From a virus: 64,000 bases of DNA. How positions within the stretch are numbered: position 1 is the first letter of the stretch; each line of letters begins with the position of its first letter. Made by a program: the position numbers and the translations under genes. The notes beneath the pieces were generated by a model. The model had not been told where the DNA came from, did no database searches, and saw only the letters and a list, made by a program, of their open reading frames with translations. The stretch covers positions 5,503-69,502 of IMG/VR virus record IMGVR_UViG_3300042377_000359; one strand, written 5' to 3'. Positions 1-64,000 of the stretch are shown here, one piece after another.

Positions 1-822
1 GGTGTTGTAACAGGAGATTTATATTTATCAAGATTAGTAGCAGGCACAAGAACTTCAGTATTACAAATAGCAAGGGCAACAGGTGCAGCAACCTTTTCAA
101 ATAGAATTGATGCTACAGGTGCTACATTTACAGAAGCGGGTTCATCAATTTTAATTGTACGTAGTACTTCTAATAGTGGTTATGCAACTACTGATTATTA
201 TAATAGTAGTAATTCTCAAGTTGCATCTTTTGGATATGGGAATGCATCTGTTCCTGCATCGGCAGTTCAAAATGCAGCATATATTTACACTGCTGCAGGA
301 GTTGATTTTGTGGGGTATATGGGTGGTGCCGAAAGATTTAGAATAGCTTCAACAGGTGCAGCAACTTTTAATGATAGCGTAACTTTATCTTCTACTGCAA
401 GTTCATTTATTGTTTTAAATAATACAACACCAACAACTGGCAAAGGATGGAGAACAAGTTCAGCGGGTAATGGTAATTTTTATATAACTCAAGTTGGAGT
501 TGTAGATGCTATAACATTATCACCTACAACTGGTGCAGCAACTTTTTCTTCTTCGGTAACGGCAGGTTCATTTATAAAATCAGGTGGTACTTCTGCACAA
601 TTTTTAAAGGCAGATGGTAGTATTGATTCAAATACCTATGCAACAACATCGGCATTAGCTGCTTACTTACCATTATCAGGTGGCACAATTACAGGCGATT
701 TAACGGTAAATAACAAGGTTTATGTAGGAACACATGGCTGCTACTTTGAAGAGGTTTTAATAGGCTCTACATACGAATTAAGGGTAGTAGATTCAGCAGG
801 TAACATGACGGTATTATCATAA
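1..822 (+). CDS. Tail fibre, C-terminal part (5' truncated by window edge)
   Basis: Frame 1 is open from base 1 (GVVTGDLYLSRL...) into the listed 310..822 ORF; Gly/Thr/Ser-rich with three TGAATF(S/N) repeats and a GGTSAQFLKADGS motif typical of Bacteroidota phage fibres. Confidence 0.85.
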   Translation, partial: GVVTGDLYLSRLVAGTRTSVLQIARATGAATFSNRIDATGATFTEAGSSILIVRSTSNSGYATTDYYNSSNSQVASFGYGNASVPASAVQNAAYIYTAAGVDFVGYMGGAERFRIASTGAATFNDSVTLSSTASSFIVLNNTTPTTGKGWRTSSAGNGNFYITQVGVVDAITLSPTTGAATFSSSVTAGSFIKSGGTSAQFLKADGSIDSNTYATTSALAAYLPLSGGTITGDLTVNNKVYVGTHGCYFEEVLIGSTYELRVVDSAGNMTVLS

Positions 823-1304
823 TGGGATTATCAACGACATATAAATTAAATACCGAAAGGCAGACTTGGGAGGACAATAATGTCACCGAAGATGCTGACC
901 ATAATGTAGGGACATTTTTTGTATCAAAATATAATAATCAATCAGGGCAATACCCAATGACTACCTTTAAGATAACTGTTGCCTATAAGGACACAGCTAA
1001 TAGCATCGTTGATGCGGAGTTATATGTAGTGGTTATAGATTTAAATACAACTATAGAGTTTTTACCTGAAGGGGATACTGTACAAAACTTTTTCCCTTTA
1101 ACCGCACCTACAGATTGGACAAAATATGGGCATTTGATAGCTACACATATTTCTAATGTAGAAGATTTTTTCTCTATTACATTGTCTTATAATACTACTA
1201 CTGGAGAAGGGCACCTTTATGATGTTATTGTACATACGCCAAGATTAATAAGTGGTACAGCAACAATGATTGCAGATGTTTATACTTATACATTGATACA
1301 ATAA
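822..1304 (+). CDS. Tail-associated hypothetical protein
   Basis: 160 aa beta-rich ORF coupled by TAATG to the fibre gene. Confidence 0.55.
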   Translation: MGLSTTYKLNTERQTWEDNNVTEDADHNVGTFFVSKYNNQSGQYPMTTFKITVAYKDTANSIVDAELYVVVIDLNTTIEFLPEGDTVQNFFPLTAPTDWTKYGHLIATHISNVEDFFSITLSYNTTTGEGHLYDVIVHTPRLISGTATMIADVYTYTLIQ

Positions 1305-1660
1305 TGGCTACAAAATTAATAAGATACGATGGGGTTAATGACCCACAACAGAATATAGTGACAATAGATTTATCAGCTATTACAAGTTCGAATTGTTTTA
1401 CGATAGATATACTATATTCATGTAGAAATTTAACTAATTCAACTATGGAGGAAGCTGGATTATATAGATATATTAATACTTATGCTAAATACGGATCAAG
1501 TAGTTATGCTGTTTTAGATGAGCGTTTAATTTTAGAGTTTTATTTGGGTACACTCCAATATAATATGACATCTAATATTTCGGGTAATACTTTATATTTA
1601 GATTTATCAAGCACCAACACAGATTCAACTGTTTTATTTGACTGTAAATTAGAATATTAA
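1304..1660 (+). CDS. Tail-associated hypothetical protein
   Basis: 118 aa, TAATG-coupled, beta-rich. Confidence 0.55.
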   Translation: MATKLIRYDGVNDPQQNIVTIDLSAITSSNCFTIDILYSCRNLTNSTMEEAGLYRYINTYAKYGSSSYAVLDERLILEFYLGTLQYNMTSNISGNTLYLDLSSTNTDSTVLFDCKLEY

Positions 1661-2046
1661 TGTATACCTACAGAAAGAAAATACAATTATCTCATTCAGC
1701 TACAGCAAGTGGCTTTAGCGATATTAATGTATTAAGTTTATCAGGATTTGGCACAAATAAAATAGCGGATGTTGAGGTAAAGGTAACTGCATATGATGTA
1801 GCTAACGCAAAATCTTCTATAGTATATTATAGAAATGTTGAAGTTATAGACTCAGCTGCTGCACCTTCGTACTATAATTCTAATGATTCTTCATTTTTTT
1901 ATAGGGAGGATACTTCAACAGCCGCCTATGTTTATGATGTTGCATACAACCAAACTACTTCAAATATTGTTATTAGGGCTTCTAATCCAACCGCTACCAC
2001 ATTAAATACTATTTGTATAATAGACTATAAAATCAATTTTTATTAA
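1660..2046 (+). CDS. Tail-associated hypothetical protein
   Basis: 128 aa, TAATG-coupled, similar size and composition to its neighbours. Confidence 0.55.
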   Translation: MYTYRKKIQLSHSATASGFSDINVLSLSGFGTNKIADVEVKVTAYDVANAKSSIVYYRNVEVIDSAAAPSYYNSNDSSFFYREDTSTAAYVYDVAYNQTTSNIVIRASNPTATTLNTICIIDYKINFY

Positions 2047-2056
2047 AAAAAATACT

Positions 2057-2064
2057 TATATTTG
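2057..2064 (+). promoter_or_regulatory. Bacteroidota -7 promoter box (TAnnTTTG)
   Basis: TATATTTG; the same box occurs at 2889, 3198, 23184, 26275, 26574, 31130, 32899, 35839, 39814, 45622, 51259 and 59024, nearly all just upstream of gene starts. Confidence 0.7.
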
Positions 2065-2081
2065 CTTAAATTAGAAAAAAA

Positions 2082-2360
2082 ATGGAACCAACACCAATGA
2101 CAAATGGCTTAAAGCCTATCGAACCAGTAGTAGTACCGACATTAGGAACAGCTACTCAATTGTATGTACAAGCTAATAGCTTCTCAGCTTCAGCTGTAAA
2201 TTGTACATTATATTACTACTTAGCTGATGCTAATGGTATGCAATTATTACAAGGTAACGTACAGATGACTGACGAGCAATTCGCAACTTGGGGTACTGAT
2301 AACTCAGTATTGTACGAAATCGTTGCAGATGAAAAAGGCTTAGTCCTTATTGTAGAGTAA
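2082..2360 (+). CDS. Small tail-fibre-associated protein (possible chaperone)
   Basis: 92 aa acidic ORF downstream of the fibre genes with its own promoter box. Confidence 0.55.
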   Translation: MEPTPMTNGLKPIEPVVVPTLGTATQLYVQANSFSASAVNCTLYYYLADANGMQLLQGNVQMTDEQFATWGTDNSVLYEIVADEKGLVLIVE

Positions 2361-2377
2361 TTTAAATTTAAATCTAT

Positions 2378-2836
2378 ATGAATCAAAAGAAGAAAGCTAC
2401 GCTAAAGCTATCTCAAATCATGTCTTTAGAGGCAGAGATAGGCGGTTTACAAAACCAACAAACAGGTGAATCGATTTTAAAAGGCTTATTAAGCCATAAA
2501 ATGCCGATGATTGCCAAGTTTAAATTAAAAATGTTACTTAACGCTTTGTCAGCTATTAAGAAGGCAAATGATGAGTTAAGGGAAGAGTTAATTAAAGAGT
2601 ATGGTACGGAAGGTGAGAATGGTTCTATTTCAATCCCTATGTATGTAGATGCAGAGGCAGAAGTAAAAGAGTTTAACCCTAAGTACGTTGAATTCGCTAA
2701 CAAAATGGAAGAGCTTTTAGCTAAAGAAATTGAGTTTGAATTCGAAGAAGTTTCTATGGAAGAGTTGAAAGAACTTGAAACTGAGGAGTCATATCCTTCG
2801 TTCATGGACTTACTTATCTTAGTAATGGATAAATAG
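2378..2836 (+). CDS. Hypothetical helical protein, possible tail assembly chaperone
   Basis: 152 aa, ELREELIKEYG pattern often seen after phage fibre genes. Confidence 0.55.
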   Translation: MNQKKKATLKLSQIMSLEAEIGGLQNQQTGESILKGLLSHKMPMIAKFKLKMLLNALSAIKKANDELREELIKEYGTEGENGSISIPMYVDAEAEVKEFNPKYVEFANKMEELLAKEIEFEFEEVSMEELKELETEESYPSFMDLLILVMDK

Positions 2837-2858
2837 TAATACCCTCTCTACACAAACT

Positions 2859-2886
2859 AAGCCACGCAGAAATGTGTGGCTTTTTT
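2859..2886 (+). terminator. Intrinsic terminator
   Basis: AAGCCACGC-AGAAAT-GTGTGGC followed by T6. Confidence 0.8.
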
Positions 2887-2916
2887 ATTATCTTTGTAAT
2901 ATAAAATAATAGCTAT

Positions 2917-3186
2917 ATGGAATTCAAGAAAGTAAATTTAAATTTTGATTTAAAAGGATTAGATGGTGCTCCAATTAAGGATGCAAATGCCGCGAAATTA
3001 ATTGCTAATTTATTAGCTTCTTCAGTAGAAGGTGATGCTAGAAAATTATGGCCAATTGTATTGAAGCTTCAAGCTTGCGAGGAGTTAGAATTAAATGAAG
3101 AAGATGCAGTAGCATTAGAGGAATTTATTGCAACACATACCGGTTTGTCAATCCTTGCGAAAGGCCAGATATTGTCGGTAATATAA
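2917..3186 (+). CDS. Hypothetical protein
   Basis: 89 aa ORF after TATCTTTG box. Confidence 0.65.
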   Translation: MEFKKVNLNFDLKGLDGAPIKDANAAKLIANLLASSVEGDARKLWPIVLKLQACEELELNEEDAVALEEFIATHTGLSILAKGQILSVI

Positions 3187-3222
3187 TTTAAAATTATTAT
3201 ATTTGTATATGTTTTACCCATC

Positions 3223-3483
3223 ATGTCAAGCCTTGTAAAAAAAATGGATTTCTTTACTCAAGAGTTAAGAGAAAAGCCGATTATAGGCATCGTTAGCGGT
3301 GTAGGATCGTGGGCTATCTATCAAGTTAATCAAATACAAATGTCAACCTTTTTCGCAGATACAAATCCTTTTTGGAATCTAATTAGTAAGATGGGTATTC
3401 TTATTGGTTTTACGATTGCGTTAATGACATTGATTTTAAAAGCTAGAGATTTTTACCATAAAATTATAAAGGATGATGAATAA
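3223..3483 (+). CDS. Holin-like membrane protein
   Basis: Two hydrophobic segments, charged C-terminus, upstream of the endolysin. Confidence 0.6.
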   Translation: MSSLVKKMDFFTQELREKPIIGIVSGVGSWAIYQVNQIQMSTFFADTNPFWNLISKMGILIGFTIALMTLILKARDFYHKIIKDDE

Positions 3484-3721
3484 TATTAAAACTTGGTTAA
3501 GTGGTCTTTTTAAAGATGAAAAAGGCACACCATCTTCTAAGCGTTTTGTAGGAATTCTATGTGCATTAACACTATGCATCACTATGTATTCTAATTCATT
3601 CACAGAGGCTCATTTCGCCCCTTCTAAGGAGCTTGTAGATGCAGTAGCACTATTAGCCTTCGGATGTTTAGGTTTGGCTTCTGTAGACAAGATTTGGGGT
3701 AAAAAAACAACTGAGGAATAA
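3473..3721 (+). CDS. Holin-like membrane protein
   Basis: Two TM segments, SSKRFVG motif, lysis cluster. Confidence 0.65.
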   Translation: MMNNIKTWLSGLFKDEKGTPSSKRFVGILCALTLCITMYSNSFTEAHFAPSKELVDAVALLAFGCLGLASVDKIWGKKTTEE

Positions 3722-4008
3722 TGGCAATACCAAAAAAAACTGAGGTAAAAGTTCCTTCGGCAATGCCAATATCTTTTGAGCAGTTTAGCAAGGATCCAGT
3801 TAAAGGATTATTGTTTATTGTTCTAGCAGCTATTGGTTATTTATATATAGATGGTAAAATGAATTACACAAAACAGATAGATGCCTGTAACGTAGAGGTA
3901 GTTGTACTTAACGAAAAGATTGACAAATTAACGGAGCATATTAGAAGAAGCGATTCAACATTGGGGTATATGATTTCAAAAGTTGAGATGCTACAAATAC
4001 TAAAATGA
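3721..4008 (+). CDS. Membrane protein with coiled coil (lysis cluster)
   Basis: One TM segment followed by a heptad-like region. Confidence 0.55.
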   Translation: MAIPKKTEVKVPSAMPISFEQFSKDPVKGLLFIVLAAIGYLYIDGKMNYTKQIDACNVEVVVLNEKIDKLTEHIRRSDSTLGYMISKVEMLQILK

Positions 4009-4331
4009 GGATAGTAATCTTACTTATATTTTGCATGACCATTGTTTTGGCACAATCGCCAAAGATGGTAGACCCTAAAGAAAAAGAGTTAGATGCCCTT
4101 ATGGCAAAATCTCAAGATAGATTAAAAAAGATTAATGTGCTTACAAAGCAAATCGATCAGATGTCTTCAAGCAAGGTGAGTGGGATGAAGGAAAGTATAG
4201 AAACATTACAGGAAGAAAAAATACAATTAAAAAATGAATTACAAGAAACTAAAGCAGCTATTGAGTTTAACTCTACTGATAAGTCTACCCCTTTTAACCT
4301 TGAGCCAATCATATCCGACTCAACGAATTGA
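4005..4331 (+). CDS. Spanin-like exported coiled-coil protein
   Basis: N-terminal hydrophobic signal/TM plus coiled coil; overlaps the next gene by 98 nt as i/o-spanin pairs often do. Confidence 0.5.
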   Translation: MRIVILLIFCMTIVLAQSPKMVDPKEKELDALMAKSQDRLKKINVLTKQIDQMSSSKVSGMKESIETLQEEKIQLKNELQETKAAIEFNSTDKSTPFNLEPIISDSTN

Positions 4332-4680
4332 GGGTAAGGATACCGTTGTTGTAATGACCAAGAAACAAGCGGAGAATATTAATATCGTATTTAAAAATAC
4401 TAAAACTCAGATTGATAAACTCAAGATAGAAATCGATTCTATTACTAAAATCAAACCTACTACAGTCAGAGATACCATATACAAGCGTGGTTCTATTCTA
4501 ATCCCTAACGGGAATTATTTACTATACAATTTTAATGAAGCAGAGAATAGGTATGAACTAGACCCCAATTCTGTTATAGCTGCTAAAGGTACAGACGATG
4601 ACGCTACTACTAAGAAAGATGTGATTATTACCACCATAGGATTTATTACCGTATTTAGTTTATTTATATTTTTATTATAA
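4234..4680 (+). CDS. Spanin-like protein (signal peptide plus C-terminal TM)
   Basis: N-terminal signal sequence, C-terminal hydrophobic anchor, directly before the endolysin. Confidence 0.5.
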   Translation: MNYKKLKQLLSLTLLISLPLLTLSQSYPTQRIEGKDTVVVMTKKQAENINIVFKNTKTQIDKLKIEIDSITKIKPTTVRDTIYKRGSILIPNGNYLLYNFNEAENRYELDPNSVIAAKGTDDDATTKKDVIITTIGFITVFSLFIFLL

Positions 4681-4686
4681 CAACTT

Positions 4687-5157
4687 ATGAAATTATCAGA
4701 GCATTTTACATTAGCAGAATTAACGCCATCATCAACAGCAAAGCGTTTAGGCATCAAGAATGAGCCAACTCCTGCACACCTAGAGTGTTTAAAAGGATTA
4801 GCTACAAACGTATTAGACAAAGTGCGTGAGCATTTCGGTAAGCCAATTTGGGTATCTTCAGGATATCGTTCTAAGGCTTTAAACGATGTAACTCCCGGTT
4901 CTAGTGCTACATCACAGCATTGTTCTGGTGAAGCGGCTGATTTAGATCAGGATGGTAGAGGTACAGGTGTATCTAATAAAATGGTATTTGATTACATTAA
5001 GGATCACTTAAATTTCGATCAATTAATTTATGAGTATGGTACGGATGCTAACCCTGATTGGGTGCATGTAAGCTGGGAATCTACCGGTAAGCAAAGGAAA
5101 CAAGTATTGCGTTGCACTAGAGTTAACGGAAAGCCTGTTTATACTCAATATAAATAA
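4687..5157 (+). CDS. Endolysin, peptidase M15A family
   Basis: LSEHFTLAEL start, SSGYRS, SQHCSGEAAD and WVHVS zinc-peptidase motifs. Confidence 0.92.
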   Translation: MKLSEHFTLAELTPSSTAKRLGIKNEPTPAHLECLKGLATNVLDKVREHFGKPIWVSSGYRSKALNDVTPGSSATSQHCSGEAADLDQDGRGTGVSNKMVFDYIKDHLNFDQLIYEYGTDANPDWVHVSWESTGKQRKQVLRCTRVNGKPVYTQYK

Positions 5158-5191
5158 AAATTATTGGCAAGGTTATTGCTAGATATAAAAT

Positions 5192-6409
5192 ATGAGCAAG
5201 TATAAAAAGTACATTGAGCCTAACATAGAAGCTTATGAAAGACTCCTTAGAAACAATGCAAATTTTGCTAGATTTCTAATAGAAGAATATCCAAAAGAAT
5301 TAAAAGGATTGTCAATAAATGGTATAAGAAAGGGAGTGGAAGCACATTTCCAAACTTTCCCTTTACCTGAAGCGCCAACGATTGAATTACCTCCGATTGA
5401 TATCGCAAAAGTTATTGATGATGATCGTAAGAACAAAGCACTTACAGCGCAGTTAAATGATTTTAAACGCAAGAACCAGTATTTGCTAGAGAAATTAGAA
5501 TCATCTGAAAAATCTTATTATGATTTATTAGCAATCAAAGATCCTACGGATACCTATGAAATTCCTATGGATGCATCTAAGACTTCAAAGAATAAGGGTG
5601 TTCCTATTATTTGTTTGTCTGACTGGCACATTGAAGAGAATGTTCGTAAAGGCCAAGTAAATGGGTTCAACGAATATAATCTAAAGATTGCTGAGAAACG
5701 TTCACAGGCAATATTTCAAAATGCTATTAAATTAATTCAAAAGGAAGGTAAAGATGTTCAGATTACTGACACTATATTGTGGTTAGGAGGGGACTTTATC
5801 TCAGGATATATTCACGATGAATTGATTGAATCAAATAACCTATCACCATTAGAAGCAATTCGTATGGCTAAAAAGTTATTGATGAATGGAATTGAATTCT
5901 TGTTGACAAAATCAAAGGTGAATTTAACTATCCCTTGCTCGGTGGGTAACCACGGCAGGAATACAAAGAAGATGCACATCTCTACTTCATCAGCAACAAA
6001 CTATGAGTATATGATGTATTCAGATTTGCAGGATATTTTCAGAAATGAAAAGAGAGTGAAATTTCATATGCCTCAATCGGATGATTGTTATGTGAAAGCA
6101 TTAGGCAGAAACATTAGATTCTTTCACGGAGAGGCTGTAAAATATGGTGGGGGAATCGGAGGTTTGACTGTACCTTTAATCAAATATTTGTTGAGAAAAG
6201 ATGAGCAAAGAAAGGCAGACTTTACTTGCTTGGGTCATTTCCATCAATTGTTTTATCCAACAACTAGTTGCTGTGTGAATGGTTCATTGATTGGATTATC
6301 TCCTTATGGACATAAGGCAGGATTCAAGCCAGAGAGACCAGCACAAGCATTTACATTGTTAGATGACAAGAGAGGGATTACTGTAAAAATTCCTATCTTT
6401 GCAGAATAA
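5192..6409 (+). CDS. Calcineurin-like metallophosphoesterase
   Basis: SDWH, GGDFISG, GNHG, FHG and GHFH motifs. Confidence 0.88.
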   Translation: MSKYKKYIEPNIEAYERLLRNNANFARFLIEEYPKELKGLSINGIRKGVEAHFQTFPLPEAPTIELPPIDIAKVIDDDRKNKALTAQLNDFKRKNQYLLEKLESSEKSYYDLLAIKDPTDTYEIPMDASKTSKNKGVPIICLSDWHIEENVRKGQVNGFNEYNLKIAEKRSQAIFQNAIKLIQKEGKDVQITDTILWLGGDFISGYIHDELIESNNLSPLEAIRMAKKLLMNGIEFLLTKSKVNLTIPCSVGNHGRNTKKMHISTSSATNYEYMMYSDLQDIFRNEKRVKFHMPQSDDCYVKALGRNIRFFHGEAVKYGGGIGGLTVPLIKYLLRKDEQRKADFTCLGHFHQLFYPTTSCCVNGSLIGLSPYGHKAGFKPERPAQAFTLLDDKRGITVKIPIFAE

Positions 6410-6959
6410 TATGAAAAAGATACACTATACAGGATGGGTAATTGCAGCAATGCTTGCCGTGATTTTATTGTTGACAAGAGGATGTGAGAAGCCTGTTACT
6501 ATACACGATAAGGTAGTGAAGACAGAGTATGTATACGATACAACAACTCGTTATATCAAGTATACTGATACTGTACATGCAACGTCAATTAAGTATTTGG
6601 AGATTCCTTCTGATGTAGATACCGGAACGGTATTAGAAGATTATTTTGCAGAGAGAACCTATGCAAGAGATCATGTAGATACTAATATTATTATTAGCAT
6701 TTATGATACAATAAGTAAAAATAGAATTAATAATTGGAGTCTTTCATACCAATGGAAGCAACCAAAAATAGTGAATACAATCCATCGCATTGAAGCACCT
6801 AAAAGTTCGGTTTCCGTGGGGGTTAACCTGCATACTAATTTAGGGCTTGGAGTCGGAGGGACATTCATAAATAATAAGGGCATCATATTCGATGCCTCTT
6901 ATTATTTGAAAGATAAGTCTGTTAATCTTGGGGCTAGAGTTCCTTTGATAAAGTATTAA
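6399..6959 (+). CDS. Membrane-anchored or lipoprotein, spanin-like
   Basis: N-terminal hydrophobic stretch ending LTRGC; C-terminal amphipathic beta-strand pattern. Confidence 0.5.
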   Translation: MQNNMKKIHYTGWVIAAMLAVILLLTRGCEKPVTIHDKVVKTEYVYDTTTRYIKYTDTVHATSIKYLEIPSDVDTGTVLEDYFAERTYARDHVDTNIIISIYDTISKNRINNWSLSYQWKQPKIVNTIHRIEAPKSSVSVGVNLHTNLGLGVGGTFINNKGIIFDASYYLKDKSVNLGARVPLIKY

Positions 6960-7440
6960 ATATTTCTAGAAACTTATACTTAGCTTTGAATGGGGTCATT
7001 GATTCTACACCTTGATGTAAAACATACTGGTCCCATTCAAATTCTAAAGCTAATTTATCAGCAAGCTTTACGCCCGGTGACAAAGGATATTCAAATCCAA
7101 ATTTCTTAGCTCCCACTTCCATAATAATTTCTTCCAAAGCTTTATACTCTGGTAATCTCTTTTTAATTGGGCTCGGCATATCTAATATGTAAGCTTCAGA
7201 AAGATCATGCAATAAAGCGCCCATATGGTCCGCTCTAGAAGAGAAATGATATGTATTGATGCAATGCTCGGCCACGGAAACAAATGCGTTTGTATGCCCT
7301 CCAAATCGCGGGATATGGGATAATGCATGCGCTATATCTACTATGTCAAAATCATCTGCCGACATATCAAATACATCTACATATCTTCCGGTTACTGTTC
7401 TAACGCAACCCTCTTTGTATAAGTTTTCAAACCTGCTCAT
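6934..7440 (-). CDS. HD-domain phosphohydrolase (YfbR/YfdR-like deoxynucleotidase)
   Basis: DIAHALS, RFGGH, SVAEH, LLHDLSEAY and PSPIK motifs. Confidence 0.88.
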   Translation of the reverse strand: MSRFENLYKEGCVRTVTGRYVDVFDMSADDFDIVDIAHALSHIPRFGGHTNAFVSVAEHCINTYHFSSRADHMGALLHDLSEAYILDMPSPIKKRLPEYKALEEIIMEVGAKKFGFEYPLSPGVKLADKLALEFEWDQYVLHQGVESMTPFKAKYKFLEIFNTLSKEL

Positions 7441-7714
7441 TTTTTGGCGTAATTATAGGGTCAATCATATCGTGAACTGCAACAATCATATCTAATACTT
7501 CCTCCTGCGCGCCTATATCAAATAGGTGGCGTTCAACTGGTTTCAGAAACTTTTTTACAGCGTCTTCAACTCCTTTGATTTTGTTGAACATATATCTATC
7601 ATTCTTATCAGCCGTAGCGTGATCAGATTTTATACAAGACAAATGGTTAAGCATCATATTGCCTGAAACATATGCCCCAATTAAATTGTAAAGTTCTTTA
7701 TTGTCCTGATTCAT
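7427..7714 (-). CDS. Hypothetical protein
   Basis: 95 aa ORF overlapping its neighbours in the operon. Confidence 0.6.
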   Translation of the reverse strand: MNQDNKELYNLIGAYVSGNMMLNHLSCIKSDHATADKNDRYMFNKIKGVEDAVKKFLKPVERHLFDIGAQEEVLDMIVAVHDMIDPIITPKNEQV

Positions 7715-7880
7715 TTAAATCGATACTTAAAATTGCGTAAAATATTTGTTTAATTAATTCACCATTGCCGTGTTTTTCAGATAAAAAATCCACAGATTCA
7801 TGTATGTTAGCTACGCCCAAACTTTCGAGCGTAGCTAAATACTGAAATTCAATAGATATGTCATCTAATAATTCTTTCAT
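7698..7880 (-). CDS. Hypothetical protein
   Basis: 60 aa ORF in the operon. Confidence 0.55.
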   Translation of the reverse strand: MKELLDDISIEFQYLATLESLGVANIHESVDFLSEKHGNGELIKQIFYAILSIDLNESGQ

Positions 7881-8007
7881 AATATCCTTATGTATTTTCT
7901 ATTCGTTCCCTTTTTATACCATAACAATATTCCGTTCCTACCAAAATCAACGCTTGGTTGGAATTTAGCATACAAAAGTATTAAAGTGATATATACTATA
8001 TGAATCA

Positions 8008-8400
8008 TTAGAATGGAAGGTCAGCAGGTTCTTGAGTATTTATTTCTGCTCTAGGCGTTGATGTTGTAGCGTCACCGGCAGCTTTGCCCAACAATTCAAT
8101 CTCGTTGACTTTAATCTCTAGAGAAGATTTTGCAACACCCTCTTTGTCTGTGTAAGCACTAGCACCTGGCTCGCCCTCTACATAAACTAGTGTACCCTTT
8201 TTTAAGTAATTAGGTAGCGTACTTTCGCCAATGTTCCACTTGGTGCATCTAGCCCAAATGGTCTTTTCAACCTTTTCACCTGTTTTCGTTTTGTACGATC
8301 TATCAACGGCTACGTTGAATACCATAATCTTGTCACCGCTTGTTAGCGTCTTTACTTCGGCATCTGAGCCTAAGCGTCCTGTTAATTGAGTCTTAATCAT
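8008..8400 (-). CDS. ssb: Single-stranded DNA-binding protein
   Basis: LTGRLGSDAE, YLKKGTLVYVEG and C-terminal DLPF tail. Confidence 0.95.
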   Translation of the reverse strand: MIKTQLTGRLGSDAEVKTLTSGDKIMVFNVAVDRSYKTKTGEKVEKTIWARCTKWNIGESTLPNYLKKGTLVYVEGEPGASAYTDKEGVAKSSLEIKVNEIELLGKAAGDATTSTPRAEINTQEPADLPF

Positions 8401-8404
8401 ATAT

Positions 8405-9334
8405 TTATTTTGTAAATTTTTCCTTAACTTGTTCTTTTGCTTCTAAATATGTTGTTTCTTCCCATAAATGCTTATGGTTTTTCCAATGTACTGCGGCTTC
8501 AGTATAGCTCTCACAAGCCATTATCTCTCTGATTGCAATGTCTAACTCGGATTCGATATCTTCGTACTCTATATACTCTGATTTAACCTCTTCGGGAGAT
8601 TCTTCTATTACAATGATTTGTGCCGGAGGTAAAGATAACATCGCATCAATTTTCTGCGCACTTAAAATACCTCTAACTTTATTACCACTCTGTAAATATT
8701 CATTCAACATCTCAATGTGTTGAGGTGATAAATTAGGCACTAAAGATACCACAGGATATTGTGATGCTACGCCTGGTTTTTGTGACTTAACTTTCTTTAC
8801 CGACAAGTCAAATGGGATACCAACGATGCTCCCTGCTTGTTGCTGAACATAATCAAATGTATCACGCAATTGAGGAATAGATGAAGCTTTAGCCATTGTC
8901 TCAAATCTCCATACACCTACTGCAGGAACTTTTGGGATCAAAAATCTTAATGTTAAAGTCAACTTCATAATACCTAACTTTTCAGCAAGCACTATATCCA
9001 TTTCCTTAAACTCATAAGACTCTGTTTTAGCCTCGTAAACTTTCCAATTCTTACCATCGCCTGTAGCAACTAACTTGCCGGCTCTGTCTCTGATAACATA
9101 CTCTTCGTTACATACTGCATCAATATTATCTGATGGGAATATAACTGGTATGGTATCACACTTCTCTCCAAACTGCTCATAAAACATTGGAGCATACTTA
9201 CCGGTAGCCCTAAAGAAATCCAAACTAATTGGATACTCTTTGCCCGATTTTGACAATGCTTTGTCTCCGATTTTAATCTTACCTAATTCCGGTAACTTCC
9301 CTGTGTTAGGGGTATCTCTGATTACTCTGCCCAT
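8405..9334 (-). CDS. Recombination protein of the gp3-like / recombination-directionality-factor-like family
   Basis: LPELGKIKIG..K and LTLRFLIP...GVWRFET motifs; lies between exonuclease and ssb. Confidence 0.65.
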   Translation of the reverse strand: MGRVIRDTPNTGKLPELGKIKIGDKALSKSGKEYPISLDFFRATGKYAPMFYEQFGEKCDTIPVIFPSDNIDAVCNEEYVIRDRAGKLVATGDGKNWKVYEAKTESYEFKEMDIVLAEKLGIMKLTLTLRFLIPKVPAVGVWRFETMAKASSIPQLRDTFDYVQQQAGSIVGIPFDLSVKKVKSQKPGVASQYPVVSLVPNLSPQHIEMLNEYLQSGNKVRGILSAQKIDAMLSLPPAQIIVIEESPEEVKSEYIEYEDIESELDIAIREIMACESYTEAAVHWKNHKHLWEETTYLEAKEQVKEKFTK

Positions 9335-9660
9335 ATTTCTATACCTTTATTTCTTTTGTTAAATGCTGTGTATTGGTATTTGTATTCGCCTCTAGTGTAT
9401 CCAGTCATATTAATAACGCCTGTTTTAACTAATTCAATTTTTGTAATAACAATGTTATCACCTATTACCTGCCCAACATCATAAGCAGATGGGTTGCTTA
9501 TCTCGTACAAACGCATATCAACCTGATCTTGAATGTCATTAAATTCTTTTCTTGTCATGAAGAATTTTGTATCGTAATCAACGCCTTTAAGCTTTTGATT
9601 CATTTTATGAATTGCATACAGCAGAGATGCTGTTACGAGTAATAATGCTAGAATTTCCAT
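9322..9660 (-). CDS. Hypothetical membrane-anchored protein
   Basis: N-terminal TM segment. Confidence 0.6.
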   Translation of the reverse strand: MEILALLLVTASLLYAIHKMNQKLKGVDYDTKFFMTRKEFNDIQDQVDMRLYEISNPSAYDVGQVIGDNIVITKIELVKTGVINMTGYTRGEYKYQYTAFNKRNKGIEIWAE

Positions 9661-9661
9661 A

Positions 9662-10648
9662 CTATACTTTTTTAGATTTTATATATTCAACTATATTTAC
9701 TTTCTTATAATTAGAAGCAACATCCGTGCCAAACTCTCCAATTCCACCAATAATCATAGGATTTTTTGGCTTTATATTGTCGTTGTCAACTCTAATTTTA
9801 TTCATTTGAATCAATGGTTCTAAAAGTTTTGCAACCCATTTATCAGTCTGCTCTTCTAGCTTATAAGTAGGGTTATCTCTCCAATCACTTGGGGCCCAGT
9901 TAAAGACTCTACTAATATTTAAATTAGGGAAGTTTTCATTCCATGTCTTCATATAGCCATGCAATTGTATCACATGTGCATCGTGGAATCCTTTCTTGCC
10001 GGATTTGAAATCAACAATGGCGCGCACTCTGCTAACTTTCTTACTTTCTTTAGGCTCACCTTTTTTCTCACCACTTTTGTAAACCTCACCAAAGAATCCT
10101 TTCTCTTCAATATTCATCTTACACACAAGGTCAATGGATCCGGCCGCACCACATTTAGATGCAAGCGCAATCTCAATTGCAAACGGTTCAAGATTTACAT
10201 CAAATGCAAATTGTTGGAAAGACAATAAATCTTTTCTTAACTCCCAATACCAATTTTTGGTATTCATTCCTGTTTTGAACTGCCAGTCAAGCAATCGGTC
10301 CGGAAGCGTATCGTAATTAATTTTCTTTGCTATCATGAAATCACAAATCTCACTATGCATAAATGTACCATACGAAGCACGCTCATTTTTATAAGCCTCT
10401 GATTCTTCTTTACCAAGACCAATCATCCAATCAATCAAGAATTGATTTGTCGGCATGTTGTTATGGATTAAAGATGTCCAACTTGTATAAAATTTAGGAT
10501 CACCGGTTGTGTCATCAAGCGTATAATAAAATCTATTATCACCGCCATCCATTCGATATAGTTTATACGCAGGCTCTGTTAGGGCTTTGTCATCGAAAAA
10601 CATTGCCTTTACCTGCTCTAGAGTTAACTCTGTTTTAATAGCATCCAT
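9662..10648 (-). CDS. PD-(D/E)XK exonuclease
   Basis: YGTFMH, AGSIDLV, IVDFKSG and QLHGY motifs. Confidence 0.85.
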   Translation of the reverse strand: MDAIKTELTLEQVKAMFFDDKALTEPAYKLYRMDGGDNRFYYTLDDTTGDPKFYTSWTSLIHNNMPTNQFLIDWMIGLGKEESEAYKNERASYGTFMHSEICDFMIAKKINYDTLPDRLLDWQFKTGMNTKNWYWELRKDLLSFQQFAFDVNLEPFAIEIALASKCGAAGSIDLVCKMNIEEKGFFGEVYKSGEKKGEPKESKKVSRVRAIVDFKSGKKGFHDAHVIQLHGYMKTWNENFPNLNISRVFNWAPSDWRDNPTYKLEEQTDKWVAKLLEPLIQMNKIRVDNDNIKPKNPMIIGGIGEFGTDVASNYKKVNIVEYIKSKKV

Positions 10649-10860
10649 CTTTTTACAAATTCTTTAGTTATCATTTCATTTAATTCAAAAAACTCATCCA
10701 TTTCATATACCTCATTATCACCGGTTATGTGATACTTATTAGGCACTATGTATGAGTCCCATATTGTATTTTTAAACACATAGTTTGTAAACCAGTGTCC
10801 CTTACGGAAGAATTCAACTGTGAATCCCATACCATCATAAGTAATTTTCTTTACGGTCAT
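10624..10860 (-). CDS. Hypothetical protein
   Basis: 78 aa ORF in the operon. Confidence 0.6.
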   Translation of the reverse strand: MTVKKITYDGMGFTVEFFRKGHWFTNYVFKNTIWDSYIVPNKYHITGDNEVYEMDEFFELNEMITKEFVKRWMLLKQS

Positions 10861-11411
10861 ATTAACTCAGTTTTTTCGTGAATTTCTTTGTATGTTCCAT
10901 CCTCTTTGATGCAAGCAGTATGCAAAGCAGCAATAGCATTGAATGCAAGCGCAGTCAAATCTGCCTTACTCTTTGTCTTTTGATAGGTACAATAATGTCT
11001 CATTAAACTCGCCAAGCACTCTTCAATAGGAATGCCCAATAGATAATTAGTTGCCCCGAAATCATTTGAATTGTTTGCTAAATGTTGCCCTATAGCCTCT
11101 ATAGCCCATACACTAACCCAGTCTGGTCGAGCCCTGCCGGTGTCATCAGAGCGTACAGCACCACTTGGAAATCTTCTTATTTTTTTAGAAGATTGGATAT
11201 CAAATTTGATGCTAGGGGGCGTTGTTCTTATACCACCGGATCCGGCACTTGCCGCCTCAAAAATAGGCTCACAATGTGGTTTCAATATACCAACAATCTT
11301 ATCATTATCTTTGATAAAATAATGCAACACAGCTTCTCTTTCGACCTCAAATTCTTTTCCAACATATCGTGGATAAGCCCCATCGATATCTAATACTTTA
11401 ATTCTTTTCAT
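10857..11411 (-). CDS. dATP/dGTP diphosphohydrolase-like protein (DUF5664-like)
   Basis: FPSGAVRSDDTGRARPD, NYLLGIP, SLMRH and ALAFN motifs after an unrelated N-terminal domain. Confidence 0.7.
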   Translation of the reverse strand: MKRIKVLDIDGAYPRYVGKEFEVEREAVLHYFIKDNDKIVGILKPHCEPIFEAASAGSGGIRTTPPSIKFDIQSSKKIRRFPSGAVRSDDTGRARPDWVSVWAIEAIGQHLANNSNDFGATNYLLGIPIEECLASLMRHYCTYQKTKSKADLTALAFNAIAALHTACIKEDGTYKEIHEKTELI

Positions 11412-11421
11412 ACCTTTTGTT

Positions 11422-11799
11422 TTATTCGCCTAATAATGTTTGTGACAAAGCTAAATGTTTTTTATTAATTCCTGCTTTTATTTTGTTAAAATCTTTAATG
11501 TATTCTGGGTATCCAATAGATAGATAATCAGTAAGTTGTTGCCTATAATACACGATTGTACTATGGTCTCGCTTGCCCATCATCCTGCCTAATTCTACTG
11601 TCTTGCAGTTTTTTAAGAAATAAGCAACAAACATCCTTGCCCGTACATAGTGATGCTTCCTCACTTTAGAAAACAATTCCTCCCGCGTTATTGAGAAATA
11701 ATCAATAATAACATTAATGACAATTTCAATCTGATCCTCCTTTTCTAAATCCCCCATAGATACTAATCCTGCGTAAGAATATGGATGCATTATAATCAT
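11422..11799 (-). CDS. DnaA C-terminal-like HTH DNA-binding protein
   Basis: SKVRK..VRAR..AYF and GRMMGKRDHSTIVY match the DnaA domain IV RDHTTV signature. Confidence 0.8.
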   Translation of the reverse strand: MIIMHPYSYAGLVSMGDLEKEDQIEIVINVIIDYFSITREELFSKVRKHHYVRARMFVAYFLKNCKTVELGRMMGKRDHSTIVYYRQQLTDYLSIGYPEYIKDFNKIKAGINKKHLALSQTLLGE

Positions 11800-12110
11800 A
11801 TTATATATTCTACCTTTACCCTTGTTAATACTTTAACATCTCTAAGCTCATTGCTAATTACACCATCCTCATATACAAGCACCGTAGCAGTTTCATACGG
11901 AATGCATTCAACCAAATCAAATGACGATGTTTGTACCGGAAGCTCAAATCTATTAGCCTCAAATGTAAACTTAAAATCTTTGGTCCATCGCGTGAAAATC
12001 CATTCACCATCAATAAACATCTCCCCAACTACCGGAAACTCCTTGTCGCTAGCCTCTAATGTAAATAGCTTTACATCGTGACCACCTTTTGTTGTATACT
12101 CTTTTTTCAT
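11796..12110 (-). CDS. Hypothetical protein
   Basis: 104 aa ORF in the operon. Confidence 0.6.
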   Translation of the reverse strand: MKKEYTTKGGHDVKLFTLEASDKEFPVVGEMFIDGEWIFTRWTKDFKFTFEANRFELPVQTSSFDLVECIPYETATVLVYEDGVISNELRDVKVLTRVKVEYII

Positions 12111-12111
12111 A

Positions 12112-12663
12112 TCAATTAATTATTTGTTTTATCTTCAATATATAATTTGAATCTTCAGCGTATACCTGCCCTAAATATTGCAAATACCCCTCACGATCTA
12201 ATCTACTTAAGTACTTATTGTAATATAAAGCGTAGTCAATACAACAGTCACGCCAACTAGCGTAGACTGCATGCCCACCCTCTATGCCTATAGCCGTTGT
12301 TGCCCTTTGTGTAGCAAGCTTCATGCCAAAGCAGTTGTTATTCTCTTTAAATATTGGTGATTTAAACCCACCGGTCTCAAGCTTCGCCTGGGCAATCACA
12401 ATATCTACATTTTTTACATTTAATGCAACTAATTCTTTTCTAAAATTCTCTTCAGTAAACTGCTTGTCTTTAGCATTCATGAGAACAACTATACGATCCT
12501 CCATCCCCTGCAAGGCTTGCCTAACAGGCATTGAATAACCAATCAGTACTGCAATTAAGAGCGCCCAATATGGGAATAAAATTCTAGTTTTGCTAGATAA
12601 ATCTTCAATATTTATCGTTTGGTAGCAAAATAATTTTTCGATTTTCTTCTTTAATCTCAACAT
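12112..12663 (-). CDS. Membrane-anchored glucosaminidase (GH73-like)
   Basis: TM segment, then AQAKLETG, NNCFGMK and YAEDSNY motifs. Confidence 0.85.
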   Translation of the reverse strand: MLRLKKKIEKLFCYQTINIEDLSSKTRILFPYWALLIAVLIGYSMPVRQALQGMEDRIVVLMNAKDKQFTEENFRKELVALNVKNVDIVIAQAKLETGGFKSPIFKENNNCFGMKLATQRATTAIGIEGGHAVYASWRDCCIDYALYYNKYLSRLDREGYLQYLGQVYAEDSNYILKIKQIIN

Positions 12664-12880
12664 AAAATTTAATTAACTGTTTCTTACTAAACCTTTTAAT
12701 TCTACCATTTACTTGTATGTCATATGATTCTGTACAAGAAGGACCAGCACCAAAAGAAATAATCCGTTTGGTGTTTTTAATCCTACCAATAGCATCAATA
12801 TGCGACAACCGGTACAAGTGACCGTCATCAGCTACAAGGTAATCGGGGGCAAAACTTAATCTATACTTTTCCTTTAACAT
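12605..12880 (-). CDS. Hypothetical protein, NUMOD4-like
   Basis: DYLVADDGHLYRL...GR pattern, no HNH domain. Confidence 0.4.
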   Translation of the reverse strand: MLKEKYRLSFAPDYLVADDGHLYRLSHIDAIGRIKNTKRIISFGAGPSCTESYDIQVNGRIKRFSKKQLIKFYVEIKEENRKIILLPNDKY

Positions 12881-13091
12881 TTCTACATAAATAAGCTAAA
12901 TAACATATTAAATTCATATCGACTATAAAAACGTACAGTATTGCGTACACTATTAAGGACGTTATTTTTAAATCTACCACATAGAATAGTATGAGGCATA
13001 ATAATGTAATACTAAATCCTAACTGTGTCCTATTTATAGTACACAACCAAAATCCAATCAATGTAAATACTGCTAATAATATTCCTATCAT
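12861..13091 (-). CDS. Small membrane protein
   Basis: Almost entirely hydrophobic 76 aa. Confidence 0.55.
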   Translation of the reverse strand: MIGILLAVFTLIGFWLCTINRTQLGFSITLLCLILFYVVDLKITSLIVYAILYVFIVDMNLICYLAYLCRNVKGKV

Positions 13092-13119
13092 AATTTTATT
13101 TTTATACTTACCTTTCGCG

Positions 13120-13293
13120 TTAGTAATTTCTTAAACCATTAATTAGTTTCTCTCTAATATCGCCTGCATCTACCTGCTTCTTTAATAACATCTTCATCAA
13201 ATAATAGCCTTGCATAACCTTGTTAGTCTGGCCATCTACAATTGCTTGGTTATACAATCGTCTTACTCTTTGGATTCTTTTATCGTAGTTCAT
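13120..13293 (-). CDS. Hypothetical protein (57 aa, below track cutoff)
   Basis: MNYDKRIQRVRRLYNQ...LRNY*, ATGA-coupled to the upstream gene, fills the gap. Confidence 0.6.
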   Translation of the reverse strand: MNYDKRIQRVRRLYNQAIVDGQTNKVMQGYYLMKMLLKKQVDAGDIREKLINGLRNY

Positions 13294-13589
13294 AAAATTT
13301 GTGCTAATTCGTGTTTGATAATTAAACTATCTAATTTGGTGAATGATCCTATATGGAAATCATAATAACAATCTAACTCCAATGGCGCTCCCTCTTTCCA
13401 ATCATAAACCGTGCCAACGGATCCGTCATGTGCAATCACGCACCATTCCATATTTACCTTATCCTCACCATCATTGTTTATAGATGCCGGCTGACCCAGT
13501 ACTTTGATTAATTTGTTTGGTGTGGTGTTAACAACGCAATGGTGAAACGATGTTCCCATTGTTTGAGATTCGTCATCTAATCTTTTCAT
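13290..13589 (-). CDS. Conserved phage hypothetical protein
   Basis: GTSFH...LG.P...DKVNMEW...TVYDWK...FHIG pattern common in phage early regions. Confidence 0.7.
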   Translation of the reverse strand: MKRLDDESQTMGTSFHHCVVNTTPNKLIKVLGQPASINNDGEDKVNMEWCVIAHDGSVGTVYDWKEGAPLELDCYYDFHIGSFTKLDSLIIKHELAQIL

Positions 13590-13813
13590 AATGAATATTT
13601 GTTTTTAAATTGTTCGTAAATACTAACTCTTTGTTCTAAATCGTAGCCACACCACTCGCTCCGGATCCCATCAAGCATCTCATCAACTGATGGCTCAACC
13701 TTGTCAAGTAAATCAACACCAAAGATGTCATGCAATGCTACAAATGGTAAGTTTTTAAACCATAACATTAGATATTCCTCGATATCTAATATTTCATTTT
13801 CTAAATTTCTCAT
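13586..13813 (-). CDS. Hypothetical acidic protein
   Basis: 75 aa, ATGA-coupled. Confidence 0.65.
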   Translation of the reverse strand: MRNLENEILDIEEYLMLWFKNLPFVALHDIFGVDLLDKVEPSVDEMLDGIRSEWCGYDLEQRVSIYEQFKNKYSL

Positions 13814-14256
13814 GCTTTTTTTATTTCTTCCTCTAATAATATATCTAAAATGTCATATTGAGATTCATATTCTTCACCTCTAAACTTATAAGTTCCTTCT
13901 TCTTCATCTTCTTCTATCTCTTCGAAATGTGAATCTTCAAGATCATATATGGAGATAAATTCTCCATCGAATATTGCACAACCATAAATCTCGCAACCAA
14001 GCTCTTCATAATAATATTCATATTTCAATCCAAACTTCAATGCAAGCGCATGTATTTGTAAAATGTCTGGCCCCCATTTAGTAATAAAATTAAGCCTTTC
14101 AGAGTCTGCATCTATATCAAAACAATATTTATCATACTCACCATCAAGTAAGAAAATATCATTACCATCTTCTTTTATGCGAGATTTAATAAATTCCATA
14201 CACTCTGATACTTTACCCCCTTGGAATAAAATACTATTGTTACAATCGTTTGCCAT
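13810..14256 (-). CDS. DUF1281/YubB-like ferredoxin-fold acidic protein
   Basis: MANDCNN start, F.TKWGP and YYYEELGCE..G motifs; very acidic tail. Confidence 0.6.
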   Translation of the reverse strand: MANDCNNSILFQGGKVSECMEFIKSRIKEDGNDIFLLDGEYDKYCFDIDADSERLNFITKWGPDILQIHALALKFGLKYEYYYEELGCEIYGCAIFDGEFISIYDLEDSHFEEIEEDEEEGTYKFRGEEYESQYDILDILLEEEIKKA

Positions 14257-14257
14257 A

Positions 14258-14659
14258 TTATTTCCATTGTGAAATTACACTATAATAATAATCATATATC
14301 CCGTTAAATATGTCTTGAGCTTCTTCTGTATATGTGCTATTACCATCCATATCAAATTCATACATTAACGCTTCTTCTTCTTCTTCAAGAGAATCGTTAT
14401 CAAACATTTCTATCTTCGTTTGGTTGTCTGCAAGTTCCGATGCAAGCTCCACAATGTTAACGCACACCATTGAGTCATTTAGATCAGCCTCGTAGGTATC
14501 GAACTCATAGATATTAGTATTGATCATGTCGCAGTTTATAGTGGTTATAAACCAATCTACCGACCAGACTAGACCATTGTCTTCTGCCCATTGTAATTTT
14601 TCTTCTTTTGTTTGCTCGTGCATTTTAAATGGCGATGCAAAGATTCTTTTTTCTTTCAT
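14258..14659 (-). CDS. Hypothetical acidic protein
   Basis: 133 aa; YTEEAQDIFNGIYDYY C-terminus. Confidence 0.65.
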   Translation of the reverse strand: MKEKRIFASPFKMHEQTKEEKLQWAEDNGLVWSVDWFITTINCDMINTNIYEFDTYEADLNDSMVCVNIVELASELADNQTKIEMFDNDSLEEEEEALMYEFDMDGNSTYTEEAQDIFNGIYDYYYSVISQWK

Positions 14660-14663
14660 GTTA

Positions 14664-15086
14664 CTATTTATTTATTTTTTCTGAATAAATTGATTGAGAA
14701 TATTCTCCAACTATATAAACGCAAATCTCATTATACTCTGCGCAGTAATGAATGTCAAAATTATCTTCACCAATCCAAAAATCGGGATCTATAATTTGGA
14801 ACTTAAAGATGTGAGTAGCGTTGTTGTAAACAAATTTAATAGTTCTACTTTTTATTTCAAAAATATAACCAATTTGTTCCAACTCTGCTTTTAAATCTTT
14901 GTACTGGTCCTCGGTTGCATCGGGTAATTCATTCAATGCATCTATATGACATCCCGAATGCTGACCTATGTGCATATAAGAATCTACCATATCTTTACCA
15001 TGAAATTCCACATTATATAGGTTGTCGGGAAAGATTGCTAACACTTCATCGTCAAGAATTTTGAATACCACTTTTGTTGTTTCCAT
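14664..15086 (-). CDS. Conserved phage hypothetical protein
   Basis: VLAIFP...SYMHIGQHS...ATEDQYKDLKAELEQIGY pattern. Confidence 0.7.
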   Translation of the reverse strand: METTKVVFKILDDEVLAIFPDNLYNVEFHGKDMVDSYMHIGQHSGCHIDALNELPDATEDQYKDLKAELEQIGYIFEIKSRTIKFVYNNATHIFKFQIIDPDFWIGEDNFDIHYCAEYNEICVYIVGEYSQSIYSEKINK

Positions 15087-15088
15087 AG

Positions 15089-15379
15089 TTATTTTGTTTT
15101 AGGTGAATAAGTTATTACTTGACATACAAATTCGATAGCATCGTTTATGATTTGATAAATCTCTTCTTCAGTTTTGTTATAGATAGGATTATTTGATATC
15201 ATTCGCATAAATGTTTCAGTAGTGTATGGGCATGGTTTAGAAAAATAATAATCTATATGCTCATCTTTTTCGGTAATACCTTGATGAAAATTCAATCCTA
15301 CAATGTTGTCTTCTTCGTAGGTGATAAAGATGTACCTATCGTACTCTTCGCTTTTTAATACTTTTAAGATTTGTTCCAT
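15089..15379 (-). CDS. Hypothetical protein
   Basis: 96 aa; AGTT-ATG start context. Confidence 0.65.
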   Translation of the reverse strand: MEQILKVLKSEEYDRYIFITYEEDNIVGLNFHQGITEKDEHIDYYFSKPCPYTTETFMRMISNNPIYNKTEEEIYQIINDAIEFVCQVITYSPKTK

Positions 15380-15381
15380 AA

Positions 15382-15678
15382 CTACTGGTTGTTTTTATAT
15401 TGGTTTATAACTTTTTCTATCTCAACTATTGATAAAATATCATCGTTTAATATACTTTGCACTTCGTTTATAAAACTTTCTTTTTTCTTATAATTTAAAA
15501 AAAGACAAATGCAGTCATATGTTGATTTATTAACATCGTTATAACGACTATTGATAAATTCATTATACAAAATAACAAATTCGGCAAATTGTACATCATA
15601 AGGCTCTTCTAAAAGGTCCTTGCGTTTATATCTTGCTAACTCGCAAAATAGGAAAAAATCGTAATTTAATGTCTCCAT
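15382..15678 (-). CDS. Hypothetical protein
   Basis: 98 aa; AGTT-ATG start context. Confidence 0.65.
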   Translation of the reverse strand: METLNYDFFLFCELARYKRKDLLEEPYDVQFAEFVILYNEFINSRYNDVNKSTYDCICLFLNYKKKESFINEVQSILNDDILSIVEIEKVINQYKNNQ

Positions 15679-15682
15679 AACT

Positions 15683-16189
15683 TTATAAATTGTTGTTTAA
15701 AATAAATTCGTTATCTAATAATTTAGCATTGATTTCTGATAGCTTTTGATTGAAAGCAAAATCACTATATACTGATTTAGAAATTTCAAGCATTGCATAT
15801 CTATTCGTATTCAAATCACCCCACAAAATACCTTTTTTCATTTTAGATCCTAACTTCTTCTGCACTTCCATCAATTCGAATAAATAGTCGGCCATATTTG
15901 AGAAACGAATATCTTCAAATTTCCATACAAATGTTGTTGGATATGGACTAAAATTGTAATGCTGATGCGTTCTTTCTTTCCAACCGTTTTCTATCAATAT
16001 TTTTTCTACCAATTCGGTATCAAACTGATAGTCGGCCCCACCTCCCCATCCATCATCGTTAACATAACCAATTTTCTTACCATCAACCCATACATCTGCG
16101 TAGAATCCTTGCAAATCATGACCAAACCCGTTTTTAATGTTTTTTAGCTTTATTCTCCTTGAGATATCAGCCGGAATTAATAATTTCAT
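15683..16189 (-). CDS. Conserved phage hypothetical protein
   Basis: Probable start MKLLIP at 16189; FYADVWVDGKKIG.VNDDGWGG motif. Confidence 0.65.
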   Translation of the reverse strand: MKLLIPADISRRIKLKNIKNGFGHDLQGFYADVWVDGKKIGYVNDDGWGGGADYQFDTELVEKILIENGWKERTHQHYNFSPYPTTFVWKFEDIRFSNMADYLFELMEVQKKLGSKMKKGILWGDLNTNRYAMLEISKSVYSDFAFNQKLSEINAKLLDNEFILNNNL

Positions 16190-16313
16190 TTTTATACTTG
16201 TTTTTGTAATACTACTACCCAAAGCCCCGTTTGGATTACTTTCCACCCCTGCGATTGTAATTTACTCAACTTCTTAAGCCCAGTATCACTATCAATCATT
16301 ATTTGTTTATACT

Positions 16314-16601
16314 TTATTGACAACACAATTCCCAAGCCTCCATCTTCTTAATGGATCTACCATTTAAACCTAACTGCGCAACAATAAACTTCGCTAACTT
16401 CTTTGTGCCGGTATCGGTATCTAATCGATTTGTACCAATTGCATTTACAACATCAGCAGGATCCATGCCTAATACCCTTGAGCAAAATTTAACATCTTGC
16501 CCTAAATAAAAGCTTTTCATTGTTGTTTTTGTCTCACATTGTAGCGTCCATTCGTGACCGAATCCGTAACTACCATCTATTACTATAATATTTGCTTTCA
16601 T
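16314..16601 (-). CDS. Conserved phage hypothetical protein
   Basis: FYLGQDVKFCSRVLGM motif. Confidence 0.7.
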   Translation of the reverse strand: MKANIIVIDGSYGFGHEWTLQCETKTTMKSFYLGQDVKFCSRVLGMDPADVVNAIGTNRLDTDTGTKKLAKFIVAQLGLNGRSIKKMEAWELCCQ

Positions 16602-16608
16602 AACTTTT

Positions 16609-16833
16609 TTAATTATTGTATAACTTATCTAACATTTCTTCTTCCAAATCCTCTAAATCCTCATCGCTGATACCTTCCCAACCACTTCTCCAACTGAATT
16701 GGGTATAATACTCACTCCAAACTACTATAGCCGAAACTTCGCGTTCTTTATCATCAACAATTACCCAGCAGTATAGAACATAAACAGTTTCTACTGTTTT
16801 AATTTCTTTTGCAAAGTTTTTAATTTCTAACAT
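16609..16833 (-). CDS. Hypothetical acidic protein
   Basis: Probable true start MLEIKNF at 16833; the longer track ORF overlaps a better gene in another frame. Confidence 0.6.
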   Translation of the reverse strand: MLEIKNFAKEIKTVETVYVLYCWVIVDDKEREVSAIVVWSEYYTQFSWRSGWEGISDEDLEDLEEEMLDKLYNN

Positions 16834-16846
16834 TTTGCCCTCCTTT

Positions 16847-17011
16847 TTAAAATTGATAATTTTCTGAATCAACCTCTTCCACATTTGAATAATGCGCCTC
16901 TGCAAATTCTTCTGCGTCTTCTTTTGTTTTGAATGATTGGATGTATGGCTCATATTCACCATCAACTAGCCTTTGATACCTAACTTCGTAGGTGATTACT
17001 TTTTTCGCCAT
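16847..17011 (-). CDS. Hypothetical acidic protein (54 aa, not in track)
   Basis: MAKKVITYEVRYQRLVDGEYEPYIQSFKTKEDAEEF...YQF*. Confidence 0.6.
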   Translation of the reverse strand: MAKKVITYEVRYQRLVDGEYEPYIQSFKTKEDAEEFAEAHYSNVEEVDSENYQF

Positions 17012-17204
17012 TGTCTTTTAAATTAATTAACCATGTATTTACTTCTGCTGCTTTCTCATCAAAGGATCCCCAAAATAATGGGTAACCCTTTGATAATAAT
17101 TCAGATTGCTCATCGGATAATTCATACCAATGATTTGTCAACTCATCCATAGCTTTGGATAAATTCTCTACTAATTGAATAGTAGTAGGTGATAGTGCTT
17201 TCAT
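16980..17204 (-). CDS. Hypothetical protein
   Basis: 74 aa, ATGA-coupled. Confidence 0.6.
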   Translation of the reverse strand: MKALSPTTIQLVENLSKAMDELTNHWYELSDEQSELLSKGYPLFWGSFDEKAAEVNTWLINLKDNGEKSNHLRS

Positions 17205-17569
17205 TTTCTTTCTAATTGATAAAGCGCCAATTCAAATTCTTTTGTCATTTCCTCGAAATCGTAAACCCTTTTATTGTCGTCGTCTTCGTCTTCGTAGTAA
17301 TAAATAGGAATATTTATATTATTTGAAGGGTTTAAGTAATTTAATAAATTAACTTCCATTATTAAATTTACATCTGCTCCCCACTCTTCGTTTAAGAATA
17401 CAATTACCGATTTTTCATCTTTTAAATCATGAATTTCCCAATCCGTATCCCATCCATCATCAATTTTTTCTTCTGCAAATGCTCTTAATTTTTCCCATCC
17501 TTCAAAGAATCCCATGTTTTCATTAAATTCTCTTTCAATTACTTGATAAATTTTAATTTTTGTTTCCAT
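17201..17569 (-). CDS. Hypothetical acidic protein
   Basis: 122 aa, strongly acidic; PIYYYEDEDDD...VYDFEEM. Confidence 0.65.
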   Translation of the reverse strand: METKIKIYQVIEREFNENMGFFEGWEKLRAFAEEKIDDGWDTDWEIHDLKDEKSVIVFLNEEWGADVNLIMEVNLLNYLNPSNNINIPIYYYEDEDDDNKRVYDFEEMTKEFELALYQLERK

Positions 17570-18384
17570 TATGCATATAGTCTATTGTCTTTTATATATT
17601 GTCTTCTATTAGCTTTTTTGATTTCAGTTTGTAGCTGACTGATTGCACCCCTAACTACAAAACCAGTAGTATCTTTCTTTGCCTTACCTTTAGCTTTTAA
17701 CCCTACAACACAATTCTTTTTGTGCAAGAATGTAAGGTCATGCTCATCACCATCAATAACCTCATAGCCCTCCCACTTTGTAGGCTTACCATCAAACACT
17801 ACTGCTACATTGAACCCTCGCTTTAAAGCCATCAACGCTTCTATGTGATTGTCTTCCGTCTCTTTGCGTGAGAATGTTAGATGTAAGTTACTCGGCACAT
17901 TACCAAGCCTTTTGTATATTGCCGTATAGTCATAGAATTGAACATCGGGAAACATCTCGAATATATTATTATAGCCGTCAACTTTTATATGCTCGTATGG
18001 TATGTCCGTAGTACCATTTAGCCTAATAGCTATATTCTCTTTTTTATTCTTGACTGCTCGCTTAATTTCCTTGACCATCATTTGCATGAATGCCTCTCTA
18101 TCTCGCAAAAAGAATTCAGTTTTATTTAACCTCCCAATGATCACATTTTCTTGAAACCCACCTCTACCACTTGTAACAAGGCAAGCTTTCTTGCATCCCT
18201 CCGTAGCTTTGGCGCATAGGTTTTTGCCCATACTATTGATGTCAGCAGGCGTACCATAAAGTATAAATGTTTTATACCCTAATTTCTCGCCCTTGATTGT
18301 TTTAGCATTATCAACGCCAAACAATGTTGTAGGTTTTTTGTATTCCCAAAATAACCCTTTCAAATAATTCTTGAAATTACTCAT
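17569..18384 (-). CDS. Gene 88 (GP88)-like protein, Fe-S / radical-SAM-like
   Basis: NLCAKATEGCKKACL (CX6CX3C), IRLNGTTD, FYDYT, HLTFSR, DGDEHDL and GLKAKGKAK motifs. Confidence 0.8.
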   Translation of the reverse strand: MSNFKNYLKGLFWEYKKPTTLFGVDNAKTIKGEKLGYKTFILYGTPADINSMGKNLCAKATEGCKKACLVTSGRGGFQENVIIGRLNKTEFFLRDREAFMQMMVKEIKRAVKNKKENIAIRLNGTTDIPYEHIKVDGYNNIFEMFPDVQFYDYTAIYKRLGNVPSNLHLTFSRKETEDNHIEALMALKRGFNVAVVFDGKPTKWEGYEVIDGDEHDLTFLHKKNCVVGLKAKGKAKKDTTGFVVRGAISQLQTEIKKANRRQYIKDNRLYA

Positions 18385-18404
18385 ATGTATATATAATTAA
18401 ATTG

Positions 18405-18764
18405 TTATAATTCTGCATCAAATCTGCAACTACCTTGCGCAATTATACAATCTCTAATTTGGATCCCAAGCTTAAGATCAGCATAGTCGGATAGCATTTC
18501 GTCGGTTAAACCAATATCTTTTAACATCTTCTCATTATAACCATTGATATATGCAAAAAATTCTTGAATCTTTTGTAGGTTATCTCCTAATGATGCTTGA
18601 ATATTGTTAATTTCTTGCATCACGCCATCCAAATGGTCTTCGTCAAAATAATACTCAATATATTGGGGTTCATTTGCTTCCCCACCAAATCTACTTGCTG
18701 CGTCACTTGATTGTACTGCGAACCAAAATTTACCTTCGATGTCGCCCGTGTAATATCTACCCAT
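18405..18764 (-). CDS. Conserved phage hypothetical protein
   Basis: Probable start MGRYYTGDIEGKFWFAVQSS at 18764; ends C...G.C.FDAEL. Confidence 0.7.
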   Translation of the reverse strand: MGRYYTGDIEGKFWFAVQSSDAASRFGGEANEPQYIEYYFDEDHLDGVMQEINNIQASLGDNLQKIQEFFAYINGYNEKMLKDIGLTDEMLSDYADLKLGIQIRDCIIAQGSCRFDAEL

Positions 18765-18981
18765 AACTTTATTTTTTGTTTTTAAATTGTTTATAAAATA
18801 ACACCCTAATTTATCCAACTTGCAGGTGTTTTGGCTGTCCCTATTTATAGGTTAGGAATAAACTTTTGGTAATAGATAGTCAATCTAAATAGAACCTTGT
18901 TCTATCATCAAGCCCATATGGTTATCACACCATTTCTTATCGTATTGGGCATACTATTTGGTGATTAGCCAAATCGTTTCT

Positions 18982-19212
18982 TTATAGCTTACTGCTAAAA
19001 TACATTTTTAACTCTTCTACATCTATGTTGCTAAAATAATCTTCAACATATCTAAAAAATTCTGCTTGTTGCCCTTGCATGCCCTCCTCTAAATCTTCAA
19101 ACAAGATTTTAGCTTGTCTATGTTGACCGTTATTTTTGCTTTCAAGTATATACTCGAAATAGTCTTCAATCGTTTCCATTTGTAACGATTGTAATGTTAG
19201 TATTCCTACCAT
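18982..19212 (-). CDS. Hypothetical protein
   Basis: YFEYILESKNNGQ..QA pattern. Confidence 0.65.
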   Translation of the reverse strand: MVGILTLQSLQMETIEDYFEYILESKNNGQHRQAKILFEDLEEGMQGQQAEFFRYVEDYFSNIDVEELKMYFSSKL

Positions 19213-19224
19213 AACTTTGTTTTT

Positions 19225-19458
19225 TTAATTGTTTAACATTTGATTTAACTCTTTTTTAATTTCTCTTGCTTTTTCGCCTTTCCATGTTTGTGCATTGGCT
19301 AAAAAATACATGATAATTTCTCTTGCGTCATCTAAATAATATTTGTCGTTTATACTATTTAAACTGCCCATTGCCTCTAAATATGGTTCTGCCCCATAGT
19401 TTACTTTGGTCCAATCTGCGCGTATTTCTTTTGCGATTTGATAAATTAGTCTCTGCAT
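19225..19458 (-). CDS. Conserved phage hypothetical protein
   Basis: IAKEIRADW..V.YGAEPYL.AM...YFLANA.TWKGEKAREIK.EL pattern. Confidence 0.75.
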   Translation of the reverse strand: MQRLIYQIAKEIRADWTKVNYGAEPYLEAMGSLNSINDKYYLDDAREIIMYFLANAQTWKGEKAREIKKELNQMLNN

Positions 19459-19488
19459 GGTTTTTTATTTTTTTAAATTGTTTATAAT

Positions 19489-19716
19489 TTATATTTCTTC
19501 TTCTTCTTCTTGTATTCCTAAATTTTCAAATACCCATTCTGTATCAAACCATAAAATATCGTTTAGTTCTGTTTCAGATAGTCCAGATGGATATAGCTCT
19601 TCAATAAGAAAGTCAAATTCATTTTCTTTCTTATGTTTTAAAATCGTGTTTTTTGTGTCAATTGCCCCGCTCCATGCGTTGAATTCTACCAATGTGGTTT
19701 CGATGTAAATTTTCAT
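19489..19716 (-). CDS. Small acidic protein, anti-restriction candidate
   Basis: F.AWSGA.DT...ETELNDILWFD pattern, poly-Glu tail. Confidence 0.6.
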   Translation of the reverse strand: MKIYIETTLVEFNAWSGAIDTKNTILKHKKENEFDFLIEELYPSGLSETELNDILWFDTEWVFENLGIQEEEEEI

Positions 19717-19734
19717 TGTTTTGTTTCTAAATTG

Positions 19735-20169
19735 TTATAAAATATCGTTCTCACTAAATGAATAATAACTTTCTTTCGTAAGGATCACATGATCTATTAG
19801 TTTGCATTCTAATAAATCAAGCACACTTTTTAATTTCTTTGTGATTTGTTTATCGGGTTCACTTGGATGCAACGACCCACTTGGGTGATTGTGCGCAACC
19901 ATGCAAGCACTTGCTAAACTATCAATCACATACTTTGCAATTATCTTGACATCTACAACCGTTCCCACTATACCACCTTGACTAATCTTAACATAGCCTA
20001 TAGTTTGGTTTGCTCTATTTAATAGCACCAAAAAGAAGCTCTCATAAACCTCTATATCATCCCCCCAAAATTGTCGCATGTATCTTTGCGCATCGTGAGG
20101 GCTACCTATTTGTCGAACCTCTACATTTGTGGGTTCTTTCTTTAATGAATAATTTGAAATTGTCTCCAT
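19735..20169 (-). CDS. radC: RadC-like JAB domain protein
   Basis: ESFFLVLLNRAN, ISQGG, AHNHPSG..HPS..D and LIDHVI motifs. Confidence 0.92.
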   Translation of the reverse strand: METISNYSLKKEPTNVEVRQIGSPHDAQRYMRQFWGDDIEVYESFFLVLLNRANQTIGYVKISQGGIVGTVVDVKIIAKYVIDSLASACMVAHNHPSGSLHPSEPDKQITKKLKSVLDLLECKLIDHVILTKESYYSFSENDIL

Positions 20170-20171
20170 AA

Positions 20172-20336
20172 CTACATTGAATAATTTCTTTTAAAATAAA
20201 TGTATGCTTCTTTTCGGGTCATACCTATCCGATACAAACTGCATTGCGCCCGATATTCGTTCGCTCCAGTCTTTATGACATTGTCAGATTTTAGCCACCA
20301 TAAAAAATTATGGTAATTTGTTAAATCTCTTTTCAT
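20172..20336 (-). CDS. Hypothetical protein (54 aa, not in track)
   Basis: MKRDLTNYHNFLWWLKSD...RNYSM*, fills the gap. Confidence 0.6.
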   Translation of the reverse strand: MKRDLTNYHNFLWWLKSDNVIKTGANEYRAQCSLYRIGMTRKEAYIYFKRNYSM

Positions 20337-20341
20337 CTTTT

Positions 20342-20572
20342 CTATTTTTTAAATGGGGTTACTACTGCATCTTGATATCCGTCATAAAATGCGTCTTCTA
20401 TTAATTCCTTTTCCAATAATCTTGCCTTAAATAAAATCATTTCTATATCGTTATTATACGGGTTTTGAAATTCCGACAAATGCGCTATAAAAAAATCTAC
20501 TACTGATTTGTTTGGTCTTTTTAAATTTCCAACCTTGTTAGAATTTAACCATTTTATAAAATCTTCGCTCAT
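20342..20572 (-). CDS. Hypothetical protein, distant relative of the MEKQTA family
   Basis: Probable start MSEDF; KARLLEKELIEDAFYDG resembles QAKEMEKEQMKDAWDDG. Confidence 0.55.
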   Translation of the reverse strand: MSEDFIKWLNSNKVGNLKRPNKSVVDFFIAHLSEFQNPYNNDIEMILFKARLLEKELIEDAFYDGYQDAVVTPFKK

Positions 20573-20688
20573 TTGCTTAAGTACATTAATAACCAACCAT
20601 AAAACCCTACAAAAAATAGGATCACAATTCCAAAGCCTAAAATTATCTCTATAATTTCGCGCTCGTCTTCCGTGTATTTTGTCTTCAT
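20569..20688 (-). CDS. Small membrane protein (39 aa, not in track)
   Basis: MKTKYTEDEREIIEIILGFGIVILFFVGFYGWLLMYLSK*, ATGA-coupled to the next gene. Confidence 0.55.
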   Translation of the reverse strand: MKTKYTEDEREIIEIILGFGIVILFFVGFYGWLLMYLSK

Positions 20689-20689
20689 C

Positions 20690-20959
20690 TTACTTCTTTT
20701 TTGATTTGAAATATTCAAGTTCATCTGGCGCCAGCATATTTATATATGTCTCTATTTCTATCCCATTATCATAAACAATGCTATAAAGATTTGCGTTTTC
20801 ATCATTATAAACGCTCTTAACAAAATCAACAATTTCATCCATCTCGTCAAACTCTTCACTTATAGAAAAATCTTTTGCTAATTGCTCCAAATCTTCTAAA
20901 TTATCACTTGTGTATATCTCTTTATACAATGTGATTGAATACTTTTTTTCTTGTATCAT
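20690..20959 (-). CDS. Hypothetical acidic protein
   Basis: 89 aa, strongly acidic. Confidence 0.65.
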   Translation of the reverse strand: MIQEKKYSITLYKEIYTSDNLEDLEQLAKDFSISEEFDEMDEIVDFVKSVYNDENANLYSIVYDNGIEIETYINMLAPDELEYFKSKKK

Positions 20960-20979
20960 GTTTTTTTATTTATGTAAAT

Positions 20980-21028
20980 TAGCCCCTCAAATGCAATTCG
21001 ATTGCCTCCACTTTTATAGGTTTGAGGG
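20980..21028 (-). ncRNA. tRNA top-half mimic B
   Basis: CCCTCAA + 14-nt linker + AGGCA-ATCGAAT-TGCAT + TTGAGGG + G + CTA: 7-bp acceptor stem, 5-bp T-stem with one mismatch, 7-nt T-loop. Confidence 0.55.
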
Positions 21029-21032
21029 TATT

Positions 21033-21063
21033 AAAAAAGCCCCATACAAATTGCATGGGGCTT
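21033..21063 (-). terminator. Intrinsic terminator, possibly a conditional attenuator
   Basis: AAGCCCCATGC-AATTT-GTATGGGGC-TTTTTT on the minus strand. Confidence 0.8.
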
Positions 21064-21448
21064 GTTAGTTTATCACTTGTTTTAATTCACTACCTTATTA
21101 CTTTTGAGGCGCGCCAAGCCCCGCGTTTCTTGATACATTACATACCCTTACAAACGCACCGAAAAAATCTATACTTTTACAATAGATGCAAATTCGTGTT
21201 ATCCCTTGCTTGAAAATAATTAAAACGCCTTACTAACATAACTCGTCGCTATGCCGTCCTATTAAATTAATAATAGATAAGCGCCCAAAGGCTTGATTTG
21301 TGATAAGCAAAGATACGCGTTTAAGCTACGAAAATAGTCGAGGGTGTTCAAGTCTCTTAATGCTAATATGGAGCGAATAGCGTCGCATAAACTATGCCTT
21401 TCGGCTTTTCTATTTTCAGCGCCCCTTTGCCGTATGCAAAGGGTAAAA
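21064..21448 (-). ncRNA. Large structured non-coding RNA candidate
   Basis: No minus-strand ORF in the track; many hairpins and nested long-range helices, with G-U pairs that form only on the minus strand. Confidence 0.6.
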
Positions 21449-21496
21449 TTGAGGGCGTAATAGGTTGCGAGCCTATTTAATAACGCGTATACGCCC
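21449..21496 (-). ncRNA. tRNA top-half mimic A
   Basis: GGGCGTA + 13-nt linker + ATAGG-CTCGCAA-CCTAT + TACGCCC + T + CAA: perfect 7-bp and 5-bp stems with a 7-nt loop. Confidence 0.6.
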
Positions 21497-21503
21497 TATT
21501 GTA

Positions 21504-22187
21504 TTAATTTGAGCCTACAAAGGTAGTTAAGCCCAATTCCGCGCGTATAGCTTGATAATGAGCCTCGCGAGCCTCGCGCAATGATTTGCGTTCGAGGGCT
21601 TTCAATTCCGCTTGCGCGCTTGATAGGTTGCGCGCTTCGTATATTTTTTGACGCTCCTTTAAAGGCAAGGCATTAAAATTGGCTCTATTCAATTCGGCTT
21701 CAAGGCGTTTCTTTTCTTTTCTATCGGCTTCCGCTATGCAATGCGCGCCACCAATTTCTGACGGCTTCATAAGCCTATTTTCGTCAGTAATTTCTTGCGT
21801 TAATTCAAACAATGTCTGAGCCAATTCGCGCGCGCTTGTATAGTCATTATTCAAGCGAAAAGGAAAAGCGAATTTTTCAACGCCCCTAATTTCCGTTATA
21901 AATTTTTCGGCTAATACTAAGCTATCAAATTTAAAAACGGCTTCCTCGCTTTCTATTGTTATATAGATATCTTTATTTGATTTTACGCCTAAATTGCGCC
22001 CATGCTTGCGCGCTATCTTATATAGCGTGTAAAACTTGTTAACAATACCGCCTATTAATTCTTCAAGGCTAATTTCATGCGCTTGTTTAGATACCTCGAA
22101 GTTTTTTAAGGTATACTCAAAGCTTGTGTTTTTTGCGTCGTCTAATTGATAAAAAGAAACCGCGAAATTTGTTGTTAATTTTTCCAT
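21504..22187 (-). CDS. First early gene, hypothetical protein with C-terminal coiled coil
   Basis: Probable start MEKLTTNF at 22187; preceded by a TATGTTCG -7-like box (22243-22250) and a hairpin at 22217-22237; atypical GCG/CGC-rich codon use. Confidence 0.7.
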   Translation of the reverse strand: MEKLTTNFAVSFYQLDDAKNTSFEYTLKNFEVSKQAHEISLEELIGGIVNKFYTLYKIARKHGRNLGVKSNKDIYITIESEEAVFKFDSLVLAEKFITEIRGVEKFAFPFRLNNDYTSARELAQTLFELTQEITDENRLMKPSEIGGAHCIAEADRKEKKRLEAELNRANFNALPLKERQKIYEARNLSSAQAELKALERKSLREAREAHYQAIRAELGLTTFVGSN

Positions 22188-22285
22188 GATATTTATATAT
22201 ATAAAATTGTTTAAATTGATTAGCACCGCGCTAATCATAAAACGAACATAATACTATATATTTAATTTTTATACCATACTACTTA

Positions 22286-22370
22286 ATTTAGAACCAATCT
22301 AAATAGGCCAGAATCGCTGGAATAGCTATAAACACTACTATTTGAGGGCTTATTTAGAATTAATCTAACT
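22286..22370. promoter_or_regulatory. Pair of 19-bp palindromic operator-like sites
   Basis: ATTTAGA-ACCAA-TCTAAAT (22286-22304) and ATTTAGA-ATTAA-TCTAACT (22352-22370), upstream of the early promoter. Confidence 0.6.
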
Positions 22371-22676
22371 TTTATCCATACTATTAATAAAGCCTAAATA
22401 AGTAAAAATATAGCTAAAATGTAGGTATATGCAGTAAAGGTATATTTATCGTTTTTGATAGTCAATAGAGAGTAAATTTAGGCGTAAAAAAATACCACAA
22501 ATTAAGCCCAAAAAAGAGACACAAAAGAGACAAAAAACAAGGGCAAAAAATAGCTTAAAAAAAAATAGCCGTTTGCCTGGTCAACTCTTTTGATCACAAA
22601 AATTATATATATATTTTTTACATGCAAGGGGAGGGGAGGGGCTATAGTATACCAAAAAAAAGGGGCGCGAAGTTCT

Positions 22677-22704
22677 ACTTAACATAATGATAATTATAAG
22701 ACAA
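22677..22704 (-). other. Xer dif-like recombination site
   Basis: Minus strand TTGTCTTATAA-TTATCA-TTATGTTAAGT: 11-6-11 layout, XerD arm one base off E. coli TTATGTTAAAT. Confidence 0.75.
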
Positions 22705-22790
22705 AAGGAGCGCTTTGCCCTTTGCCCTATTAGCGCCAAAATTACAGGAGGGCTTGAAAAAAAATAAAGCGCTTAAAATAGGTGTACACG

Positions 22791-23145
22791 GGTAACGGGA
22801 ATTTAATTCCCATACCGACGCGCCACCCCCCGATCAGGATGGATAATCCCCACCTCTACTATTCACAACTTTTTTAAAAATTTTTTAAAATTTAAAATTG
22901 TGGAAAAACTCTACCGGTAACACGTGGTAACACAAAGTGCCCCTACATATATCTAAACCCAATATATACCAGTTACCATGTTACCAAGAAGAAAAGAGTT
23001 TTAATTTTTAATATATATAATATATATAATATAAGGGGTAATATAATAAGATATATCAAATCGCAAATTACCATGGTAACCTGGTAATTGTTGGAATGGA
23101 GCTTGGAAATGCGGATTGCGTTACCAGCAGTACCGGTCCGTTACC
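22791..23145. repeat. GGTAAC/GTTACC iteron cluster, putative replication origin
   Basis: GGTAAC at 22791, 22916, 22926, 23075; GTTACC at 22972, 22980, 23120, 23140; GGTAAT/ATTACC variants; AT-rich core near 23000-23060. Confidence 0.65.
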
Positions 23146-23215
23146 AGGTGATAAAAAAATTTTATATTACTAATATTATTATATATATTTGTGCAATCAC
23201 TAATCAGGTTAAGGT

Positions 23216-23653
23216 ATGATTGACGAAGAAGTATACGAACATAAATCTAGGAAAGATCAGGTTCGAGAATATTATGAAAAGTTTGGTGCGAGCATACCGG
23301 ATATGGTTCGCACATTTGGAATAAAGGAGCAGATGATTCGCATGCACTTGAAGGGGATATATAAATCTACTAGGAGTGTGGTGCGTAGTGAGGAGATTCT
23401 TGAGATGCACAAATTAGGGATGACGGATTATGCAATTGCAAAACACCTTGGGGTTACTAATCCAACGGTTAAATGGCACTTGGATAAACATTATGCTTTG
23501 ATGGGGATTGCTAGACCGGTAGCGAAAAGGGCTTTTATTGAAGCTGCAAGGAGAGAGATAATTAATTCGGATATGGATATACAGGATAAAATGATACAAA
23601 TTGCAGGATTAGAAAAAAAATATATAGACCAAATAAACTTATGTACACATTAA
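23216..23653 (+). CDS. HTH DNA-binding protein
   Basis: GMTDYAIAKHLGVTNPTVKWHL helix-turn-helix plus a second HTH-like segment; promoter box at 23184. Confidence 0.7.
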   Translation: MIDEEVYEHKSRKDQVREYYEKFGASIPDMVRTFGIKEQMIRMHLKGIYKSTRSVVRSEEILEMHKLGMTDYAIAKHLGVTNPTVKWHLDKHYALMGIARPVAKRAFIEAARREIINSDMDIQDKMIQIAGLEKKYIDQINLCTH

Positions 23654-23874
23654 GAGAAGTACCAAAGAGGGATCGCCTCACAAAAACGACAAATTTATTT
23701 TTAGGGGACCGATATGCTGTTTTATGGCCGGGGAATGACGAGCATAAAAAACTTGCTGGAAATTGGGATGGCATGATAATTGTTTATGATGGGAATACGG
23801 TTGTTAGACTTAACAAAGATTATAACTATTACATCATGACCCCAGGAGGGGTGACATTTGAAAAGGTGCAGTAA
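23641..23874 (+). CDS. Conserved phage hypothetical protein
   Basis: NLFLGDRY...YYIMTPGGVTFEK pattern. Confidence 0.65.
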   Translation: MYTLREVPKRDRLTKTTNLFLGDRYAVLWPGNDEHKKLAGNWDGMIIVYDGNTVVRLNKDYNYYIMTPGGVTFEKVQ

Positions 23875-23884
23875 AACTAAAAAT

Positions 23885-24088
23885 ATGACACCAACAGAAA
23901 AAGCATTAGAATTAGTAGAAAAATATTTTGATACTTGTCATAAGTCAAGCGACCTTGAATTAAGTTGGAAAGTATGCAAACAATGTGCATTAATAGCAGT
24001 AGATGAGATATTAGGTCAATTTAGATGGAGACCATCTGATGGCTTATCATATTGGGAAGAAGTTAAACAAGAAATTGATAACCTTTAA
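23885..24088 (+). CDS. Small Bacteroidota-phage protein, MTP.EKA.EL family
   Basis: MTPTEKALELVEKY...KQCALIAVDEIL...YWEEVKQEI; ATG at 23885. Confidence 0.75.
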   Translation: MTPTEKALELVEKYFDTCHKSSDLELSWKVCKQCALIAVDEILGQFRWRPSDGLSYWEEVKQEIDNL

Positions 24089-24100
24089 ACAACAAACAAA

Positions 24101-24394
24101 ATGAAAGAATTAGAATATATTTATGTGAAGAATGTAACGCATAAGTTTGAGGACAGGACAACAACGCGTAACGAGATTAAAGATATTATTGATTGGGGTG
24201 GATATTATATTGTGATTTTATATAGAAGTGAACCAATTACTTATAGTAAATCAAGTTTAACACCTTGCTTAAATTATTATCGTTGTTATGGAAATCTTAC
24301 CCCACGCAATCCTGAAAAAGATGCCTTAAAGCAACAGATAGAGGAGAAAGAAAAAGAGTTAAAAGAATTAAAAGATAAATTAAACAAATTATAA
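24101..24394 (+). CDS. Hypothetical cassette gene
   Basis: Preceded by TTAAACAACAAACAAA-ATG. Confidence 0.7.
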   Translation: MKELEYIYVKNVTHKFEDRTTTRNEIKDIIDWGGYYIVILYRSEPITYSKSSLTPCLNYYRCYGNLTPRNPEKDALKQQIEEKEKELKELKDKLNKL

Positions 24395-24412
24395 ACTTAA
24401 ACAACAAACAAA

Positions 24413-24631
24413 ATGAAAACAAAAGAAGAAATAATACAAATTATTGAAAGTAAAAAAGATGATAAATTATTTAAGCAGAAATGTAGAGAAAATTTGGTCT
24501 GCTATGTATGTGGAAATGATTTAGAGTATAAATTTGAAAAAATATCATTTTTTAATACTAACCATTATTTAATGTGTAAAGAAGATGCGGCACACTATTT
24601 AGAATTAATAACTCCAGAAAGAAAAAAATAA
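24413..24631 (+). CDS. Hypothetical cassette gene with CxxC
   Basis: Same leader as 24101; CYVCG...C...H possible zinc finger. Confidence 0.7.
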   Translation: MKTKEEIIQIIESKKDDKLFKQKCRENLVCYVCGNDLEYKFEKISFFNTNHYLMCKEDAAHYLELITPERKK

Positions 24632-24652
24632 AACATTTAAAAAATAAACAAA

Positions 24653-24790
24653 ATGAGAAAAGTATCAGTAAATGGTAAAATAGGATTCACAACATCCGTA
24701 ATACCACACAGAAGTGGTAAATATCCAATATGGTTTGAAAAGTCAGACGGGGTAGTATTTGTGCATAGCAATAAAGTTAAATTCTTATAA
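24653..24790 (+). CDS. Hypothetical cassette gene (45 aa, not in track)
   Basis: MRKVSVNGKIGF...VKFL*, after AAACATTTAAAAAATAAACAAA. Confidence 0.6.
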   Translation: MRKVSVNGKIGFTTSVIPHRSGKYPIWFEKSDGVVFVHSNKVKFL

Positions 24791-24799
24791 GTGGACAAA

Positions 24800-25069
24800 A
24801 TGGAAAAACAAACAGCAGTAGAATGGTTAATTGACCAAATATTAGTTGAATATGATACATATTTTAATGAAGAAGGAGATTTAGTTGATAAGCCAATTAA
24901 TCAATTTTTTAATGCTTATAAAAGTAGTGTTAATTTAATAGAATATGTTAAACAAGCCAAAGAAATGGAGAAGCAACAAATCATCAATTGCTATAATCAA
25001 TCGTGGCATTTTAGATATAAGCCATACGAAACAGCAGAAAAATACTACAACGAAACATTTGGAAAATAA
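24800..25069 (+). CDS. MEKQTA-family small protein, copy 1
   Basis: MEKQTAVEWL...QAKEMEKQQI...YYNETFGK. Confidence 0.75.
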   Translation: MEKQTAVEWLIDQILVEYDTYFNEEGDLVDKPINQFFNAYKSSVNLIEYVKQAKEMEKQQIINCYNQSWHFRYKPYETAEKYYNETFGK

Positions 25070-25402
25070 TTTCCAATTTTAGCGTTATGGTGGAAAAAAT
25101 AGGCGCAAAGCAAGAAAAATAGGCGCAATAGTGGAATAAACGAAATGGTATAGGCGCAATAACTTCCATTTTTAATAGAACGCAAAATAGTCAAGTGTTG
25201 GCAGTCTTATCTATCGGGGTTCGAATCCCACTAGAAACGGTGATAGAACGGATACAGGTTCGAGTCCTGTCTTGACTACAAATAAGGAAAGCAACGGGCA
25301 ACCTTATAAAAAAATGTAGCCGTATTTATACGCATTTATACAAATAATAACCCTTTAAAAGGGATAATTATATGTGTTTTTGTGCTTTATATGACAAGTT
25401 AA
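25058..25402 (+). repeat. Non-coding duplicated element, copy 1 (with tRNA-like insert)
   Basis: 25058-25139 matches 26191-26272 at 75 of 82 positions; 25318-25402 aligns with 26296-26379. Confidence 0.9.
25189..25278 (+). ncRNA. tRNA-like element (pseudo-tRNA) with two T-loops
   Basis: Acceptor AGTCAAG/CTTGACT+A and T-arm ACAGG-TTCGAGT-CCTGT; the anticodon-position stem TCTATC/GATAGA encloses a second GGG-TTCGAAT-CCC; no canonical D arm or anticodon loop. Confidence 0.65.
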
Positions 25403-25505
25403 GTGCATGAAACGTTACTAAAAAATTATGCAAACATTTAACAAGCACCAATAAAACATTTAACAAACCAAAACCTTTCGGTCTTAAGGTAAACCGAATT
25501 AAATT

Positions 25506-25697
25506 ATGAATACAACTGAAACATTAACAACTAATTGCTTACCCAAGTTTAGAGAAACTAAACAAATAAAAGGATGGTATTGTTTATCAAGTAAGACAAA
25601 AAATAATTGTACTGCTTTTGCGACTTATAATAAGCCGAATTTTATTAAGAGATTTTTAATGAAAACATTATTAGATTTTTATTGGGTAAAAGAATAA
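25506..25697 (+). CDS. Hypothetical cassette gene
   Basis: 63 aa; KPNFIKRFLMKTLLDFYW pattern. Confidence 0.65.
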   Translation: MNTTETLTTNCLPKFRETKQIKGWYCLSSKTKNNCTAFATYNKPNFIKRFLMKTLLDFYWVKE

Positions 25698-25720
25698 CTT
25701 AAACGACAAACAAAAGGGAA

Positions 25721-26152
25721 ATGAAAACATTTAACACTAAAAGTAAAACAAGTCTAATGACAAGTCCATTATTAATATCAGAACAAAATGTTGTTTTTTT
25801 AAAAAATAATGGGACAAAAGAGCTTTTAAAACTTTGTGAAAACGGAGACATTTTTGTAAATGGCAAACTTGTAGAAAATGACAAAGAAGTTGTTGATGGT
25901 TTGCGAGAATTTTTAAAAGGGCAACAAACATTTAACAAAATGGAAAAACAAACGGCATTAGACTTTTTATTAACAGAATTAGATATAGATAAATTAATAA
26001 GTAGGGAAAATTTAACAATTGCAGCAGAGGTTGTAAGACAAGCCAAAGAAATGGAGAAGGAGCAAATGAAAGATGCTTGGGATGATGGTTTATTTGGTAA
26101 AACAGATAATTTTAAACAATACTACAAAGAAATATTTGGAGGTAAGCTATAA
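25721..26152 (+). CDS. Fused cassette gene: hypothetical domain plus MEKQTA-family copy 2 (internal ATG 25940)
   Basis: NGDIFVNGKLVENDKEVVDGLREFL domain joined in frame through TFNK to MEKQTAL...QAKEMEKEQM. Confidence 0.7.
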   Translation: MKTFNTKSKTSLMTSPLLISEQNVVFLKNNGTKELLKLCENGDIFVNGKLVENDKEVVDGLREFLKGQQTFNKMEKQTALDFLLTELDIDKLISRENLTIAAEVVRQAKEMEKEQMKDAWDDGLFGKTDNFKQYYKEIFGGKL

Positions 26153-26190
26153 TATGACAAACAAAGAAAAATGTAAGCCTTTAGATTGAC

Positions 26191-26395
26191 TTTGGAAAAT
26201 AATATCTAATTTTAGGCTTATAGTGGAAAAAATAGGTGCAGAGCAAGAAAAATAGGCGCAATAGTGGAATAATATATCTTTGTAGCTCAAAAGTGAGCCG
26301 TATTGATACGCATTTATACGAATAATGAGCTTTAAAAGGGATAAATATATGCAATTAAGGTTGTTATATGACAAGTTAATTTCCCAAAATGGGAA
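26191..26395 (+). repeat. Non-coding duplicated element, copy 2
   Basis: See copy 1; contains a TATCTTTG box at 26275 and ends in the TTCCC-AAAAT-GGGAA palindrome. Confidence 0.9.
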
Positions 26396-26408
26396 CTAAT
26401 ATAAAAAA

Positions 26409-26564
26409 ATGAAAGACGAACATAAAGAGGTACTTATCGCGGTCTTGATGGAGGTTTACAATAAGACTGAAAAAGAGATATTGAGAGAAATCAGGCTTGC
26501 TGGTGATGACTGCAGGGAGATGATGGTATTACAGATGTGTATGGAAAGAGTGGCTGAACTGTGA
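26409..26564 (+). CDS. Hypothetical protein (51 aa, not in track)
   Basis: MKDEHKEVLIAVLMEV...VAEL*, A-rich leader. Confidence 0.55.
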   Translation: MKDEHKEVLIAVLMEVYNKTEKEILREIRLAGDDCREMMVLQMCMERVAEL

Positions 26565-26586
26565 AAAAATCATTATCTTTGCAAAA

Positions 26587-26907
26587 ATGAAAAAAATCGC
26601 CTCATATTTTTTGATTTTATTTAGAATTCACTATATTCCCAAAAAGGATAAGCTGAAAACTTATAAAATCATGAAGGGGATTTATAAAAGATGGGATTGT
26701 GAGCCGGTTGTGGGGATGTGCGCGATACTAAAGGTGCATGGTGATTTGAAGCACTATAAAGATATGTACTATTTATACCCTGAGCTATTTATCCACGAGC
26801 CAAAAAAACAATTTAAAAGGCAAGTTCATTGGTTTCACTTGTTTGGTAATGGAGTTAAGAAAAGAATTGAAATTTTAGAGAAAGCTATTAAAATTTTACA
26901 AAAATGA
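26587..26907 (+). CDS. Hypothetical protein
   Basis: 106 aa; ATG 5 nt after TATCTTTG. Confidence 0.65.
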   Translation: MKKIASYFLILFRIHYIPKKDKLKTYKIMKGIYKRWDCEPVVGMCAILKVHGDLKHYKDMYYLYPELFIHEPKKQFKRQVHWFHLFGNGVKKRIEILEKAIKILQK

Positions 26908-27065
26908 ACGAGAGATTAAGAAAAATAAAAGAGGAGCATGGAGTAGAATGCTCATGTTCTATTTGCAGAAGTCCGGAAGAGTCGGCTATCTATTGGATAG
27001 AAAAGCTTGAGGACTTGCAAGCCGAGGCCGACTACGAGCATGATGATCATAGAAATTTTGAATAA
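26904..27065 (+). CDS. Hypothetical protein (53 aa, CxCxxC; not in track)
   Basis: MNERLRKIKEEHGVECSCSICR...NFE*, ATGA-coupled. Confidence 0.55.
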   Translation: MNERLRKIKEEHGVECSCSICRSPEESAIYWIEKLEDLQAEADYEHDDHRNFE

Positions 27066-27093
27066 AAAAAACCCACTTGTTAGTGGGTTTTTT
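27064..27093. terminator. Bidirectional intrinsic terminator
   Basis: A-run, ACCCACT-TGTT-AGTGGGT, T-run, between convergent genes. Confidence 0.85.
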
Positions 27094-27095
27094 GT

Positions 27096-29465
27096 TTAGA
27101 AGTCTAATGGTTTCGGTTCTAATGCGTAGTTAATGGTCCCGGCTCTTTTGAGTACTACTCTATATACCCTAGGCTTAGTGCCATCTTTTTGCGTTACTCT
27201 CTGTTCGGAGAAGCCCAACTGTTTTAAAGCGCGGGGAACGTTTTTGATATCCAATCTGACACCTGATGCAGATAAAGTTGTTTGAACGTGCTCGGCAATC
27301 CTTGATGCTGTTAAATGCACTTCTTCTAGATGAGGGTAATCCTTTGGATGACCAATGGCTTCCATTACAAATTCAAAGTCCGATGTTGTTGTTTCGTATT
27401 TTTTGTTTTGTGAATCTCTGAATGCTTCTTCTTCTGGTGTTAATTGAAAATTGAATCCTAATTTGTAAAGAGCATATGCTTGAGACCACACTTTGTGGAT
27501 ATCAATCTTTTGTACTCCTGTATGGAAGTTATTATATGAATGGTCAATCTCATCTATTTCAAAGCATAACCAACGAGTGTTTTCTGTATCGGTTAAGAAT
27601 TGAGTGGTATTGGTTGAACCCCAGAAAGAACATCTACGAGGTTGCTCCTCTTCATCTTCGGCATAGGCTTTACGCTGCTTGATGGCTTTCTTTGAGATGA
27701 TTGCTTTTAATGCATTAATTTCAAACCCACGCGCACCCGATAACTCTTCTAGGTTATAGATAAAGTTTTCTGATAGACGGATAATAGAATCTTTGTCATC
27801 TTTTAATTTCTCATCGGTATAGTACTTGCTTCCAAATGGATTTAAAAATTTAATGAATGTTGACTTACCGGTGTTTTGTTTCTCTCCTACTAAAACCATT
27901 ACGATACGGTTTTCAAGATTTGATATCGAGCAAGGGATTGAACGTACTAATGCTTTCTTAAATTGATTAACAAAGAACTCTTGGTTATTTGTTTGGATGT
28001 GATTTGCTAAATCTGCAATATGGTCCGTTACGCCATCCCATTTAGGAAGGGATTCAAAATACTCTCTGAATGGATCGTAATTTTGTACAAAGTCTGAACG
28101 AAGGAGTGATTTGATTTTATCTAAAGGGTAGTTGAATCCTCTCTTGCACGCATCACGATAAATAGAATCGGCATTTACTTTAACAAACTCTACTTCCTTT
28201 TTTAATTTTACTTCTGATTTTTGGGTGATGATGTTTCTACGGAAATCATATTTAGCTTCGAGATACATCTCCATTTTTTCAATGGCTGGTTTTTTATCGT
28301 AGTTGAATAGTGCTTCGTACTTTTTGTATAGATATTCTACCTCTGCTTTAAGGGTATAATCATTTGCTCTTTTAGAACGCTCTGCTAGAAATTTATATTC
28401 GTTCTCGGTAAAGTATAGACCTGCTTTTATTTTTGCCAAGACATATTCTTGGATTTCTTTTGAGACACTAATCTCTGGTGTTTCACTTTCCTGCTGTTGG
28501 GAGTTTTTTTTTCGAGGGGAGATATCTAAGCCACAATCCTTGGCTAGACCAAAAAATGTTTTATAGGTGATCGAATTTTCGAGCCCCCCGCGCTTCCCAT
28601 TTAAGCATCGGTCATATTGTAGGTCTGTATCTTTTACATCATATAAATCGTTGAACTGAGAGATGCGATGAAAATAATCTCTACCATCCTCGCCAAGACC
28701 ATCTGCTAATGCAAATCCAATATCTCTCCAATCTTTATATCCACAAGTAAGGTCTAATTTCGTTTCTTCAATTTGTCTAACAACATACTCAACATCGTGG
28801 GCAACATCGGTTGTGGGAGCAATAGTTTTAACATCGCGCTTGCGCTTACGATCAAGATACTGCTTAGTTGGCTTATAAGTTGGCCTATTATGAAAATCAT
28901 CAGGGTTAATTAAATATAAATCTTCGTCATAAGAAACAAACCTTAAACGAAGCTGGTCTCCTGTTCCTGTATCTATGGATACACTTAAATTTTCTTTTAA
29001 TTCATTCTCTATAGAACGGAAACAATCCTCGTGCTGTTCAGGGTTTATTTTAACTACAAATGTTAAGCCTTCTCCTGATACTGATAAAAATGCGCAGATA
29101 ACTGCAGGAATTTGCGAGATTGATTTTTTAAGGGCAATGAAATCTTCTGTTGTGTTAAGATGGTCATTACCTTTAGAATCAATATCAATATTTAATAACC
29201 CTGAGTGCTTGACAATATTTTCAGTCTTGCGGTAATCTCTCACTAATGCTGAGATTGTTAGCGCGGGTAAATTTTCAATTTTAAACCTGTCCCTATCTTT
29301 TTTGATTTCGATACTACGAACGGAATTTACAATTTCTTTGTATTTACCGTTTTTAATATTTAGCATCTCATCGAAGAAATCAACTTCGTAAGGGATAACA
29401 CCAGGAACCATCTGTTCCGTTTTTGAAGAATACTTTGGCTTGTAAGCCGAGATTTTTAGATTCAT
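27096..29465 (-). CDS. Primase-helicase (BT4734-like N-terminus, PriCT-2, VirE/VapE ATPase)
   Basis: HSGLLNIDID, FLSVSGEGL, RLRFVSYD; W.DIGFAL..G.GEDGRDYFHRIS; Walker A GEKQNTGKST; SFWGSTN..QFLTD...TRW. Confidence 0.92.
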   Translation of the reverse strand: MNLKISAYKPKYSSKTEQMVPGVIPYEVDFFDEMLNIKNGKYKEIVNSVRSIEIKKDRDRFKIENLPALTISALVRDYRKTENIVKHSGLLNIDIDSKGNDHLNTTEDFIALKKSISQIPAVICAFLSVSGEGLTFVVKINPEQHEDCFRSIENELKENLSVSIDTGTGDQLRLRFVSYDEDLYLINPDDFHNRPTYKPTKQYLDRKRKRDVKTIAPTTDVAHDVEYVVRQIEETKLDLTCGYKDWRDIGFALADGLGEDGRDYFHRISQFNDLYDVKDTDLQYDRCLNGKRGGLENSITYKTFFGLAKDCGLDISPRKKNSQQQESETPEISVSKEIQEYVLAKIKAGLYFTENEYKFLAERSKRANDYTLKAEVEYLYKKYEALFNYDKKPAIEKMEMYLEAKYDFRRNIITQKSEVKLKKEVEFVKVNADSIYRDACKRGFNYPLDKIKSLLRSDFVQNYDPFREYFESLPKWDGVTDHIADLANHIQTNNQEFFVNQFKKALVRSIPCSISNLENRIVMVLVGEKQNTGKSTFIKFLNPFGSKYYTDEKLKDDKDSIIRLSENFIYNLEELSGARGFEINALKAIISKKAIKQRKAYAEDEEEQPRRCSFWGSTNTTQFLTDTENTRWLCFEIDEIDHSYNNFHTGVQKIDIHKVWSQAYALYKLGFNFQLTPEEEAFRDSQNKKYETTTSDFEFVMEAIGHPKDYPHLEEVHLTASRIAEHVQTTLSASGVRLDIKNVPRALKQLGFSEQRVTQKDGTKPRVYRVVLKRAGTINYALEPKPLDF

Positions 29466-29478
29466 ATATATATTTATT

Positions 29479-29688
29479 TTATTCGAGGGGCTGTAAAAGT
29501 ACTAATTCATTTTGACATCTGAAAACTATTTTGCCGGATTTTAATTCCACACTATAATATTTCATTCCACAGGGGAATATTTCTATTTCGATAATCTTGC
29601 CCGGTGCTGATTGCTTTGGGTTTTCTTTATCAAAAATTTTTGCTTTAACTTCGTCTCCGATGTTTAAGATAATGTTGCTGCCAGCCAT
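29479..29688 (-). CDS. Small SH3/KOW-like hypothetical protein
   Basis: LNIGDEVK...GKII.I...YYSV...ELV pattern. Confidence 0.5.
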   Translation of the reverse strand: MAGSNIILNIGDEVKAKIFDKENPKQSAPGKIIEIEIFPCGMKYYSVELKSGKIVFRCQNELVLLQPLE

Positions 29689-31087
29689 GTTGGTATCCTT
29701 TTAATTTTCCATATTGATTAAACGCTTCGGTCCCTCTTTCTAATAATTGGTGAACCATCCAACCTATTTTATATTCTTTTATTGTTCTAATTAATTCTAA
29801 TTCTTCGATGGTCATTTGTGAAAATCTTTTATTGAGTAACTCTTGAGGAATCTCAGGAAGTTTCTCTTTAATGATTTCTACAATACCTTCGCTCGTTGCT
29901 AACTTCTCTCTGTCTGTTGGGAATTCAAACCCGCAGAACTTGCATACTTTACTTACGGCAGGAATTAAACATCCACACGCAGGGTTCAAACATTCTTTAA
30001 TAGGGGCTAATCCTTTTTTACCTGAACCCTTCTTTTGAGGGGTAAGAGTCCATTCTCTCACATCGTCATACCATCCGTGCTCTAGGATGTTTGACCCCAT
30101 GTCAATTATATTAAAGAACTCTTTGTTTGGAAGCGGTCTAGAACCACGACCAATCATTTGCAAATATAATGCTAGGGATTTAGTTTTCCTATTTAGTATA
30201 ACTGTCTGAATTCCGGGGAAATCATAACCTTTTGTTACAATACCTTGGTTAACTAAAATCATGGCATCACCTCTTTCGAATTGTTCAAATGCATCACGAC
30301 GTTCTTGCTCAGAACATAATGAGGTATCGGATACCACGAATACTGCTTTGATACCTCTTTCATTAAATTCTCTAGCTGTTCGGATAGTGTGATCAACATT
30401 GATACAAAAACAAATAGCTTTTGTATTTGGGGTATGCTCTTGGTAGGCATCAATCATTCCGGCATACATTGTTTTCTTGTCAAACTTTTGAAATAGTTCA
30501 TCGGCATCGTAATCATCTCCTCGCGTCTTTAGTTTGCCGAAATTTTCCCAAGCGCCAAAATACTTTGCGTTAACTAAGAATCCTTTGTCGATAAGTTCAT
30601 TGATTTCTATTACCTCAACCATATCGTGATAAAACTCGGATAGGTTAAATTTAGATGTGGAGATAGGGGTAGCTGTTAAGCCTACTACAAATGAGTTATC
30701 ATAAATGTGATTATTTAATACTCTGCTAAATGCATTAATATGTGCTTCGTCAATAATCACTAAATCTGCTTCAGGCATATTCCTGCGATTTAATGTTTGG
30801 ATGGATGCTACATAGCAAGGGGCAATCTGACCTTTCCAATTAGGGTTAATCATCATTGGATTAATGCCGTTCCTTTTTAAATGGGTTTGTGCTTGAGTCA
30901 TTAACTCCCAGCGGTCTGCGATGATTAGGACACTTCGTCCTCTTTTTATGGCTTCTACGGCCATATAGGTAAATACTACTGATTTCCCCCCACCTGTGCT
31001 TAGTCTAAATACTACTCTTTTTTTGCCTTCTTTAAACTTTTCTTTGATACGGACAATTGCCGTTGATTGATATTCTCTTAATTTCAT
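29645..31087 (-). CDS. SF2 DEAD/DEAH helicase with zinc ribbon
   Basis: Probable start MKLREYQ at 31087; STGGGKS, DEAH, GLTATP, QMIGRGSR, C-terminal Cys cluster. Confidence 0.95.
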   Translation of the reverse strand: MKLREYQSTAIVRIKEKFKEGKKRVVFRLSTGGGKSVVFTYMAVEAIKRGRSVLIIADRWELMTQAQTHLKRNGINPMMINPNWKGQIAPCYVASIQTLNRRNMPEADLVIIDEAHINAFSRVLNNHIYDNSFVVGLTATPISTSKFNLSEFYHDMVEVIEINELIDKGFLVNAKYFGAWENFGKLKTRGDDYDADELFQKFDKKTMYAGMIDAYQEHTPNTKAICFCINVDHTIRTAREFNERGIKAVFVVSDTSLCSEQERRDAFEQFERGDAMILVNQGIVTKGYDFPGIQTVILNRKTKSLALYLQMIGRGSRPLPNKEFFNIIDMGSNILEHGWYDDVREWTLTPQKKGSGKKGLAPIKECLNPACGCLIPAVSKVCKFCGFEFPTDREKLATSEGIVEIIKEKLPEIPQELLNKRFSQMTIEELELIRTIKEYKIGWMVHQLLERGTEAFNQYGKLKGYQHGWQQHYLKHRRRS

Positions 31088-31143
31088 ACGGCACAATAAT
31101 ACAAATTTTGTGCCAATAATAAAATATGTTATATTTGTAATGT

Positions 31144-31740
31144 ATGGAAACTGGCGTATTAGCATTTATGAATCACGTTAAAAAAGAATGTGAAGCCTAT
31201 GAGGTTCAACTCTGTATCCGTAAGGGCAAGTATGTTGTCCTAAATAAAAAAAACCAATGTAGCGGATATTTTGATCCTGAAGAAGGGAAAGAAAGATTAG
31301 TCGTTGCAAGTAATCGAAAAGATTTCCTATCCATTTTAGTCCACGAATATGCACATCTGACACAATGGGCTGATAACTGCTATGAGTGGTATAACTATGG
31401 CGAATCCTATAATTTAGTGGATGAATGGTTAGGTGGGGAAGATGTTCACAATATCGGAAGGCATTTAAAAAGGGCTATGCTAATCGAGCTTGATAATGAG
31501 AAGAGATCAGTAGCATTGATTAAAAAATTCAAATTACCTATAGACATTGATGATTATATCCGAAAGGCTAATTCGTATATGTTTTTTTGGTTATACTTAA
31601 AGTACACGAGGTCTTGGTCTAAAGCCAGCAATAGTCCTTATAATAATAAAACAATCATATCTAAAATGCCAAAGCGTTTTTTGAAAGAGTATAAAATGAC
31701 AGAGCGAATAAAACAATTATATTTCAATGAAGGCATCTGA
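31144..31740 (+). CDS. Zincin-like metallopeptidase
   Basis: ILVHEYAHLTQW (HExxH) with a downstream E.D.E.R. Confidence 0.7.
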   Translation: METGVLAFMNHVKKECEAYEVQLCIRKGKYVVLNKKNQCSGYFDPEEGKERLVVASNRKDFLSILVHEYAHLTQWADNCYEWYNYGESYNLVDEWLGGEDVHNIGRHLKRAMLIELDNEKRSVALIKKFKLPIDIDDYIRKANSYMFFWLYLKYTRSWSKASNSPYNNKTIISKMPKRFLKEYKMTERIKQLYFNEGI

Positions 31741-32110
31741 GTTAAACCTGCAAGGGACTTGTTATCAATGGGCATACAATACATATCAGGAAGTTAGAGG
31801 TATATTGCACCATATCCCAAATGGGGGTAAGAGGTCAATAGTCGAGGCTGCTCAATTAAAAGCTAGTGGAGTTGTTATGGGAGTTTGCGATTTATTTTTA
31901 CCTTTGGCGCGAAGGAGCGCTCATGGCTTATATATTGAGATGAAGCTACCGGGCGAAAAGCTTAGAGCGGAGCAGGTAATGTTTGCTGACAAAGTTTCCA
32001 AAAATGGATACTTTGTGTATCGTATTGATAATGTAGAAGAGTTTAAAGGATTAATAGAGTGGTATTTAGGTCACCATGAAATAGAACCTAGTCAATGTAA
32101 ATTTTTATAA
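31727..32110 (+). CDS. VRR-NUC nuclease / Holliday junction resolvase-like
   Basis: HHIPNGGKR, GV..GVCDL, LYIEMK and Q..F motifs. Confidence 0.88.
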   Translation: MKASELNLQGTCYQWAYNTYQEVRGILHHIPNGGKRSIVEAAQLKASGVVMGVCDLFLPLARRSAHGLYIEMKLPGEKLRAEQVMFADKVSKNGYFVYRIDNVEEFKGLIEWYLGHHEIEPSQCKFL

Positions 32111-32111
32111 T

Positions 32112-32363
32112 ATGGTAAAGAAAATGTTTAATGAGTACCTTTTAATCAGAAGAGATGAAGGGGTCAAACAAATTGGAACAATTGAATTATTGGACACTAC
32201 AGTAGAGCGTCCTTTTTCTGGGACAGTAGTGTCTTCTTTTGATGAATCTGAAGTTGCAATTGATATTAGGATTGCATACCAAAGAAATGCTGGTACTCCT
32301 ATCTTTGTTGAAGGAGAAGAGTATTGGGTAGTTAGAAAGGTTGATATTATCTGTGAACTATAA
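32112..32363 (+). CDS. GroES-like co-chaperonin
   Basis: LLIRR...SGTVV...G.PI.VEGEEYWVVRKVDII. Confidence 0.75.
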   Translation: MVKKMFNEYLLIRRDEGVKQIGTIELLDTTVERPFSGTVVSSFDESEVAIDIRIAYQRNAGTPIFVEGEEYWVVRKVDIICEL

Positions 32364-32572
32364 TGCCTTATATAGCAGATTTGACTATACTAAAATCAGG
32401 TAAACTTCAAGGCGTAGTGAATGTAATAGTTTCTTCAGATGACATTAATGTTATCCGAAAGGACAACCTAACGAGAGCGGTTAGGAGATTTACTACTGCC
32501 AAGAAGGTATCTGATTTCAATGGTTACACAATAGGCGAAATAAAAAGCATCCGACAGGTGGTTGGATTATAA
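32363..32572 (+). CDS. Hypothetical protein
   Basis: 69 aa, TAATG-coupled. Confidence 0.6.
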   Translation: MPYIADLTILKSGKLQGVVNVIVSSDDINVIRKDNLTRAVRRFTTAKKVSDFNGYTIGEIKSIRQVVGL

Positions 32573-32581
32573 TTGACATAT

Positions 32582-32872
32582 GGGCCTGACTGGAATCGAT
32601 CGGGCAAGTAAGTATTATAGACAGGGAGTGGTGACAAGCTTTTGTTACAAACAATTAAATGGCAAACCTGAATTATCGAGTGTAGGTATCGAGGATATCC
32701 TTGCTCACGTTGAAGCTAATACTGTAGAATACAAGTTAGCAGCCTAATTTTGAGTTTCTTGGAACTTTAAACCAAGTGGTGGAGCGGTTGTTCTAAGCAA
32801 CCCCAATAACCTTGTAAAAACTCTATAATATAGATGTGCATCGACACGAGAGTTCGAATCTCTCCAGGTCCA
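32582..32872 (+). ncRNA. ssrA: tmRNA
   Basis: GGGCCTG/CAGGTCC acceptor with G3-U wobble and A discriminator; T-arm GAGAG-TTCGAAT-CTCTC; tag frame 32661-32747 GKPELSSVGIEDILAHVEANTVEYKLAA* after TTAAAT. Confidence 0.93.
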
Positions 32873-32909
32873 CTAATGATTTGGATTTGTTTTTTTCGTA
32901 TATTTGTAT

Positions 32910-33038
32910 ATGGCAAAAGTAAAATCATCAGCGAAAGCTGCAAAGGCAGAAAAGGTAAACTTTGGAAAGAGAAAAACCGGCCGTGCTGCTAAGGCTAAGA
33001 ATAAGCAGCAGAAACCTTATAATAGACAAGGAAGATAA
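32910..33038 (+). CDS. Small basic protein (42 aa, not in track)
   Basis: MAKVKSSAKAAK...KPYNRQGR*, directly after TATATTTG, TAATG-coupled to the next gene. Confidence 0.7.
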   Translation: MAKVKSSAKAAKAEKVNFGKRKTGRAAKAKNKQQKPYNRQGR

Positions 33039-33310
33039 TGGCAAAGCAAGTTGAAAAATCTAAAATGAAGTGTAACTCTCCAAAGAGTACACCATCTCAT
33101 CCAAAGAAATCTCACGTTGTAAAAGCTTGTTCTGCAGGCAAGGAAAAAGTGATTAGATTTGGTCAGCAAGGTGTAAGTGGCTCTCCTAAAAAAGCAGGAG
33201 AATCTGAAGCATCTAAGAATAGAAGAGAATCGTTTAAAGCTCGTCACGGGGCAAATATTGCTAAGGGTAAAATGTCTGCGAGCTGGTGGAGTAATAAAGT
33301 TAAATGGTAA
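33038..33310 (+). CDS. Conserved basic phage protein
   Basis: HPKKSHVVKAC..GKEK.IRFGQQG...RRESFKARH...SA.WW..KVKW pattern widespread in aquatic phages. Confidence 0.8.
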   Translation: MAKQVEKSKMKCNSPKSTPSHPKKSHVVKACSAGKEKVIRFGQQGVSGSPKKAGESEASKNRRESFKARHGANIAKGKMSASWWSNKVKW

Positions 33311-33316
33311 AAGAAA

Positions 33317-34006
33317 ATGGCAATTAAAAGGAAAACATTATTAGTTGAAAACACTCCTGCTAAAGCAGCCGCTAAAGCCGCTGTAAAAGCAGCCGCTTTA
33401 AAAGCTGCTGCTAGAGATGTTTCTAAAGGTGTAGAGGCTACACCTATTGAAGTGTCAGACCCTAAAGATCCAAGGTTAAAAAGATATAGCGATAGTTTAG
33501 ATGTTTACAATACAGGTAATCGTGTAAAAGGTGAGTTTATGAATTATCATAATAGTTTACCAAAATCTTCAAAATCAGATAATAAAGAAAAATCAACATA
33601 TAATGTTGTAAGTATTAGTGAAAAGGATTATCGTAGTAAATATGCCCCATTGAGAAATAAATATACAAGTTATGTAAAAAAACTATCAGAAGGTAATATA
33701 AAAGCAATACCAAATACTAATGATAGAATTGGTATAAGAGTAAAGAGAGCAAATGGAACAGGTGATAGGGGATCAGGATATTTATATGATTTTAAAAAAC
33801 CTACACAACCAATAAAATTAAAAAAACCTATAGTTAAAAGACCAGGTGAAAGAATAGTTGCAGATAATGCTTCAGGGGGTGGATATCCTAATATAGACAA
33901 TGTTTATATTAATAATAGACTTGATTCAATTCAAAACCAAGCTGGGGAAAGATTGAAGTATGGTACAAAGTTTACAAGAGAGTGGCAATACAGAAAGAAA
34001 AAATAA
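33317..34006 (+). CDS. Lysine/alanine-rich protein 1
   Basis: MAIKRKT start, KAAA repeats, DPKDPRLKRYSDSL, ends RKKK. Confidence 0.7.
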   Translation: MAIKRKTLLVENTPAKAAAKAAVKAAALKAAARDVSKGVEATPIEVSDPKDPRLKRYSDSLDVYNTGNRVKGEFMNYHNSLPKSSKSDNKEKSTYNVVSISEKDYRSKYAPLRNKYTSYVKKLSEGNIKAIPNTNDRIGIRVKRANGTGDRGSGYLYDFKKPTQPIKLKKPIVKRPGERIVADNASGGGYPNIDNVYINNRLDSIQNQAGERLKYGTKFTREWQYRKKK

Positions 34007-34022
34007 TTTAAAAAACAATAAA

Positions 34023-34505
34023 ATGGCAATATTTAAAAAGACAACTGCAACTAAAGCTGCAGAAATGTCTAAGAAAACAGGAAAGCCTGTTCAAATGATT
34101 AGGTCTAAAGGTGTAAAGACTATTGTAACAAAACCTAAGTCACTTACAGTTGATTCTATCCCATCTAAAAAGCAAGTCCCAATGACTGTTAAAACTTTCA
34201 AAGAAGGCAAGATGGTACAAAAGGAAAAGGCTAGTAAAAATTTATTTCTTAACCCTACTACAAAACTAAAGCAAAAGTCAGCTGATGGATCTAGTTTAAA
34301 AATTTCAAGAGTATTAAAACCTTCAGATACTCTTGATGTTAGAAAATATAAGACTACAAAATCTGCAAGTGGCGTGAAAAATAAATACGAAAATGGAGAA
34401 GTATTGTATAAGTTTGGTAAAGAAGATTTAAAGGCTATTGGTACAGGGATGGCTGCAGTTGGGGCATTATCTAAAATCCCACGTTTAATTACTGGTAAAA
34501 AATAA
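34023..34505 (+). CDS. Lysine-rich protein 2
   Basis: Probable start MAIFKKTT at 34023; ends GKK. Confidence 0.7.
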   Translation: MAIFKKTTATKAAEMSKKTGKPVQMIRSKGVKTIVTKPKSLTVDSIPSKKQVPMTVKTFKEGKMVQKEKASKNLFLNPTTKLKQKSADGSSLKISRVLKPSDTLDVRKYKTTKSASGVKNKYENGEVLYKFGKEDLKAIGTGMAAVGALSKIPRLITGKK

Positions 34506-34526
34506 ACAATTTTTAAAAACAATAAA

Positions 34527-34946
34527 ATGGCAATCGTAAAAAAAACAACAACCGTAGTAGCAAAGCCTGCTGCAAAACCTATGATGAAAAGGTCCCCTAT
34601 TGTAGCTAAGTCTACTACCATGGAAAAAATTGGCGGAGCTGATTGGAAAAAAGATTCTACTAAATTTATGAAAGCAAGTGCTGTTTTGGACTCAAATTCA
34701 TTTAGAGCATTAGCAAAAAAACCTGTTGTAAAAGGACCTAGAATAGATGCTGCTAAAAAAACTGTTTCTGATATTTCTAGTAAATATGACAAGAATATGG
34801 ATAAATCAATGAAGTTGAAATCTCCTGCTTTTGAAGCAAACAACAAACTTGCTAATTCTAATTTTGTTAAAAATAAATTAAAAGTAAAATTCATAGATTT
34901 CTACGGTACTGATTATCCTAAAATGCCAAAGTCAAAGAAAAAATAA
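34527..34946 (+). CDS. Lysine-rich protein 3
   Basis: MAIVKKTT start; ends SKKK. Confidence 0.7.
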   Translation: MAIVKKTTTVVAKPAAKPMMKRSPIVAKSTTMEKIGGADWKKDSTKFMKASAVLDSNSFRALAKKPVVKGPRIDAAKKTVSDISSKYDKNMDKSMKLKSPAFEANNKLANSNFVKNKLKVKFIDFYGTDYPKMPKSKKK

Positions 34947-35052
34947 GTAGTAAAAATACTACCTTTTATGAGTAATATATTATTAGTCAAGTATTATTAT
35001 TATAGTTTAATGAGAGCGTCTAGGCGCTCTCATATTATAAACAACACCTTAT

Positions 35053-35352
35053 ATGACAGAATCAACCCAGAGTTTGAATGATTTTGTAGTTTCTGAAGCT
35101 TACTTTAGAAAGAACATTGATCCGGAAGGAGATGCTATTTTAAAAGAACTTGGGTTGCCTACAAAGGAAGCATCGTACGAAGAGACTTGGGTTAGATATG
35201 CTATTCGTAAAGAAGAGATATGCGAGTTTAGGGAGTATGTTCTAAAGGAGAATTGTACTCTTGTGATGTTGTATTCTGGTCGGGATATTGTTCTTCGAAT
35301 TCCTTTTGATAGTTTTCTTCAAGCTGTTTCGCAAAGCGGTTCTTTCGTTTAG
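35053..35352 (+). CDS. Hypothetical protein
   Basis: 99 aa after a TGAGAGCG/CGCTCTCA hairpin. Confidence 0.6.
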   Translation: MTESTQSLNDFVVSEAYFRKNIDPEGDAILKELGLPTKEASYEETWVRYAIRKEEICEFREYVLKENCTLVMLYSGRDIVLRIPFDSFLQAVSQSGSFV

Positions 35353-35827
35353 TAATTGTCCATTTTATATTTTCCAACCTTGGGGCATAGGCCTGTTGCC
35401 CATCTACTTCTACTATTTGTGCAAGAAGCTTTTTGGGGTCTTTAATTCTAAATTTGTTTTTATGAGGTACTTTATATCGCACATTGTGGTTAATAAGCAT
35501 TCTCATTTTGGAAGCATTCCATATATCTGCATCAAATAGGGGATGGTTTTCTACATACTCATATGCGCCTTCTGGTTTGATGTGGTCGAATGACCGGCAA
35601 ATTGAACGGTCTGTAAAGAATTGTTTATTGTAAGAAAACTCTCTTCCATAATCCATTGGTATATACCTAGATACCTTCTCCTTGCCTACTTTTGTAATTG
35701 TACACAATCTAAATTCATGCGGAGTGCAGGCAAAGCATTTGTAGTATTTTTCGGTTATATTAAAAACAATATAAGGGGGAGCTAATGTCTTTTTCCTACA
35801 GAGAATATCACCTACGCTAATTTTCAT
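35228..35827 (-). CDS. Hypothetical protein
   Basis: 199 aa; lone minus-strand ORF filling a plus-strand gap; ISVGDIL start. Confidence 0.6.
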   Translation of the reverse strand: MKISVGDILCRKKTLAPPYIVFNITEKYYKCFACTPHEFRLCTITKVGKEKVSRYIPMDYGREFSYNKQFFTDRSICRSFDHIKPEGAYEYVENHPLFDADIWNASKMRMLINHNVRYKVPHKNKFRIKDPKKLLAQIVEVDGQQAYAPRLENIKWTITKRKNRFAKQLEENYQKEFEEQYPDQNTTSQEYNSPLEHTP

Positions 35828-35868
35828 ACTATTATTTGTATATTTGTATTATTACAAAGTTAATTAAA

Positions 35869-36183
35869 ATGTTCGATAAGATAAAAGAGGCATTTGGTAT
35901 AAAAGAAAAAAAGCAAGCCTCGCAGAAAATTTACTTTCATGGAGTGTCAGCTATTAAGGCTGTCCCGTTTATGGAAGGGGAAGAAAAGTTGATTATGTCA
36001 GGATATGTTCCTGATATGATTGTTTGGTTGCAAACTAATTGCACATATGACGGATGGATTAACATCAATATTGTCCCTAAAAAAGATAAGACTGAAACGA
36101 GATCACACGTTGCGTATTTAAATGAGAGATTAACAAAGAATGAAAAAACTGATAAAGCCGAGAAGACCGACGTTCCCGCTTGA
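35869..36183 (+). CDS. Hypothetical protein
   Basis: Probable start MFDKIK after the promoter box at 35839; GWININIV.KK....SH.AY pattern. Confidence 0.6.
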   Translation: MFDKIKEAFGIKEKKQASQKIYFHGVSAIKAVPFMEGEEKLIMSGYVPDMIVWLQTNCTYDGWININIVPKKDKTETRSHVAYLNERLTKNEKTDKAEKTDVPA

Positions 36184-36979
36184 GTTCCCTGATGTATTTA
36201 GGGAGTATATAAACAAGTTAGATAAATATGTTGAAGCCGTAGAGCAAAGAAAATACGAGCCAACTATTTTGATGAAGAAGGAAAACGAGAAGTTAAAGAA
36301 AATCATTAAACTCAATAGAATGGGTATTAATGTTCCTGAAGGGAAAGAAAATAGGCTACATATTCCTAAGCCTCAAATAAAAATCCTAAGACCATTAGAC
36401 TTTGTAATCAAGCAAGAAACATTCGATTTACTATCTTTTGATAGCTTCTTTTCTAAAAAACTAAAAATAGTTCATGTTAGGGATTTGCATCGAATGTTAA
36501 AGATGGCTAAGATGTTTATGTCTCCGGACAATAAATATGACTACCCATCTACGATATTGATGTTGTATGCTTTGTCATTGGAATACTTTACTAGGGATGG
36601 TGTTCGTGCTCTTTTAGCTCATTGTGTGAGTGAGAATAAGTCCGACAGGATATTATCTTTTTTAGTAAAGAATGAATACATTGCTTACAATTATGATTAT
36701 CGGGTTAAAAGAAAATTGTTTTTTATTACAACAAAAGGGAAAGAGGCAACGACTAATTTTTTCAAAGCATATAAAGAATACGAATTAAATATAAATTTTT
36801 ATGAACCTAATTTCAGATGGGCTTTTAGTAAAGCCGAAGGACCTAAACGAGAAAAGTACACATTCGCTAGGCAGTACAAGCATTTATATGGCAAGCCATT
36901 TCAGGCACAATTTGAGCGAACGAAATCCGTCAACAGCTATCATCGTGAACGCGCCTCAACAGAATCCTCTGAATCTTAA
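36140..36979 (+). CDS. Winged-helix-like DNA-binding protein
   Basis: ILSFLVKNEYI...LFFITTKGKE wing motif. Confidence 0.55.
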   Translation: MKKLIKPRRPTFPLEFPDVFREYINKLDKYVEAVEQRKYEPTILMKKENEKLKKIIKLNRMGINVPEGKENRLHIPKPQIKILRPLDFVIKQETFDLLSFDSFFSKKLKIVHVRDLHRMLKMAKMFMSPDNKYDYPSTILMLYALSLEYFTRDGVRALLAHCVSENKSDRILSFLVKNEYIAYNYDYRVKRKLFFITTKGKEATTNFFKAYKEYELNINFYEPNFRWAFSKAEGPKREKYTFARQYKHLYGKPFQAQFERTKSVNSYHRERASTESSES

Positions 36980-37382
36980 AGATGGGGATGAGGTAATTGT
37001 ACATTACCTTACATTTTTTGACCATAGTTATGAGATGCATAGAGGTATTATGTTTGGCGAAGAAAGGTTGTGGCCGATATCTTATTATGATGTATTTGCT
37101 GTAATTAGAGATGGTGAGTTGCATTCTGTTGGGGAATATGTTATAGGAGAGCAAGTTTTTGAAAAAGAATTTACATCAAGTTTTTTAATACTTCCTGATG
37201 GAGTTGGTGATAAAGTTAATGAAAGGCAGGCTGTTGTTTTGCATCCTGCGGATGGAAATAAAATTGGATTAGAGAGGGGTGATAAAGTATTATTGCTACC
37301 TTATTCAAATTATAAAATAGAATACGATGGTAAGGTATACCTTCGATTTAGAGAAAGTGAGGTTATTGCATTATGTCGTTAA
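36801..37382 (+). CDS. Two-domain GroES-like co-chaperonin
   Basis: LK.GDEVIVH and LERGDKVLL...Y.IEYDGKVYLR..E.EVIA; upstream of terminase. Confidence 0.7.
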   Translation: MNLISDGLLVKPKDLNEKSTHSLGSTSIYMASHFRHNLSERNPSTAIIVNAPQQNPLNLKDGDEVIVHYLTFFDHSYEMHRGIMFGEERLWPISYYDVFAVIRDGELHSVGEYVIGEQVFEKEFTSSFLILPDGVGDKVNERQAVVLHPADGNKIGLERGDKVLLLPYSNYKIEYDGKVYLRFRESEVIALCR

Positions 37383-37759
37383 TAGATAAAAATATACGTT
37401 CAGGAGATAAAACAGTTGATGATTATATTGAGAGGTTAGAAACAATGTTTAACTTTTCTAATTTGTATCGATTTATTATGGCTGCTAATGAAGTGGCCGG
37501 AGTGATGGCAGACGATATGAGTAAGATTGCTCAAGGCAAGAAAGATAAGTTAAAAATATTATCTGACGATAAGGACGATAAGTTTACTGAAAGGCTTACA
37601 ACTATTTTAAAACAAGTAGACGTAATTAAGAAAATATCAGCTGAAGCCGATTTGTTAATTGCCGCTGGTAAGGTTGAAGACCCTAAGAAAATAAAATTAG
37701 AAAGTGATTCTCCTGCTATAGAGCAGTTGATGCAGCATGCTAAGAAAAATAAATTTTAA
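37373..37759 (+). CDS. Possible terminase small subunit
   Basis: Helical 128 aa ORF TAATG-coupled to terL (position only). Confidence 0.45.
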   Translation: MSLIDKNIRSGDKTVDDYIERLETMFNFSNLYRFIMAANEVAGVMADDMSKIAQGKKDKLKILSDDKDDKFTERLTTILKQVDVIKKISAEADLLIAAGKVEDPKKIKLESDSPAIEQLMQHAKKNKF

Positions 37760-39798
37760 TGATTCCAAAGTCAGTCACAGTTAATGGATTAATTCTTAAT
37801 TTCCCTGAATATAAACAGGGAGAAGAGATTTTATTTAAAGACAAATCTATTGAAAATCAAATATGGGAGAGACAACCTGTGCCGGAACATTTCGAAGATG
37901 GTTGGTGGGAATCTCCAAATGACGAACAAGTTCAATGGTTCTTAAAAGAATTAGATAGAATTTTAAATGGGGTGTGGATTAGTGTTAATGGTGAAGTATT
38001 GTGGCTTACAGGGATTAATTATTTTTATCTTAACTATTGGATTTTAGATACAGGTGAATACCCTAGATACAGGATGTCCGATGTTCGGTTCTATTGGTGG
38101 TGGGCTATTTGCGAAGCTAATCCTAGATGCCTTGGTACAATCTTTACAAAGTTTCGTCGACAAGGCGCATCGTCTAGAGGTGCATGCATTAATATATATT
38201 ACGCGATTACTGAATCAAATATAAATTGTGGTATTGTTTCTAAAACAGGAGATGACGCGAAATCTATTTTCACAGATATGGTTGTAAATGGATTTAAGCA
38301 ATTAGAGGACTTCTTAAAGCCTCAATCTGCAGGTACGGATAAGTCGGCCAAGGAACTTGTTATAGCAAAGCAGGGAGAGCGTATGACTAAAACAAGACGT
38401 ATTGTTGGTAAGCAGGGAGGTTTGAATAATAGAATAGATTTTAAACCTACGGCAATCAACTCGTATGACGGTAAGAGATTACGATTCTTATTTGCTGACG
38501 AGACTGGTAAGTTCCCAAAAGATGTTCCATTCGATAAATATTGGTCCGTGGTTCGAAGGTGTTTGGTAGAGGGTGTTCGTAGAAGAGGTATGGCTTATGT
38601 TCCATCAACTGTCAATGAGATGGATAAGGGAGGAGAATCTTTTAAGAAGGTTTGGGATGCATCAAATCATTTAGTAAAGGAATGGGAAGAGATTACTGCA
38701 TCAGGTTTGTTAAAGTATTTTCAACCTGCTTTTGATGGATTTGAAGGTTATATCGGAAAGTATGGAGAATCTATTATTGATACGCCAACTCCTGATCAAT
38801 CACAATATTTAAAAGAAATTGGATGCCCCGACCCAAAAATAGGAGCAAAAGAATATCAAACAAAAGAAAGAAAAAGATTAATGAATATGGGTGATGAGGA
38901 AGCTTTGTCGGAGTATATCCGTCAGTTCCCGCATGTTGAGCGCGAAGCTTTTTATAAAGTAGCGTCTGACTCGCATTTCAATCCAATGCATATTAATCAG
39001 CAATTAGAAACAATTGAAGAGGTTAAGATGAAACCTAGAAGGGTTAATTTTATTAGAGATACTGTTACACAAAAAGTAAAGATAATGGAAGCTCACGATG
39101 GCAGGTGGCTTGTTGTTTGGGATTTTCCAAGCTCTAATCTATCTAATAACTGTTCTAATAGAAGAGGGATGCTTGAGCCTTTAAATACAAGAGACTTTGC
39201 GATGGGTTGTGACCCATTCTCTCATACCATTACATCAGGTAAGGGCTCTATGGCTGCGGCATTTATACACAGAAAGTTTACTCCGCTAGATGTAGCAAAT
39301 TCTGACATGCCGGTTGCTATGTATTGGGCTCGTCCAAAAGGTAAGCATACTGTTTTCTCTGATTGGGCTCTTGCCGCTGAATATTATGGGTGTAAAATAG
39401 GTGTCGAGGAAATTAACGATGAGTATTATTCTTGGTTTACAGAAAACCAATTAGATAAGTTTTTGATTTGGACTCCGATGGCATTGTCAAGAACAAACCA
39501 AAATAAAGCAATTAAACCAAGACCAGGTATCCCTGCAACTTCTCAAAAGGCTATTGAATACCATTTAACCATAATGGTTGAGTATATGCAACAAAATCAT
39601 AGTAAAGTTTGGTTTAAGGAATTATTAGAGGATATGATGGATTTTGATGTTGAGAATAGAACCATATTTGACTTAACTATGGCATTTGGATATTCGCTAA
39701 TTTCAGCAAAAGAGATGGATGCGCGCCCGGTTGCAGAGGCAAAATCATTACAAGCTTTGATACCAACTTATAAATTAGATGGGGGCAGTAGGTTTTGA
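37759..39798 (+). CDS. terL: Terminase large subunit
   Basis: KFRRQGAS Walker A variant, FLFADETGK Walker B, GCDPF nuclease motif, FDLTMAFG. Confidence 0.93.
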   Translation: MIPKSVTVNGLILNFPEYKQGEEILFKDKSIENQIWERQPVPEHFEDGWWESPNDEQVQWFLKELDRILNGVWISVNGEVLWLTGINYFYLNYWILDTGEYPRYRMSDVRFYWWWAICEANPRCLGTIFTKFRRQGASSRGACINIYYAITESNINCGIVSKTGDDAKSIFTDMVVNGFKQLEDFLKPQSAGTDKSAKELVIAKQGERMTKTRRIVGKQGGLNNRIDFKPTAINSYDGKRLRFLFADETGKFPKDVPFDKYWSVVRRCLVEGVRRRGMAYVPSTVNEMDKGGESFKKVWDASNHLVKEWEEITASGLLKYFQPAFDGFEGYIGKYGESIIDTPTPDQSQYLKEIGCPDPKIGAKEYQTKERKRLMNMGDEEALSEYIRQFPHVEREAFYKVASDSHFNPMHINQQLETIEEVKMKPRRVNFIRDTVTQKVKIMEAHDGRWLVVWDFPSSNLSNNCSNRRGMLEPLNTRDFAMGCDPFSHTITSGKGSMAAAFIHRKFTPLDVANSDMPVAMYWARPKGKHTVFSDWALAAEYYGCKIGVEEINDEYYSWFTENQLDKFLIWTPMALSRTNQNKAIKPRPGIPATSQKAIEYHLTIMVEYMQQNHSKVWFKELLEDMMDFDVENRTIFDLTMAFGYSLISAKEMDARPVAEAKSLQALIPTYKLDGGSRF

Positions 39799-39870
39799 TA
39801 TTATTTTTTTTCGTATATTTGCTTACGACTCATACTTTGATTTAGTCTAAATAAAAACTATATTTGTTGC

Positions 39871-42231
39871 ATGGATTATTCAGCAAGGGCTTTTCCAAGT
39901 CCAATTGAACCAGATGAAGTAAAGAAAACGAATGAATACGGTGTTCGTGTGGCTAAGGCTGCGTATGCTCCATTTGACTTATCTAATCAATATATCATTG
40001 CCAGAAACTTACGTTTTATGGAAAATGATTTATTTTTTCAAGGTAATCAGCCGTTAGCACCATATTTAAAGTTACTTGATACTGATGGTAAGGATAGTTT
40101 CTTAAATATAGATTTTTACCCAACTCCTATTGTAAAGAAGTATGGAAAGATTGTAATCAATGGTTACATGAATTCCGTTGAAAAGGTTGTTGCTACCTCT
40201 ATGAATAAACTTGTTCAAGAGCGTAAAACAAAAAAGAAATTAGAGGCTCAGTTTAGAATGGATGAGAAAGATTTCATCGCAGCAGCAGAGCAAGAAACTG
40301 GAATGCAATTAGAAGATCCAAAAGCATTTACTCCTGAATCAAAAGAGGAATTAGATATTTGGTCTGAAATGAATGATAAAGAACGTGAAGAGTTATTGAT
40401 GCAAGAAGCTTTACGCTTTGCATTTAATGATAATAACGTTTTAGACCAGCTTAAAGAAAGAATTTTAACAGACGGATTTAAGAAATCTTTAGCTGCTACA
40501 TTTACTTATGTAGATGATAACGGTAAGGTAAAAGTTAAATTTATCCGTCCGGAATATTTTATATATGGCCATTCAGATAGAAATGATTTAACTGATTGTA
40601 ATTATTTTGGTCACTACGAATTGATGAGTATTTCAGAAGCTCGTTTAAGATTTAAAACAGATGAGAAATTTCTTTATAGTATTGCTAAATCATTTGGTGG
40701 TATTTATGGTAACTCTGCAGTAAATTACGAATGGAACAATGGTTGGTACAGTTCAGCTGTAAGACCTTATGATGATTTCGTGGTTAAGGTAATGCACGTT
40801 TGGTTTAAGGCCGTTAAGAATATTAATTATGTTGTAGGTAAAACTAGTAAAGGTCGTAGCTTCTTTGATTTGATGAACAAAGAGACTAATCCTACTAATC
40901 CTGAAAAAAGAGCAGGCAAGAAAGAAGTAATGACTGCTTACGAAGGTTGGTGGTATGTTGGAACTAATACAATGGCCGAGTGGGGTGAATCTAAAAACCA
41001 AATTCGTCGTAATCCTAATTTAGAGGAAGTGTATAGTCCTTATGTTTCATATATGTGGGATAACGATGGTAACATGAGACCTACTTCACATGTTGATAAT
41101 ATCAAGTCTGAAGTAAGAGGAATGGATTTAGCTAAGATTAAAATCCAACAAATTATGGCAAAAGCTGCTCCTGATGGATTTTATATTGACATTGATGGGT
41201 TATATGATATTGAATTAAGCAAAGGTGCAGGTGTTGTTACTCCTATGAAATTAGTAAGTATTGCTCAACAAACGGGTAATGTTTATTACAGAAGTAATAA
41301 TATGAGTGGTGACCCTAATAACTCAAGAAGACCTATCGAGCCAAACCAAACTTCATTTGGAAGTAAATTAACTGAATTAATTAATATTTATAACTTCCAT
41401 TTAAATAACGTTAGAGATTATTTAGGTGTAAACGAATACAGAGAAGGTAGCGCAGTTAACCCTAAGTTAGGTCTTGGAGTTATGCAACAGGCTATTTCAG
41501 CTTCTAATAACGCTACTGCAGATTTATATGCAGGTTGGTTGAATATGGGTTCTAGAATTGCTACAAACGTAGGTCAATTAATCTGGGACTCTTTGAAATA
41601 CGGAACTGATTATCAAGGTTATAAAAGAATATTAGGTGAAGAAAATGTTGCTTTTCTTAAAGAAGCTAAAGAAATTACTGATAGTAATTATGATTTAAAA
41701 CTTGAAGTAAAAGCTGATCCTTTCGAAAAACAAAAAATAGAACAAGATATAAATGCAGCATTAGCAGGTGGATTAATTGAGATGGAAGATGCTATTTATA
41801 TTAAAAATATTGACGATGTAAAACTTGGATACCGATATATGGTATACATGCAAAAGAAACGTCGCAAAGAAAAGATGGAAGAGGCACAAATGAATTCTGA
41901 ACAAAACGCACAGATTCAACAAGCTTCTATGCAAGGTAAGGCTCAGGCTGATATGGCTGTATCACAAGCTAAAGCTCAGTCTGAAGTTATTGTAATGACA
42001 TCTAAATTAAAAGGTGAATTAGAAGTAGATAAGCGTAAATTCTTATATCAAATGCAATTAGAAGCATTTAAAATAGGAAAGGCTGTAGAGCCACAAATTC
42101 AAGCTCAAATTGACGAAATGTTAATGGATGATGAGCAAGCAAGACAAATGGACGAGGAATTATTAAACCAACAATATGGAAACGAATCAGAATCAGGAAT
42201 TGAACAGCCAAGCGGGGATCAACCCGTTTGA
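39871..42231 (+). CDS. Portal protein
   Basis: 786 aa directly after terL; YLGVNEYREGS...GLGVMQQA...SNNAT and a Gln-rich C-terminal barrel. Confidence 0.88.
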   Translation: MDYSARAFPSPIEPDEVKKTNEYGVRVAKAAYAPFDLSNQYIIARNLRFMENDLFFQGNQPLAPYLKLLDTDGKDSFLNIDFYPTPIVKKYGKIVINGYMNSVEKVVATSMNKLVQERKTKKKLEAQFRMDEKDFIAAAEQETGMQLEDPKAFTPESKEELDIWSEMNDKEREELLMQEALRFAFNDNNVLDQLKERILTDGFKKSLAATFTYVDDNGKVKVKFIRPEYFIYGHSDRNDLTDCNYFGHYELMSISEARLRFKTDEKFLYSIAKSFGGIYGNSAVNYEWNNGWYSSAVRPYDDFVVKVMHVWFKAVKNINYVVGKTSKGRSFFDLMNKETNPTNPEKRAGKKEVMTAYEGWWYVGTNTMAEWGESKNQIRRNPNLEEVYSPYVSYMWDNDGNMRPTSHVDNIKSEVRGMDLAKIKIQQIMAKAAPDGFYIDIDGLYDIELSKGAGVVTPMKLVSIAQQTGNVYYRSNNMSGDPNNSRRPIEPNQTSFGSKLTELINIYNFHLNNVRDYLGVNEYREGSAVNPKLGLGVMQQAISASNNATADLYAGWLNMGSRIATNVGQLIWDSLKYGTDYQGYKRILGEENVAFLKEAKEITDSNYDLKLEVKADPFEKQKIEQDINAALAGGLIEMEDAIYIKNIDDVKLGYRYMVYMQKKRRKEKMEEAQMNSEQNAQIQQASMQGKAQADMAVSQAKAQSEVIVMTSKLKGELEVDKRKFLYQMQLEAFKIGKAVEPQIQAQIDEMLMDDEQARQMDEELLNQQYGNESESGIEQPSGDQPV

Positions 42232-43249
42232 GAGTGATGAATCTTTAGCAGCCTTTATTGGCGGTCAAAGAGGGGAATCACAACAATTTACAGAGACTCA
42301 AGAAGAGACTGTAGTTGAAACACAACAAACAGAAGAGACTAGTGCTCCTGTAGAACCACAAATAACTGATGAGTTATTTAATAAATGGTTAGAGCAAAAA
42401 ACAGATGGTAAGTTTAAGCAATTAAACGAAATCCCTGTTGCTGATTTATCAGATGAATCAAGAGAGCTTTATGAGCTTTTGAAAGAAGGTAAAACCGATG
42501 AGGTATACGATTATATCGTAAAGTCAAAAGTTAATTACAAAGAATGGGACCAAACGGATTTGCTAGTTGAAAAGATTAGAAAAGAAAATCCCGGTCTTGA
42601 AGATTCTGATATTGAAGATATCTTACTTCACGATTATAAGTTGTATGACTTAACTGAAGAGGAGAAAGATAATTTGACTTCTAGTGAGCTTGCTCGTTGG
42701 GAAGCAGATAAAAAAAGAGCCAATATTAATGCTAAACGCGATGCTGAGTCAATGCGTGCAGAATTAGAGGCTTCTAGAAAAGAAATAGTATTACCAAAGA
42801 TAGAGAAAATCACACCGGTTGAAACCAAGGATCCAAACGAGATTACACCTGAACAAATTCAGGCAGCTCAGGAAGCTTGGGATCAAGAAGTTGATAGCAC
42901 CTTACCACAAGTGAAGGACTTATCTTTTGATTTTAAAATTGGCGAAGAAGGGGAAAATTATTCGACCACATTTAAATTAGAAGGTGACCAAGAGCAAGCG
43001 GTAAAAAATGCGCTAAAAACATCTTACGAACCAGGAGATGAAAAACTTACCTTCCAACAGCTTGTTGAAAAACAAACTTTTAAGTTGTATGGTAAGCAAA
43101 TTCTTAATGCTGCAATTAAAGACGCTGTTGCGAAAGCACAGGAGAGATTCGTTGAGAAGGAGTTGAAACGAGTTACACTTGAACCAGGGTCTAGAAGAGG
43201 AGCAGATTCGAATGACAAAAACATCTATCTTGATATGCTAAATCAATAA
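42176..43249 (+). CDS. Scaffolding-like acidic protein
   Basis: Very acidic and helical; between portal and capsid. Confidence 0.7.
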   Translation: METNQNQELNSQAGINPFESDESLAAFIGGQRGESQQFTETQEETVVETQQTEETSAPVEPQITDELFNKWLEQKTDGKFKQLNEIPVADLSDESRELYELLKEGKTDEVYDYIVKSKVNYKEWDQTDLLVEKIRKENPGLEDSDIEDILLHDYKLYDLTEEEKDNLTSSELARWEADKKRANINAKRDAESMRAELEASRKEIVLPKIEKITPVETKDPNEITPEQIQAAQEAWDQEVDSTLPQVKDLSFDFKIGEEGENYSTTFKLEGDQEQAVKNALKTSYEPGDEKLTFQQLVEKQTFKLYGKQILNAAIKDAVAKAQERFVEKELKRVTLEPGSRRGADSNDKNIYLDMLNQ

Positions 43250-43279
43250 ATGTTTAACAAATTCTAAATTCTAAAGAAA

Positions 43280-44641
43280 ATGAGTATTACAACTCCTAAT
43301 GCGTTCTCGAAATCAACGATGAACGTACAAACGATAACAGATTTATCGTTCTTAAACCCATTAACCTCTACTTACGATGGTTTCATTCAGAAATATCCAT
43401 TATTAAGCAAGAAGTCATACATTTTGATGACTGAGGCTGAAGGTAAAATTAAATTTACTGAAAACCGTAAATTCTACCACAATGAAAAAGTTGGTAAGGC
43501 TTTACCTGCTTTCGTTGCTGCTGCAAACGTTGCTGCTCCAGATCCAGTTACTGACCCTGTTGTTGTAACTTTAGGTACTGGTTCTTACCAAAATGCTGGT
43601 ACTTTATCACCAGTTGCTGTTGGTCAAGTTTACCGTAACGAAGTTAATGGTAACAAATATGAGGTTACTGCTGTAAATAAAACTACTCCAAGTGCTCATA
43701 CTGCTACATTAAAGCCGTTATCTACTCCATCTGTTGCAACTGTAACTGCTGGTGCTAGTTTCGTATTCTTAGTTAACATCGTAGGAGAAGCTTCTACAAC
43801 TAAGGATGGTTTATATGTAAATCGTGAGCAAATCACCAATGAATTAGTTACAATCCGTTCTTTCCAAAAGTACACAGATTGGTCTAAACAAAACGTTACA
43901 GAGATTAAAGATGCTCAAGGTAACTTCATGGGAATCGAGAAATTAAACGACCCTATGGAAATCGAGCGTTTCTTACAAATGCAAGAAGTTTACTTAATGG
44001 ACGCTGCTCCAGTAACTAACTCTTCTACATTAGGTAATGTTAACAAAGGTTTATTAGAATCAGTTACGGAAAGTTATACTTCAGCTACGACTGTTGATGA
44101 TGCCTTCTTTGCAGAATTAAGACGTAGAAGTGATGCAAATGGTTATACTAATAACTATGATATGCTTTACGATACTGAATTAATGATTAAAGTTTCTAAC
44201 TACATCAAATCTAGCTACCAAAATGGTGCTATCATTTATGTTGATGCTGCTAACTCTGGAAAACCAATGAGTGTTGCTGCAAACTTCCGTTCATATTCAA
44301 TCTACGGATTGCAATTAAATATGATGGATTATGCATTCTTCAACTCAGCACAAGTTTGGGGTATCAACCCAGCTCAAGGTTTCTACAAAAACTTTGCATT
44401 AATGGTTCCTCAAGGTTTAGGTTCAGACTTCCAAACAGGAGAAAGAATCCCTCACTTTGGTGTTCGTTATACAACTGTTGATGGTAAACCAGAAGGTGAA
44501 GTTATCAAGGTTATCAAAACTGGAGGTTTGGCACCAGTGCCTACTGACCAAGAGTTATCAGTAACTGTATCACATACGACTAACAAAGCTGTTCAAGTAT
44601 TTGCCGCTAACGGTTACTTGAAAATTGATTTGAATGCGTAA
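43280..44641 (+). CDS. Major capsid protein
   Basis: 453 aa, position, strongly biased codons, terminator directly after. Confidence 0.85.
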   Translation: MSITTPNAFSKSTMNVQTITDLSFLNPLTSTYDGFIQKYPLLSKKSYILMTEAEGKIKFTENRKFYHNEKVGKALPAFVAAANVAAPDPVTDPVVVTLGTGSYQNAGTLSPVAVGQVYRNEVNGNKYEVTAVNKTTPSAHTATLKPLSTPSVATVTAGASFVFLVNIVGEASTTKDGLYVNREQITNELVTIRSFQKYTDWSKQNVTEIKDAQGNFMGIEKLNDPMEIERFLQMQEVYLMDAAPVTNSSTLGNVNKGLLESVTESYTSATTVDDAFFAELRRRSDANGYTNNYDMLYDTELMIKVSNYIKSSYQNGAIIYVDAANSGKPMSVAANFRSYSIYGLQLNMMDYAFFNSAQVWGINPAQGFYKNFALMVPQGLGSDFQTGERIPHFGVRYTTVDGKPEGEVIKVIKTGGLAPVPTDQELSVTVSHTTNKAVQVFAANGYLKIDLNA

Positions 44642-44650
44642 TTTTTTTCT

Positions 44651-44686
44651 AAAGGGGGTATCTTCGGATACTCCCTTTATTATTTT
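44651..44686 (+). terminator. Intrinsic terminator after capsid gene
   Basis: AAAGGGGGTATC-TTCG-GATACTCCCTTT followed by a T-rich tail. Confidence 0.8.
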
Positions 44687-44706
44687 GAATTTAACTTAAA
44701 TTATAT

Positions 44707-45555
44707 ATGGAAACAGAATTAATCAAAAAAAAAGGGTTTCAAAAAAAAGAACCTGTAAAAGATGAAGTAGTTGTAGAAACTATTCAAGAGCAAGAATTTG
44801 GGGTACAAATTGACCCTGATAAAACTTACAAATTTCAATTGATAGGTGATATCTCAAAAGGAACTTATGTTGGTATAAACAACATTTGTGAAGTTTTTGA
44901 CCCATCTATTGGTAGAAGAAGAAAGATGCGCTATGTCCCACATTACGATAGTATTTGGATTGACGAGCAACCTGAAGAGCATATTGATTTAACTAACTAT
45001 CCTATCAATTTTTTTATGAGCGAGATGGTAGTTAGTGGTAAAGATAAAAACTTGATTTTATACCTTTTAAACCACGATAGGATTGAAGGTAAACAAAATC
45101 AAATTTCTAGTAAAGGTCCATTATTCAGATTACAGGATAATGAATTGATTGCTAAAAAAGCATTAGCTAAAACACAATTAGAAAGAGATGCTGTAAATAA
45201 AGCATTATCTTTAAGTGGTAGTGAGTTAGGTATGGTTACATTTGTATTGTTTGGTAAGGCATTTGAGTCTGAAACAGAAGCATTACAAGCAGTAGCTAAT
45301 TACGCTAAAAATAATCCTAAAGGATTAATTGACATTTGCGATGATCCGCGTACTCGACGTAAATATTTAATTAAGCAAGGTCTTGATAAAAATATTATTA
45401 AGAGCAAATTTAGTATGTTGAAATGGGGAGCTTCTGAGACAGATATTGTTCAGTTGCCACCAGATAAAGACATGTTATCTTTTGTTACAGATTGGTCATT
45501 ATCAGATGATGGAAAAGACTTCATTGAAGTTTTGAAACGTCAGATGAATAAATAA
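44707..45555 (+). CDS. Conserved structural-region hypothetical protein
   Basis: 282 aa after MCP; RKMRYV....SIWIDEQ motif. Confidence 0.65.
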   Translation: METELIKKKGFQKKEPVKDEVVVETIQEQEFGVQIDPDKTYKFQLIGDISKGTYVGINNICEVFDPSIGRRRKMRYVPHYDSIWIDEQPEEHIDLTNYPINFFMSEMVVSGKDKNLILYLLNHDRIEGKQNQISSKGPLFRLQDNELIAKKALAKTQLERDAVNKALSLSGSELGMVTFVLFGKAFESETEALQAVANYAKNNPKGLIDICDDPRTRRKYLIKQGLDKNIIKSKFSMLKWGASETDIVQLPPDKDMLSFVTDWSLSDDGKDFIEVLKRQMNK

Positions 45556-45583
45556 GATAGTTTTTTGTTTTAGTTTTGGTTTG

Positions 45584-45619
45584 AGCACACTTGGATTTTT
45601 CTAAGTGTGCTTTTTTTTT
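45584..45619 (+). terminator. Intrinsic terminator
   Basis: AGCACACTTGGA-TTTT-TCTAAGTGTGC followed by T9. Confidence 0.85.
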
Positions 45620-45635
45620 CATATATTTGCTTACA

Positions 45636-46304
45636 ATGACACAGTCTATTAATGATACCTATCTATTTGTACAGGAGCTTATTAATAAGCAACAAAATGG
45701 ATATTTGCCGCCTGATGAATTTAATCGTTTGATTAACCAGGCTCAGTATGCTCGTTTTAATGAGTTGTATGGTAAACCTGAGCAATATGCTGCGGTGAAT
45801 ATGCCGGTAGCTAAGATGGCTTATGCAAGGACTCAAGAGATTTCTGAGAAGCTTTCTCCATTTGTTACTGAGGTATCATTGCCGGTAACAGTAGGAGTGG
45901 CTACTGTACCTGTTAATTTAGTGCATGCTGTATCTATGAGATATGGAACTAGGGTAGTAAAGAGAGTTGAATACGATAGATTATCTTCATTCTTAAACTC
46001 GGTTATTGATACTCCAAATGCTGATTTCCCTATCTATGTACAATTAGATGGTCAATATAAAATATACCCTACAACAGTTACTCCTGTTACATTAGATTAC
46101 TTAAGAGTACCTAATGAAGCAGTTTGGGGTTATACTGTAGTTAGTGGAAGACCTGTTTACAATTCAGGAACATCGACGGACTTAGAATGGGATGAAACAG
46201 AAATTACCAATATTTGTATGAAGTTATTAAGTATGTTTGGTATATCTGTTAAAGACCAACAAATGGTTAATTACGCTGAACAACAAAAAGCACAAGGTAA
46301 CTAA
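45636..46304 (+). CDS. Head-tail adaptor / tail ring protein
   Basis: True start MTQSIND (the track's TTG start lies inside the terminator); NKQQNGYLPPDEFN and YLR.P....WGY motifs. Confidence 0.7.
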   Translation: MTQSINDTYLFVQELINKQQNGYLPPDEFNRLINQAQYARFNELYGKPEQYAAVNMPVAKMAYARTQEISEKLSPFVTEVSLPVTVGVATVPVNLVHAVSMRYGTRVVKRVEYDRLSSFLNSVIDTPNADFPIYVQLDGQYKIYPTTVTPVTLDYLRVPNEAVWGYTVVSGRPVYNSGTSTDLEWDETEITNICMKLLSMFGISVKDQQMVNYAEQQKAQGN

Positions 46305-46306
46305 AA

Positions 46307-46945
46307 ATGACAAAAAGAGAATTAGCTGAATCGATTATAGTTGACGTATATGGCGGACAGCCAGCGGAGTCTTCAGATATAACCCCTAGACAAGTAGGTC
46401 TTTTGATTAATAATGCTTTGGCCGAAATGGCTAAAAAGTCTTTTTATGAAAATTCAAACTTAGAAGGTGTAGCATATGCGAATGATGAATTTATTTGTAC
46501 ATTTAGTAACATTGCTTTAAATAACTCAAACGGTCAAGATACTTCAGGTTATAAGTGGTTTGATATGCCAACGGCTCCGGTAGGATTACCAAAGTCAAGA
46601 GGTATTGTTTTTGTTGGTGCTAATAGAGGTGCTGAGAATCCATTTAGAAAAATACCTGCAAGTATGATTTCTGTATATTTAACTACAGTTATCCCTAATA
46701 CAGTTTACTATTGGGTTGAAGGTTCTAGAGGGTATGTTTGTGCTTCTGATAGAAACCAAGCATTACCATCAACATTAAGAGTAAAAACAATAGGAAGCGA
46801 TGCTAATAACCTTGATGCGGAATTAAGCGCATCTTTAGACGCTATCTCAGAAATTCATAAAATGGTTGTTGCTCAATTAAGAATGCAACAACAATCGGGT
46901 AAAGATACAACAAACGATAATTTGGACATTAACGACGTTAGATAA
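46307..46945 (+). CDS. Tail ring / structural protein
   Basis: Position between adaptor and nozzle. Confidence 0.6.
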   Translation: MTKRELAESIIVDVYGGQPAESSDITPRQVGLLINNALAEMAKKSFYENSNLEGVAYANDEFICTFSNIALNNSNGQDTSGYKWFDMPTAPVGLPKSRGIVFVGANRGAENPFRKIPASMISVYLTTVIPNTVYYWVEGSRGYVCASDRNQALPSTLRVKTIGSDANNLDAELSASLDAISEIHKMVVAQLRMQQQSGKDTTNDNLDINDVR

Positions 46946-46947
46946 TT

Positions 46948-47706
46948 ATGCAATCATTATACATTCCTCTTTCAGATGTAGTAAACAGCTATCTTAACGA
47001 AGCTGAGTTATCTCCTGATGACAACTTTGTTAGATTCTATAAGGTAGCCTTAGAGGGATTTAAAAACGAATTAATGTCAGATTTTGCTGCTCCTGTAAAG
47101 ACAGTTAATTTAACTGTGCTTGCTAATAAAACAGCATTGCTTCCATTGGATTATATTAACTATTCAAGAATAGGCGTTGTAAATGAAAATGGCGAAATTG
47201 CTACATTATCTGAAAATGAAATATTAACATTTAATAGATCTATTAATGCAGATAGATTAGACCAACCTGAAGATTACCAAACAATTTTAAATGGAACTCA
47301 ATATCTATATTGGGCTACTGCATCCCCTGTTGGAGTTCAGTATCAATCTTTATTTGGTATTGGGTCTCAAACAAATATTGGAGAATTTAGAATAGATAAA
47401 TATGGTGGGCAGATTATATTTGATTTTAATTTTAACTATGATAGGGTTGTGCTTGAATATCTTGCGGTTGCTGGAATGGATGAAAACAACTATTATTGCG
47501 ATGAGCAATTACAGGCCGCAATCAAAGCATACATCTACTGGGCTACTATGCGAACTAAGAAAAATTATTCTTTAGCTGACAAAGCAGAAGCTAAACGTAA
47601 TTTCTATCGCGAGCGTAAGAATGCCGTTATGCGTATGAACCCAATTGACTTAACTCAAACTAATGAGAAGATTTTAAGAGGCACATATTTAGCAGCTAAA
47701 CAATAA
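46948..47706 (+). CDS. Tail ring / tubular structural protein
   Basis: LPLDYINY.RI, VVLEY and AAIKAYIYW motifs; position. Confidence 0.65.
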   Translation: MQSLYIPLSDVVNSYLNEAELSPDDNFVRFYKVALEGFKNELMSDFAAPVKTVNLTVLANKTALLPLDYINYSRIGVVNENGEIATLSENEILTFNRSINADRLDQPEDYQTILNGTQYLYWATASPVGVQYQSLFGIGSQTNIGEFRIDKYGGQIIFDFNFNYDRVVLEYLAVAGMDENNYYCDEQLQAAIKAYIYWATMRTKKNYSLADKAEAKRNFYRERKNAVMRMNPIDLTQTNEKILRGTYLAAKQ

Positions 47707-50700
47707 TGATTGATAAGAAGATATTTGCCGGTGGCAAAATGAATAAGGACGATGATCAGCATTTGTTGCCTAAAAATGATTGGGTAGATGCTAGAAACGT
47801 TCGTATTAACTCAACTGCTGATGGTTATTTAGGTTCATTCTCTAATATGAAGGGAATGGATTTATTGTACACACTTCCAGTTTCTATTGAGCCTAGCACG
47901 GTTATTGGTGCTAAGGGATTTGATAATACTAATAAAATTTATTTCTTTGTTGCTGACCCTAATGGGAATAATAAAGTAATTGAATATAATGGTGCTACAA
48001 ATACCACAACTATTATTATAGAAGACTTAACAGATACAGGAGGAATTCCTGTATTAAATTTTAGTACATCTTATAGAATTAACCACATTGATTTATTAGA
48101 CGGAAAATATTTATTATGGACCGATGGATTTAACCCACCTAGATATTATGATTTAAACAAAGATTATGGAGTGATAACTGAGCGTGATATATCAATGATT
48201 AAATACGCTCCTAATACACCTCCCGCAAATCTTGCTGTTATTGATAACCCTTCTATTTTAGCTAATAAAATTAAAGATACAAATTATCAGTTTGCATATA
48301 GATGGATTTATTGGGATAATAGTAAATCTACATTTTCCCCAATAAGTGATATTTCAAACCAAAACGGAAGAGCCAGCGGGGCTTTATCTAAAGGACTTCC
48401 TGAATGGTATTCTTCAAGTTTAACTTTTAATTATGAAGGTGGGGGAGATTTAGTAAAAGGCGTTGATATTATGTCTAGGATTGGGAATACTGGCGATTGG
48501 GCTATTATTAATTCTCTTGATTACGAAAAAGGAGATTTTAGGAATTCTTATGCACTTAATTTAGTTTTAGCCCCAACATCTACTAACTATTTAATTAGTG
48601 TTACTTATTTAGGAGTTACATACAATTTTGGGGGCACATATACTAGTTCAACAACAACAAATATTTATGGTAATTTAAAAACAAATTTTGATGCGCTAGG
48701 TTTAACAGGATTAATATGTACTGTTTATCAATCTGGAACAAATTATTTAAGTCAAGATCAATATTTAGTAATTACTTCAACTGCAAATGGAACTATTTTT
48801 ACTATACAAACAACTACCCCGCAAACAGTAAATGCTGTTCAAACAAGTTATTTACAATCAAATGCACAAACAAACACTTATGTGTTTACTGATTTTCAGC
48901 CTGTAAATATTATAGACCAATCCGAGGCAAGTAGACCATTTGATTATGTCCCATTAAAAGCAGAAGCACAAGCTTTAGCTAATGGTAATCATGTTGTTTA
49001 TGGTAATTATACTGAAGGGTACGATAATGTTGTAATTGATGCTTCTGCTAGGAAAGCTTTAATGTCATTAAATGCTGCTTCTGTAAATTTGACTGTTACT
49101 CAAGAGAATTATACCTTTTCCGCAGAGCAATGGATTAAATTTACTTTTACTGGCACTCCTGTTCCCGGAGATGTATTTGTTATTACTAAATACAACCCAG
49201 TAGATAGTCAATACACATATTCTGTACCATATGAAAGCGGAGAAACTGAAACTGATTTTATTTATAGAATAGCATTTTTATTGGGAACTTATTTTGAAGG
49301 AATATCAAATGTTTACAGTGGTCCGATTATTGGGAATAGTTTTCTTATAAAAAAGAATGGAATTGATATAAAATATTTAATTGGAGTATTAAGTTCAAAT
49401 ACAATTCAAGGGTTAAAAACATCAGATGAATATCAGTATGGATTAGTTTATATTGATGCTGCAGGAAGATACGGAGCTGTTAACACATCTCAATCATTAG
49501 TTGTTAATTCAAACCCTTTAGATAAATTTAATGGCGGATTGTGGACCTATGTAACGGGGCAAATAACTGTTAAATCAAGACCTCCTGTTTGGGCTGATAA
49601 ATATGCTTTTGTAAGAACTAAAAGAAAAAAAATAGATTTCTTTTTAGATGTTTTTGCAAATACTATTATTAAAACTGGTTCAATTGCTGCTGTTGATATT
49701 CAAACAGCATTATTAGAAACTAACGAAAGGTATGGAACTAACTTGTCTTATTCTTGGGTTAAAGGGGATAGGATTAGGTTTATAAATAAAAGCGCGGTTA
49801 ATACAAACGAATTTATCAGTCTTGATACAGAAATTACTTCTGTAAATGATGAGGGTAATTTAATCATTGCTGCTAATACTGCGCCTACGGATATGAGTGC
49901 ATCCGGATATTATTATAGTTTCTTTTGTGAAATATATAGACCCTCTGCAGTAATTAATGATAATTTGTTTTGGGAAATTGCCGAATTTGGAGATGTTGGA
50001 AATAAAAGTCTTTCTAATCGTTATCATAAAAAAATATATAGTTCTCTTGGTAATCAAGACCAAAGTGCATCTTCCCCCTCAACTACCCCCTTAATACATA
50101 CATCGCAAACAGGAGATGTTTGGTATAAAAATAGATTTTTACCAGTATCAAATTCTGTTGAACCAATTATTGGGCAAGCTTATTACGAAGCTTGGTGTGA
50201 GTCACCGTCCTTCTCAGATTTTAATTGTGACACTTTTACTACAGATGCAGGAAGAGCTAATCAACAAAATGCTTTTGAAAAGCAAGTTACATACAATTCT
50301 ACAGTTAGATTTGGTAATGGATATGTACCAGGAACTCAAATAAACAATATTAACTCATTCTCAAATGAATCTTACCAAGATTATAGTAATCTTTATGGAT
50401 CAATTCAAAAGTTAGATATTGATGGAAGTGTGATGATTGTTGGCCAAAAACTAAGACTTGGAAGGGTTCGTGTATTTGAAAAATTAATTATTGACAAAGT
50501 TGATGATACTTTAGTTTCAAATTCTGAAAATCTTCTAAACGGAATTGTTTATTATGATTTTGAAGCCGGCATTGGGGATTCACCTGAAGCATATGTTCGC
50601 GCTGGAAGTAAGGTTTATGGAGTAGATAAAAATAGAGGTATTGTTTGGAGATTAGCTCAAAATGGTATAACACCTATTTCTATTACTGCTAAAATGAATA

Positions 50701-51314
50701 CTTATTTTAGAGCTTATTTAAGAACTGCAACAGTTGTGCGTGGAGGTTTTGACCCTAAGAATCAGGAATATGTAATTTATTCTTTGGCAGGGGGTGGCTT
50801 ATCTGGTACAGTAATATTCTCTGAAAATTCAGATGGATTTACTTCTTTCTTAGATATTGTTCCTAATTACTTTGCAACACTCAAGAATGACTTATACTCA
50901 TTTGGGGGCGATAAATTTTATAGGCATAATGCAACTAATGCTTATGGTAATTTTTATGGAACAAATTACGACGCTACAGTTACTATTGTTTCAAACGAGT
51001 CTCCTGTAATAAAGAAATCATTTATAGCTATAAACGAAGTCACTAATGACACTTGGGACGCTACAGAGATAAACACTTCACTTAGTCAAACATCGTCACT
51101 CTTAGAGTCTGATTTTGCTGTTTTGGAAGGGGAATCACACGCGGCATTCTTGAGAGATTCAAGAACTACTCCGGGAGTTACTTATCCATTAATTAATGGA
51201 GATCAGCTAAAGGGCAAATGGATTAAAGTCAAATTAAGAAATAATAGTACAAATTTCGTATATTTGTTATCGGTTGGAATAAAGTACGTTCAGTCACCTC
51301 AAACAGGATTATAA
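47706..51314 (+). CDS. Tail stabilisation / nozzle protein
   Basis: 1202 aa; GKMNKDDD..LLP...W.DA.NVR start, YQFAYRW and YGVDKNRG..WRL..NG.TPIS motifs. Confidence 0.8.
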   Translation: MIDKKIFAGGKMNKDDDQHLLPKNDWVDARNVRINSTADGYLGSFSNMKGMDLLYTLPVSIEPSTVIGAKGFDNTNKIYFFVADPNGNNKVIEYNGATNTTTIIIEDLTDTGGIPVLNFSTSYRINHIDLLDGKYLLWTDGFNPPRYYDLNKDYGVITERDISMIKYAPNTPPANLAVIDNPSILANKIKDTNYQFAYRWIYWDNSKSTFSPISDISNQNGRASGALSKGLPEWYSSSLTFNYEGGGDLVKGVDIMSRIGNTGDWAIINSLDYEKGDFRNSYALNLVLAPTSTNYLISVTYLGVTYNFGGTYTSSTTTNIYGNLKTNFDALGLTGLICTVYQSGTNYLSQDQYLVITSTANGTIFTIQTTTPQTVNAVQTSYLQSNAQTNTYVFTDFQPVNIIDQSEASRPFDYVPLKAEAQALANGNHVVYGNYTEGYDNVVIDASARKALMSLNAASVNLTVTQENYTFSAEQWIKFTFTGTPVPGDVFVITKYNPVDSQYTYSVPYESGETETDFIYRIAFLLGTYFEGISNVYSGPIIGNSFLIKKNGIDIKYLIGVLSSNTIQGLKTSDEYQYGLVYIDAAGRYGAVNTSQSLVVNSNPLDKFNGGLWTYVTGQITVKSRPPVWADKYAFVRTKRKKIDFFLDVFANTIIKTGSIAAVDIQTALLETNERYGTNLSYSWVKGDRIRFINKSAVNTNEFISLDTEITSVNDEGNLIIAANTAPTDMSASGYYYSFFCEIYRPSAVINDNLFWEIAEFGDVGNKSLSNRYHKKIYSSLGNQDQSASSPSTTPLIHTSQTGDVWYKNRFLPVSNSVEPIIGQAYYEAWCESPSFSDFNCDTFTTDAGRANQQNAFEKQVTYNSTVRFGNGYVPGTQINNINSFSNESYQDYSNLYGSIQKLDIDGSVMIVGQKLRLGRVRVFEKLIIDKVDDTLVSNSENLLNGIVYYDFEAGIGDSPEAYVRAGSKVYGVDKNRGIVWRLAQNGITPISITAKMNTYFRAYLRTATVVRGGFDPKNQEYVIYSLAGGGLSGTVIFSENSDGFTSFLDIVPNYFATLKNDLYSFGGDKFYRHNATNAYGNFYGTNYDATVTIVSNESPVIKKSFIAINEVTNDTWDATEINTSLSQTSSLLESDFAVLEGESHAAFLRDSRTTPGVTYPLINGDQLKGKWIKVKLRNNSTNFVYLLSVGIKYVQSPQTGL

Positions 51315-51315
51315 T

Positions 51316-51948
51316 ATGTTAGGAGTTTTAATAGGAGCAGCAGTAGCAAAGGCTGCATTAGGCGGATACCAATACTATCAAGGCCGTAAAATGGAAAAAG
51401 GTAATAAGCTTGAGAACCAACAAGTAGGTTCTGAGTATACCAAAAATTTAGCTGCTTCTCAAAGAATGGCTGCTGAAGGTATGCCAGAACAAGCTTATCA
51501 AAATCAAGCTAACCAAATTAACCAAAATATGGCATTTGGAGCTAGACAACTTCAGACAGGTAGAAATACTGCTGGTGCTTTAGCAGGAGTTGTTGGTGCT
51601 GGAAATAAAGGATATAATCAATTAAACGCGCAAGACGCTGTAGCCCGTCAACAAAATCAATTAAGAGTATTAAATGCAAGAGAAATTATTGCTCGTGCTA
51701 AACAAAGAAGTTACGACCAAACAGCTTCGGCTGCTGCTGCAATGAAGGGTGCAGGTATTCAGAATATAGGTGGCGCTGCAGATATGGGTGGTTATTACGC
51801 TGCAACATTAGGAGGTGCAGGTAAAACAACTGGATCATCTAATTTAAATACAGGTTCTAGTTTTGCTTCTAATCCTAGTAATTCTGATTGGTCAAAAGCT
51901 ACAATGAAAAGGTTGACTTCAAATAGCAATTACAAATTTAGAGATTAA
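51316..51948 (+). CDS. Internal virion / ejection protein
   Basis: Gly/Ala/Gln-rich with a hydrophobic N-terminus. Confidence 0.65.
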   Translation: MLGVLIGAAVAKAALGGYQYYQGRKMEKGNKLENQQVGSEYTKNLAASQRMAAEGMPEQAYQNQANQINQNMAFGARQLQTGRNTAGALAGVVGAGNKGYNQLNAQDAVARQQNQLRVLNAREIIARAKQRSYDQTASAAAAMKGAGIQNIGGAADMGGYYAATLGGAGKTTGSSNLNTGSSFASNPSNSDWSKATMKRLTSNSNYKFRD

Positions 51949-53378
51949 TGGAGAATATAGGATTAAGTACAGCACCTAGTGGTATTGGTTCAGGCGAAGC
52001 TCAAGTTATAAGTTTTGATAAAACTTTAGCTGGTCTAGCTGCTAAGCAAAAAGCGGAAGCTAAAGCTAAGGCTGATGCAGATAAAGACCTTAAAAATAGA
52101 TTGGATAAAATTAGCATTGATGGTATTCATACTATGGATAATGAAGCTATTTCTGCTGCATATGAAAATGTATTAAAAACTTATGACAATCTTGAAAATT
52201 CAAGAACTAGAGCAGAGAGAATAAAAGCTGCTGATGAACATAACCGTTCAAAAAAACAATTTGAAATAGATGTTAATGAATCTAAACAAAGGAATAAAGA
52301 CCTTGTAGCAATTGGTTCTTCAATGATGGCTACAGGTAATGCTGGAAGATTTTCTACACAGCAAAAAATGGAATACACAAAAGCTTTAGATTCTCCAACA
52401 AGTGGGTATAAATTATATCAAACTGATTTTATACCAAAGGCAAATGAAGAAGATATTGTTAAGACAGAAAAAGCTATTCTTGATGCTGCAACTGCAGATA
52501 TCCCAACTACATTTGCTCCTGCTGAAATAGATAAGAAAGATTATCTTGTTACTACAAATGGAAAGTATTTAAGCAAAAATATATTTACTCAGTATGTAGC
52601 AGATAAGGTAGCTAAATCTTCGGACTACTATGATTTTATGGTAGGTACTTATGGTCGAGGATGGGAAGAGTCTGGTAATAAAATTAGCGATGCTAACTTC
52701 TTAGATTATGCAATCGATAAAAGATTCCGTGACTTACAAGAGGTTACTAACGAAACAACTAAGAGTGCAAGCGGTAGTGGTATGATTTTCAATTTTGCAG
52801 GAGGGGGAGGTAAAGCAGCAATTAGCGATACCGGTATTAATCAACCTGTAGAATCTTATGTTACAGCTGAACAATTTGTTAAAGTAGGATCATCGAAACG
52901 ATATGTAAAATTTGATATTCCTGTTATTAAGAGCACCGCTATTAATATTGAATACCTTACTAATGCTCAAGACGGATTCTTTAAATTAGATGAAGGTAAT
53001 GGCATGAAAAAATCTCCAGACCCTATAAAGCTAAAAACTATCAGAATTGTTGCTGTACCTGTTGTTAAAAAAGGTAAAGATTCTTATTATTTAGCAAATA
53101 CAAGTGGATATTCAACTGATACAAAAAATGTTAAAATAGCTGGTAGTGAAAGGAAATTTAATTATACTCCAAAAGATTATGTGTATGTAAATATGCTTGA
53201 AGCTAGTGATGAAGATGGAAAGATATATCTTCAACCAATAGGGTCTTTACCTCAAGATAAGATTGCAAAAGCAGATCAACCTGCTATTAATGAATCTCAA
53301 TCATGGGGATATAGTAATTATTTAGACCCAAGTACAGTTGTTGGTAATTCATTTAGTGGCTCAACCCCTAGACCATAA
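51948..53378 (+). CDS. Internal virion / ejection protein
   Basis: 476 aa, coiled-coil N-terminus, position. Confidence 0.6.
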   Translation: MENIGLSTAPSGIGSGEAQVISFDKTLAGLAAKQKAEAKAKADADKDLKNRLDKISIDGIHTMDNEAISAAYENVLKTYDNLENSRTRAERIKAADEHNRSKKQFEIDVNESKQRNKDLVAIGSSMMATGNAGRFSTQQKMEYTKALDSPTSGYKLYQTDFIPKANEEDIVKTEKAILDAATADIPTTFAPAEIDKKDYLVTTNGKYLSKNIFTQYVADKVAKSSDYYDFMVGTYGRGWEESGNKISDANFLDYAIDKRFRDLQEVTNETTKSASGSGMIFNFAGGGGKAAISDTGINQPVESYVTAEQFVKVGSSKRYVKFDIPVIKSTAINIEYLTNAQDGFFKLDEGNGMKKSPDPIKLKTIRIVAVPVVKKGKDSYYLANTSGYSTDTKNVKIAGSERKFNYTPKDYVYVNMLEASDEDGKIYLQPIGSLPQDKIAKADQPAINESQSWGYSNYLDPSTVVGNSFSGSTPRP

Positions 53379-53383
53379 TAGTA

Positions 53384-55654
53384 ATGATAGAGGATATTAA
53401 ATATAAAGTCAGTAAGGATTTAATCAATAAAATCAGTACAGCGGTAGATGAAAATCCTAAAATAACAGATGAGGATTTATTCAAAACATTTCCTGATTTA
53501 AATAATGATGCTAAATTTTTAAAGGCTATAGGTGAATACAAAGCAACTAAAGCGAAATTTAAAGATGAAAAAATAGTTGATGCTAAATTCCCTGAGTTTG
53601 ATTTTGTAACTGTTCAAGGAGCTACAAATGAAGGCTCTTCTCCCGATACTGCTTATACCATAAGTATTCCTGAAGGAGCAACTGTTTCTGCTGAAAGAGA
53701 AGCGCCTATTACTGAAGATAATCTTGCTAGAAATAATTGGTTAACCTACATTGCTGACCAAGCTTTATCTGGAACCGTAAAAGGTATAGCAAATACAGGT
53801 GCAGCTGCTCAAGATTTTAAAGAGTTTATTGCTGGAAAAATGATGGGAACTCCTGTTATTGAGGCAGGAGGAATGATGCTTCCTATTGATGAAAAAGCCA
53901 AAACTGCAATTAAGCAGGGTGTTGCAGCTGATATAGAAAAAGCAGCAGAAACTGTAGGTGGTATTTCAACAAAAGAATATAAAGAAAAAGTAAGAAAAAA
54001 TACAGAAGAGAATTTATTTACTTGGGATGTTATTCCTGTAGGCGTAGGTATGGTAGCAGATGTGATAGCACAAAATGCTCCTACAGGTGGTGTAGGTATG
54101 TACACTACAATGTTTGAATCTGCTAAGAATGATGCTCTTGCAAAAGGATTAAATGAGAATCAAGCATTTGCTTACGGTTCTACAATAGGTTTAGCTGTTG
54201 GGGCAATTAGCCATTATGGTATAAATAAAATGTTAAAGGGCTTACCTAAATCAGCTCAAGATAAAGTAACTAGATATATAGCAGATAAGGCTTTAGATAA
54301 TATTTCTAAAGCGGGTGGTAATATTACTCCGGAAATAATACAAAAAGAAATATCTTCTGTTGCTCAGTCATATGCAGGTAAAGTTGCATCGATGGGAACA
54401 AAGGCAGCGTATAACGCAGCTACTCAAGGTACAGCAATGGTGGGTATAGAAGGGACAATGTATGGCACGGAACAAGCTACAAACAAAATATTAGATAAAG
54501 AGATTTTCAAAACGCCTGATGTTAAAATGAGGTTTGCAAAAGCTTTAGTTAATGGAGCAGTTGGAGGCGTAGCAGTTGGTGGAATTACAGGCGCATTCAC
54601 TAAAGGTGCAACTGATAATTATATTAACAAAAAGATACAGGAGACAATTAAAGATGATAATCAGTATAATGAATTTAGAACTCAGTTAGCAAATGATTTA
54701 ACTAAGAATAAATTTACCGAACCTGATGTACAATCCGTTTTAGAAGGTATTGATTTAAAAAGAGAAAAGCTTAAGAAAATACCAAATTCTATTACTCCTG
54801 CAGCTCAATTAGAAACGTCAGATATTATTGATACAAGAGATCAATTAAAGCAAGAACTTGATGCTCTTGACCCTGAAAGCGTAGACCCTGCATTTAGAAG
54901 TGACATTGAAGCAAAGAGATTAATTATTGAAGAAAAAATAAAAGCTATAGAGGATTCTGCTAAAGCTGTTAACGATGGAACTAAAATAGTTTATCGTGCT
55001 ACAGAAAAAGGATTTGAAAAAGATATTAATGGTAAGGTTGAACCTATTACAGAGGAGCAATTTGATTTTGCTAATGAATCTAAATTAAAAGGTATAAAAG
55101 TTGAAAACAAAGAGTTGTTTACCTACTATGAAAGAGATGGTAAATACTTTAAAAAGTTTGGTAAAGAAGGTAAAGAGCAGGCTATTACAAAAACTACTTA
55201 TGATTTTGAAATAGGTAGACAGAAAAGAGATAAGCCTACGGGTGATGAAACAATTAAACCATTAGAAGATGCCACTAAAATCAACGAAGAGCCAATCACC
55301 CAAGGCGGTGAACAAAGCAGTCAGCAGCAATATCCGCGAGCTGAAGAAGGACAACCTCAAGTCGGGGAGCCAGAAGGGCGCCCAGGGGAAACCCCGCAGC
55401 CAGAAGCAAATCGTGGCGATAGCAATATCGGCAGCGAAGCGAGGAAACAAGAAATAAATACTAAATTTGTAGAAGCTCAGGATTTATATACAGAAATGAT
55501 GGATACTGAAGGAGCTGCTAAAAAGAGAAGTATTAACAAACAAAGACAAAAAATGCTTGATGAAAATCCTAGTATTAAATTTGTCTTAGAGAATATGAAA
55601 GCTTTAGAGGAAGCTTTAGGAGATAGATTAAAGAAATCAGGCGATTGCCCTTAA
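53384..55654 (+). CDS. Large internal virion / ejection protein
   Basis: 756 aa with Gly/Ala-rich hydrophobic helices. Confidence 0.65.
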   Translation: MIEDIKYKVSKDLINKISTAVDENPKITDEDLFKTFPDLNNDAKFLKAIGEYKATKAKFKDEKIVDAKFPEFDFVTVQGATNEGSSPDTAYTISIPEGATVSAEREAPITEDNLARNNWLTYIADQALSGTVKGIANTGAAAQDFKEFIAGKMMGTPVIEAGGMMLPIDEKAKTAIKQGVAADIEKAAETVGGISTKEYKEKVRKNTEENLFTWDVIPVGVGMVADVIAQNAPTGGVGMYTTMFESAKNDALAKGLNENQAFAYGSTIGLAVGAISHYGINKMLKGLPKSAQDKVTRYIADKALDNISKAGGNITPEIIQKEISSVAQSYAGKVASMGTKAAYNAATQGTAMVGIEGTMYGTEQATNKILDKEIFKTPDVKMRFAKALVNGAVGGVAVGGITGAFTKGATDNYINKKIQETIKDDNQYNEFRTQLANDLTKNKFTEPDVQSVLEGIDLKREKLKKIPNSITPAAQLETSDIIDTRDQLKQELDALDPESVDPAFRSDIEAKRLIIEEKIKAIEDSAKAVNDGTKIVYRATEKGFEKDINGKVEPITEEQFDFANESKLKGIKVENKELFTYYERDGKYFKKFGKEGKEQAITKTTYDFEIGRQKRDKPTGDETIKPLEDATKINEEPITQGGEQSSQQQYPRAEEGQPQVGEPEGRPGETPQPEANRGDSNIGSEARKQEINTKFVEAQDLYTEMMDTEGAAKKRSINKQRQKMLDENPSIKFVLENMKALEEALGDRLKKSGDCP
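55269..55457 (+). CDS. Nested small basic protein in the +1 frame
   Basis: MPLKS...SSNIREL...RSQKQIVAIAISAAK matches a common small phage protein pattern (MPLKK...S.NI.E....QKQA.AIA.S). Confidence 0.7.
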   Translation: MPLKSTKSQSPKAVNKAVSSNIRELKKDNLKSGSQKGAQGKPRSQKQIVAIAISAAKRGNKK

Positions 55655-55663
55655 TAAATAATT

Positions 55664-56161
55664 ATGAAAAAACCAGAGAAATTACCTAAAGAAGTCGTAG
55701 ACTTATTATTGCCTAGACTTAAAGATGAGTTTAACGCTGCTTACTTCTATCGTTCTGCATCAAATTGGTGTCAGAATGTTGGCTTTTTTAAAGCTGCTTC
55801 ATTCTTTGCAAAAGAGAGTGAAGATGAATTTGGTCACGCAAAGCTTATTGAGAACTATATTGTTGATTGGAATGTAACTCCGGCTTTGCCTACTATTGAG
55901 AAACCCCAATTAGAATTTAAAAGTTTAGTAGAAGTTATAGAAAAGGCTTATGATATCGAATATGCTTTATATGAAGAATATGAAGATACGTCAATAAAGA
56001 TTTTTAAGATTGGTGACTTATGTGTATTTGATTTCTTACAAGGATTCAGAAAGATTCAAAAGGATTCAGTTGCTGAATATAGCGACAAGTTGAATCTTTT
56101 AGATGGCGTTGTTGTAGGAGAGAAATTCCAGTTATTAATGTTAGAAGATAAATTGTTTTAA
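55664..56161 (+). CDS. Ferritin-like protein
   Basis: DEFNAAYFY, WC...GF...A.FF..ES.DE..HA..I.NY, KAY..E and DFLQ.F...Q...AEY ferroxidase pattern. Confidence 0.88.
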   Translation: MKKPEKLPKEVVDLLLPRLKDEFNAAYFYRSASNWCQNVGFFKAASFFAKESEDEFGHAKLIENYIVDWNVTPALPTIEKPQLEFKSLVEVIEKAYDIEYALYEEYEDTSIKIFKIGDLCVFDFLQGFRKIQKDSVAEYSDKLNLLDGVVVGEKFQLLMLEDKLF

Positions 56162-56163
56162 TC

Positions 56164-59010
56164 ATGGCTAAAAACCCTTGTATTGTAACTTTTGATGGGA
56201 AAGAATATTCATATGCAGATTTTGCTACTGAACTTCACAATGGACTATTAGATAATCTGATTGCAGATAAATCTGTAGACCCCGTGAAATTAAGTGGAAC
56301 TACTTCTATCTTGCAAGAAACCCCTGAAGGTACAAAAAGAGGCGTTATTAAATCCGCACAAGAATCCGAGGTTGTTGCTGAAAATGCTAAAGCAGAAGAT
56401 ATCGTAATGGATTTGGATAAAGCAAAGACTAGTTACTATGAGCCTCAAAAGATTGTTGAAGCTCAAGAAGCTGTTGAGTCATTGTCTGAAGCAGAAAAAT
56501 TAGCCGAAGTAAGAGTTTTAAAAGAAGGGTTAGAAAAAGATTCAAAAAAGAATGTTGCTATATTAGCAGGTATTTCTTTGTTTAACGAATATTTAAAAAC
56601 AGGTCGTACAGAAGCAGCAAAAAAAGTTGCTGAAGATATGGCATCAATTGGTACTTCTGTTGGACAAATAATCCGTCAATTTGCAGAATTAAAATCTTCT
56701 ACTCCAGAGTCATTTACATTTTTCTTTGAGGATTTCTTAAAGGGTAAAGGATTTAAATTAACAGAAATTCAAAAAGCTGACTTTGCAAAACTATTTGATG
56801 CGCAACAAAAAGCACGAGAAGAGTTTTTAGAGGCTACAAAAGAGCATGCTAAAGAATTAACTCCTGAGACAGAAGCTGCTAGATTTGCTGCTGAAAAAAA
56901 ATATGAAGATGCTAAGTTTGAAATGGGCAAAAAAATGCAAAGATTCTTGCCTAAGAAAATTTTTGAAACATTGGGTATGGGTACTCAAGGTAATATGCTT
57001 GGACCTTTATCTATATTAACTAACCCATATGCGAATATGATGTACAAGTTTGCATCTATTCCTGCAAAGGAAGTGGCTGCACTTACAGATTTTATTGCAA
57101 GTAAAGTTTTACCTAGTGAATTTGATAGAACAAGGCTTAGTAGATTAAATAAAACGCAAGCAAAAAAAATACTACCTTCAGTTTACAAAGGTATTAAAAG
57201 TGCAGTTAGAAAAGGGTTGAAAGGAAGTACTCCAAAAGACTTAGAAAAATATGACGTTCAAAGGCAATTAAATCCTATAGAAGCTTGGAAAGATATATTT
57301 AGGCAATTTGGATTAAAAGGAGATGCTGAATTAGAATTACCATCAAAAGCAGATGGGTCATTTGATGTAGAACGTTTTTTATCAAATGCATATGAAGGAA
57401 CTTTTGGTGTAGCTGGAAATATCATGCTTAGGTTATTGCCAATTGGTGATGATCCATTTTATGAACCAGTAAAAATGGCTAGCCTTATTGAGCAAGGACA
57501 AATAAAAGGATTAAAAGGTAAAGATTTAGAATCTTTCTTGATTTCACCAGATGAAATTAGTTTGAAGATTGCAGAAAAAGAAGCACAAAACGCAACCTTT
57601 CAAGATGCAACAATGCTTTCTGATGCGTTTGTAAGGGTTAATAGAGAAATAGATGCTAAGTTAAGTGATAAAAATCCTCTTTTATCTGATGCTATTAAAT
57701 ATTTTGTAGTAAAAATAAATGCTCCTTTTATTAAAACGCCTGCATCTGTTCTTGATAAATCACTTAACTATTCTGTTCCTCAATATTCTGCTGCAAAGGC
57801 ATTATTACAAGGGTCTATGGCGAAGACATCTATGACGCGATATTTAAAATTAAAAAGTGAAATAGAAAAATCTAAAACAGTTGACCCTAAACAAGTAGAA
57901 AAATTAAAAGAATTAAAAGAAGATTTTGATAAACATAGAAGAGCCTTTGTTGATAATGTTGGCGTATTTACAATTGCAATGTCATTTAGACTATTAGCAA
58001 TGTCTTTAGTTAGCAAGGGTTTAATCACTAAAAAATCTGAAGAAGATGATTCTTTAAAATATAAAAAATTAAAAGAAGTAACTGGAGGAGAAGATCAGTT
58101 AAATTACTCTGCATTAAAAAGAGGATTAGCTACAGGTGATTATTCTCCTAGAGCTGATGATGAAAAGAAAGATTTAAACAAAATGGGAATCCCTGGAGCA
58201 GCATTAATTATCAATGCTAACTCAATTAAAGATTCTGAAAAGAAATCTAAAAAACCATTATATGACACATCAGGCGATGAAATTCCAGAAGAAGAAGTTT
58301 TTTCTATGCTTAGTTCATTATCTGGATTAGAGGCTGCAAGTGCGGGGGCTAAGTTTGCTTTAGACCAAAGTTTCTATCAAGGAGCCAATGCTATTGCTAA
58401 TGCAATAGTGAAAGGAGAATATGATAATTATGGTCAACAATATTTAAGATCACTATCAAGTGCATTTAGTCCTAACACAATTGATGCTTTTAGTAGAGCT
58501 AATAGAGAGTATGCTGTTGTAACTAAAGATGAGAACTTTAAACAGCAATTCATTAATGTAATGAAGGCTAAGTATGGTGTATTTACAGGAGATGATAAAG
58601 AATTGCCTTTAAAAAGAGGTTTGTTTGGAGAGCCTATTAAACAAAACCCTACTAAAGAAAATCCTTATGCATACCAATTAGTGGATGTTACAAAAACATC
58701 GGATGTATTTTCTGATCCAATGTATAAAGATTTATTGATGTTATTTGAAGAATCTGGAGGGGAAGAAGGATTAATCCCAGAACCTCCTAAAAATATTATT
58801 GAGTTAAAAGATAAGAAAATAAAGTTAACTCCAAAAGAATACTCTGAATATCAAGAATATATAGGCGATGCAAGAAGACTAGAAGCTGAAAGATTAATAA
58901 TCTCTGCCCCAGAATATAGCGATAAATTACTAGAGAAAATAAGGAAGGCATATTCAACAGGTAAGGAGAAAGGGGAAAAGAAATTCCTTAAAGAGAACAA
59001 TATAAAATAA
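56164..59010 (+). CDS. Large internal virion / ejection protein
   Basis: 948 aa helical; PFIKTP, GLFGEPI and KLTPKEYSEYQ motifs typical of large phage internal proteins. Confidence 0.65.
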   Translation: MAKNPCIVTFDGKEYSYADFATELHNGLLDNLIADKSVDPVKLSGTTSILQETPEGTKRGVIKSAQESEVVAENAKAEDIVMDLDKAKTSYYEPQKIVEAQEAVESLSEAEKLAEVRVLKEGLEKDSKKNVAILAGISLFNEYLKTGRTEAAKKVAEDMASIGTSVGQIIRQFAELKSSTPESFTFFFEDFLKGKGFKLTEIQKADFAKLFDAQQKAREEFLEATKEHAKELTPETEAARFAAEKKYEDAKFEMGKKMQRFLPKKIFETLGMGTQGNMLGPLSILTNPYANMMYKFASIPAKEVAALTDFIASKVLPSEFDRTRLSRLNKTQAKKILPSVYKGIKSAVRKGLKGSTPKDLEKYDVQRQLNPIEAWKDIFRQFGLKGDAELELPSKADGSFDVERFLSNAYEGTFGVAGNIMLRLLPIGDDPFYEPVKMASLIEQGQIKGLKGKDLESFLISPDEISLKIAEKEAQNATFQDATMLSDAFVRVNREIDAKLSDKNPLLSDAIKYFVVKINAPFIKTPASVLDKSLNYSVPQYSAAKALLQGSMAKTSMTRYLKLKSEIEKSKTVDPKQVEKLKELKEDFDKHRRAFVDNVGVFTIAMSFRLLAMSLVSKGLITKKSEEDDSLKYKKLKEVTGGEDQLNYSALKRGLATGDYSPRADDEKKDLNKMGIPGAALIINANSIKDSEKKSKKPLYDTSGDEIPEEEVFSMLSSLSGLEAASAGAKFALDQSFYQGANAIANAIVKGEYDNYGQQYLRSLSSAFSPNTIDAFSRANREYAVVTKDENFKQQFINVMKAKYGVFTGDDKELPLKRGLFGEPIKQNPTKENPYAYQLVDVTKTSDVFSDPMYKDLLMLFEESGGEEGLIPEPPKNIIELKDKKIKLTPKEYSEYQEYIGDARRLEAERLIISAPEYSDKLLEKIRKAYSTGKEKGEKKFLKENNIK

Positions 59011-59038
59011 ACTAAATTTTCGTTATATTTGTAGTATT

Positions 59039-59842
59039 ATGATAGAAGCATTAATCGTAGCATTACCTCAAGGCACATTATGTACTGAGGCTACTTTCCA
59101 AGACAGTACGGACTATGTAACGGAAAACATTCCGGCACAGAGAAGGAAATACCAGCTTTTAACCCCTGCTAATACTGCGGGCAAAACTGCTGCAAGGTTT
59201 ACTTTTACTTCAGGCGCGACTAATATTCTTATCAGTATTCCTATTTTATCAGGAGATACTGTAGCTCAGAAGTGTACTAAAATAGCTGCAGGTATTAATG
59301 CAAATACAACTATTGCTGCTATTGTTACCGCTGTTGCAGGCGCTACATTCGTTACTGTAACTGCTGACGCAGATGATGTTAATTTCAACTTTGTTAACGA
59401 GATTGAAGGTGAAAATGATAATGTGGTAATTATTACAAACTACCCTGCTTCTACGCGTACAATTACATTTGAATATTCTGATGGAACAGTAGAAATCGTT
59501 CCTTTCCCATATCCAAGTGGTAATGAGTACACATTAGAGCCACTTGCAAAAGATTTTACAATTAAGGTTACAATGACTATCACCCCGCAAGTTGTGGTTA
59601 GTGGTAGTGTATATGTGTCAGTTATCATTCCGGTATTTGCTTGTTTTGCATACACTTGTAAAGGTGTGATTGCATCAAACTACAGAGTAGATATGCAGAA
59701 TATGATTGGTTCAAATCCAAAATTAGATACAATGTCTGCTATGGATGCTTGTATTAATGCTGCTCAATATGCTGCATCTACAGGTGACGTAGAAGGTTCA
59801 CAAGTTTTATTAGACCAAGCCAATGCACTTTGTGCATTATAA
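59039..59842 (+). CDS. Tail structural protein
   Basis: Thr/Ala/Val-rich; own promoter box. Confidence 0.6.
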   Translation: MIEALIVALPQGTLCTEATFQDSTDYVTENIPAQRRKYQLLTPANTAGKTAARFTFTSGATNILISIPILSGDTVAQKCTKIAAGINANTTIAAIVTAVAGATFVTVTADADDVNFNFVNEIEGENDNVVIITNYPASTRTITFEYSDGTVEIVPFPYPSGNEYTLEPLAKDFTIKVTMTITPQVVVSGSVYVSVIIPVFACFAYTCKGVIASNYRVDMQNMIGSNPKLDTMSAMDACINAAQYAASTGDVEGSQVLLDQANALCAL

Positions 59843-59851
59843 TATAATTAA

Positions 59852-61036
59852 ATGAGGACATTACCAGAAATAGAAGTTTGGTTTGGACAAGTTAAGGCAG
59901 CCTATGCAGATCAGATGGTTGCTCTTAATGAGCTTAAACAGAATGGCAGAGAAGTTAGCCCTGAGTTTGAACTTAGGCTAAAGGCTGCATATACTTTTAT
60001 TAAGGATATAGAGTGGCGAATTGAAAACATTCCCACCGATTTGGTGTCCATAGTCGGCCAAATGTACAAGGCCATCTCTCTCATAGGCACTCCGCTACCA
60101 GGCGTAACTTTTTTTTTTAACTCTTTAGTAGGTAACCCTTCAATTGTTGTTGGTGATGGCAATGGTCTTCCATTTGCTACTGCTACTATTTTTGGTAAGG
60201 TTAGGCTTTCGGTCCCGGCTGTAAATGCTAACGACCCAATTGTTGTTGGTGATAATGACCCAAGATTAGTTTACTCTTATGATGCGTATAATAGCATTAT
60301 CGTTGGGGCTTCTTTTGACGATGCAGGTCACTTAATCTTAGTTAAGTTAGATGGTGATACTGTTGAGACGGACCAAGTCGTTGTAAGGCTTGATTCTGAC
60401 GCAGCGCAAGTTGGGTCTATTTGGGTTACAGGAGGAATAAGAACTAATGGGCAGTTAACAATATCAAATATTACAGACGTAGGTATTAAGCCTAGAGTAG
60501 CTGTAATGGATGCAAATGGAGTGTTTTTTTATAGAACATTAGAAGAGTTTGCAACAGATATTACCCCAACAGTTATTCTAACACCCAACAGGGCTGTTGT
60601 AACAAATGCTGGAGGCCTTTTAGCTGCTTCGGTAACAACTAATACAGAGATTGGATATGTTAGCGGTGTTACTTCTAGCATACAAGACCAAATAGACGGC
60701 AAGTTATCTTTAGATGATGCAAGGATTGCAGAATGGACAGCAGCAAGTGATAACTCAATTATTAGTGCAAATGTAAATAAATCTGAAACTTATATCGTAA
60801 ATTTGAATCGCAATGATGACTCGGTATTATCATTTGATATACCGCAGTCATATAGACACATCCAAATGGCTAATAGTGGTGCATGGACAATAACACATAA
60901 CTTGGGATTTAGACCTTCAGTTACGGTTATAGACTTGGATGGGGATGTAGTGAATGGGGACATAAATTATAACACAAATAATCAATTAACAATAACATTC
61001 TCATCTGAAATAAAGGGTGAGGCTTACTTAAACTAA
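59852..61036 (+). CDS. Tail fibre / base protein
   Basis: ATATIFGKVRLS, VTNTEIGYVSGVTSSIQDQID and WTITHNLGFRPSV motifs. Confidence 0.75.
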   Translation: MRTLPEIEVWFGQVKAAYADQMVALNELKQNGREVSPEFELRLKAAYTFIKDIEWRIENIPTDLVSIVGQMYKAISLIGTPLPGVTFFFNSLVGNPSIVVGDGNGLPFATATIFGKVRLSVPAVNANDPIVVGDNDPRLVYSYDAYNSIIVGASFDDAGHLILVKLDGDTVETDQVVVRLDSDAAQVGSIWVTGGIRTNGQLTISNITDVGIKPRVAVMDANGVFFYRTLEEFATDITPTVILTPNRAVVTNAGGLLAASVTTNTEIGYVSGVTSSIQDQIDGKLSLDDARIAEWTAASDNSIISANVNKSETYIVNLNRNDDSVLSFDIPQSYRHIQMANSGAWTITHNLGFRPSVTVIDLDGDVVNGDINYNTNNQLTITFSSEIKGEAYLN

Positions 61037-61037
61037 C

Positions 61038-62015
61038 ATGGCACAGAAATTTCTCACCGACATTCAGATGGGTACAGGGACAACGGTTATAAACCTTGTC
61101 GTAGACCCACGCTCAACACCTCCTTCATCACCTACAGAAGGACAAATTTATTACAACACTACAGACGATGTCTTGTACTACTACAATGGTACGGCATTCG
61201 TTACGTTTGGTGATATCACAGCGGTACTGACCCCTAGTGGATCAGCTATGACAGGCGGTGGTACAGCAGGTGTAATTACCTTGCAGGTGGTAGTGGATAA
61301 CTCTACTATTGAAATTGGTACAAACTCAATCCAATTAAAGGATGGTGGTACTACGTTTGTAAAGTTAGCAACAGGTGCTTGGACAGATTCAATCACAGGT
61401 AACTCATCGGTAAAGTTAACAACTGAAAATGCTGTTAAGACTTATGTAGATTCTGCGGTTGCTTCATTAGGTTACTTCGTTGGTGGATTTGCGGCAGGTT
61501 CTGCTTCAACATTCCCTGTTGCACCGGGTGGTACAAACAAGGGTGACTATTGGAGAGTGACATCTGCTGGAACTGTTAATGGTGCTATATTAGAAGTTGG
61601 GGATGTTATTATTGCGAATATTGATAATCCGAATGTTAGTTCAACTACGGATTGGACAATCTTGCAAACGAATGTTAGTCAAGCGACAGAAACTGTTGCT
61701 GGTATTGCAAGACTTGCTACACAAACAGAAACAAATACAGGTACGGATGATTTAACAATCGTTACACCTTTAAAATTAAAAACATTATTAGATGCAAGAG
61801 TTGGTGGTTACGCTGTTACAATTGGTAACGGATCGGCTACATCGTTTGCAATCACTCATGGATTGAATACGTTAGATGTTGTAGTACAGATAGCAGAGGT
61901 TTCTACAGGTGACACAGTTTACGCTGATGTTGCTAGAACGTCTACATCTGTTGTTACCGTAAACTTTGCGGTTGCACCATCAAGTAACCAATACAGAGTG
62001 ATTATAAAAAAATAA
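61038..62015 (+). CDS. Tail fibre protein
   Basis: PSSPTEGQIYYNT, QATETVAGIARLATQ.ET.TGTDD..IVTPLKL and ITHGLNT motifs. Confidence 0.8.
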   Translation: MAQKFLTDIQMGTGTTVINLVVDPRSTPPSSPTEGQIYYNTTDDVLYYYNGTAFVTFGDITAVLTPSGSAMTGGGTAGVITLQVVVDNSTIEIGTNSIQLKDGGTTFVKLATGAWTDSITGNSSVKLTTENAVKTYVDSAVASLGYFVGGFAAGSASTFPVAPGGTNKGDYWRVTSAGTVNGAILEVGDVIIANIDNPNVSSTTDWTILQTNVSQATETVAGIARLATQTETNTGTDDLTIVTPLKLKTLLDARVGGYAVTIGNGSATSFAITHGLNTLDVVVQIAEVSTGDTVYADVARTSTSVVTVNFAVAPSSNQYRVIIKK

Positions 62016-62027
62016 TTTAAATAAAAT

Positions 62028-64000
62028 ATGAATTTTTTATCTGTTTTATACGCAAGGGCGGGGATAACTGTAGATGGTGTTACGACACTAAATAATACAG
62101 CTACGGGTCTAACTCCTGCTACTAATGATAATTCTACTAAACTAGCGACAACTGGTTATGTTAAGAATCAAAATTATTATCCGTATCCAACAGGTACAAC
62201 TGCTCAGTATGTTCGTGGTGATGGTAGCTTGGCTACGTTTACACAAACAGGTGGGGGCGGATCATCAGTAAGTTATTATTTGAATGGTAGTGTTTCTCAA
62301 GGAACGATAGGTGGTAACACTTATTATGAAATGAGCAAGACTGCTATTATAGGAACAAATACAGATTTTAGTATTAATGCAAATGGGTATGTTGCTCAGT
62401 TTGTAACAGATGCAGGTGACCCTGCGTTGTTAAATATACCGGGCGGTAACTGGAACTTTGAGATGTTTTTCTCTGCAAGTTCAGGTGGGGGGAGCCCAAG
62501 TTTTTATGTAGAATTATATAAATACGATGGTACTACACTTACTTTAATTGCAAGTGGTTCTGCGGTTCCTGAATCTATTACAGGCGGTACAGCTACAGAT
62601 TTATATGTTACTGCTTTAGCAGTTCCTACAACTACCTTAACACTAACTGATAGGTTAGCTATTAGGGTGTATGTTACACATAGTGGTAGAACGATTACCC
62701 TCCATACACAAAATGGTCACTTATGCCAAGTGATTACAACATTTACTACAGGCTTAACAGCGTTAAATGGGTTAACTGCTCAAGTGCAGAACTTTGCTGT
62801 TGGTGCAGGTGGCTCAGACTTTAATATTTCAAGTGTAGTTGATACACACACCTTTAATTTACCTACAGCGTCAGCTACTAAAAGGGGTGCTTTAAGCTCT
62901 ATCGATTGGTCGGCATTTGATGCTAAGGTTGACTTTGGTGATTTATCTGCTACAGCACCACTTAACTATAATGGTAGTGGTTTATTTACAATAGCACAAT
63001 CAAGTGGCTCAACAAATGGATACTTATCTTCTACGGATTGGACAACTTTCAATGCAAAGATTGGCGGTAGTGGTACGGCTAATTATGTTGCTAAATTTAC
63101 AAGTGGTAGTGTAGTTGGTAATAGTTCTATTGTAGATGATGGAGCGGGGAATGTCTATGTATATAGTAGATTATTTCAATCAAATGGAACTAACCAAATG
63201 ATATTTGGTCAATGGGATGGAGTAAATAATAGAATTGAAGGCTCAAGTGGATTACCTATGTATATGGTAACTTATGGGTCTGCATTAAAATTTGGAGTTG
63301 GTGGAGATGAAAAAGCACAAATTAACTCTTCAGGTAATTTACTTATAGGAACTACTACTGACGCAGGGTTTAAACTTGATGTTTTAGGAAGATTAAAAGC
63401 ACAAGGAGATGATTATCATATTTTATCTGCGGCAGAAAGTGGTGCACAATTAAGATTAGAAAGAACTGGAAGCGGTGCAGGATTAATGTATATAGGTGCT
63501 GATAGCAGTGGATTTAAAGTTTTTGATTCATCTTTTAACACTCGTTTTTTTGTAGGGAATACAGGTAATGTAGGTATTGGGACTGTAAATCCAACTTATA
63601 AATTTGAGGTGTCAGACGGAACAAGAACCGCAATAATTAACCCTAATGCTACATTAGATGGTATATTTTTAGGAGTAAAACAAGCTAAACCATTAATATT
63701 TGGGACAAGTGATACCGAAAGAATGCGTATTACTTCAGGTGGTAATGTATTAATAGGCACAACCACTGATAATGGATATAAATTAGAAGTTAATGGAGAA
63801 GTAAGTGTTAATGGTGATATAAGAATAAAAGGTAATAATCAAATATATTTTGATACTACAGGAGATGTTAATAGCAACTATGTTGGTGTAACAAATGACT
63901 ATTGGTTAACCCTATATTGCGGAAGGGGTAACAATGCTAGAATAGACTTAACCGCAGGTAATGGTATTTTATTTTCTGAACAAGGAACTGAAAGAATGCG
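62028..64000 (+). CDS. Long tail fibre / receptor-binding protein, N-terminal part (runs off window)
   Basis: ATG 62028, open to the end; DNSTKLATT, GYLSSTDWTTFN and repeated GN(L/V)(L/G)IGT and ERMR modules; absent from the track because it has no stop. Confidence 0.88.
   Translation, partial: MNFLSVLYARAGITVDGVTTLNNTATGLTPATNDNSTKLATTGYVKNQNYYPYPTGTTAQYVRGDGSLATFTQTGGGGSSVSYYLNGSVSQGTIGGNTYYEMSKTAIIGTNTDFSINANGYVAQFVTDAGDPALLNIPGGNWNFEMFFSASSGGGSPSFYVELYKYDGTTLTLIASGSAVPESITGGTATDLYVTALAVPTTTLTLTDRLAIRVYVTHSGRTITLHTQNGHLCQVITTFTTGLTALNGLTAQVQNFAVGAGGSDFNISSVVDTHTFNLPTASATKRGALSSIDWSAFDAKVDFGDLSATAPLNYNGSGLFTIAQSSGSTNGYLSSTDWTTFNAKIGGSGTANYVAKFTSGSVVGNSSIVDDGAGNVYVYSRLFQSNGTNQMIFGQWDGVNNRIEGSSGLPMYMVTYGSALKFGVGGDEKAQINSSGNLLIGTTTDAGFKLDVLGRLKAQGDDYHILSAAESGAQLRLERTGSGAGLMYIGADSSGFKVFDSSFNTRFFVGNTGNVGIGTVNPTYKFEVSDGTRTAIINPNATLDGIFLGVKQAKPLIFGTSDTERMRITSGGNVLIGTTTDNGYKLEVNGEVSVNGDIRIKGNNQIYFDTTGDVNSNYVGVTNDYWLTLYCGRGNNARIDLTAGNGILFSEQGTERM

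Follow-up and report, generated by a model that had tools for sequence, protein, structure and literature searches.

Features of a proposed promoter-proximal leader RNA in a noncoding gap ahead of a leftward gene block of a lake-water phage

The closest described counterparts of the locus analyzed here are the transcriptional OFF riboswitches of the Firmicutes type, the trp-type attenuators, the immunity RNAs of phages P4, P1, and P7, and the put and nut sites of phages HK022 and lambda. In OFF riboswitches of this type, a promoter lies shortly before a closing helix (P1), and the 3' strand of P1 is complementary to the 5' arm of a terminator that precedes the regulated genes; terminator-based riboswitches are less typical in Bacteroidota. 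In trp-type attenuators, the leader ahead of an operon folds with segments 1:2 and 3:4 paired (termination) or with 2:3 paired (read-through). The CI RNA of P4 and the C4 RNAs of P1 and P7 are phage leader-derived immunity RNAs, in which one short sequence complements two others on the transcript and transcription ends prematurely before an operon. The put and nut sites modify polymerase processively; they do not rely on an alternative hairpin in competition with a single terminator. To our knowledge, little is known about the timing of early transcription in Bacteroidota phages, and none of the titles listed in a literature search concerned a riboswitch of a phage early operon.

A 544-base gene-free gap was found at positions 20960 to 21503 of the window (the whole stretch of 64,000 nucleotides that was analyzed) from a lake-water phage, between a gene for a 227-amino-acid protein and a 14-kb leftward block of genes. 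This gap is probably a composite control region rather than one large RNA, and the best reading, which we put forward tentatively, is that it contains a promoter-proximal leader attenuating entry into the leftward block (Table 1). The first ~190 nt after the stop codon would then be the 3' untranslated tail of the 227-amino-acid gene, and a host-type (Bacteroidota sigma-A) promoter at 21315-21304 would start transcription near 21303. In the resulting noncoding leader of ~270 nt, the 5' CAAGCC would pair with GGCUUG 175 nt downstream to close a multihairpin domain, with a strong terminator ~50 nt past the domain and the first gene of the block 77 nt later. Since the 5' CAAGCC and CAAGCCCC are alternative partners of GGGGCUUG, the leader could work as a four-strand attenuator. 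With polymerase past the first arm of the terminator and before the second, the 2:3 antiterminator would be favored and would lead to read-through; stabilization of the closing helix and its domain would lock strand 2, permit the terminator to form, and stop transcription, the candidate stabilizers being a metabolite, a protein of the phage or of its host, or folding kinetics alone. We infer the operation of the switch, and that it would sense anything, from the observed sequences, terminator, promoter-family match, and modeled folds. If the proposal is true, the early block would be preceded by a simple checkpoint made up of a host-type promoter, a long and structured leader, and a single strong terminator.

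Table 1. Positions of genes and predicted elements in and around the gap
Feature	Position	Strand	Remark
Upstream gene, 227 aa, no assigned function	21504..22187	-	start moved from 22238 to 22187
Putative 3' untranslated part of upstream gene and promoter-upstream region	21316..21503	-	two stable hairpins
Predicted Bacteroidota-type -7 box, TATCTTTG plus CTTA	21304..21315	-	predicted start ~21303-21302
Strand 1, 5' strand of predicted closing helix P1, UCAAGCCUU	21288..21296	-	paired in MFE
Predicted P1-enclosed domain, 165 nt	21123..21287	-	four hairpins, p 0.77-0.99
Strand 2, candidate switch strand, GGGGCUUG(G)	21114..21122	-	three alternative partners
Strand 3, terminator 5' arm, CAAGCCCC	21057..21064	-	exact complement of strand 2
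Intrinsic terminator, 12-bp stem, 3-nt loop, U6	21031..21063	-	-19.3 kcal/mol
Terminator-to-ATG stretch, 77 nt	20960..21030	-	hairpin, no canonical -7 box
First gene of leftward block, 89 aa, no assigned function	20690..20959	-	block runs to 6934

The arrangement resembles that of Firmicutes-type OFF riboswitches in that the predicted promoter lies a few nucleotides before P1, a hairpin domain of ~165 nt lies inside the helix, and the 3' strand of P1 exactly complements the 5' arm of a terminator, which is followed by the putatively regulated genes. In contrast to those riboswitches, the element has no Rfam match, and it precedes phage early and DNA-metabolism genes rather than a metabolic pathway, in a phage with a Bacteroidota-type host. 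With trp-type attenuators it shares a leader that precedes an operon and has 1:2 plus 3:4 (termination) and 2:3 (read-through) as its alternative pairings. Unlike in those attenuators, however, 165 nt separate segments 1 and 2 and there is no conserved leader peptide; a 20-codon open reading frame (ORF) at 21239-21177 is disrupted in a relative by a 13-nt indel, and an 18-codon ORF at 21138-21082 overlaps strand 2 and has a poor start context. The short sequence with two complements on the transcript and the termination ahead of an operon recall the P4 CI and P1/P7 C4 RNAs, but the host phylum differs and the vicinity of the element showed no lysogeny genes; the Rfam search, which covers the C4 family, gave no match in this region. 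Like HK022 put and lambda nut, the element would be a cis-acting phage RNA upstream of a terminator that governs read-through into early genes, yet no likeness in sequence or structure to either was found, the only boxB-like part being a short GCC-GAAA-GGC hairpin that lies upstream of the predicted start and has an ensemble probability of 0.03.

No known RNA family was recognized in the sequence-only reading, and the Rfam covariance-model searches bear this out. Against Rfam 15 at gathering scores, the window returned only a transfer-messenger RNA (tmRNA) at 32582-32875, and the region 20700-21800 searched with 4,227 families at E values up to 10 gave chance-level matches only (MicC, 27.3 bits versus a gathering score of 90; PyrR, 22.6 versus 54 bits), so that a known family is rejected at either setting. 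A tRNA or tRNA-like gene is likewise rejected, as ARAGORN returned only the tmRNA from the window. The description of the gap as noncoding was confirmed: no plausible ORF is present in 20960-21503 under code 11, code 4, or TAG=Q, ATG-initiated ORFs span only 1 to 25 codons, and the only long stop-free frame is broken in an ~91%-identical relative by a 1-nt deletion at 21394. A hidden coding sequence is therefore rejected on the missing ORFs and the 1- and 13-nt indels of this relative. The G+C content of the gap (38 to 39%) is above the window mean of 34% and well above that of the neighboring control region (23 to 33%). A replication origin in the gap is unlikely, because it is the neighboring stretch 22188-23215 that contains both the GGTAAC/GTTACC repeats and the minimum of the cumulative GC skew. 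A hairpin, GGGCGTA...TACGCCC, directly follows the stop codon of the upstream gene, and CCCTTTGC-5-GCAAAGGG forms another at 21443-21423 (p = 1.0, -13.0 kcal/mol); folding z-scores for the part of the gap from 21316 to 21503 are -1.74 (minus strand) and -1.08 (plus strand). Between terminator and ATG, CCCUCAAA...UUUGAGGG forms a hairpin at 21028-20984 (p = 0.96). The two bracketing hairpins fold with -14.3 and -14.0 kcal/mol. The palindrome ACGCGT occurs at 21489-21484 and at 21320-21315.

The predicted promoter belongs to a family of the phage's own boxes. The 12-mer TATMTTTGCTTA has four copies in the window (0.11 expected; four were reached in 0 of 100 shuffles), three of them just upstream of genes and the fourth on the minus strand at 21315-21304, and transcription should therefore start near 21303. 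Within it, TATCTTTG at 21315-21308 fits the -7 element TAnnTTTG (T-12, A-11, T-8, T-7, T-6, G-5), the published consensus for Bacteroidota sigma-A, for which a spacing of 4 to 5 nt from the -7 box to the transcription start is also given (PMC6847099). The genes of this phage have TAnnTTTG boxes and lack Shine-Dalgarno sites, a combination also reported for Bacteroidota (PMC6847099). This promoter type suggests a freshwater Bacteroidota species as the host. The pattern TAT[AC]TTTG occurs on the minus strand of 6934-22800 at this site only. Scored with a weight matrix from 15 plus-strand promoters, the site reaches 7.1 (rank 54 of ~128,000 positions), compared with 11 to 23.6 for the training sites, and its upstream flank is G+C rich. 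From the family match, itself an observation, we infer that the promoter fires. A scan of the minus strand for TANNTTTG between the terminator and the ATG at 20959 (20960-21030) found no canonical box, and for this reason transcription of the block probably relies on read-through. Canonical -7 boxes are likewise missing upstream of further minus-strand blocks, for example those with the helicase and primase genes, so noncanonical promoters must exist in this phage; a search for a shared noncanonical motif, [GC][GC]TATAAA, upstream of the minus-strand blocks found no clear pattern.

The intrinsic terminator that had been proposed for the end of the region is real. Its stem-loop (21063-21037) has 12 pairs, 6 of them G-C, and runs into TTTTTT, with no T-run there on the plus strand; the ensemble probability is 0.95 in a 544-nt RNA and ~1.0 in the promoter-started leader. 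It lies 440 nt past the upstream stop codon, and along the minus strand of the leftward block the only other strong terminator-like site is a far-end stem at 6896-6879.

In models of the leader, strand 1 is paired in the minimum free energy (MFE) structure of RNAs starting at 21300-21303, where CAAGCC (21295-21290) pairs with GGCTTG (21120-21115) to close the domain; the ensemble probability of P1 is 0.82, and it falls to ~0 in transcripts that start upstream of the promoter. The domain contains the hairpins CUAUUA-6-UAAUAG, GGCAUAGC-GACGA-GUUAUGUU, AUCUAU-9-AUAGAU followed by U6, and CGUUU...AAACG. Strand 2 has three alternative partners: strand 1 (in P1), strand 3 (in the antiterminator), and GCCUC at 21110-21106. 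The complementarity to the terminator arm noted in the sequence-only reading is exact (GGGGCTTG, 21122-21115; 8 nt, -14.3 kcal/mol), and the mutually exclusive folds that it attributed to this complement and the second CAAGCC were reproduced by modeling. The complete leader favors P1 plus terminator (-68.1 kcal/mol, versus -62.9 with the antiterminator forced), while nascent RNA to 21056 favors the antiterminator (-56.6 versus -48.8), which has a probability of 0.98 in RNA ending at 21052. The central 187 nt are the only strand-asymmetric part of the gap, folding with -43.9 kcal/mol on the minus strand (z-score, -1.79; 9 of 200 shuffles) and -23.7 kcal/mol on the plus strand (z-score, -0.42). 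The P1-closed domain (21296-21114) might act as an aptamer, in which case it would represent an undescribed riboswitch class, or might belong to a protein-sensing leader; a host metabolite or an early phage protein would thereby gate the entry of host RNA polymerase, at one terminator, into the 14-kb early and DNA-metabolism block, an extension of the leader reading that we consider improbable. If the domain does bind a small molecule, a virus would be using a new class of riboswitch to sense the state of its host.

Shuffled sequences indicate how far these features depart from chance, with frequencies that overstate significance because the motifs were chosen after the sequence had been read. 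A complement of at least 8 nt to the terminator arm arose in the last 120 nt of 27 of 5,000 shuffles, and an exact complement of at least 6 nt to the switch strand arose in the 178 nt upstream (P1) in 24 of 3,000; CAAGCC/GGCTTG has 22 copies in the window, three of them within 236 nt here. The antiterminator energy over the 120 nt upstream is -10.7, versus -5.2 ± 2.5 for shuffled sequences (7 of 300), and that over 236 nt is not unusual (44 of 300 shuffles); at three control terminators it is unremarkable. When whole leaders were shuffled, 209 of 400 paired at least 8 arm bases upstream, 118 of these also restored the terminator and re-paired, and 31 of the 400 were switch-like with a partner at least 100 nt away, so that energy modeling alone does not single out this leader. 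The earlier proposal of a switch ahead of the 14-kb block thus stands as regards the terminator and the exclusive modeled folds and is weakened by the shuffled leaders that behave alike. The folding z-scores for the whole gap are -2.58 (minus strand) and -2.61 (plus strand), and hence there is no strand preference; the folding excess of the gap is modest.

The ~91%-identical relative keeps the terminator hairpin, in which one G.U pair reads A-U (at a contig loose end at 21101). Among the variants listed for it, three of six substitutions in predicted stems turn a G.U into a Watson-Crick pair, and the other three would break pairs unless compensated at partners outside the variants listed; its terminator 5' arm reads CAGCCCC, so that with an unaltered strand 2 no more than 6 pairs of the antiterminator would remain. 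The indels listed fall in a spacer and in a linker, and as the relative lacks 13 nt near 21207-21219, that linker is dispensable. The alignable parts of its gap differ by ~9%, versus roughly 20% at third codon positions of RadC, and so seem more conserved than synonymous sites. Contigs from an RNA library (X24) cover the gap, although as contigs they cannot show strand, ends, or expression level, and the parts that they leave uncovered carry no weight. Breaks between X24 contigs, at 21062/21101, fall at the hairpin and could be artifacts of assembly. Searches for further homologues gave nothing: none was found for the gap by DNA in the phage database; the terminator as an exact pattern and the three-motif switch pattern had no match in IMG/VR; the 244- and 89-amino-acid ORFs identified no homologous locus in IMG/VR; alignment A1 and protein P0003 found nothing in metagenome contigs, nor did alignment A2 in genome contigs and IMG/VR; and 12 loci with a GP88-like protein (40 to 46% identity) showed no likeness to the gap by nhmmer or blastn. 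One further locus (L014) has a primase 97% identical to that of this phage and is mosaic, without the leftward block.

The sequence-only reading described extensive folding of the gap on the minus strand, and this gives a rival to the attenuating leader: one processed or switching RNA of ~540 nt that long-range helices would hold together, with transcription from the upstream gene's promoter. All of the segments named for it are present and complementary, with CAAGCCCC at 21064-21057, one base from its reported place, and RNA-library contigs of a relative continue without a break from the upstream gene past 21315 as far as 21220, in a library that may include DNA. The local hairpins (CCCTTTGC, GGCATAGC, ATCTAT, and the terminator) form with probabilities of at least 0.85, but the long-range pairings AAACGCG (21322)/TGCGTTT, TATCTTTGCTT/AAGCAAGGGATA, and GAAAATAG/CTATTTTC each have probabilities of at most 0.01 in the 544-nt ensemble, and the minus strand of the whole gap does not fold better than the plus strand. 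Further, the supposed arms TATCTTTGCTT and AAACGCG (21322) are in or just upstream of the promoter box, TATCTTTGCTT being the promoter-family 12-mer, and the 13-nt deletion of the relative removes part of AAGCAAGGGATA. With a promoter-family box inside the gap at 21315-21304, a single RNA of this length is probably not made, and we regard this rival as highly improbable.

The main rival to the leader, which we think somewhat unlikely, is a stand-alone phage small RNA (sRNA) of ~270 nt, bounded by the predicted promoter and the terminator, that would act in trans on targets in the host or the phage, with the downstream block served by a noncanonical promoter of its own; it would be a large phage sRNA without a known family. 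A promoter, no ORF, and a strong terminator are the textbook layout of an sRNA gene, the terminator energy, U6, and ensemble probability near 1 fit such a gene, and P1 would close the molecule by a pairing of its 5' and 3' parts as in many stable RNAs; the blocks of helicase and primase genes, moreover, imply noncanonical promoters elsewhere in the phage. On the other hand, the 8-nt complement of strand 2 and the terminator arm would have to be a coincidence, the 77 nt that precede the ATG show no promoter, and no Rfam sRNA family matched, MicC falling far below its gathering score. Rather unlikely as well is an ordinary intergenic control region, in which the terminator would end the upstream transcript, the box and the palindromes would be DNA signals, and the pairings would be incidental. 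The modest whole-gap z-scores, equal on both strands, and the shuffled leaders that mimic the switch agree with this, as do a 9-nt inverted repeat (ATACGCGTT/AACGCGTAT at 21482-21490 and 21313-21321), the second copy of which abuts the promoter box, and a distant relative (L002) whose unrelated gap of the same size contains repeated TGTATACA-like DNA motifs and a terminator. Such a region sits poorly, however, with a terminator so far past the stop codon, odd for a plain gene-end terminator, with a G+C content above that of the window and the neighboring region, with the strong strand asymmetry of the central domain, and with the apparent conservation of the alignable parts relative to synonymous sites; the exact-match statistics for strands 1 to 3 also argue against chance.

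The start of the upstream gene was placed at 22187 on the basis of three relatives (90 to 92% identity), all of which begin at the residue matching M18 of the 244-amino-acid ORF. The 227-amino-acid protein has only 2 representatives among 1.84 billion proteins, matched nothing in Pfam or PHROG, and gave no usable match in an ESM Atlas search; its AlphaFold model (pLDDT, 53.6) was unusable. The leftward block also encodes RadC, GP88-like, DnaA C-terminal HTH, SSB, Gp3-like, and glucosaminidase proteins.

The 544-nt gap between the upstream gene and the leftward block of co-oriented genes is real and unusual and is read here as a composite region, its anatomy now being better defined than in the sequence-only reading, which took it for a single structured RNA of about 540 nt. 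Followed along the minus strand, the gap would comprise a two-hairpin 3' untranslated tail, then a host-type promoter and a noncoding leader of about 270 nt ending at a strong terminator, and finally a 77-nt hairpin-bearing stretch ahead of the first gene of the leftward block. Gene packing is tight in this phage, and the gap is the second largest in the window, behind the divergent control region. Its noncoding status, as claimed earlier, stands: no ORF was found under genetic codes 11 and 4 or with TAG=Q, ATG-initiated ORFs in the gap have only 1 to 25 codons, and in a relative of about 91% identity a single nucleotide is missing at 21394, alongside larger indels. One minus-strand ORF of 18 codons, MYQETRGLARLKSNKVVN, shares sequence with the switch strand GGGGCUUG and stops 17 nt ahead of the terminator arm; with its poor start context it is a candidate only.

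Features of the gap and its genomic setting (window coordinates)
Feature	Position	Strand	Remarks
Leftward block	20959 to 6934	-	About 14 kb
Gap	20960-21503
Terminator hairpin	21063-21037	-	Followed by TTTTTT
18-codon ORF	21138-21082	-	Candidate
Closing helix P1, strand 1	21296-21288	-	UCAAGCCUU
Closing helix P1, strand 2 (switch strand)	21122-21114	-	GGGGCUUGG
Fourth TATMTTTGCTTA copy, predicted promoter box	21315-21304	-	Match to Bacteroidota-type -7 box
Inverted repeat ATACGCGTT/AACGCGTAT	21482-21490 and 21313-21321		9 nt, perfect
Upstream gene	21504-22187	-	227 aa
Control region	22188-23215		About 1 kb, divergent
tmRNA	32582-32875	+	Rfam RF00023, 49.4 bits versus gathering score of 47
TAT[AC]TTTG boxes directly before genes	2057, 2889, 3198, 6394, 23184, 26275, 26574, 31130, 32899, 35839, 39814, 39859, 45622, 51259, 59024	+	Intergenic

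The motif TAT[AC]TTTG lies shortly upstream of many plus-strand genes, several times right after a terminator T-run. It corresponds to the -7 element of sigma-A promoters in Bacteroidota, where 4 to 5 nt separate it from the transcription start (PMC6847099). No Shine-Dalgarno sites were found at the genes of this phage; together with the boxes, this points to a Bacteroidota host. The minus-strand gene blocks mostly lack such boxes, and the phage therefore probably has a second promoter type.

The window has four copies of the 12-mer TATMTTTGCTTA, where 0.11 would be expected, and not one of 100 shuffles reached that number. Three of the copies are plus-strand, intergenic, and immediately before genes whose starts are at 2082, 39871, and 45636, and the fourth is the sole minus-strand TAT[AC]TTTG between 6934 and 22800. 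Given the usual spacing, transcription from this box would start at about 21303-21302. A weight matrix built from 15 plus-strand promoters places the site no higher than 54th among about 128,000 positions, owing to the G+C-rich flank upstream of it. An inverted repeat based on the ACGCGT palindrome has one copy just past the stop codon of the upstream gene and another directly adjoining the promoter box; the two could be an operator pair.

In RNA modeled from the predicted start, helix P1 encloses a domain of 165 nt that folds into four or five hairpins; next come a spacer and the terminator. The intrinsic terminator that had been proposed is indeed a strong one (12 bp, -19.3 kcal/mol), and GGGGCUUG is, as claimed, an exact complement of its 5' arm, CAAGCCCC. 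With the terminator arms taken as strands 3 and 4, the combination of 1:2 and 3:4 has a modeled energy of -68.1 kcal/mol, versus -62.9 with the 2:3 antiterminator forced. In nascent RNA short of the terminator 3' arm, the antiterminator is favored (-56.6 versus -48.8; p = 0.98), and in the ensemble of the full leader, P1 has a p of 0.82 and the terminator a p of about 1.0. In transcripts with a start farther upstream than the promoter, P1 has a p of about 0. The central piece is strongly strand asymmetric, at -43.9 kcal/mol (z = -1.79; 9 of 200 shuffles) on the minus strand versus -23.7 (z = -0.42) on the plus strand.

Because the tested motifs were picked after the sequence had been read, the shuffle counts exaggerate significance. 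Of 5,000 dinucleotide shuffles, 27 had an exact complement of the terminator arm of at least 8 nt within the last 120 nt, and 105 had one somewhere in 440 nt. For complements of the switch strand of at least 6 nt, the counts were 24 of 3,000 within 178 nt upstream and 345 of 3,000 when 381 nt was allowed; CAAGCC/GGCTTG has 22 copies in the window, 3 of them within 236 nt at this leader. The energy gained by arm pairing with 120 nt upstream was -10.7, versus -5.2 ± 2.5 in shuffles (7 of 300 as good), and three strong terminators elsewhere in the phage, used as controls, were unremarkable; with 236 nt upstream, however, the gain at this leader was not unusual (44 of 300). In a joint test, 209 of 400 shuffled leaders had nascent folds with at least 8 arm bases paired upstream; in 118 of these the terminator re-formed as well and the partner strand found a new pairing, 31 of them having the partner 100 nt or more away, like the real leader. 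Since shuffled leaders mimic it at that rate (31/400), energy models alone are no proof of a switch. We treat the regulatory switch as a hypothesis with modest statistical backing.

Attenuation of entry into the leftward block by the leader is the most economical reading, because the terminator and the first gene of the block have no canonical promoter between them and the block as a whole has no strong canonical box other than the one at 21315; we advance it tentatively. The promoter-RNA-terminator layout would suit a stand-alone sRNA about as well as an attenuator, but the block would then be left without a visible promoter and the exact 2:3 complement would be a coincidence, and we consider such an sRNA rather doubtful. 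That this is an ordinary control region with incidental hairpins is unlikely. Least likely of all, and very improbable, is one RNA of about 540 nt over the entire gap. Every segment named in the sequence-only reading is present and pairs as described, and the minus strand of the gap folds at -144.9 kcal/mol (z = -2.58), with local hairpins and the terminator at p ≥ 0.85 in the 544-nt ensemble. The claim of extensive minus-strand folding is nevertheless only weakly borne out, as the plus strand has the same z (-2.61), and three of the proposed long-range helices have p ≤ 0.01 in that ensemble. TATCTTTGCTT and the AAACGCG at 21322, read as helix arms, are present and complementary to their partners, but the former is the promoter box and the latter lies just upstream of it.

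The modeled leader shares its working logic with transcriptional OFF riboswitches and four-segment attenuators. Riboswitches are defined by a conserved, covarying aptamer and by ligand binding. The leader matches no Rfam family, in agreement with the sequence-only reading, which did not recognize a known one, and, unlike leader-peptide attenuators, it has no conserved leader peptide. Phage P4 and phage P1 leader-derived immunity RNAs and put and nut sites resemble it in function only.

Scans of viral, metagenome, and genome collections returned no homologous gap DNA, and more distant phages have no likeness to the region. In the IMG/VR contig L014, whose primase is 97% identical in protein, the whole leftward block is absent and entirely different genes (6800-13280) stand in place of the control region and block; a mosaic junction between the two phages is near 24060. 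A distant relative, L002 (GP88-like protein, 46% identity), has an unrelated 544-nt gap of its own at 4351-4894 in the same operon, filled with multiple TGTATACA-like motifs and an A+T-rich hairpin that precedes a T-run.

The relative of about 91% identity, found in public contigs from an RNA library, covers 19735-22185, gap included. Counted over contig pieces, alignable gap parts differ by about 9% (9/101; 61/689, including part of a gene; 21/223), and in its RadC gene about 28 of 31 listed changes fall at one codon position, or about 20% of third positions. Its leader changes were read at two loose contig ends only. The terminator hairpin is retained, with one G.U pair reading A-U; about 15 other bases replace the 38-nt preterminator spacer, and 13 bases are absent near 21207-21219. 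Within one 30-nt stretch, two further changes convert G.U pairs to Watson-Crick pairs, and three more would break pairs unless unseen partners changed. The terminator arm reads CAGCCCC, which would leave the antiterminator only six pairs should strand 2 be the same. These changes lend weak support to constraint on a minus-strand RNA and are neutral on the switch.

The 227-aa upstream protein is a near orphan, with two representatives in 1.84 billion proteins and no match in Pfam or PHROG; three relatives are 90 to 92% identical and one is 36% identical. The C-terminal half, predicted to be helical, has a high content of Arg, Lys, and Glu. The leftward block encodes, among others, small unknown proteins, RadC, a GP88-like protein, a DnaA C-terminal HTH, SSB, a Gp3-like protein, and a glucosaminidase. 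The primase N-terminal domain is BT4734-like, and ARAGORN predicts a tmRNA tag of 28 residues ending in KLAA.

The source record is 69.5 kb long with direct terminal repeats, the window being its bases 5503-69502. Fourteen lake-water runs contain 99 to 100% of the window's words, and 10 more contain smaller shares (8 DNA, 4 of them also labeled lake water, 1 unlabeled, and 1 RNA library). Two unrelated runs have a depth of about 170 to 180 at bin 22582-22715, suggesting that an element in this bin is repeated or widely shared. The control region is likely an origin or operator region; it holds long T-runs and many GGTAAC/GTTACC repeats at about 22900-23150, and the cumulative GC-skew minimum falls within it.
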